Origin: an uncultured virus (IMG/VR IMGVR_UViG_3300024999_000095)
Taxonomy: Duplodnaviria; Heunggongvirae; Uroviricota; Caudoviricetes
IMG/VR virus record: IMGVR_UViG_3300024999_000095
Direction: 5' to 3' (one strand)
Length of the DNA stretch: 20,000 bases
In this document: positions 1 through 20,000 of the stretch, in pieces
Position numbering within the stretch: the first letter of the stretch is position 1
How the letters are laid out: each line of letters begins with the position of its first letter
Notes under the pieces: model-generated
What the model was told of the DNA's origin: nothing
The model's database searches: none
What the model saw: the letters and a program-made list of their open reading frames with translations, nothing else
Made by a program: the position numbers and the translations under genes

Positions 1-220
1 GCTTGCCGGGGATGATGTACGTCCCGTCCACCGGAGTCTTGACGATCTTCTCCGTGCCATTAAGATGGACAATCTTTTGCAGCACACAAGACACATGCAC
101 CACCTGACCGGCGAGTTTGCGCTTGGTCGCTGCCGCTACCTTCTTGCGCCGGGACTGGTATGCTTCGTAACTTTCACCTTCAAGACGCGCTGGGTTCATG
201 TTCAGTTCAAACATTGTCAT
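1..220 (-). CDS. Hypothetical phage protein, runs off the left window edge (MTMFELNMNPARLEGESYEAYQSRRKK...)
   Basis: Hand translation: frame open from ATG 220 (or 214) to the edge; AGGAG RBS at ~222-226; follows the 225..941 gene. Confidence 0.7.
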   Translation of the reverse strand, partial: MTMFELNMNPARLEGESYEAYQSRRKKVAAATKRKLAGQVVHVSCVLQKIVHLNGTEKIVKTPVDGTYIIPGK

Positions 221-224
221 TCTC

Positions 225-941
225 CTATTTTTTTGCTTTACGCCGTTCGATGTGTGCCTTATGAAGTTTTTTTATTGCAGCCTCAGACGCATTGGGGATT
301 GATAAAAACTTGGAGCAATCTATCGGATCATCACTCATCATCAAGTCAGACAGCAGATGGACTAACGACCAATTTATCTCGACCCCATTCTTGACCTTTT
401 TGTCGAAAATGATGACAGGTTGTTCCTTGCAGCACAAATGACCAGAAGATTTGTCTATTGCGTTCCCGTAGCCGGTGTTCCTGTCGCCGGTGTTCCCGTC
501 GCCGGTGTTCCTGTCGCCGGTGTTCCCGTAGCCGGTGTTCCTGTCGCCGGTGTTCCTGTCGCCGGTGTTCCTGTGGCCGGTGTTCCTGTCGCCGGTGTTC
601 CCGTAGCCGGTGTTCCTGTCGCCGGTGTTCCCGTAGCCGGTGTTCCTGTCGCCATCAAACGAAACCTCTTCAACCAGTCGAATTTCCATGGCAACATGCT
701 TCAAGTCTGCACCTGGGCCTTCACCTCGCATCACTCCCCGCGCCTCAACCTTGAATATCCTCGTACCGGCATCGCTGTAAAAAGACCACGGGCCAGACGG
801 ATACTCACAGAAATGGAACCCACTCTCACACATTGCGATTTCGCCATTGTGCTTATGCCAAACCCCCAACTCAAACTGAAACCCACGGCATTGCATGTTC
901 TTGTCGGTGGCCTTGAAACCTTTTACTATTTCGTCGGTCAT
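225..941 (-). CDS. Phage pentapeptide-repeat (NTGxx) protein with N-terminal 'KGFKATDKNMQCRGFQFE...CESGFHFC' domain (DUF7666-like)
   Basis: ORF track; AAGGAG RBS; N-terminal motif typical of this phage family; 12-13 NTG(DR/YG/HR/DG) repeats. Confidence 0.85.
   Translation of the reverse strand: MTDEIVKGFKATDKNMQCRGFQFELGVWHKHNGEIAMCESGFHFCEYPSGPWSFYSDAGTRIFKVEARGVMRGEGPGADLKHVAMEIRLVEEVSFDGDRNTGYGNTGDRNTGYGNTGDRNTGHRNTGDRNTGDRNTGYGNTGDRNTGDGNTGDRNTGYGNAIDKSSGHLCCKEQPVIIFDKKVKNGVEINWSLVHLLSDLMMSDDPIDCSKFLSIPNASEAAIKKLHKAHIERRKAKK
462..653. repeat. Coding tandem repeat, 15-bp unit GCCGGTGTTCC(T/C)GT(C/A/G), ~13 copies
   Basis: Directly visible; encodes the NTGxx repeats on the minus strand. 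Confidence 0.97.
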
Positions 942-951
942 GTCACTCTCC

Positions 952-1032
952 TTAGATTTGCACTGCGAATGAGAAAATACATACCGCCATCGTCGCGGCG
1001 ATTACTAGGTAGGACAGGATTGAGTTAATCAT
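952..1032 (-). CDS. Small hydrophobic peptide, 26 aa (MINSILSYLVIAATMAVCIFSFAVQI)
   Basis: Hand translation; ATGA overlap with the upstream gene; stop abuts the RBS of the next gene. Confidence 0.55.
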   Translation of the reverse strand: MINSILSYLVIAATMAVCIFSFAVQI

Positions 1033-1280
1033 CTCACACCCCTAAGCCTTTCAGCCGACTTGCGCCCAGCGTCGAGGTCGGACGCTTCGATGGTGGAGTA
1101 ATCACGGTTCCGGTTTCGCTCGTTCATCCACTCTGCGATTGCTGCCGCTGAAAATTTATAGGTGCGGGGTCCGGTCTTGATGTATGGGAATCCTTCTTCC
1201 TCCATCAATCTTTTGATCGTTGGATACGAAGACCCCATGTGTTTCTCGCATTGTTTGATGTTAATGATAATGTCGCTCAT
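1029..1280 (-). CDS. Excisionase/AlpA-like helix-turn-helix protein
   Basis: 'INIKQCEKHMGSSYPTIKRLMEEEGFPYIKTGPRTYKFSAAAIAEWM' has the HTH_17/AlpA pattern; second gene of the leftward operon near the integrase. Confidence 0.8.
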   Translation of the reverse strand: MSDIIINIKQCEKHMGSSYPTIKRLMEEEGFPYIKTGPRTYKFSAAAIAEWMNERNRNRDYSTIEASDLDAGRKSAERLRGVR

Positions 1281-1537
1281 TTCGTCACCTTCTTAGCTAG
1301 GATTTTCTCTTCGCGCTGTTTTCTGAAGAATTTTCTTAACCGGATATCCAACCTGTCACGCGGTCCTGCTGACCACCCCCAGATAGATATCCCGCTGACT
1401 TCCGCCAACTTTGTATAACTCTCCATCGAGATTGAAAATTTGTCTGCCTTGGCTCTTGACACCGTTAATGGGCAGACTCCTGCCGCCTCCGCTAGACGGT
1501 TTTGACTTGTGATGAATTCCACTTGCTTGTTTTCCAC
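1277..1537 (-). CDS. Cro-like HTH regulator
   Basis: 'SQNRLAEAAGVCPLTVSR' HTH; GTG start with GAGAGGGG RBS; divergent from the repressor. Confidence 0.75.
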   Translation of the reverse strand: MENKQVEFITSQNRLAEAAGVCPLTVSRAKADKFSISMESYTKLAEVSGISIWGWSAGPRDRLDIRLRKFFRKQREEKILAKKVTK

Positions 1538-1539
1538 GA

Positions 1540-1828
1540 CCCCTCTCTTGTTAAATGGTTATCTGTATTAACAATTACAACCACCATTTGACGACAAAGT
1601 ACCACCATCGAAAACGCAACGCAATCACAATTTTCTTATGTGTTGACGTTACTGTTGACGTTTTTAATTGTTTGCATTGCTAAATAGTTGATCTTGCTTA
1701 TTATAAAAATAATGCAAAATTATCACTTGACCTTCACGATAAGATAATTATAAGATTAAGTTGTTGTTTAAATCGTTGTTTACTTTACCTTGCTATGGTG
1801 TATACTTAAAACTCCGGGAGTCCCTGCT
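1540..1828. promoter_or_regulatory. AT-rich divergent immunity/switch region with operator-like repeats
   Basis: Direct repeats TGTTGACGTT (1641-1650, 1653-1662) and ACCACCAT (1580-1587, 1601-1608); candidate rightward promoters TTGACC(1727)-18-TAAGAT(1751) and TTTACT(1779)-16-TATACT(1801). Confidence 0.65.
1596..1624 (-). promoter_or_regulatory. Leftward sigma70-type promoter for the cro-xis operon (TTGCGT-17-TACTTT, TG-extended)
   Basis: -35 = rc of 1619-1624, -10 = rc of 1596-1601, 17-bp spacer. Confidence 0.55.
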
Positions 1829-2938
1829 ATGGAACGTAAAAAAAAATCACAGGCTAAGGAAATGACAAGAGAAGAGGTTGGGTATTTCCTCGTTGGGGTA
1901 CAAACGACAATTGCCGAGAGAGGACTTGTGCAAAAAGATTTGGCACTCGAAGCTGGTGTCAGCCCTGAAAACTTCAGCAAGGTTCTCAATCGCCGCATCG
2001 GGTCATCCGCAAAGTACCGGAAAAAAATCTGTGATGCTCTTAGCGTAACCGTTGAAGAAATGGTGATGATCGGCAAGCCTACCCCCGAACCTCAACAGGA
2101 GGCCACTAAATTCCCGGTGGCGATCCCCAAAGATTACCTTCCCGCTGATGAGGTGGCGCAATACGTAGCCAGAGTGTCTACCTCTTTATTAGATATATCT
2201 GCTTCTTATTCTAAAATAGACGCCCGTTTAAAATATTGGCAGCAACTTTTTGAGACTATGCCAGTTCCTGTGGTCGTTCTTAGAGACGGGTTGGTTTATA
2301 ATCAGAACCGGCGCAGCAGGGCGATCTGGGATGGTTTGGGCCGGTCGCTGTGTTCAGGGTGTCGAGACGAGAAGTGCAAGGAGTACGACTGCAATATCAA
2401 GGACGCAATTGATAAGGGGAAAGACATCGAAGTTTACAAGATGATCGGGGACGATTACTACAAAGTAATAGCAACTCATTTTTCAGCGAATAACCATGAA
2501 TACACGACAATTGTTATTACCCCGATTGCTGAATGTAAAACAGCTATGGAAAAACTTACTCAACTTGCCGACGAGCGGGCATTCCTCGAAAGCAATCAAT
2601 ATGAGGCGGCAGAATACTACGCTGATGCAAATCGCCGCGTGAGTTACTGCAACCATGCATTTCTTCGACTATTTGAGATTGAACGCGACGACATAAAAAC
2701 GACCGACGACTTTCATATTCTTTTGTCAAGGAAACTTTTCTACTTCCAGCACGTAGCGAAAGCAGCAGACGAGGTTCGTATGTCTAAGAAACCGGCAGAA
2801 GTGGTGGCAAAGTTGACGAACAATAAGACGGTCCATTTCATATTCAAACCACATCTCAAGGACGGAGAACTGCAAGGGGTGATGGTGATGGTATTAACCC
2901 CTGAGTTATACGAGGCATTCAACGGAGGTGAAAAATGA
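1829..2938 (+). CDS. CI-position repressor: XRE-family HTH fused to two PAS-like domains (369 aa)
   Basis: ATG 1829 with GGGAG RBS; HTH 'RGLVQKDLALEAGVSPENFSKVLN'; PAS-like 'WQQLFETMPVPVVVLRDGLVYNQN' and 'EYYADANRRVSYCNHAFLRLFEI'; lies between cro and int. Confidence 0.8.
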   Translation: MERKKKSQAKEMTREEVGYFLVGVQTTIAERGLVQKDLALEAGVSPENFSKVLNRRIGSSAKYRKKICDALSVTVEEMVMIGKPTPEPQQEATKFPVAIPKDYLPADEVAQYVARVSTSLLDISASYSKIDARLKYWQQLFETMPVPVVVLRDGLVYNQNRRSRAIWDGLGRSLCSGCRDEKCKEYDCNIKDAIDKGKDIEVYKMIGDDYYKVIATHFSANNHEYTTIVITPIAECKTAMEKLTQLADERAFLESNQYEAAEYYADANRRVSYCNHAFLRLFEIERDDIKTTDDFHILLSRKLFYFQHVAKAADEVRMSKKPAEVVAKLTNNKTVHFIFKPHLKDGELQGVMVMVLTPELYEAFNGGEK

Positions 2939-4041
2939 GTGCGATAGTACGGGAGAAACCCAAAGGTTCAGGCACATGGTACGTTTTTGTCAATGACAAC
3001 GGCCACCGACGAGCAGCCAAGATGCCCAACCGCCGCACCGCCGAGGTGATTGCAAAGGAAATCAACGCTGAGATGATCGCCGGGAAATTCAATCTCGGTA
3101 CTAAGGAGGCGGGAACGGTGCGGGAGTATGCTGAACGGTGGATGGAACACTCTACGGTCAAACCAGCTACCCGCAGCAATTACCAATCAATCCTGACCAC
3201 CCACATCTACCCCAAGTTTGCCGATAAGCCGGTTGACCAGATCAAGCGGGGAGATGTAAAAGACTTTTTGAAGAAGAAGATCAAGGATGGATTGAGCCTG
3301 TCCACGGCCAAGAATATCAAGGCGGCACTCTACAACATTTTTGAGACTGCCCTGGACGATGAGGCTATCCCCTCAAACCCTGCAAGTCGGGTCGGTGAGT
3401 TGGTAGCGAGGAATCAGAAGGCGCACACTACCGGCAAGGCTGGATTCTTCACGCCGGAAGAATTGACTAAATTGTTAAACGCTTTCCTCAAGTATCGACC
3501 GCAACACTACTTGCTTGCGTTGTTATTGGCACGTACAGGCATGAGGGTTGGTGAAGCTGTAGCTTTGCAATGGCGGGACTGCAACTTTGACACTAAACAG
3601 ATATCAGTGAGACGGGCGAAGTCGCGGACGGTCATCGACACTACCAAATCAGGCAAGGATAGACTGATAGATATGAGTGACCAGTTAGCCTCCGAATTGA
3701 GGAAGAAGCGCACCGAGGCAGTGTCCGACTCACTCAGAACGGGGCGAAGGTCAGACTATATATTCGTCGGCAGGACAAGTGCGACACTCGACCCGACTGC
3801 GTGGCGTAAGCGCAACTTCGATCCGATGTGTGAAAAGGCGGGGCTGGGGAAAAGGTTGGTTAAGGATCTCCGGCATACTTACGCATCGTTACTCCTGTAC
3901 CACGGCAAGTCGCTGAAATATGTGCAGCAGCAACTCGGACATCACTCTATCAAGATTACGGCAGACACGTACTCGCACCTCATCAAGAACCCGGATCATG
4001 GGACTGTTAATGTGCTGGACGATGTAGTGAGTGGGGAGTAG
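2935..4041 (+). CDS. int: Tyrosine recombinase (phage integrase)
   Basis: 'ARTGMRVGEAVALQW', 'KDLRHTYAS', 'LGHHSIKITADTYSH'; N-terminal arm-binding-like segment; adjacent to attP. Confidence 0.97.
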   Translation: MSAIVREKPKGSGTWYVFVNDNGHRRAAKMPNRRTAEVIAKEINAEMIAGKFNLGTKEAGTVREYAERWMEHSTVKPATRSNYQSILTTHIYPKFADKPVDQIKRGDVKDFLKKKIKDGLSLSTAKNIKAALYNIFETALDDEAIPSNPASRVGELVARNQKAHTTGKAGFFTPEELTKLLNAFLKYRPQHYLLALLLARTGMRVGEAVALQWRDCNFDTKQISVRRAKSRTVIDTTKSGKDRLIDMSDQLASELRKKRTEAVSDSLRTGRRSDYIFVGRTSATLDPTAWRKRNFDPMCEKAGLGKRLVKDLRHTYASLLLYHGKSLKYVQQQLGHHSIKITADTYSHLIKNPDHGTVNVLDDVVSGE

Positions 4042-4048
4042 GGGCTTT

Positions 4049-4073
4049 GCAACCTTGCGCAACGGAATGCAAC
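4049..4073 (+). repeat. Probable integrase arm-type sites: GCAAC x3 at exact 10-bp period
   Basis: GCAAC at 4049, 4059, 4069; related GCCAC/GCAAC/ACAAC at 4246, 4266, 4276 on the other side of the core. Confidence 0.65.
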
Positions 4074-4082
4074 TGGAAAAAT

Positions 4083-4120
4083 AAAAAGGGTTCTCAGATT
4101 GCTCTGGAACCCTTTGTTTT
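4083..4120. terminator. Bidirectional intrinsic terminator between int and the tRNA fragment
   Basis: AAAGGGTTC(T)CAGA-TTGC-TCTGGAACCCTTT hairpin with A-run before and T-rich tail after. Confidence 0.85.
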
Positions 4121-4122
4121 AC

Positions 4123-4167
4123 TGGAGCCAATAAGGGGACTCGAACCCCTGACCTACTGGTTACGAA
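4123..4167 (-). other. attP: attP identity block: 3' half of tRNA-Thr(CGT), anticodon loop to CCA
   Basis: Minus strand reads TTCGTAA CCAGT AGGTC AGGGG TTCGAGT CCCCT TATTGGC T CCA; the 5' half is absent. Confidence 0.9.
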
Positions 4168-4196
4168 AGAGTTGTCCTTATTTCGGCTACTTATAA

Positions 4197-4209
4197 TATC
4201 AAGCGGTTA
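4197..4209 (+). promoter_or_regulatory. IHF consensus site in the attP arm
   Basis: TATCAAGCGGTTA matches WATCAANNNNTTR exactly. Confidence 0.6.
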
Positions 4210-4289
4210 CGTGTTCAGGCAAATCACTTATATTGTTAGGAATCTGCCACTTTCTTGACTAATCTGCAACTATTTACAACCAAATTGAC

Positions 4290-4868
4290 TCAGATTGACT
4301 TGTTAGGAACCAATGCGGCAATTTTCTTTTTTACCCAATCCTCACCCTTCTGTGAGACGAGATAATTGTATGCTGTAGAGTCTTCGTTGCACTCGTTCCA
4401 CCCTACTTCTACCTCACTCTCAAATCTGATCATCACCGCAGTTATTTTGTCGTTAAACAGGCCAAGGTTTACGCCTTTGTTGTCCACTTTTATTTGTGCA
4501 CACCACTTGCCGCTTCGCTTGTCATAGTGAACACCCCTAATCCCAGACGTATTCTTGACAGACACTAATGAATTGCGGAGATTGCATTGCTGAGACACTT
4601 CTCTCAGGTTCTCTATCCTGTTATCGTCTCTTATGTGGTTGATATGGTCAATCCCCTTTTCGGGGAGATACCCATGATGCCAAAGCCAAACTACACGGTG
4701 AACCCTGTATTCTTTCTTGTCAATCTTAACCAGCACATACCCTTCGTTATGCCGTCTTGTTATGACCTCCCCTTCCCTCGCAGTGGGACTGGCACTCACC
4801 CTCCGCACCAGCACACCATCTTCCCGATAATCGAACAACTCCCGGACTCTTTCCTGCGTCAGTTTCAT
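4290..4868 (-). CDS. HNH endonuclease with C-terminal AP2 domain
   Basis: 'HRVVWLWHHG...IDHINHIRDDNRIENLR' HNH; 'NTSGIRGV...KWCAQI...LGLF' AP2. Confidence 0.93.
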   Translation of the reverse strand: MKLTQERVRELFDYREDGVLVRRVSASPTAREGEVITRRHNEGYVLVKIDKKEYRVHRVVWLWHHGYLPEKGIDHINHIRDDNRIENLREVSQQCNLRNSLVSVKNTSGIRGVHYDKRSGKWCAQIKVDNKGVNLGLFNDKITAVMIRFESEVEVGWNECNEDSTAYNYLVSQKGEDWVKKKIAALVPNKSI

Positions 4869-4965
4869 TTCACCTCACTCGTTGAATTAATCTTGCAGCG
4901 CAACCGAGTACATTTTCGCACCCCATCCGCACATATCCGCACACAGTTGAGCACGGTGGCGCACG

Positions 4966-5352
4966 TTAGGACTCCTCGTCATCAAGGTCTTCCCAACAAT
5001 CCTCAATCATCGCACAGACCATAGCCCTTGCCCCTGGTGTCAATGCTTCAATACAGGACTCGGAGATATCACCGCCGCTGTCATTAACGTGTTCTTCAAG
5101 CATCCACTTAGTTTCGCCGTAATAAAATCCGTCCTTGAAGAACTCGCGCCGGATGCTCAGGCAATCCAGGCAAGTTTTGTGCTTGGATATTTCGCCATCA
5201 TAGACAGTAACCTCAAGATTGTATTTCTCACCCACATCAATCACTCGCTTGCACTCGTTGCATTTATGCTGCTTCCTGGCTACTGGTTGTTCTTCCCGCA
5301 GCATCGTGCAATAATCTTCGACATCACAATAAACTGTTGCACATTCCATCAC
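4966..5352 (-). CDS. Phage protein with CxxC...CxxC zinc-finger
   Basis: 'ARKQHKCNECKRVI...KTCLDC'; coupled overlap with the upstream gene. Confidence 0.8.
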   Translation of the reverse strand: MMECATVYCDVEDYCTMLREEQPVARKQHKCNECKRVIDVGEKYNLEVTVYDGEISKHKTCLDCLSIRREFFKDGFYYGETKWMLEEHVNDSGGDISESCIEALTPGARAMVCAMIEDCWEDLDDEES

Positions 5353-5636
5353 CCCACCTCCTTATCAGGGATTACCACATACTCTGGCACCCTGCTCATC
5401 TCCATACTGAGAACCTTGTCAAAAAGTGTCTCGTATTGGAGCATGATGTGATATGCCAGCATCGTCATCCTGTCTTCACCGGACAACCCGTCTCGATCTG
5501 CAATCTGGTAGACATAGCGTACCGTTGTTGCGGTTGCGCTAAGGGTTCGGGAGTACCCACCTTCCTTTTCCTCAAGCCTGGCACCTAAATACGCCACATC
5601 GTGAATCCGCCGCCTCATCTCGTTAATGTCCATCAC
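5349..5636 (-). CDS. Hypothetical phage protein
   Basis: ORF track; part of a tightly packed leftward array. Confidence 0.75.
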   Translation of the reverse strand: MMDINEMRRRIHDVAYLGARLEEKEGGYSRTLSATATTVRYVYQIADRDGLSGEDRMTMLAYHIMLQYETLFDKVLSMEMSRVPEYVVIPDKEVG

Positions 5637-5641
5637 ACCCC

Positions 5642-5836
5642 CTACAGTCCGTTTTCATCCAGCACATGAGAAAGCAGGATAGCCAGCATCTCAGCAGTCT
5701 GCTCCCTGATGAACGATTCCTCGGCCCGCCTTGCCCATTCCAGATTAGTCATGGGGTTAGCCTCCACCTCGTTTTTGCACCTGTCAATGTATCTGCCGAT
5801 GCAGTCCATTATCCCTTCGCGTACTGTACTCATCAC
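5642..5836 (-). CDS. Hypothetical phage protein
   Basis: ORF track; GGGGAG RBS; overlap with neighbour. Confidence 0.7.
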   Translation of the reverse strand: MMSTVREGIMDCIGRYIDRCKNEVEANPMTNLEWARRAEESFIREQTAEMLAILLSHVLDENGL

Positions 5837-6048
5837 CGCTCCCCCGTATATTTGACATTCCGCTCAGGGAACTTCTCCCGGCAAGCGAGCCGAACAAACG
5901 ATGCCGCGCGCTCGTTTTTCGCGTTCGGAATATTCTGCAATATGCAGTCCTCGTATGTCCTCGGCTCGTTGAACTGTGACACTAGGTACGCCCCTGAGAT
6001 GAGGGTTACTACGACTATACCCATAAGCAGCATCTTATTGTCCATCAC
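5833..6048 (-). CDS. Small membrane-anchored protein (N-terminal TM, 'TYEDCIL...ACREKFP')
   Basis: AAGGAGG RBS; hydrophobic N-terminus followed by a Cys pair. Confidence 0.75.
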   Translation of the reverse strand: MMDNKMLLMGIVVVTLISGAYLVSQFNEPRTYEDCILQNIPNAKNERAASFVRLACREKFPERNVKYTGER

Positions 6049-6250
6049 ACCTCCTTGCCGCTAAGTATTCAGCGGCCTCCAAACAACTCCGGGAAAGATA
6101 GCGTAAGTCTGATTCAGACAAGTACACCTTGCCGCACTCCCCATCGCCATCAGCATCAAGCATATATCCTTTGAAATGCTTGCCATCCACAGTCGGACTA
6201 AAGTTGCCAAGGAATTTCATATCCTCCCTTGCTTGCTTGCTCAGTTCCAT
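6035..6250 (-). CDS. Hypothetical phage protein (MELSKQ...)
   Basis: AAGGAGG RBS before ATG 6250; first gene of the leftward accessory operon. Confidence 0.75.
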   Translation of the reverse strand: MELSKQAREDMKFLGNFSPTVDGKHFKGYMLDADGDGECGKVYLSESDLRYLSRSCLEAAEYLAARRCDGQ

Positions 6251-6306
6251 CACCCCTCCTTTTGTTCTACATTCTAGAATCAAAGAAACTCTGCCTTGTA
6301 GATCAA

Positions 6307-6342
6307 ATATTACTTGCCTATCACAAAAAAATCAAGTATATT
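6307..6342. promoter_or_regulatory. Overlapping divergent sigma70 promoters
   Basis: Rightward TTGCCT(6314)-17-TATATT(6337); leftward TTGATT(rc 6330-6335)-17-TAATAT(rc 6307-6312). Confidence 0.6.
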
Positions 6343-6370
6343 TTACGTATGATAATAAAAAAGGAGGCGC

Positions 6371-6538
6371 ATGAAGAAACCAGCAATTACAGAGACTATC
6401 TGCCTTGAGTGTGTTTGTCAACGCTGCGGTCATCGGTGGGTAGCGCGGGGCAAGGTTGCTCCTAAGCTCTGCCCCAATCAGAAATGTCACAGTCCTAATT
6501 GGACTACGGCTAAGAAGGTTAAGAAGGAGGGGATATGA
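6371..6538 (+). CDS. Small zinc-ribbon protein, 55 aa (CQRCGHRW...PKLCPNQKCHSPNW)
   Basis: Hand translation (not in ORF track); AAGGAGG RBS; ATGA overlap with the next gene. Confidence 0.85.
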   Translation: MKKPAITETICLECVCQRCGHRWVARGKVAPKLCPNQKCHSPNWTTAKKVKKEGI

Positions 6539-6726
6539 AACCATCACCAGAAAACGGAGGAGGTTGGGTTAAGCCGACCTTCAGCGAGATATCAGAGAGG
6601 TGCCCGTGGCGGGACGTTGGTCAATGCATAGTATTATGGACAGCGGAGAGATATAGGAAGCTGGGCGGGGCCAACTGTTCGCCAGAGCATTGCGCTGTGT
6701 TCTACTGGATCAAGGAGATGCGATGA
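6535..6726 (+). CDS. Small Cys-containing hypothetical protein
   Basis: ORF track; AAGGAGG RBS; coupled overlaps. Confidence 0.7.
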   Translation: MKPSPENGGGWVKPTFSEISERCPWRDVGQCIVLWTAERYRKLGGANCSPEHCAVFYWIKEMR

Positions 6727-7046
6727 AGATCCAAGCGCACCGCATCCGCATCACCACTCCGCAGCCGATAAGGTGGTATGCCGACAAAGTAGGGCGGCAG
6801 TTTTGGGCTGAATACGTAGGCTCTGATTTTTGCTGGAAGGTAATTCAGGAAGGGAATACAGACACGCCACGGTACGTTCATGCGTTTGAGTGTGTGGTCG
6901 TGCGTGAGGCTGAGGTTGAGGTTGACCTGATACAGACAGTACGGGAGATTAAGAAATGCAAGTGCGACTTCCGCACCCGCTTAGTCGGTGACGGATGCTC
7001 TGTTTGCAACCCTGAGTATGCAGCGCAATTCAAAGAGGATGAATGA
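6723..7046 (+). CDS. Hypothetical phage protein with C-terminal 'CKC...GDGCSVCNP' motif
   Basis: ATG 6723 after AAGGAG; ATGA overlap. Confidence 0.75.
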   Translation: MKIQAHRIRITTPQPIRWYADKVGRQFWAEYVGSDFCWKVIQEGNTDTPRYVHAFECVVVREAEVEVDLIQTVREIKKCKCDFRTRLVGDGCSVCNPEYAAQFKEDE

Positions 7047-7222
7047 TGGACCAGGCTACAATAGGCCTAGACCTTGTTGTTGGGGGGATATTATCAAGGA
7101 TTGCTGGTTGCGAAGAGTACCGCGACATCTGCGAGGACATCCACGCGCAGCTATCCGAGCGGGGGGAGGTGGACCCATACACTCGTGATCGGCTGAAAAT
7201 TTTGATTGATGGGGAGGAATGA
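7043..7222 (+). CDS. Hypothetical protein, 59 aa (MMDQATIGLDLVVGG...)
   Basis: Hand translation; ATGA overlaps at both ends. Confidence 0.7.
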   Translation: MMDQATIGLDLVVGGILSRIAGCEEYRDICEDIHAQLSERGEVDPYTRDRLKILIDGEE

Positions 7223-7635
7223 TGAAGATACAAGTAATTATTGAGGTGCCGGATGGAACTGAATGCACTGGCTGTGTCCATCTATATGAAAATGTCTTCA
7301 GTGGATACAACTGCGCTTTGTTTGTCGGGGAAACTGGCGATTCGGTATTCATCGAGGGGTTCAGCAAATGCCCCCAGTGCCGCGCCGCAGAGGTGAAGCC
7401 AAGCATAATCACGACAGTAGGAGTTTCCTCAACCGGGCATAATCTTTTGCTGCTTGCTGACGGCAATGGGGTGGATGTAATGAAAAAATACAAGGTGACA
7501 CTAGAACCATTCGCAGAGGTGAAGGATGATGACGCTGGAATGTTGGAGTACGACACTGATACAGGGATATATCGAGTGAGGGGAAATGGCAATAGCCTGG
7601 ATAACCTGCGGGTCGTGCGGAAGGAGGGGGAGTGA
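7219..7635 (+). CDS. Hypothetical Cys-containing phage protein
   Basis: ORF track; GGAGG RBS. Confidence 0.75.
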   Translation: MMKIQVIIEVPDGTECTGCVHLYENVFSGYNCALFVGETGDSVFIEGFSKCPQCRAAEVKPSIITTVGVSSTGHNLLLLADGNGVDVMKKYKVTLEPFAEVKDDDAGMLEYDTDTGIYRVRGNGNSLDNLRVVRKEGE

Positions 7636-7636
7636 G

Positions 7637-7969
7637 ATGAGGGAAGAGGACGAAAGCAACATCGCATGGGGAATGGCGGACACTGAAGACCATTTCAAGA
7701 AGGCAAATGAATGGGCATACCGTATCATGGCCAAGCATGAAGGCTTGAAGTGTGGCGAAACCTGCACTCGTTGCGGAGGATGGGGTTGTATGTGTGTACC
7801 GGTGCTGCTGGTGGAGCTTGATGATGCTGAGGCAAAGTACCAAGAACTGATCATGGCGGTTGCAAAGAAATACCCCGGCGAGTCGAGGCATGAAACGGCA
7901 CTGAGGTATATCATGCAGGCTGAGGCTGTAGATTGCGGCCCTGCTCAATGTGTTAAGGAGGATGAGTGA
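7637..7969 (+). CDS. Hypothetical phage protein ('KYQELIMAVAKKYPGESRHETALRYI')
   Basis: ATG 7637 after a purine-rich RBS; in the operon. Confidence 0.75.
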   Translation: MREEDESNIAWGMADTEDHFKKANEWAYRIMAKHEGLKCGETCTRCGGWGCMCVPVLLVELDDAEAKYQELIMAVAKKYPGESRHETALRYIMQAEAVDCGPAQCVKEDE

Positions 7970-8292
7970 TGGACCTACACAAAAAGATAATGAATATTGG
8001 ATATGACAAAGAGACGATGGATAAATTTGATGATCTAGATGATCTCTTGAATTACAAGATGGGGCACCGTGACGCACGACACGCCGCCGCTGAACTGGCT
8101 ATCGCGCACGATGCCAAGTACGCTGAGTTGATGGAATCGCACCGGGAGTTACTGGCTGCGGTAAACCATTGTCGGGAGGCCCTAAGAGACAACCTATCAA
8201 AGTATGCCTACAAGAACGAACTGATCATGCTTGATGCTCTCACGGTAGCCGACAATGCAATTGCCAAGGCTGAAGCACTGGGAGGGGAATAG
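7966..8292 (+). CDS. Hypothetical phage protein ('YKMGHRDARHAAAELA' motif)
   Basis: ORF track; GGAGG RBS; motif familiar from phage accessory proteins. Confidence 0.8.
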   Translation: MMDLHKKIMNIGYDKETMDKFDDLDDLLNYKMGHRDARHAAAELAIAHDAKYAELMESHRELLAAVNHCREALRDNLSKYAYKNELIMLDALTVADNAIAKAEALGGE

Positions 8293-8442
8293 ATGAATAG
8301 CATAATGATGGGAGTTGGTTCAGTGCTGATTTTCGCTAATGCCCCATCCGCGCTATCTGGCGATGTATGGTCCTTGGGAGCAATCGTTGTGCTGTCTATC
8401 GCCGTTGGGGCTACGCTGTGTAACATAGTGAGTGGAAATTAA
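8293..8442 (+). CDS. Small membrane protein, 49 aa
   Basis: Hand translation MNSIMMGVGSVLIF...; GGAGG RBS; two hydrophobic stretches. Confidence 0.6.
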   Translation: MNSIMMGVGSVLIFANAPSALSGDVWSLGAIVVLSIAVGATLCNIVSGN

Positions 8443-8460
8443 ACTTAACCGGAGGACACC

Positions 8461-8619
8461 ATGAAGAATTTACTGAACGCAATAATGTGTTTCGTATTCG
8501 GGCATCTGCTTCGCCATAGGGCAACGCACAACTCGACCGCGAATATCAACGTATGTTTGCGCTGCGGGAAGGTGGTGCATGTGGATCGGCCTGGGGTGCG
8601 GTTTAGTATTGCGCGATGA
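8461..8619 (+). CDS. Small C-x3-GH...CxxC protein, 52 aa (DUF1660-like pattern)
   Basis: Hand translation MKNLLNAIMCFVFGH...VCLRCGK; GGAGG RBS. Confidence 0.75.
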   Translation: MKNLLNAIMCFVFGHLLRHRATHNSTANINVCLRCGKVVHVDRPGVRFSIAR

Positions 8620-8822
8620 TGGGGTTTGTGTGGGCATGTGTCGTGTTTTCTGTGTGGATACTGATTGGCGCTGGACTATGGGCATACTGGGACGACGACC
8701 AACAAACTCTACTGAAGCAGGCTAAGAAGGACCATGAATACCTGCCGCAATTGCTTATGCTGACATGGCCTGTTTTCCTTTGGAAGTGGTTAAGGCGAGA
8801 CAAATATAAAGTGGTTCGATGA
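8616..8822 (+). CDS. Small two-TM membrane protein
   Basis: ORF track; hydrophobic segments; ATGA overlap. Confidence 0.7.
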   Translation: MMGFVWACVVFSVWILIGAGLWAYWDDDQQTLLKQAKKDHEYLPQLLMLTWPVFLWKWLRRDKYKVVR

Positions 8823-8834
8823 TGGGTGGGGGTA

Positions 8835-8984
8835 ATGAAGATAGTCCATATAGACCAGTGCGGAGATTGCCCACATCGGTATTACGAGGGCAATGAGATA
8901 TGGTGCGGGAAAGAGAACCTAGAGGTTGATGCGTGGTTCATTCCGAAGTGGTGCCCATTGCCTAATGCTGAGGGGGATGAGTAA
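8835..8984 (+). CDS. Small Cys-rich protein, 49 aa (CGDCP...C...IPKWCPL)
   Basis: Hand translation; 'IPxWCPL' motif common in phage microproteins. Confidence 0.75.
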   Translation: MKIVHIDQCGDCPHRYYEGNEIWCGKENLEVDAWFIPKWCPLPNAEGDE

Positions 8985-9017
8985 GTTTGAGGGGATGATC
9001 GGATTAAAACCGATTTT

Positions 9018-9537
9018 TGGTGCAGGGATGGGGTATCTATTCGTTAGGCAAAGCTACCCCTACCCCGATTTTCTTGATGGTTCCTAGGAGAGAGATGTTA
9101 CACTCCTGTAGTACCAAAAAGAGCCGCAAGAGGTGTAAGCGGCAACCATTGCTGGTGACTGACTTCGTTTATCGCGCCGGAGTATTTTTCGTGGACTATC
9201 CCTTGTCCCATATCCACCGATGATATCAATCGAACTGATATCTGCCGTGGTCGCGTTCCCATCAAGTGCCAAAAAGCTTCTTTCGGCGGCGCGTGTATCG
9301 TGTGGGACCGGGGCAAGTCCCGAAGTCAATTCTTTTTGCCAATTGCACAGGTTACTTTTTTGGCTGGCAGGCCGGGGCATGTTAAGAACGCTGAATAAGA
9401 AAAGCCCCTGTCAGCGACACGTTCCAATTAATCCTGCCGGGAAAAGTAAACTCTTGGAAAATGCCGCCAACAAGGGCGTATGGGATTCGCAGTCATTCTA
9501 TCTCCCGGCAGGAAGAAAGTCAAGTATCATTTGACCC
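9018..9537 (-). ncRNA. Candidate large, multi-pseudoknotted non-coding RNA (~520 nt), family not identified
   Basis: No convincing ORF; near-consensus promoter directly upstream; more than 12 helices including long-range and crossing pairings; GNRA tetraloop and T-loop-like loop on the minus strand. Confidence 0.7.
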
Positions 9538-9541
9538 TTAT

Positions 9542-9570
9542 ATTATAACACGAATAGAGAAACCTAGCAA
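9542..9570 (-). promoter_or_regulatory. Strong leftward sigma70 promoter TTGCTA-17-TATAAT (TG-extended)
   Basis: -35 = rc 9565-9570, -10 = rc 9542-9547; predicted start ~9535. Confidence 0.8.
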
Positions 9571-9597
9571 GTAAATTCAGCAGAAAGGTGAAAATAA

Positions 9598-9867
9598 ATG
9601 GAAGAAGATTTACAGTACGCAATAGTGTATATCAACAGGGCAATCCGCAACCTTGCGAAGGTGCCAGAGAAGCAGGCAATTCATGAAGTGCTTGAGATGT
9701 GCGGGGCAATTGACGAACGGTACAAGGAGTTTTGCAGTGAGTTTGACGAACAGGATGGATTACCAGAGGGGACCACATACGGCAAGGAGGATGGGATCTC
9801 GATAGAGTTTTACCTTGAGGCAGACGACTGGCACAAGGTAAGTCTTGCCTTGCGGAAGTTGGGTTAA
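9598..9867 (+). CDS. Acidic hypothetical protein
   Basis: ORF track; AAAGGTG RBS; convergent with the endolysin. Confidence 0.7.
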   Translation: MEEDLQYAIVYINRAIRNLAKVPEKQAIHEVLEMCGAIDERYKEFCSEFDEQDGLPEGTTYGKEDGISIEFYLEADDWHKVSLALRKLG

Positions 9868-10262
9868 CCATTACGCATAATTTCAGATAACTCTTTAGCC
9901 CTCCTGCCCACTTGCCGCGCCCACAATGATTTCAACATCTGATCAGCAGCGGCAGAGTAGTCCCCCTTGTCGATGTAACCGAGTGTCTTATTGAATTTCT
10001 CCAGTCCGTCTATGCCGAGGTTGAAGGCCATGTTGATAAGCACCCCCTGCCGTTCCCCAGAAAGCCCTGAGAAGAACGGCAGGCGTTTGCATAGGGTGGC
10101 TCGTATTTTCTCTACGCGATGCACCAGCAGCCACTCAGCCTCTTCCTCGGTGATTCCAGCGTCGAGATTGATTCCGTAGCCTATGGTGAGGTGGCCGGTC
10201 GTGTCCATATAGGGCCTAGACCGGAACCCTTCATGACGCTTTAGGCCTTCTATCACGCTCAT
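9864..10262 (-). CDS. Endolysin, phage lysozyme (T4-like/GH24-type muramidase)
   Basis: 'LKRHEGFRSRPYMDTTGHLTIGYGINL', 'NMAFNLG', 'SLWARQVGRRA'; start at ATG 10262. Confidence 0.93.
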   Translation of the reverse strand: MSVIEGLKRHEGFRSRPYMDTTGHLTIGYGINLDAGITEEEAEWLLVHRVEKIRATLCKRLPFFSGLSGERQGVLINMAFNLGIDGLEKFNKTLGYIDKGDYSAAADQMLKSLWARQVGRRAKELSEIMRNG

Positions 10263-10537
10263 TAGGGTATTTTTATACCAAAGAAAGTAAGCATCAGGAA
10301 TGCCACAAAACCAATCCCCAGAACAGCGATGACGCTCTTTAAGGTTGACCACTTAATTTCCTGCAACTTTTTCAAGGTAGCAATCAACTCGACAAGGAAT
10401 TGATGCTGCGCCTCGTGCTGAATCCAATACTCAGTGTCGTGGCAGAGTTTACATACCGCAGCGTCATGCCTGATATATGACGCAATCGCCTGCTGTGCCG
10501 CCTGATTAGCAACCTCTCGGATCTCTTCTGGGGTCAT
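10262..10537 (-). CDS. Membrane protein with C-terminal TM, holin-like
   Basis: AAGGA RBS before ATG 10537; C-terminal hydrophobic helix; directly upstream of the endolysin. Confidence 0.65.
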   Translation of the reverse strand: MTPEEIREVANQAAQQAIASYIRHDAAVCKLCHDTEYWIQHEAQHQFLVELIATLKKLQEIKWSTLKSVIAVLGIGFVAFLMLTFFGIKIP

Positions 10538-10547
10538 CGCGTGTTCC

Positions 10548-10787
10548 TTATTTCGTCGGCGTTTTCGTGAATATGCCGTACTTGTTAGCCAGCTCGACCA
10601 GCGTAGCAATGACTTTCTCTATCGTCGGCCATGCCTCTTTCGCCCCGTCATACGTCGATTCGATTATCTGGCGCACCACGGCGAGTTTATCCTTGCCAGC
10701 GCCTTCGACCGGCAGGAACTCTTCAAGTGAACGGATTGCGGCGATGATGGACGGGACTAACTGCATAACAAGAAGTAAGTATTTCAT
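10548..10787 (-). CDS. Lysis-region small protein ('GAGKDKLAVV' motif), possible holin-family
   Basis: ORF track; GGAG RBS; position in lysis cassette. Confidence 0.7.
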   Translation of the reverse strand: MKYLLLVMQLVPSIIAAIRSLEEFLPVEGAGKDKLAVVRQIIESTYDGAKEAWPTIEKVIATLVELANKYGIFTKTPTK

Positions 10788-11068
10788 TTCGTAGCTCCAA
10801 TTTTCTTAGTTGACACGGTTGTAATAACCTCATTTACCACACCCAGGACGGTAGCGACCGCCCCGGATATGACGACTATTTGCTCATCGGAGAGCGGCAA
10901 TTCTACGCCTGCCATCTTCAGGCCGAAGATAATCAGGGCGAGGATGTAGAATACCCGCGACCCTGTGACCTGTGCTTCCTTCCACGACTTCGGGTCTTTA
11001 ACTTCCTTCCCGGCCTGCATGGCATCCTTCAACTTGCCAGCCCCTTCTATCATCTCAGTAATTTTCAC
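10784..11068 (-). CDS. Two-TM holin-like protein
   Basis: GTG 11068 after GGAGG; two hydrophobic helices and a basic C-terminus. Confidence 0.7.
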   Translation of the reverse strand: MKITEMIEGAGKLKDAMQAGKEVKDPKSWKEAQVTGSRVFYILALIIFGLKMAGVELPLSDEQIVVISGAVATVLGVVNEVITTVSTKKIGATK

Positions 11069-11327
11069 CTTGCCTCCTTGCCTCAAACAATTCGTGTATC
11101 AGTTCAAAATCTATGTAGTCATCATCGTCGCATGAATTATCGAACGTCTCCCTTGCGTCTTCTGGGTCAAAGCAAACGCGAGTGTCATACATTCTGGCAA
11201 GTTCAGCGGATAACTCTCTCTCAAGAACGCGCCTTTTGATACGTCTCATCATGCGCTTCTCGGTAGGCTTCCACTGCCCTCTACACACAAGCCAACTTGC
11301 TCTTTCTCCATGTGCCATGTCATTCAC
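11055..11327 (-). CDS. Hypothetical phage protein
   Basis: ORF track; GTGA overlap with the upstream gene. Confidence 0.65.
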   Translation of the reverse strand: MNDMAHGERASWLVCRGQWKPTEKRMMRRIKRRVLERELSAELARMYDTRVCFDPEDARETFDNSCDDDDYIDFELIHELFEARRQGENY

Positions 11328-11434
11328 CTACACTCAATATCATCGCCGGTAATCGCTCTCAGATAGTCCTCGCATGTCGCTGTCCTGGTGCATGATGCTA
11401 GGAGTAGCAGGATTGCGATGGCTAGGTACTTCAC
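11324..11434 (-). CDS. Micro-lipoprotein, 36 aa (MKYLAIAILLLLASC...)
   Basis: Hand translation; lipobox LASC; GAGG RBS; GTGA overlaps at both ends. Confidence 0.7.
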   Translation of the reverse strand: MKYLAIAILLLLASCTRTATCEDYLRAITGDDIECR

Positions 11435-11598
11435 TTGGCCTCGCTTGGTTTATCAGGTCGCATCGGGCAATACCCGCAGTCCGGGTCATCACACTTCACC
11501 TCAAGCCACTCGTCGCACTTCACGCAGAACCACGCATCAACTTGGTCTGAATATGCGGCAGGTTCGCCACACGTAGGGCAATCGCACACTCGTTTCAT
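11431..11598 (-). CDS. Cys-rich microprotein, 55 aa (CPTC...WFCVKCDEWLEVKCDDPDCGYCPMRPDKP)
   Basis: Hand translation; 8 Cys; coupled overlaps. Confidence 0.8.
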   Translation of the reverse strand: MKRVCDCPTCGEPAAYSDQVDAWFCVKCDEWLEVKCDDPDCGYCPMRPDKPSEAK

Positions 11599-11798
11599 TT
11601 CAGCATCTCAAACGGTATCGACTTCTCATCACACTTGAACGTCGAATGCCGCATTCTGAAGTGTTCACAGGACGGCTTGATCCACCCCCCATCGTTTAGG
11701 TAGCACTCCATCCCACGGGCAGGGCACTCACTGTCCCTGACATGCTGGATTCCGTCTATTCGCTCTACTTCAAGGTTTTCGTAGTCGATGTCGCGCAT
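11595..11798 (-). CDS. Hypothetical Cys-containing protein
   Basis: ORF track; GAGG RBS. Confidence 0.65.
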   Translation of the reverse strand: MRDIDYENLEVERIDGIQHVRDSECPARGMECYLNDGGWIKPSCEHFRMRHSTFKCDEKSIPFEMLK

Positions 11799-11914
11799 CG
11801 TCTCGCCTCATCCTTTCTCCGTCTCCACCGTTGGAGCAGCCTGAATAACTTCCCCACGTTGATCTTCACCACCACTGGCTTGTCTTTCGGGGGAGGTCCG
11901 GTTTCGTCGTTCAT
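11765..11914 (-). CDS. Small basic hypothetical protein, 49 aa (MNDETGPPPKDKP...)
   Basis: Hand translation; fills the gap in the operon; weak RBS. Confidence 0.45.
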   Translation of the reverse strand: MNDETGPPPKDKPVVVKINVGKLFRLLQRWRRRKDEARRCATSTTKTLK

Positions 11915-11918
11915 CTCA

Positions 11919-12191
11919 TCAGCAAATCACTTTCCAAGGGTCGGGGATAACGTCACCAGCACCGCCACTCCAATACGGCTTAAATGGGGCTGGTTCATAA
12001 TATGGGGGAGGTTTGTAGGGTGGCGGAAAGCGGTCTATGTCGTACAACTTTTTCGCAAGTTCTTTATCGTCAGCGGCCTTAACCGGAGCAGATACCAGCC
12101 CGTCAATCACCTTCCGCAATTCTCTCAGTTCGTCCATCGTCAGGTGATGAACAGTCTCGCCTATCGTCAACTCTATCTTCACTGATATCAT
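11919..12191 (-). CDS. Hypothetical protein with Pro/Tyr-rich C-terminus
   Basis: GAGG RBS before ATG 12191. Confidence 0.7.
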   Translation of the reverse strand: MISVKIELTIGETVHHLTMDELRELRKVIDGLVSAPVKAADDKELAKKLYDIDRFPPPYKPPPYYEPAPFKPYWSGGAGDVIPDPWKVIC

Positions 12192-12282
12192 ATGTTTCCT
12201 CATCTTCATGGTGCCAGTTGCATACCGGGCAGAACGACCCACCGCTGCATAGGTGCTTGCAGTTGCGGCATGTCCTGACCAT
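12103..12282 (-). CDS. Possible small zinc-ribbon protein (CRNC...CPVC)
   Basis: Hand translation; TAATG coupling with the upstream gene, but ~90 bp overlap with the downstream gene. Confidence 0.4.
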   Translation of the reverse strand: MVRTCRNCKHLCSGGSFCPVCNWHHEDEETYDISEDRVDDRRDCSSPDDGRTERIAEGD

Positions 12283-12944
12283 TAGTCTTCCGTGATGATC
12301 AGACCATCATCCACCGGGAGCAGAGGCTCATCGACCAAAGGAGCGTCAGTGAATCCGCCCGAGGTGGTAGCCGTACCTTCCTCGCCAGTGTTCGTCGCGG
12401 TTGAGTGCGTTTCACTGGTAGTTTTGGTATTGGTAGTATTGGCATCACCGCCTTCGGTGTTGTTGGTTGTTTTGTTGCCAGCACTGGACCCAACAGCCTC
12501 AATTGCCTTCACCGCACCGGCTGCAATAACTCCGGTGGTCACTACGTCAGCACCTCGATTGATCCCAGTCCTGACCGTAGCATTTTTCTCTTTTACCTCT
12601 GTGCTCATGAATGCCCAAAGGTTGTCAGGGTTATGGCAAGGGTTTGAATCCTTACCAGTAACTGACGCTACGAGCCGCACCGTCTGCGCTTGAAGTTTAA
12701 CCACCATGCAGTCTCGACTATCCATCCCGGCGCAATCCACTTTCATTGATTCCTTGTAAGCTGCCATGCACTTCTCTTCGGCTGCGGCTTGCTGTTTGGC
12801 AATGCTGGCGAGGGAAGATTCTGAGGTCGTAACAGTGCCATCCTTATGCGATGTAGTGGTTGTCTGCCCTAGACCTTGGGCTGTTTTCGACCCACAACCT
12901 GAGAGTGTAAGAATTGCGAATAGTGCGACAGCGAGTGTTTTCAT
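12282..12944 (-). CDS. Lipoprotein with Thr-rich low-complexity tail
   Basis: Signal peptide with lipobox LSGC; GAGGT RBS. Confidence 0.85.
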   Translation of the reverse strand: MKTLAVALFAILTLSGCGSKTAQGLGQTTTTSHKDGTVTTSESSLASIAKQQAAAEEKCMAAYKESMKVDCAGMDSRDCMVVKLQAQTVRLVASVTGKDSNPCHNPDNLWAFMSTEVKEKNATVRTGINRGADVVTTGVIAAGAVKAIEAVGSSAGNKTTNNTEGGDANTTNTKTTSETHSTATNTGEEGTATTSGGFTDAPLVDEPLLPVDDGLIITED

Positions 12945-12947
12945 AAT

Positions 12948-13388
12948 TTACCTCGGACAGATGGTTACAAGTTGACTTTTATCCCCATACGGGGCCTGAA
13001 TGAATACGATATTCGGAGTCTGCGAACCTGGGCGGATGACGAATCCCCTACCCTTTCCACTTTGGAAACGGTTCGCCTTCGCCATGACGACACGACTGAC
13101 TGAGAACCCCGACGAGAACCGGACGGATGCGTACCTGAAATACTTCCACAGCGGCTTGTTGATCTTCCACGCCTGCCGACCATTGCGGAATCCGGATGAT
13201 TTGTACGTCTGGCACTTCGCTGCGGCGGCGGTCATGTCAGGCTCATCCATCGACTTGTCAATGTCGTCCCGTTCAAATGGGTCGAATGTCGCAGTGGTAT
13301 CGCCGGGGCCAGTGGGGGCATTGTCATTGTCCTTGTGGCATCCGCACAAAGTAAGTGTTAGGCATAATAGAAAAAATATAGTCTTCAT
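12948..13388 (-). CDS. Lipoprotein with basic C-terminal domain
   Basis: Signal peptide with lipobox LCGC; GGAGG RBS. Confidence 0.8.
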   Translation of the reverse strand: MKTIFFLLCLTLTLCGCHKDNDNAPTGPGDTTATFDPFERDDIDKSMDEPDMTAAAAKCQTYKSSGFRNGRQAWKINKPLWKYFRYASVRFSSGFSVSRVVMAKANRFQSGKGRGFVIRPGSQTPNIVFIQAPYGDKSQLVTICPR

Positions 13389-13741
13389 TTCGCCTCCTGT
13401 ACTTGCACCTCAACCACCACCGTAACCCGCAGGTTCCCTGGTGTTCCATCAGGGGCGGGGTCATAGTGATAGCAGGCGGAATGCGGGGTTTCGTTTCCGC
13501 CAACGTCGATTGCGGTCAGCGTGTAACACGCATCGGCATCTGAGATATCAATATCACCTGAGTATTTTCTTGCGGCTGGGTCGGAGAATGTGGTCAGTTT
13601 CACCCCATCCTTGTACAGCACAAACCCTGCGAGGTCGGTAACGGTTGAATCGTACCCCCACTCCACCGTTACTGACCTGTTCGCCGCTTGGGAATAGGAC
13701 GATACCATCACCAATATGACTGCTAGAATTATCGTTTTCAT
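13385..13741 (-). CDS. Secreted fibronectin type III-like protein
   Basis: Signal peptide (...SYSQA); 'SVTVEW...DLAGFVLY...YTLTAIDVGGNETPHS' FN3 pattern; AGGAG RBS. Confidence 0.8.
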   Translation of the reverse strand: MKTIILAVILVMVSSYSQAANRSVTVEWGYDSTVTDLAGFVLYKDGVKLTTFSDPAARKYSGDIDISDADACYTLTAIDVGGNETPHSACYHYDPAPDGTPGNLRVTVVVEVQVQEAK

Positions 13742-14154
13742 CGACACTCCTGTTGTGAGTTCCACACGGCCAATCCACCACCTATTACGGCAAGCGGAGC
13801 ATACAGCCAATTCCGGTATTTCGGGTTGTATTCAGCCAGCCACACGACCATTCCAACCGCTGCGAGTTTGGCTATGATAATCGTGCCGTTGCTCGGTTCG
13901 GGACCGAATACTGGGTTGCCTTCCATACAGCCGTCACCAAGTTTATCTATCGTCGTTGCAGCGTCTGCGGTCTGGCCGAGTATCGCTGTGGTTAGCCAGA
14001 ACTTATTCCAGCCGGTGAACGTGCTGTGATTCTGAGACGGCGCAGGTGATTCAACCTTGAACATCTCTTCAATGGGCAATTGCTCAACAGGCTCAAGGTA
14101 AGTTTTACCGCAACCGGCTAAGAGGATTGCCAATACTACCACCAGCCATTTCAT
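13738..14154 (-). CDS. Lipoprotein/membrane protein ('ADAATT...GCMEGNPVFG')
   Basis: Lipobox LAGC after ATG 14154; further hydrophobic segments. Confidence 0.75.
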   Translation of the reverse strand: MKWLVVVLAILLAGCGKTYLEPVEQLPIEEMFKVESPAPSQNHSTFTGWNKFWLTTAILGQTADAATTIDKLGDGCMEGNPVFGPEPSNGTIIIAKLAAVGMVVWLAEYNPKYRNWLYAPLAVIGGGLAVWNSQQECR

Positions 14155-14237
14155 CACATCGGCCCAGCAATCAGCCACAGCACCGCCGCCAGTTCGACAG
14201 CGAGGATGACGAGCAGGGCGTTGATGATGTGGGTCAT
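14154..14237 (-). CDS. Single-TM peptide, 27 aa (MTHIINALLVILAVELAAVLWLIAGPM)
   Basis: Hand translation; ATGA and TGATG overlaps with both neighbours. Confidence 0.55.
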   Translation of the reverse strand: MTHIINALLVILAVELAAVLWLIAGPM

Positions 14238-14482
14238 GCCCCCACCACCCGATCATCCCGCGCAATCGTGGCAGCATCCGACTCAACCGAGCGGACAATC
14301 GTCCCCCGAGGCCCAGTCCGCACCTGTGTCGTCGGTACGAGGGTGGCGAGGTCTACCTCTGCGCCGTTGGTGAATGTGGGGATGGCCTGGAACTTCGGGC
14401 CGAGGGGAGCTGTGATTGTGGTGCCGGTTATGGGGGCGTCTATGCCTAGTGGTCCTTTATACTGGATTGGTGTGCGTATCAT
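14234..14482 (-). CDS. Hypothetical protein, tail-fibre region
   Basis: ORF track; ATGA overlap. Confidence 0.7.
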   Translation of the reverse strand: MIRTPIQYKGPLGIDAPITGTTITAPLGPKFQAIPTFTNGAEVDLATLVPTTQVRTGPRGTIVRSVESDAATIARDDRVVGA

Positions 14483-15825
14483 GGGGCATCACTCATTGCG
14501 TTAAATTGCTCATAGATTAGTACTACTGATATTTTTCCCCCTGCTGTAAATACCCCACCCCCATTACGGGAGATAGTTACGTAGGTTGTTCCGGCTGTGA
14601 TTGGTGAGGCCACGTTAGGGTCAAAAAATTTATAGAGCTTGTGGTTTTTAGTTACCGGTTGGTTTGCTGTAATTGCCTGTGTCAACCCGCCAGTATAGGC
14701 GACATCCCAACTCTCGGTAAGGGCCGTATCGACCCGCATTTGTATCCCCACCATCCGCGCAGCGGCTGGGATAGATGCTGCTATATTTACTGACTCTGCC
14801 GCTGGAATATCTGCCGAGCTTTCTATCGTTTTCAGATGCATTCCACCGTTCTTAGTTGCAGGGGAAAACAGGTTACTTCCTCCGTACCACTGGTATCCCC
14901 CGTCGAATTTTGCCCCAAATACATTTGCAGTAGATATTGTCAGTCCATACCCCGACGAGATATCTGTTGATAATGCAACAGAACCGCGCCCGGAGGCTAC
15001 AGCAGCCCTCCCCCATGCCATTGAACCTTGGCCTGTGGCAGAACTCCCAGACCCGCCAACAACGGTAGCGGAACTGCCTGCCCCAGTGGTATGATTCACG
15101 CCGCCGAGAATACTTGAGTATGCCCCTGCTCCGGTTGTGTTACTTTTGCCCCCAATAATTACCCCATACTGTCCGCCAACGGTATTCTCTCCACCTCCTG
15201 AGATTACTGATTTATACGCGGCAGCAGCAATCGAGTTAGTGAATCCACCCGCAATGGTTGAGTAATTTGCCCCGGCAGCGATCCCTTGAACAGTTCCTCC
15301 ACCAATTACCGAGTAGTCTGATCCGGCTGCAATTGTACCGTATGACCCACCAGAGATTGTCGAGTGAGTGGCTTGGATAACGTGGTGCGCTCCACCAGAT
15401 ATCGTAGACGCTGCACCATCAATATCGGTTGTTGAGTTTATCCCATCTATATGATTGTCGTACCCTCCCCCGATAGTTGCGTACCGAGTTTCATCTCCGT
15501 CTATTATCTGCAGCGCACCCGTATAACCCCCACCTGAGATAGTGTTTGCTCGACTATTTGTGCCTGATGCTACCGAGTTATCAACAAATCCAGCCGTGAT
15601 GTTTGGGGCACCTGCCCCAGTAGCAATGTTAAATTTTGTTTGGCCATCGAGGGGTACAGTGACAATAGAATCCCCATCAACCCAACCTTTTACTCCAGCG
15701 TCAGTCTGCCCAAAAATTTTAAACCCTAATGAGCTTGTAGCTGCCCCGGTTGTAATAAGGTCAGCACCAAAAGAGGGGACTGCACAGGACAGTATCAGGG
15801 ATATTGTCATTAGTAATCGTTTCAT
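14479..15825 (-). CDS. Glycine-rich repeat fibre/adhesin-like protein with signal-peptide-like N-terminus
   Basis: ~15-aa repeats (S/A)(T/V)I(S/G/A)GG; 'ATGQGSMAWGRAAVASGRGSVAL' YadA-head-like; start MKRLL at 15825. Confidence 0.75.
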   Translation of the reverse strand: MKRLLMTISLILSCAVPSFGADLITTGAATSSLGFKIFGQTDAGVKGWVDGDSIVTVPLDGQTKFNIATGAGAPNITAGFVDNSVASGTNSRANTISGGGYTGALQIIDGDETRYATIGGGYDNHIDGINSTTDIDGAASTISGGAHHVIQATHSTISGGSYGTIAAGSDYSVIGGGTVQGIAAGANYSTIAGGFTNSIAAAAYKSVISGGGENTVGGQYGVIIGGKSNTTGAGAYSSILGGVNHTTGAGSSATVVGGSGSSATGQGSMAWGRAAVASGRGSVALSTDISSGYGLTISTANVFGAKFDGGYQWYGGSNLFSPATKNGGMHLKTIESSADIPAAESVNIAASIPAAARMVGIQMRVDTALTESWDVAYTGGLTQAITANQPVTKNHKLYKFFDPNVASPITAGTTYVTISRNGGGVFTAGGKISVVLIYEQFNAMSDAP

Positions 15826-15826
15826 G

Positions 15827-16498
15827 TCATGCACCTATATAAAGGTTTTCGCTATCGACCATCATCGCTTCGCCATCCACGACCAGAGCCTCAAAAACAT
15901 GCGACCAGGATGCAGCACCTGAGCCGTCAAGCAGAGCCGGGATTCTCCAGCCTGCGCCTATGGCTGTCTCGCCTGTTTCATCCAAATACTGTGTGCCATC
16001 TGCGACCGTGAACCCGGCTTCATTCGCGTAATTGGTGCCGGTGCCGTCTGTCCTTTCCGTAATCGTGACATCAGTCAGATACAGCACATTGCCGACTCCC
16101 TTCGCCCCAATCTCAAACGTACCGCCGACATTTATGCCAGGGAAATAGTCGATGAGAACACCGTCACGATGCCAGAATATATCCCAGCAATCCGGCCCAG
16201 GGAATGTCAAGGTGCCAGCTACGCTACAGGTGGGAGCGTCGCCGGTGGCGGTGATGGTGTCGCTGGTCAGGAGGCCGGGGCAGGGGGAGCTGCCCGCGCC
16301 GAGGAAACCGCTGGACTTTACTTGCTGGGTGGTGTGGGAGGCTATGGGCGCGTATGCGATGAGCTTGCCATCGTCTACTGTGGTGCGATACCAGGCTAGG
16401 AGGTTGGCTTGGTCAGGACCACTACCCTCACCCCCAGCGAATCCCCGCGATGCACCCCTGAAGATGCTCTTGAAAATGCTCTTTGCGACAGCCATCAA
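15827..16498 (-). CDS. Putative tail/fibre-associated protein
   Basis: ORF track; Gly/Thr-rich; position after the virion module. Confidence 0.65.
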   Translation of the reverse strand: MMAVAKSIFKSIFRGASRGFAGGEGSGPDQANLLAWYRTTVDDGKLIAYAPIASHTTQQVKSSGFLGAGSSPCPGLLTSDTITATGDAPTCSVAGTLTFPGPDCWDIFWHRDGVLIDYFPGINVGGTFEIGAKGVGNVLYLTDVTITERTDGTGTNYANEAGFTVADGTQYLDETGETAIGAGWRIPALLDGSGAASWSHVFEALVVDGEAMMVDSENLYIGA

Positions 16499-16794
16499 TC
16501 CACCAGTTGCACACCGACTGCGTTAGCGGTTACGCCTTTCACAAATTGCAGGGTGATGGGCGAGTCTACCTTCAGCGGCGGACTGGTGGCGGTCATGGTT
16601 ACTGCTGTGCCAAACTCGTCGTAGAGGGCGAGTGCTACGCCTGCCTCGTCCATCACGTTGACTGCGATAGTCTCGGTGGTCAGGATGCCAGCTACCTTGA
16701 TCGTGCAGGGGATTCTGAGCTTCGTGATGGTGATGACCTCAGTCTTGGCTGCGGTCTGCTTAGCTATAATCATCGACATCTTATTCTTCTCCAA
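16495..16794 (-). CDS. Small beta-rich putative virion protein
   Basis: ORF track; true start may be ATG 16779 after GGAG. Confidence 0.7.
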   Translation of the reverse strand: MEKNKMSMIIAKQTAAKTEVITITKLRIPCTIKVAGILTTETIAVNVMDEAGVALALYDEFGTAVTMTATSPPLKVDSPITLQFVKGVTANAVGVQLVD

Positions 16795-16838
16795 TTATTT
16801 GTTAGGAATAGCGCCCATAGGAATCCATCAAATGATAC

Positions 16839-16867
16839 ATTATACCATGTTTCTCAATTCCTAGCAA
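16839..16867 (-). promoter_or_regulatory. Leftward sigma70 promoter TTGCTA-17-TATAAT (TG-extended)
   Basis: -35 = rc 16862-16867, -10 = rc 16839-16844. Confidence 0.75.
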
Positions 16868-16937
16868 GCAAATAGAGTCACATGGTCAACGAATTATATT
16901 TCGCGTTGTACTTCTGTTTGATCAGCACTCTTTCCAG

Positions 16938-16966
16938 TTGACAGGCTTTTCATATTGTTGTATAGT
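16938..16966 (+). promoter_or_regulatory. Rightward sigma70 promoter TTGACA-17-TATAGT for the HNH gene
   Basis: Near-consensus elements ~30 bp before the ATG at 16997. Confidence 0.75.
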
Positions 16967-16996
16967 AATATCAAACATTAACCACACGGAGGATAC

Positions 16997-17692
16997 ATGG
17001 CTCTATTGCAAGACCTGACTGGACAAACTTTCAATATGCTGTACGTGGAAAAAATCTCACACCGCCACGGACCAAGGAAGAGGCCATACTACCAGTGTAC
17101 CTGCTCATGTGGCGGGACTGCTGTCGTTGAAGGTAGCAACCTGAAAAACGGTTCAGTCAAGTCGTGTGGTTGTTTGTTGAAAAAGGCTCCCCCGAACAAA
17201 ACACACGGAGGCAGGCAGCATCCTCTTTACAGCGTTTGGCAGAATATGAAAAACAGGTGCTACAATAGCAACGTCCCAGCTTACAAAGATTATGGGGAGA
17301 TCGGCGTTGACGTATGCGATTTGTGGCGTAACGACTTCCAACCGTTCTTTGACTGGGCCAAAGCAAACAACTGGGAAAAGGGTTTAGAGATTGACCGTAT
17401 TAAAAACGACAAAGGGTATTCCCCGGACAATTGTAGAATAGTCACAAGGAAAGTAAATCTCACCAACAATGGGATATATAACAACAACACCACCGGATTT
17501 GTTGGCGTTTCCCCTTTGCCACACTCAGAGGGCCGGTACGTCTCAACGGTATCGGTTGATGGCAAGCAAAAGTACCTCGGGACGTTCGATACTGTAGAGG
17601 ACGCTGTAGCAACCCGTAATAGATTCATTGCTGGCAACGCCCTGTTGCTGAAGGTTCAGCCTATGCCCTCTCAAGAAAACTCTGTATCATAG
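16997..17692 (+). CDS. HNH-type homing endonuclease with AP2 domain
   Basis: 'DLTGQTF...CTCSCG...KSCGC', 'LYSVWQNMKNRC', 'EIDRIKNDKGYSPDNCR', AP2 'NTTGFVGV...YLGTFDTVEDAV'; GGAGG RBS. Confidence 0.9.
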   Translation: MALLQDLTGQTFNMLYVEKISHRHGPRKRPYYQCTCSCGGTAVVEGSNLKNGSVKSCGCLLKKAPPNKTHGGRQHPLYSVWQNMKNRCYNSNVPAYKDYGEIGVDVCDLWRNDFQPFFDWAKANNWEKGLEIDRIKNDKGYSPDNCRIVTRKVNLTNNGIYNNNTTGFVGVSPLPHSEGRYVSTVSVDGKQKYLGTFDTVEDAVATRNRFIAGNALLLKVQPMPSQENSVS

Positions 17693-20000
17693 CAGTCCGC
17701 CGCTTCTCGATATCCTCAATCCGCTTGGAGTAGTCGCGCCCTGTAGTCTTCTCCAGGTTCTTCAGCCGGTTGACAATCTTCCGCCGCTTATTCAACTGAC
17801 CTTGCAACCGGTCGATTCTCTTCAGCCTCACCAGGTCGGCGCGGTACTTCGGGAGCAAGGTTCTGTCAGCCTCGACACGCTCCTTGATATCCTTGAGCTT
17901 GCTGCGCTCCTTGGCGAGTCTGCCATTCCACAGCTCTTCGTTGCTCTTTGCGCCGCGCCCCATGTGCCAGTATGCCAGCTTGCCGACGATGGGTATTGAG
18001 TCAAGCGACTTCAGCCCTTTGCCGTCTCCTGCTGACATGATATCCCGGCCTGCGCTGTCGATGAACTTGAACGGGGGAAGAATCTGTTTGGCGATTGCCG
18101 AGCCTACGCCCTCAGTCCTGGCTTTCCATGTGACAAACTTGCTGACACCGAACAACCTGAGCACGTTGTCAACCGTCCTGTCTTCCAGCGATGTTTCCCT
18201 GCCGAGCATCAGGTCTTTCAACTCATCCGCCCCGGCATTCGCCAGCACCAGCATCATCGACAGGTATGCCAGGTTGCGTACCCCTTCGATAACTTGGTTG
18301 CGCTCTCCGGTCTTGATCTTGTTGTATGCCTCGTTCCGGTACACATCGAACTGTTTCAACGTGTAGGACTTCAGCATGTAGAACAACCGCCCGTTGCCAG
18401 CCTTGAGGTATTGCTCTGACATTTCCGACAGGGCGGCAGGCTGGAAGTCAAGGAGTCTGCTGTAGACCAAGAGTTTCACGTTGTCGGTGATTGCTTTGTT
18501 TTGCAGGTCGATGATGACTGAATCAGTTTCCTCTTCAAAGATATGGTCAATCTCCGCTCTCAGTTTATCAGGTTCAGATACGGATCGTTTCTCGTACTTT
18601 TCCAGTGCCGCGTTAAGCAGGGATTCTTTACCAATCGCGTCCATCTTCTCAAGCCCAACCGCTTTGAAGACCTTCGCCACAGCATTACTCAGGGTGTCAG
18701 TATCTGCGAACTCTTGGGCTATGCGCTCAATCCCTACGTCTTCCTTGGTGATACGTGACTGTTTCGTCACCGACTTGTAGGCGTGTTTGATTGCTGCCGG
18801 TAGGCCGTATGCGTAGGCGGTCCATGCGAAGTCACCTATCTGGGTTATGGCTGAGGTGAAAGAACCCATCGTGTCGATATAGGAGAGGTTCTTGTACGCC
18901 TGAATCAATCCCCTTGTCCCGCTTTCGTGAAACCTTGCCTTGAGGATATTCGTTACCTCTTGCTCCTGCGACCCGTCAATCTCGCCAGATTTCAGAAGGT
19001 CGATGATATATGTGGCAATGTTGTCGTTATAGTCGCTCTGAGTTTTGTACCTGTCGAGTTTAGCCTGATACGAGTCGATGTTATCTCTGGTATCCTGCAT
19101 CCGCTGCTCGTCGGGGTTCTCGCTTGTCTGAATCTCCCTCAGTTTAGCCTGCGCCTGGTGCAACGCTTTCTTTGCATCGGAAACATACTCAGGCATCCGC
19201 CCGAAGAACTTCCGTGCCTCGATATCCTTCCTCATTGAGTGGAGATAACTTACCAGGGCGGCATCCGACCCCATGTAATACCTGTTCAACTCAGGGGGGA
19301 TTGACTTTATCTTGCGCTCTTTCGTGTTGCTCGGTGCGTACAGTCCTGTGCCGCCGCCGAGAATCAGATTTGCTACTATATCCGCCTGCATCTCAGGAGT
19401 CATGTCGGAAACGGTAATCCCCAACTCCTTAGCCCGTTTCTTCAACGCCTCGGAGATGTTCGCCCGCTCCGGTCCCTTGCCGATAGCCTCCAAGAATCCG
19501 CGTGAATCTTTGATGATGCGGGGGGAATAGTCTTCGATGAACCCTACGTCACGTCCTACGGCAATGGATTCCTCGCGTATCCGCTTGAGTGTTTCCCGGT
19601 ATGCCGCGTATTCCTTTTCCATGTGATACTTGGCAACCAGTGCGTTTATCTTGTCAACGTCACTGTTCTTCCGCGCCAGATCCCAGTCAGCGAAATCCCC
19701 CCGGCTCATCTTCTTGGCCTTGTTCAGCAGACCCTGCACCGCCTTAACGTCCTTGCTATGCCCTGTGCCGATTGCAAAGTCTAACTCCCGCACCTTCGCC
19801 CTGAGTTTAGGATTGATGTTTCCCAGCCGAGTAGAGATTGACCCAAGGAATTTGTCAACGCCTGCGACCACCTGCCGGCCTACCGACTTGACGCTACGGA
19901 TAGCCTCTGCCTTGCGGTTTACGGAGTAGGCTCGGTTCTGCGCGTATGCCTCTTCGCTGTTGGGGGGTGCAGATGCTACGCTGAATTTGATTCCGCTTCC
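17661..20000 (-). CDS. C-terminal part (at least 779 aa) of a very large helical virion/ejection protein; 5' end outside the window
   Basis: Frame stays open from 19871 to the window edge (GSGIKFSVASAP...); helical, charged composition; last gene before the fibre-like genes. Confidence 0.75.
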   Translation of the reverse strand, partial: GSGIKFSVASAPPNSEEAYAQNRAYSVNRKAEAIRSVKSVGRQVVAGVDKFLGSISTRLGNINPKLRAKVRELDFAIGTGHSKDVKAVQGLLNKAKKMSRGDFADWDLARKNSDVDKINALVAKYHMEKEYAAYRETLKRIREESIAVGRDVGFIEDYSPRIIKDSRGFLEAIGKGPERANISEALKKRAKELGITVSDMTPEMQADIVANLILGGGTGLYAPSNTKERKIKSIPPELNRYYMGSDAALVSYLHSMRKDIEARKFFGRMPEYVSDAKKALHQAQAKLREIQTSENPDEQRMQDTRDNIDSYQAKLDRYKTQSDYNDNIATYIIDLLKSGEIDGSQEQEVTNILKARFHESGTRGLIQAYKNLSYIDTMGSFTSAITQIGDFAWTAYAYGLPAAIKHAYKSVTKQSRITKEDVGIERIAQEFADTDTLSNAVAKVFKAVGLEKMDAIGKESLLNAALEKYEKRSVSEPDKLRAEIDHIFEEETDSVIIDLQNKAITDNVKLLVYSRLLDFQPAALSEMSEQYLKAGNGRLFYMLKSYTLKQFDVYRNEAYNKIKTGERNQVIEGVRNLAYLSMMLVLANAGADELKDLMLGRETSLEDRTVDNVLRLFGVSKFVTWKARTEGVGSAIAKQILPPFKFIDSAGRDIMSAGDGKGLKSLDSIPIVGKLAYWHMGRGAKSNEELWNGRLAKERSKLKDIKERVEADRTLLPKYRADLVRLKRIDRLQGQLNKRRKIVNRLKNLEKTTGRDYSKRIEDIEKRRTAMIQSFLERA

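Follow-up and report, generated by a model that had tools for sequence, protein, structure and literature searches.

Prophage induction is explained mostly by RecA-driven cleavage of the phage repressor. Mitomycin C, however, is often without effect as an inducer in aquifers and other anoxic environments. To our knowledge, the SOS-independent routes described so far depend on antirepressors or on receptors that are separate proteins. VqmA contains its PAS domain first and a LuxR-type helix-turn-helix (HTH) at its C-terminus, and activates an antirepressor gene (Qtip); it is separate from the phage repressor. PpsR, a cellular regulator of photosynthesis genes, has a C-terminal HTH. Other PAS proteins sense by means of bound iron-sulfur clusters. 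NreB is described as binding a [2Fe-2S] cluster through a CX2CX11C motif and a [4Fe-4S] cluster through CX2CX11CX2C (PMC13478379), and in OrpR a redox-sensitive [4Fe-4S] cluster is reported to be held by C52, C61, and C65 (PMC8359166). A review of SOS-independent induction names quorum sensing, RpoS, and "repressor oxidation", and does not use the terms 'ligand' or 'cysteine'; no mention of a PAS domain was found in it (PMC13760530). In the open-access full texts searched, we found no earlier description of a phage repressor of the XRE-HTH + PAS type.

In this study, we examined a window of 20,000 nucleotides, the whole stretch of DNA analyzed, from an uncultured virus (IMG/VR IMGVR_UViG_3300024999_000095). 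A sequence-only reading of this DNA had pointed to a gene in the cI position whose product, P0001, would combine an HTH with two PAS domains and might itself sense a metabolite, the redox state, or a quorum cue. On the basis of its position, a cassette swap among related phages, and its linkage to the integrase, P0001 is best read as a CI-type immunity repressor of a temperate phage from groundwater metagenomes.

Results

Candidate repressor gene and domain architecture

The features of the locus are listed in Table 1. The open reading frame extends on the + strand from the ATG at 1829 to the stop at 2938 and gives a product of 369 amino acids. A GGGAG Shine-Dalgarno sequence is located 8 nt 5' of this ATG, and in the alignment the start column is common to P0001 and five of seven close homologues.

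Table 1. Features of the repressor locus and its surroundings (positions are those of the window).
Feature	Position	Strand	Basis
83-aa excisionase-like HTH protein	1029..1280	-	Pfam, PHROG, TIGR01764
Small HTH protein (86 aa) at the Cro position; the leftward operon starts with its gene	1277..1537	-	Weak matches
Divergent switch region, 291 bp, flanked by the repressor and Cro-like genes	1538..1828	.	Repeats, sigma-70-like sites
Gene of the HTH-PAS-PAS protein P0001, candidate immunity repressor	1829..2938	+	ORF, domain matches, homologues
XRE/Cro-C1-type HTH, residues 14-82, five helices	1868..2074	+	AlphaFold model, Pfam, profile, structure matches
Long helix, residues 106-142, from the HTH linker to PAS-A; predicted dimer-interface core, with near-invariant W137	2144..2254	+	AlphaFold model
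PAS-A fold, residues 143-233, conserved family core	2255..2527	+	AlphaFold strands, structure matches
Cys175-x2-Cys178-x4-Cys183-x4-Cys188, candidate metal/Fe-S ligands in the helical part of PAS-A	2351..2392	+	61-row alignment
PAS-B fold, residues 255-360, long-form members only	2591..2908	+	Pfam, structure match
Tyrosine integrase, start overlapping the repressor stop (ATGA)	2935..4041	+	Pfam, PHROG
tRNA-Thr(CGT) gene fragment (3' half with CCA) a short distance past int, probable attP core	4123..4169	-	Alignment to tRNA genes

The proposed order of an XRE-HTH followed by two PAS domains was borne out by Pfam, the family profile, AlphaFold, Foldseek, and VIA-align. The N-terminus of P0001 is an HTH of the XRE/Cro-C1 type. 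Its residues 28-77 matched Pfam HTH_26 with 21.1 bits, just below the cut-off of 22, and HTH_3, HTH_31, and HTH_26 were found by Pfam in 20, 15, and 13, respectively, of 61 members of the family described below. The family profile matched XRE-type HTH structures with E-values from 3e-7 to 1e-4, and VIA-align comparisons of the modelled HTH gave Z-scores of 10.6 with C.BclI (rmsd 2.9 over 76 residues), 10.4 with C.AhdI (rmsd 1.9 over 66), and 10.0 with DdrO.

As the earlier reading had proposed, the PAS folds were checked with AlphaFold and Foldseek. Both are present in the model of P0001, which was built on a 61-row alignment and has a mean pLDDT of 91.6, and both matched PAS structures with Z-scores of about 11. 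The PAS order of strands and helices is seen in the model at 148-232 and 261-356, with the PAS-A strands at 148-152, 155-159, 200-206, 209-220, and 223-232, and the C-terminal 230 residues form a PAS-PAS portion with pLDDT >90. Tandem-PAS matches found by Foldseek include PpsR (4hh2; E 1.7e-10, with a sequence identity of 13-16%), DosP (E 2.6e-10), and FixL PAS-A/B (E 3.8e-9, TM 0.50 over 252 columns); those to FixL and DosP cover both PAS-A and PAS-B. By VIA-align, PAS-A resembles EcDOS (1v9y; Z 10.7, rmsd 2.1 over 91, model residues 135-232) and a LOV domain (8a3u; Z 11.3, model residues 129-241), and PAS-B resembles ThkA (3a0v; Z 11.5, rmsd 2.4 over 93) and the hERG PAS domain (Z 11.2, rmsd 2.3 over 99). 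Pfam PAS_8 matched PAS-B with 28 bits (cut-off 21.8), the best stretch being 265-296, and a second PAS_8 stretch was returned for P0001 without a position. In the model, both PAS-A and PAS-B are PAS folds, PAS-A being recognized by structure, and the HTH is connected to the long helix by a linker that is flexible. A look-up of P0001 by protein-language and structure methods, which we take as a lead only, also arrived at PAS clusters.

The earlier reading had also seen no S24 peptidase in this protein, and it was right in this respect, as neither Peptidase_S24 nor another C-terminal family was among the eight Pfam matches at E <= 1 and the C-terminus folds as PAS-PAS. Therefore, RecA-stimulated self-cleavage of P0001 is not expected. 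No ligand-specific Pfam PAS subfamily was matched by P0001 or family members, the NCBIfam search with P0001 assigned no family, and the PHROGs search returned HTH-level regulator families only. Among the matches listed from the viral structures of BFVD there was no clear HTH+PAS+PAS equivalent, the top ones being histidine kinases with PAS domains and proteins that consist of a lone PAS or HTH domain.

A putative repressor family with four cysteines in PAS-A

The family to which P0001 belongs has no name and comes almost entirely from metagenomes; it has 65 cluster representatives at E <= 1e-3, 46 of which are at <= 1e-10. Long forms with PAS-B make up 17 of the 61 aligned members; the other 44 are short forms of about 230 amino acids, with an HTH and one PAS domain, that end after PAS-A. 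Judged from the alignment, the conserved core of the family is the HTH and PAS-A only. Its hallmark is a CX2CX4CX4-6C motif in PAS-A, of which all four cysteines are present in 52 of the 59 members that cover the site (55, 55, 55, and 57 of 61 rows for the individual columns). Besides these cysteines, only W137 (55/61 rows), Q159, N160, and G171 are near-invariant in the 61 rows. Neither the motif at 175-188 nor the family membership had been part of the earlier reading.

By conservation across the family, the Cys4 motif is the only near-invariant candidate sensing feature, and the four cysteines probably hold a metal or iron-sulfur centre. In one relative, L006, the first cysteine is replaced by arginine and two histidines adjoin the second and fourth cysteines, which looks like the ligand exchange one would expect of a metal site. 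Of the seven members without a full set of cysteines, three (P0032, P0037, and P0021) keep the fold; thus, the protein can do without the site. At the sequence level, the presence of four cysteines within a PAS domain is as in Fe-S sensors of the NreB/OrpR type, with a different spacing. A heme c-type CXXCH reading of the motif was rejected, as no histidine follows the second cysteine in P0001. Conservation in PAS-B across the 17 long forms is mainly of aromatic and aliphatic residues, glycine, and proline (Y264, Y273, F278, F282, F295, L303, L329, F339, P341, G346, and G350), together with D294, K302, and R317.

Switch region and related phages

The cI-type position claimed for the gene stands, with int overlapping its stop and divergent Cro-like and Xis-like genes upstream. 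The 86-aa protein in the Cro position matched HTH_3 (Pfam, E 0.03) and PHROG 725, 'CII-like regulator' (E 1.3e-3). The 83-aa protein matched HTH_17 (Pfam, E 4e-4) and PHROG 66, 'excisionase and transcriptional regulator' (E 1.2e-6), and scored 24.4 bits, below the cut-off of 28.8, against the TIGR01764 excisionase family. The integrase matched Phage_integrase (Pfam, E 2.1e-23) and PHROG 1 (E 3.1e-68). On an identical contig that extends the window leftward, the leftward operon reads Cro-like, Xis-like, DUF7666, and then RusA, NinB, a single-strand annealing protein, YqaJ exonuclease, HNH endonuclease, and primase. The sequence record G001 represents the same phage, with 100% identity over 1-9240 of the window. 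The + strand of the switch region has four sigma-70-like sites, where 1.4 would be expected, and the - strand has none that would serve as a leftward promoter. A direct repeat, TGTTGACGTT, occurs at 1641-1650 and 1653-1662, with a third TTGACG at 1588, and no convincing repeated palindromic operator was found in 1538-1828.

In two related phages, L006 and L007, the DNA is 86-94% identical to the window over 1-952 and 87% identical over 2807-4971. Between these blocks there is no DNA match at all, and the segment concerned comprises the Xis-like gene, the Cro-like gene, the switch region, and most of the repressor gene; their repressor is 47% identical to P0001 at the protein level. A swap confined to the repressor cassette is what immunity regions undergo, and it supports the putative role as a repressor. 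The earlier reading had also called for a search for this type of protein beside integrases. In seven of the nine loci scanned (the window, L003, L004, L006, L008, L039, and L040), a tyrosine integrase lies at most two genes downstream on the same strand, and two of these, L039 and L040, encode short forms.

Some loci have genes between the repressor and int, and a repressor-protease pair of the ImmR/ImmA type was considered. The intervening genes of L003 and L040 encode lipoproteins, 48% identical to each other, and neither these nor those of L004 contain HEXXH; Pfam and NCBIfam gave no match for the intervening genes of the three loci except a 122-aa gene of L004, which matched HTH families. 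The window has no gene between the repressor and int, no ImmA/IrrE metalloprotease (HEXXH) was found beside the repressor, and the pair was rejected on these grounds.

Probable attachment site, host, and distribution

The counterpart of the tRNA fragment downstream of int is, in six genomes, the 3' half of tRNA-Thr(CGT) genes, as seen by alignment; ARAGORN found no whole tRNA in the window. Its 32-nt match is to six Clostridia MAGs only, and the anticodon stem differs. In five tRNA-sharing genomes and 400 genomes of the class Clostridia, no member of the HTH-PAS family was found; the matches were at the HTH level, none going past position 137 of the 271 positions of the profile. The probable attachment site suggests an anaerobic host of the phage, and does no more than suggest it because of the differing anticodon stem and the absence of family members in the 400 genomes of the class. 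The X2/X4 contig (X2 and X4 being one sample) departs from the window at 4167 and continues with tRNA D-arm-like sequence; as a host junction it was rejected, because no pairing is seen between the acceptor letters visible in this contig and the acceptor strand of the window. The four runs that contain this stretch are all DNA contig sets from one groundwater study. There was no match to P0001 in the phage GenBank collection (tblastn, 1e-3), to the close-family alignment in GTDB genomes, or to P0013 in viral contigs.

Predicted dimer

The homodimer prediction for P0001 reached an ipSAE of 0.62 (0.62, 0.61, and 0.64 in individual runs), against 0.00 for the best control, in a job that differed from its calibration in having its own alignment and an unscored 4Fe-4S ligand riding along. 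At least 75% of the contacts are common to the runs, and the pLDDT of the partner is at least 76. Among proteins solved as one-chain pairs, 20 of 30 reached this mark, as did 1 of 23 proteins solved as single chains. The interface comprises residues 102-146, the PAS-A sheet, the helix 235-260, and the PAS-B sheet, with the lowest-error contacts at 133-146. The prediction for P0001 is thus a parallel homodimer held together by the long helix and the PAS sheets, although the pass may reflect memory of solved PAS dimers.

Discussion

Taken together, we see about an even chance that P0001 is a dimeric immunity repressor in which a Cys4 centre of PAS-A, either Fe-S or Zn, makes repression sensitive to redox state or oxygen, the sensing being what we infer. 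Under this scheme, the P0001 dimer would bind operators in the switch region and shut off the leftward operon with its Cro, Xis, recombination, and replication functions. The four cysteines, which lie in the helical stretch from strand 2 to strand 3 of PAS-A, where NreB and OrpR have their Fe-S cysteines, would bind an Fe-S cluster or a zinc-thiolate centre. Upon exposure to oxygen, oxidants, or NO, or under iron shortage, this centre would be oxidised, lost, or not assembled. The altered centre would then change PAS-A and the adjoining dimer helix and weaken operator binding, and the weaker binding would lead to prophage induction without RecA. PAS-B would be an add-on in a minority of members, providing stronger oligomerisation or a second input. 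As the core of the family is HTH and PAS-A, PAS-B is missing in 44 of 61 members, and the Cys4 motif is near-invariant, the comparisons favour a metal, Fe-S, or thiol-redox signal over a metabolite or quorum cue.

A serious, though less likely, alternative is that P0001 is an immunity repressor and no sensor. The PAS domains would then provide only dimerisation and cooperativity, as the C-terminal domain of CI does, the four cysteines would bind a structural zinc, and induction would come from an antirepressor or another host or phage factor. The predicted dimer interface, which is built from the long helix and both PAS sheets, excludes the Cys motif, and the 2-4-4 spacing of the cysteines in P0001 equals that of the retroviral CCHC zinc knuckle, which favours plain zinc as much as Fe-S. 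However, Cys4 zinc sites can act as redox switches, as in Hsp33 and RsrA, and therefore zinc does not exclude sensing. A structural site also leaves unexplained why the adjoining Q159 and N160 are near-invariant together with the four cysteines (besides W137 and G171). As for antirepressors, non-cleavable repressors silenced by them are a known type, and such genes are found across the switch, in the divergent operons of relatives: Rha in L004 (E 1e-27), Bro-N and KilAC in L010, and Rha and KilAC in L039, with Rha or KilAC also noted for the L009/L010 loci. This makes antirepressor-driven induction a live alternative to direct sensing, but no antirepressor-like gene was found in the present phage among the 7 + 30 ORFs of the window and the 15 leftward ORFs scanned.

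A small organic ligand, such as a metabolite or a quorum signal, might be sensed in a pocket of PAS-B or PAS-A, but this we consider unlikely. Both domains are well modelled, and PAS folds often bind small ligands. MltR, a fatty-acid-binding regulator with an XRE-HTH and a PAS-like domain, has been described (PMC3406030), as has a PAS receptor for a quorum signal in phage VP882 (PMC8284805). However, a domain absent from 44 of the 61 members, such as PAS-B, cannot be the common input of the family; the residues conserved in PAS-B of the 17 long forms include no recognizable cofactor ligand, and the ligand-specific Pfam PAS subfamilies went unmatched. Finally, an accessory regulator of the lysogeny operon, controlling int, the establishment of lysogeny, or host genes rather than maintaining repression, is improbable: although no operators were recognized in 1538-1828 by the repeat and palindrome search and PHROG weakly matched the small divergent HTH protein to a 'CII-like' family, the divergent switch has no HTH protein of repressor size besides P0001, with no other candidate repressor among the ORFs scanned, the cassette swap between otherwise similar phages is a signature of immunity regions, and the same position recurs in seven of nine scanned relatives.

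If P0001 is indeed a redox-sensitive immunity repressor, a single protein would directly link environmental redox state to the lysis-lysogeny switch, which would be relevant to anoxic aquifers, and the phage would read the redox state of the cell directly, without waiting for DNA damage. More tentatively, and with considerable doubt, we propose that this widespread, unnamed family of phage repressors consists of one-component Fe-S or zinc-thiolate sensors of redox state or oxygen, by which phages of anaerobes would be induced by oxygen or oxidants without RecA, LexA, or an antirepressor. The proteins are small, soluble, and modular, which brings tests of the idea by expression, metal analysis, and gel shift within reach; a compact transcription switch responsive to redox could also be made from the family.

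The locus shares with the lambda CI/LexA type an N-terminal Cro/C1-type HTH, a gene divergent from cro in a lysogeny operon with int, C-terminal dimerisation (predicted for P0001), and an exchangeable immunity cassette. In contrast to the S24 peptidase of that type, P0001 has two PAS folds. The MmyB-like MltR (PDB 3pxp) is also described as a dimeric one-component regulator with an N-terminal XRE HTH followed by a PAS-type domain, but it is a cellular protein of Actinomycetes and Chloroflexi, not of phages, and has one enlarged PAS-like fatty-acid-binding domain and no Cys4 motif (PMC3406030). P0001 had no Pfam match to an MmyB-type ligand domain at E <= 1, and 3pxp was absent among the 50 matches listed in each structure search, an absence that is compatible with a relationship. 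PpsR/CrtJ, the best structural match to the PAS-PAS portion, is likewise a DNA-binding repressor with several PAS domains joined by helical linkers; it differs in having no Cys4 motif in its PAS domains, in addition to its low identity to P0001.

With NreB (residues 63-78) and OrpR (residues 52-65), the P0001 family shares conserved cysteines in the helical part of a PAS domain, where the cluster of those proteins is described as reporting oxygen, sulfide, or redox potential (PMC13478379, PMC8359166). There is no detectable sequence relationship between them and the P0001 family, and the cluster is bound there and a candidate here. Their spacings, CX2CX11C(X2C) and CX8CX3C, also differ from CX2CX4CX4-6C, and their outputs are a histidine kinase and a sigma-54 activator, in contrast to the XRE HTH of P0001. 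VqmA-Phage of vibriophage VP882 is, as described, a phage one-component receptor with PAS and HTH that connects a signal other than DNA damage to the lysis-lysogeny decision (PMC8284805). In contrast to VqmA-Phage, the PAS domains of P0001 sit within the presumed repressor itself.

The repressor gene and its product

The window is phage, and its gene layout is that of a lysogeny operon opposite an early lytic operon. The nearest IMG/VR record, G001, comes from the same phage, is identical to window 1-9240 and continues 8 kb further left. The sequence-only reading had placed the candidate repressor gene in a cI-type position, and this holds, with the integrase gene overlapping the repressor stop and the Cro-like and Xis-like genes divergent across the intervening gap.

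Features of the phage locus and of the 369-aa protein P0001
Feature	Position	Strand	Basis or remark
HTH-PAS-PAS protein gene (P0001), 369 aa	1829-2938	+	ORF call
Tyrosine integrase gene	2935-4041	+	overlaps repressor stop codon
3' half of tRNA-Thr(CGT) gene, including CCA	4123-4169	-	directly downstream of int
86-aa HTH protein, Cro position	first gene across 291-bp gap	-	
83-aa excisionase-like protein	second gene across 291-bp gap	-	
DUF7666/pentapeptide protein	third gene across 291-bp gap	-	
RusA, NinB, single-strand annealing protein, YqaJ exonuclease, HNH endonuclease, primase	G001 extension, in order	-	
HTH, five helices	residues 14-82		AlphaFold model
Linker, low confidence	residues about 86-104		AlphaFold model
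Single long helix	residues 106-142		AlphaFold model
PAS-A strands	residues 148-232		AlphaFold model
Linker helix between PAS-A and PAS-B	residues 234-254		AlphaFold model
PAS-B strands	residues 261-356		AlphaFold model

The repressor ORF is real; a ribosome-binding site, GGGAG, lies 8 nt 5' of its ATG, and five of the seven close homologues share its start column in the alignment. In Pfam, P0001 matches PAS_8 (28 bits, cut-off 21.8; best stretch 265-296) and, slightly below threshold, HTH_26 (21.1 bits over residues 28-77, cut-off 22), and no S24 peptidase-like family was found at E <= 1. A first AlphaFold model, with 8 close homologues as input, was mediocre (pLDDT 71); the model rebuilt from a 61-row alignment has a pLDDT of 91.6. 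Foldseek related the P0001 model to the tandem-PAS structures PpsR (1.7e-10) and DosP (2.6e-10) and to FixL PAS-A/B (3.8e-9, TM 0.50 across 252 columns). An all-against-representatives structure search matched PAS-A with LOV (Z 11.3) and EcDOS (Z 10.7, rmsd 2.1 over 91), PAS-B with ThkA (Z 11.5, rmsd 2.4 over 93), and the HTH with C.BclI (Z 10.6). Because the Pfam, AlphaFold, Foldseek and per-domain results all agree with it, the initial description of an XRE-HTH followed by two PAS domains without an S24 peptidase is confirmed.

The family and its cysteine motif

A word-based search returned just 8 close proteins, the query included, with identities of 54-81%. An exhaustive HMMER search gave 65 cluster representatives at E <= 1e-3, 46 of them at <= 1e-10. 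The family alignment comprises P0001-P0061; P0062-P0072 (one of them 4599 aa) were omitted as weak matches or matches to the HTH alone. Short forms (<330 aa) that stop after PAS-A make up 44 of the 61 aligned members, and the other 17 are long forms with PAS-B. The only near-invariant columns are W137, Q159, N160, G171, C175, C178, C183 and C188, and all four cysteines are present in 52 of the 59 rows that span the site (two rows do not). The seven rows without the full set read CFCC, ECCC, ACCC, HQDC and DYSC, together with two truncated rows. Among the 42 rows caught by the pattern, the spacing is CX2C, then 4 (more rarely 3 or 5), then 4 to 6, and the motif is followed by Pro in 19 and by Ala in 9. 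The family and its Cys4 motif are solid. In the family member at L006:10004-11065, a relative's locus, Arg replaces the first Cys and His stands beside the second and fourth (LRESCHDPRCKEVGHC), which may reflect a Cys-to-His ligand exchange at a metal site.

These proteins are almost without names. Among ten clusters checked, one includes an NCBI sequence, annotated 'hypothetical protein' in a Porphyromonadaceae MAG, and one is labelled an Xre-family regulator by JGI; no NCBIfam model was found for P0001.

Predicted dimer

P0001 is predicted to form a homodimer. The dimer job used two copies of P0001, the 61-row alignment and a 4Fe-4S cluster that rode along unscored; it gave an ipSAE of 0.62 (runs 0.62, 0.61 and 0.64) against 0.00 for the best control, with contact agreement of at least 75% and partner pLDDT of at least 76. 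In calibration, the mark applied was passed by 20 of 30 proteins whose solved structure pairs one chain with itself and by 1 of 23 with a single-chain structure; this job departs from that calibration by its own alignment and riding ligand. As solved structures are rich in PAS dimers, the pass may stem from likeness. The predicted interface comprises helix 102-146 (W137 included), the PAS-A sheet, helix 235-260 and the PAS-B sheet, and the Cys motif lies outside it.

Immunity cassette and gene neighbourhood

Two relatives, L006 and L007, which have the same ORF layout, match window 1-952 at 86-94% and window 2807-4971 at 87% DNA identity. Between these conserved blocks, no DNA match of either to window 953-2806 was found, and their repressor is 47% identical to P0001 in protein sequence. 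The swapped block contains the Xis-like gene, the Cro-like gene, the switch region and the repressor gene. Heteroimmune relatives differ by the swap of such a block, and the cassette swap is the best indirect evidence for ORF 1829-2938 as the putative immunity repressor gene. The mosaic borders are sharp, and the right border at 2807 falls within the repressor gene; therefore about the last 44 PAS-B codons go with the integrase block and not with the rest of the repressor. Within the switch region, a direct repeat, TGTTGACGTT, occurs twice in 1641-1662 with its copies 12 nt apart, TTGACG has a third copy at 1588, and ACCACCAT occurs at 1580 and 1601. These repeats are candidate operator half-sites.

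In a Pfam scan of neighbouring genes, a tyrosine integrase lies on the same strand at most two genes downstream of the repressor in 7 of 9 loci (the window, L003, L004, L006, L008, L039 and L040, the last two carrying short forms), and none was found near the repressor in L009 or L010. This count leaves out L007 and L012, as well as L005 and L011, which are too short to judge. Lipoprotein genes with 48% mutual identity stand between repressor and integrase at L003:11123-11500 and L040:6735-7127, and they do not encode ImmA-like proteases. Their products have a signal peptide and an LSGCAG lipobox, matched no family in Pfam or NCBIfam, and are candidates for lysogeny-expressed superinfection-exclusion proteins. 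Antirepressor-type genes lie across the switch in L004 (Rha), L010 (Bro-N + KilAC) and L039 (Rha + KilAC); none of the Rha, Bro-N or KilAC type was found among the ORFs scanned in the window and the leftward G001 extension.

The L010 phage (62.7-kb contig) has many segments in common with the window at 75-95% identity. Its family member is a short form of 240 aa (2205-2927; HTH + PAS-A) opposite the antirepressor, with no adjoining integrase, and a 211-aa ORF downstream appears antisense to real minus-strand genes.

Attachment site, host and other genes

An attP core usually consists of the 3' half of a tRNA gene, and the tRNA-Thr(CGT) fragment is probably the core of this phage. Its last 32 nt are found exactly in six genomes of the GTDB species set, all six Clostridia MAGs. 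This match and strong Shine-Dalgarno sites 5' of the two genes (GGGAG, the repressor's, and GGAGGTG) suggest an anaerobic Gram-positive host; the suggestion goes no further because the fragment's anticodon stem differs from those in the six MAGs and because a search of 400 Clostridia genomes yielded no member of the repressor family. The window stretch is present in four DNA contig sets of one groundwater study. In runs X2 and X4, from one sample, one contig departs from the window at 4167 into D-arm-like sequence.

The DUF7666 + pentapeptide-repeat protein (225-941, minus strand; 238 aa) has a tandem 15-nt repeat array (~455-697). In all four runs, contigs cover 435-651 at 30-100 times the depth of the adjoining sequence, so the repeat is common to many other sequences. 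The phage has three HNH endonuclease genes (window 4290-4868, minus; window 16997-17692, plus; L002:1855-2409, minus), two of them HNH_3 + AP2-like and both phrog_99. Across window 5349-19871, 28 of 30 scanned ORFs have no PHROG family (E <= 1e-3), a lysozyme (9864-10352) and an HNH endonuclease were the sole products identified, and no Pfam match was found for large ORFs of 736, 451 and 223 aa; the lineage is thus very poorly charted.

Discussion

Beyond its observed architecture, position, family and motif, P0001 would bind operators, hold a metal at the PAS-A Cys4 motif and respond to a signal, and we hypothesize a sensing role for it. In the AlphaFold model, the four cysteines fall after strand 2 and before strand 3 of PAS-A, within its helical insert, the segment that also houses the cofactor in heme and flavin PAS sensors. 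Endonuclease III binds [4Fe-4S], and SoxR [2Fe-2S], through a compact four-Cys motif, and the 2-4-4 spacing of P0001 equals that of CCHC zinc knuckles. The position of the cysteines within the PAS domain is similar to that of the Fe-S cysteines of NreB (63, 66 and 78) and OrpR (52, 61 and 65) (PMC13478379, PMC8359166). The candidate Cys4 centre may be Fe-S or zinc. Centres of either kind can serve as an oxidant-sensitive switch.

No report of a phage repressor with its own Cys4-PAS domain was found in full-text searches of one open-access library, and the combination was found neither in the phage GenBank collection nor among BFVD viral structures. The separate ingredients are each known, non-cleavable XRE repressors being a familiar type. 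Also described are an XRE + PAS-like regulator, MltR (PMC3406030), a phage PAS receptor, VqmA-Phage (PMC8284805), and the Fe-S PAS sensors NreB and OrpR. What appears novel is their combination in a putative phage immunity repressor with a PAS C-terminal part and a conserved candidate Cys4 centre, recurrent beside integrases in a 65-cluster family, for which the sensing hypothesis is open to direct test.

Follow-up and report, generated by a model that had tools for sequence, protein, structure and literature searches.

An apparently undescribed non-coding locus shared among temperate phages, with a candidate minus-strand RNA gene and a covarying 5' hairpin

We identified a block of DNA, at positions 9029 to 9597 of a phage sequence, that on balance probably holds a gene for a minus-strand non-coding RNA with a structured 5' domain. 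Judged from sequence comparison, this block is a sharply bounded, shared, non-coding phage module, and it forms an apparently undescribed phage non-coding RNA locus. The pattern is an unusual one: a non-coding stretch is conserved beyond any surrounding gene and includes one hypervariable hairpin that has kept its pairing. The existence of the transcript, the positions of its two ends and its role are inferred. An initial annotation of the region had proposed a single large, ornate RNA of about 520 nt read leftward from its own promoter. One ornate RNA of ~500 nt is partly supported by our analyses, which support a structured RNA for the first ~140 nt only. Overlooked in that annotation were the block's sharp borders and its occurrence in several phages, as well as the hypervariable domain and the terminator-like element T1.

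The phage and its gene-free gap

The window (the whole stretch of DNA analysed here, 20,000 nt) comes from a groundwater metagenome and represents part of a temperate phage. Searches of PHROG and Pfam identified an integrase gene at 2935-4041 and two HNH endonucleases, and left most of the remaining proteins without a family. The stretch from about 6130 to 8984 is occupied by small plus-strand genes, and one further plus-strand gene follows at 9598-9867. On the minus strand, a long operon extends leftward from 16794 as far as the lysis genes at 9864, where a lysozyme gene occupies 9864-10352. The gap without called genes extends from 8985 to 9597 (613 nt).

Several other features of the phage were recorded. 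A 382-aa protein encoded just upstream of the integrase (1790-2938) has a Cro/C1-type HTH at its N-terminus together with a weak PAS-like stretch, and is a candidate phage repressor. The protein encoded at 225-941 has a DUF7666 domain followed by pentapeptide repeats. The plus-strand HNH endonuclease gene at 16997-17692 looks like a homing-endonuclease insertion; it is missing from the related phage G002, in which the flanks seen in the window lie ~10 bases apart. The closest named relative of the integrase, from a Desulfocapsaceae MAG, is 53% identical, which is too weak to name a host.

A conserved block with sharp borders

Comparison of positions 8400-10400 by blastn matched 9029-9604 in two metagenome loci (L059 and L044) at 94.0% identity, and 9029-9600 in a third (L060) at 92.8%; L032 matches 9114-9604 at 93.9%. 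A partial copy is present in the IMG/VR contig of G002. L059, L044 and L032 are identical within the block, and because the block sequences of L059, L044 and G002 are the same, there are three distinct block variants in all. The main divisions of the block are as follows.

9029-9597, no strand assigned: conserved non-coding block, present in at least three phage lineages with different flanks on both sides
9114-9325, minus strand: invariant core, with 0 substitutions among the three variants; its folding is not significant
9405-9512, minus strand: hypervariable domain of 108 nt, 67-80% identical between variants, with indels

Elsewhere in the block, identity between variants is 97-100% in the promoter/RBS spacer and 96.8-98.1% in the 3' domain (9030-9404). 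The genes of the same phages are 68-84% identical as DNA, or unrelated, compared with 97-100% for most of the block. Between the window and G002, most genes are 68-79% identical and one reaches 90.6%. The genes on the left side of the block are not the same from one variant to the next. Recent transfer, instead of constraint, could account for the near-identity of the core.

We also compared the contigs of four sequencing runs with positions 8400-10400. In a groundwater run (X1), depth over 9035-9600 was 2-3 times that of the flanks, and contigs departed towards three or more other contexts, on the left at 9033-9043 and on the right at 9598-9600; a single contig had the left flank in common and diverged at 9033, the left edge of the block. 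Landfill and wastewater runs from two further studies carried 9101-9434 with 6 differences and 9048-9413 with 10, and lysozyme pieces in these runs differed at ~20% of positions. A search of sequencing runs listed no RNA run that contains the sequence. Two wastewater runs labelled RNA-Seq are probably DNA; they are available as contigs and are silent on transcripts.

Exact-word scans returned 33 metagenome loci, of which three (L059, L044 and L060) were true copies, and pattern scans of IMG/VR found the block in only one contig, that of G002, to which a search led by the holin-like protein also returned. No homologue of the block was found in GenBank phages, in plasmids or by genome scans, and it was absent from 30 loci with relatives of the lysozyme.

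Two further identities were considered and rejected. No inverted or direct repeat joins the two ends of the block, as a transposon or MITE would require, and a self-splicing intron is contradicted by the lack of an Rfam match and by flanks that are different, complete genes. Two IMG/VR contigs end inside the block, one of them at the variant site 9113; considered as a genome end or cos site, this end fits an assembly break.

Smaller observations were also made within the block. One contig of run X1 joins its right part (promoter and 5' domain, to 9343) to a different left sequence; there may also be copies of the 5' module that lack this core. The motif AGT(A/G)CCAAAAAG is repeated at 9110-9121 and 9265-9276, 155 nt apart, and CCGGGGCA is repeated at 9308-9315 and 9372-9379, 64 nt apart; both repeats are kept in all variants.

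An accessory-gene slot at the right edge

The block ends in every variant at the start codon of a small gene.

9585-9600, plus strand: conserved RBS AAGGTG and ATG of a variable small gene; the block ends at the ATG in all variants
9598-9867, plus strand: small acidic accessory gene of 89 aa, without a family match

The slot to the right of the block holds unrelated proteins of 89 aa in the window, 106 aa in L059 (3348-3668) and 91 aa in L060 (2950-3225), all acidic and none with a family match. Relatives were found neither for the 89-aa protein, among viral contigs, nor for a 451-aa protein. The slot may be a hotspot for accessory or anti-defence genes. A fourth gene start at the slot appears as a loose end in run X1. 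The endolysin beyond it has also been swapped, with Phage_lysozyme in the window (9864-10352) and Glyco_hydro_108 plus PG_binding in L059 (3676-4164), and the holin-like genes beside the swapped endolysin are 85-95% identical.

A predicted promoter with a twin at the head of the lysis-gene operon

The leftward promoter-like site named in the initial annotation (here P1) is present, and a closely similar site stands before the long operon.

9570-9542, minus strand: P1, TTGCTA-17-TATAAT with a TG extension, 10 of 12 consensus matches, 97-100% identical in the variants
16828-16868, minus strand: twin promoter with an 11-mer, heading the long operon (genes 16794 to 9864), conserved in G002
9524-9534, no strand assigned: the 11-mer GTATCATTTGA beside the -10 element, whose sole other copy, inverted, is at 16828-16838
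9495-9523, minus strand: second promoter-like site, TTGACT-17-TAGAAT, a candidate whose hexamers are kept in the three variants and whose spacer varies

Promoter-like sites occur in the window at the chance rate (20 found, 19.6 expected), and P1 is made credible by its pairing with the twin, by the two elements that they have in common and by their recurrence in G002. In a whole-window scan, the twin site at 16867-16839 had the same hexamers, spacing and TG extension as P1. The sequence CTTGCTAGG is common to both, and these are its only two exact copies in the window. Compared with P1, the twin promoter has the 11-mer GTATCATTTGA in the opposite orientation and displaced by 7 nt; with one mismatch allowed, 0.42 copies are expected, and two or more were found in 15 of 200 shuffles. 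This element may be a binding site for a shared regulator.

In G002 the same two promoters recur on a common strand, separated by ~7 kb as in the window; the pattern matches there twice with 0 mismatches and a reversed control pattern 0 times. The operon promoter region, at 29298 in G002, is a conserved island between G002 and the window. Scanning IMG/VR with the promoter pattern gave 39 loci, among which only the two of G002 were related. From P1, transcription is predicted to start near 9535. Because P1 is built like the operon promoter and has GTATCATTTGA in common with it, the RNA is probably made together with the lysis-gene operon, and the arrangement suggests that P1 is co-regulated with an operon ending in lysis genes.

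Folding of the region and choice of strand

The initial annotation had proposed a comparison with shuffled sequences, and the minus strand of the region does fold better than these, at a z-score of about -4. The whole-region fold in the window gave z -4.18, with none of 100 shuffles as good, and the three variants gave -4.1, -4.2 and -3.6. For the plus strand the values were -1.27 in the window and -1.5, -2.9 and -2.4 in the three variants, and the background, from both strands of 18 other windows (36 values), ranged from -2.6 to +2.5.

Every complementary pair listed in the initial annotation could be located, only the GGGGC/GCCCC pairing being off by one base, and the ACCA-GCAA-UGGU hairpin and the GUUCGAU loop are both present on the minus strand. 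The T-loop-like hairpin was considered as a tRNA or attP fragment and rejected, since ARAGORN called none and the register of the loop, by eye, is unlike that of a T-arm. By arithmetic, 520 nt should contain ~2 perfect 8-bp pairs, ~8 perfect 7-bp pairs and ~0.03 of 11 bp. Pairs of 7-8 bp are thus expected by chance and the 11-bp helix alone stands out by itself. The long-range pairs of 7-8 bp that had been read as a pseudoknot are at chance-level number and never vary, and the reading is not upheld. The proposed hairpin 9389-9394/9411-9416 also fails, with only 4 of its 6 pairs kept in L060.

RNAalifold predicted 141 pairs for the three variants. Eight of these were changed on both sides, compared with 0-2 in slid controls and 3.0 +/- 1.4 in shuffled alignments (0 of 500 reached eight). 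Helix A, the 13-bp helix described below, accounts for six of these pairs and its extension for one; the last is 9369/9337. The 118 predicted pairs that never vary among the variants are, for that reason, uninformative. Of 19 variant sites, 9 fell at positions left unpaired in a fold computed from the window sequence only, which is no enrichment (P 0.24).

A structured 5' domain

The first 142 nt of the predicted RNA carry the folding signal (z -3.2 to -4.6 across variants, with none of 200 shuffles as good). The following elements were identified.

9518-9536, minus strand: hairpin at the 5' end of the predicted RNA, in the DNA an inverted repeat GTCAA-N7-TTGAC
9501-9513, minus strand: 5' arm of helix A, pairing with 9432-9444
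9432-9444, minus strand: 3' arm of helix A, 13 pairs of which 6 are changed on both sides, including the 11-bp helix
9454-9477 with 9404-9427, minus strand: helix B (17 + 6 bp), the minimum-energy fold in the window and L060
9394-9403, minus strand: U-rich run UUUUCUUAUU, which with helix B forms the terminator-like T1, ~140 nt from the predicted start

The 5'-end hairpin is identical in the window and L059 and keeps 19 of 23 bases in L060; no further copies of its GTCAA-N7-TTGAC repeat were found. Helix A contains the 11-bp helix (9432-9442/9503-9513) of the initial annotation, which is above chance and has kept its pairing through six double changes: 11 of 11, 11 of 11 and 10 of 11 pairs form in the three variants, though the helix lies within the hypervariable stretch.

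Helix B is paired in 67 of 69 cells. Two breaks occur, six changes affect one side only and pass through G-U, and double changes are absent. Read on the plus strand, the five G-U pairs of this helix would become A-C mismatches, which identifies the minus strand as that of the RNA; the strand assigned in the initial annotation is borne out, as the G-U pairs and the one-sided changes fit the minus strand only. The folds containing helix A and helix B are nearly equal in the 5' domain, and because the two helices interleave, they would either exclude each other or form a pseudoknot.

The base of helix B is GC-rich, its stem and loop are unusually long, and UUUUCUUAUU comes directly after it in all three variants. 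Helix and run together look like an intrinsic terminator (T1). A terminator scan did not call T1 because its loop limit is 3-8 nt. If active, T1 would stop transcripts before the core.

The 3' core and the outer hairpins

The 3' 293 nt taken alone gave z -1.77, with 13 of 200 shuffles as good, and -1.00 on the plus strand. Two hairpins near the left edge were noted.

9116-9143, minus strand: T2, a tentative second terminator-like site in which UCUUUUU comes after hairpin 9123-9127/9139-9143; ~420 nt from the predicted start
9030-9075, plus strand: hairpin GGGGTA...TACCCC followed by TTTTCTT, z +0.76, weak

T2 folds no better than shuffles (z -0.24). The hairpin at 9030-9075 may be the terminator of the early plus-strand operon, and the change present in L059 and L060 fits plus-strand pairing slightly better. 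Covariation, which the initial annotation had named as a check on its structure, divides the region: helix A covaries, and in the 3' part 106 of 107 pairs are without a double change, the exception being 9369/9337. The single large ornate fold is accordingly not sustained, as the 3' two thirds are nearly invariant, 118 of the 141 predicted pairs do not vary, and the folding of this part is no better than that of shuffles.

A possible trans-acting RNA

In the reading that we favour, the segment 9029-9597 is a self-contained non-coding cassette, exchanged and kept by a small group of mosaic temperate phages. P1, a putative strong sigma-70-type promoter, would read leftward on the minus strand, and the RNA would probably be made together with the long operon that ends in lysis. 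The predicted transcript would begin with the conserved 5' hairpin, followed by a hypervariable domain of ~110 nt in which the long hairpin of helix A is kept by compensatory changes. This domain would end in the long, G-U-rich helix B and its U-run, resembling an intrinsic terminator, and read-through past T1 would add a nearly invariant tail of 290-370 nt. More tentatively, we suggest a trans-acting phage RNA with a specificity hairpin: the invariant part may form the functional body and bind a conserved partner of host or phage origin, and the swappable hairpin may be an allele-specific determinant, as in antisense-RNA immunity systems.

A partial parallel is the c4 antisense RNA of phages P1 and P7, for which a published account (PMC12197685) describes base-pairing segments that differ between related phages and lead to different immunity. 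The hairpin of the block likewise differs strongly between related phages with its pairing kept. Unlike the 77-nt c4 RNA, the candidate RNA is several times larger and has no Rfam match, and its covarying segments pair with each other, no complementary target having been found. Searches for other targets of the variable domain in the phage DNA collected gave only 10-mers, at the chance rate.

An equally tentative proposal is that the locus represents a new class of large phage RNA, with an invariant scaffold of ~300 nt and a swappable, covarying 'specificity' hairpin, expressed from a late-type promoter and carried as a cassette between unrelated phages. Diversity among the hairpin alleles would be maintained by an arms race or immunity-type selection. 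The target of the scaffold would be a conserved host or phage partner, with a decoy against a host defence as one example.

Alternative readings of the block

It is conceivable, although we think it rather doubtful, that the block works at the DNA level as a regulatory and recombination module, with converging terminators of the early (plus-strand) and late (minus-strand) operons and back-to-back promoters serving the accessory slot and with homology for gene swaps; only the ~140-nt leader from P1 to T1 would be made, and the core would have no function as RNA. Consistent with this, the block ends exactly at the ATG of the variable gene with a conserved RBS, the adjoining endolysin has also been swapped (Phage_lysozyme versus Glyco_hydro_108), terminator-like sites occur on both strands, weak plus-strand promoter candidates with 8-9 of 12 matches overlap the -10 element of P1, the core has no folding signal, and contigs branch at the block borders. 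However, such a module leaves unexplained why 212 nt stay unchanged while the edges of the block vary by 2-3%, and why a hypervariable hairpin keeps its pairing; in addition, neither of the two outer terminator-like hairpins folds better than shuffled sequence.

Cis-antisense action or transcriptional interference appears unlikely. Here P1 would fire head-on against plus-strand transcription that has to cross the block towards the accessory gene, whose level or timing would be governed by the collision and the resulting double-stranded RNA. P1 and the early genes are arranged convergently, and no plus-strand promoter with at least 9 of 12 matches was found in 8500-10100, so the accessory gene may need read-through or a weak promoter overlapping P1. 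There are precedents, as lambda OOP (77 nt) and PAK_P4as15 (~550 nt, concerning the endolysin) are described as cis-antisense phage RNAs in a published account (PMC12197685). The candidate RNA resembles both in its predicted own promoter, directed against neighbouring genes, and PAK_P4as15 in size. It differs in that no gene is overlapped within 9029-9597, the conserved block, and, in the case of PAK_P4as15, in that the endolysin lies upstream on the same strand as the candidate RNA. Moreover, a cis-antisense RNA is complementary by construction and needs neither an invariant core nor a covarying hairpin, and the variable domain paired with its cognate accessory-gene mRNA no better than with non-cognate or shuffled ones.

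Coding potential

Four mechanical ORFs of 68-104 aa cross the gap. The statement of the initial annotation that no credible ORF is present therefore holds for credibility rather than for presence: none of these ORFs has a PHROG or Pfam family, and a long ORF across the block had no homologue among 207 scored candidates from 5.8 billion proteins. Substitutions among the variants are mostly non-synonymous in nearly every ORF of the block, and contigs carry 1-2-nt indels at 12 listed block positions. The 98-aa ORF loses its ATG in L059, and the window has a 1-nt insertion near the end of this ORF. With neither family nor homologue, mostly non-synonymous substitutions and 1-2-nt indels between copies, we take the block as non-coding, in agreement with the initial annotation.

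A small protein hidden in the core, such as the 72-aa minus-strand ORF at 9098-9316 or its 37-aa inner part, is very unlikely. This ORF is open in all three variants, where its single substitution is synonymous, and it is the sole ORF without a damaging change among them. Against it, it has a TTG start without a Shine-Dalgarno sequence, the overlapping 98-aa ORF has no family match, and the search with the long block ORF matched 0 of 207 candidates. In a wastewater contig 9232 G>A creates a stop codon (frame read by eye), and deletions within the ORF, of 2, 1 and 2 nt, occur in a diverged contig from landfill.

Known RNA families and comparable systems

The initial annotation recognised no known RNA family, and the Rfam search agrees, with no match at the gathering threshold in the 20 kb; because no Rfam family matches, the candidate is not of a known RNA class. 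Covariance models of ROOL and GOLLD gave no match at E up to 10 in 8800-9800 or at E up to 5 in L059 and L060. The lone match at E up to 10 was to the magnesium sensor RF01056; it scored 17.9 bits (E 0.86), below the curated cut-off of 40, and was rejected, and it was absent in L059 and L060. ARAGORN identified no tRNA genes in the window. A literature search returned no description of this element, although such a search cannot show that the element is unpublished.

GOLLD and ROOL are RNA-only cages, often encoded beside tRNA genes in phages and prophages, and to our knowledge neither has a known protein partner or function. Like them, the block is phage-borne with a candidate RNA of several hundred nt, and an integrase and a lysozyme are present. 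Unlike them, it has no covariance-model match, no tRNA nearby and no support for structure in the 3' part, and it is found in a handful of metagenomic phages only. A diverged member of ROOL, GOLLD or another Rfam family is highly improbable in view of these search results, even though the conserved 3' part and variable 5' part of the block are also described for GOLLD in a published account (10.1101/2024.12.08.627333). The level of GOLLD, according to the same account (10.1101/2024.12.08.627333), rises at lysis. The predicted promoter P1 is, in a similar way, of a type common to an operon ending in lysis genes.

The leader RNA of lambdoid late promoters offers another comparison: a strong promoter gives a short, terminated leader, after which the late genes follow. 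The near-consensus P1 and the terminator-like helix and U-run at ~140 nt, beside lysis genes, are reminiscent of this system. Unlike in lambdoid phages, no protein genes follow on that strand, and the twin promoter is without such a terminator.

Biological significance

There are few large phage RNAs whose function is unknown, and the discovery of each has led to new biology. The block described here lies at a site of accessory-gene exchange between phages. If the candidate RNA is real, the pattern of conservation would point to a specificity determinant carried on an RNA scaffold. If it is not, the block would still be a clear conserved homology anchor for the exchange of modules between phages.
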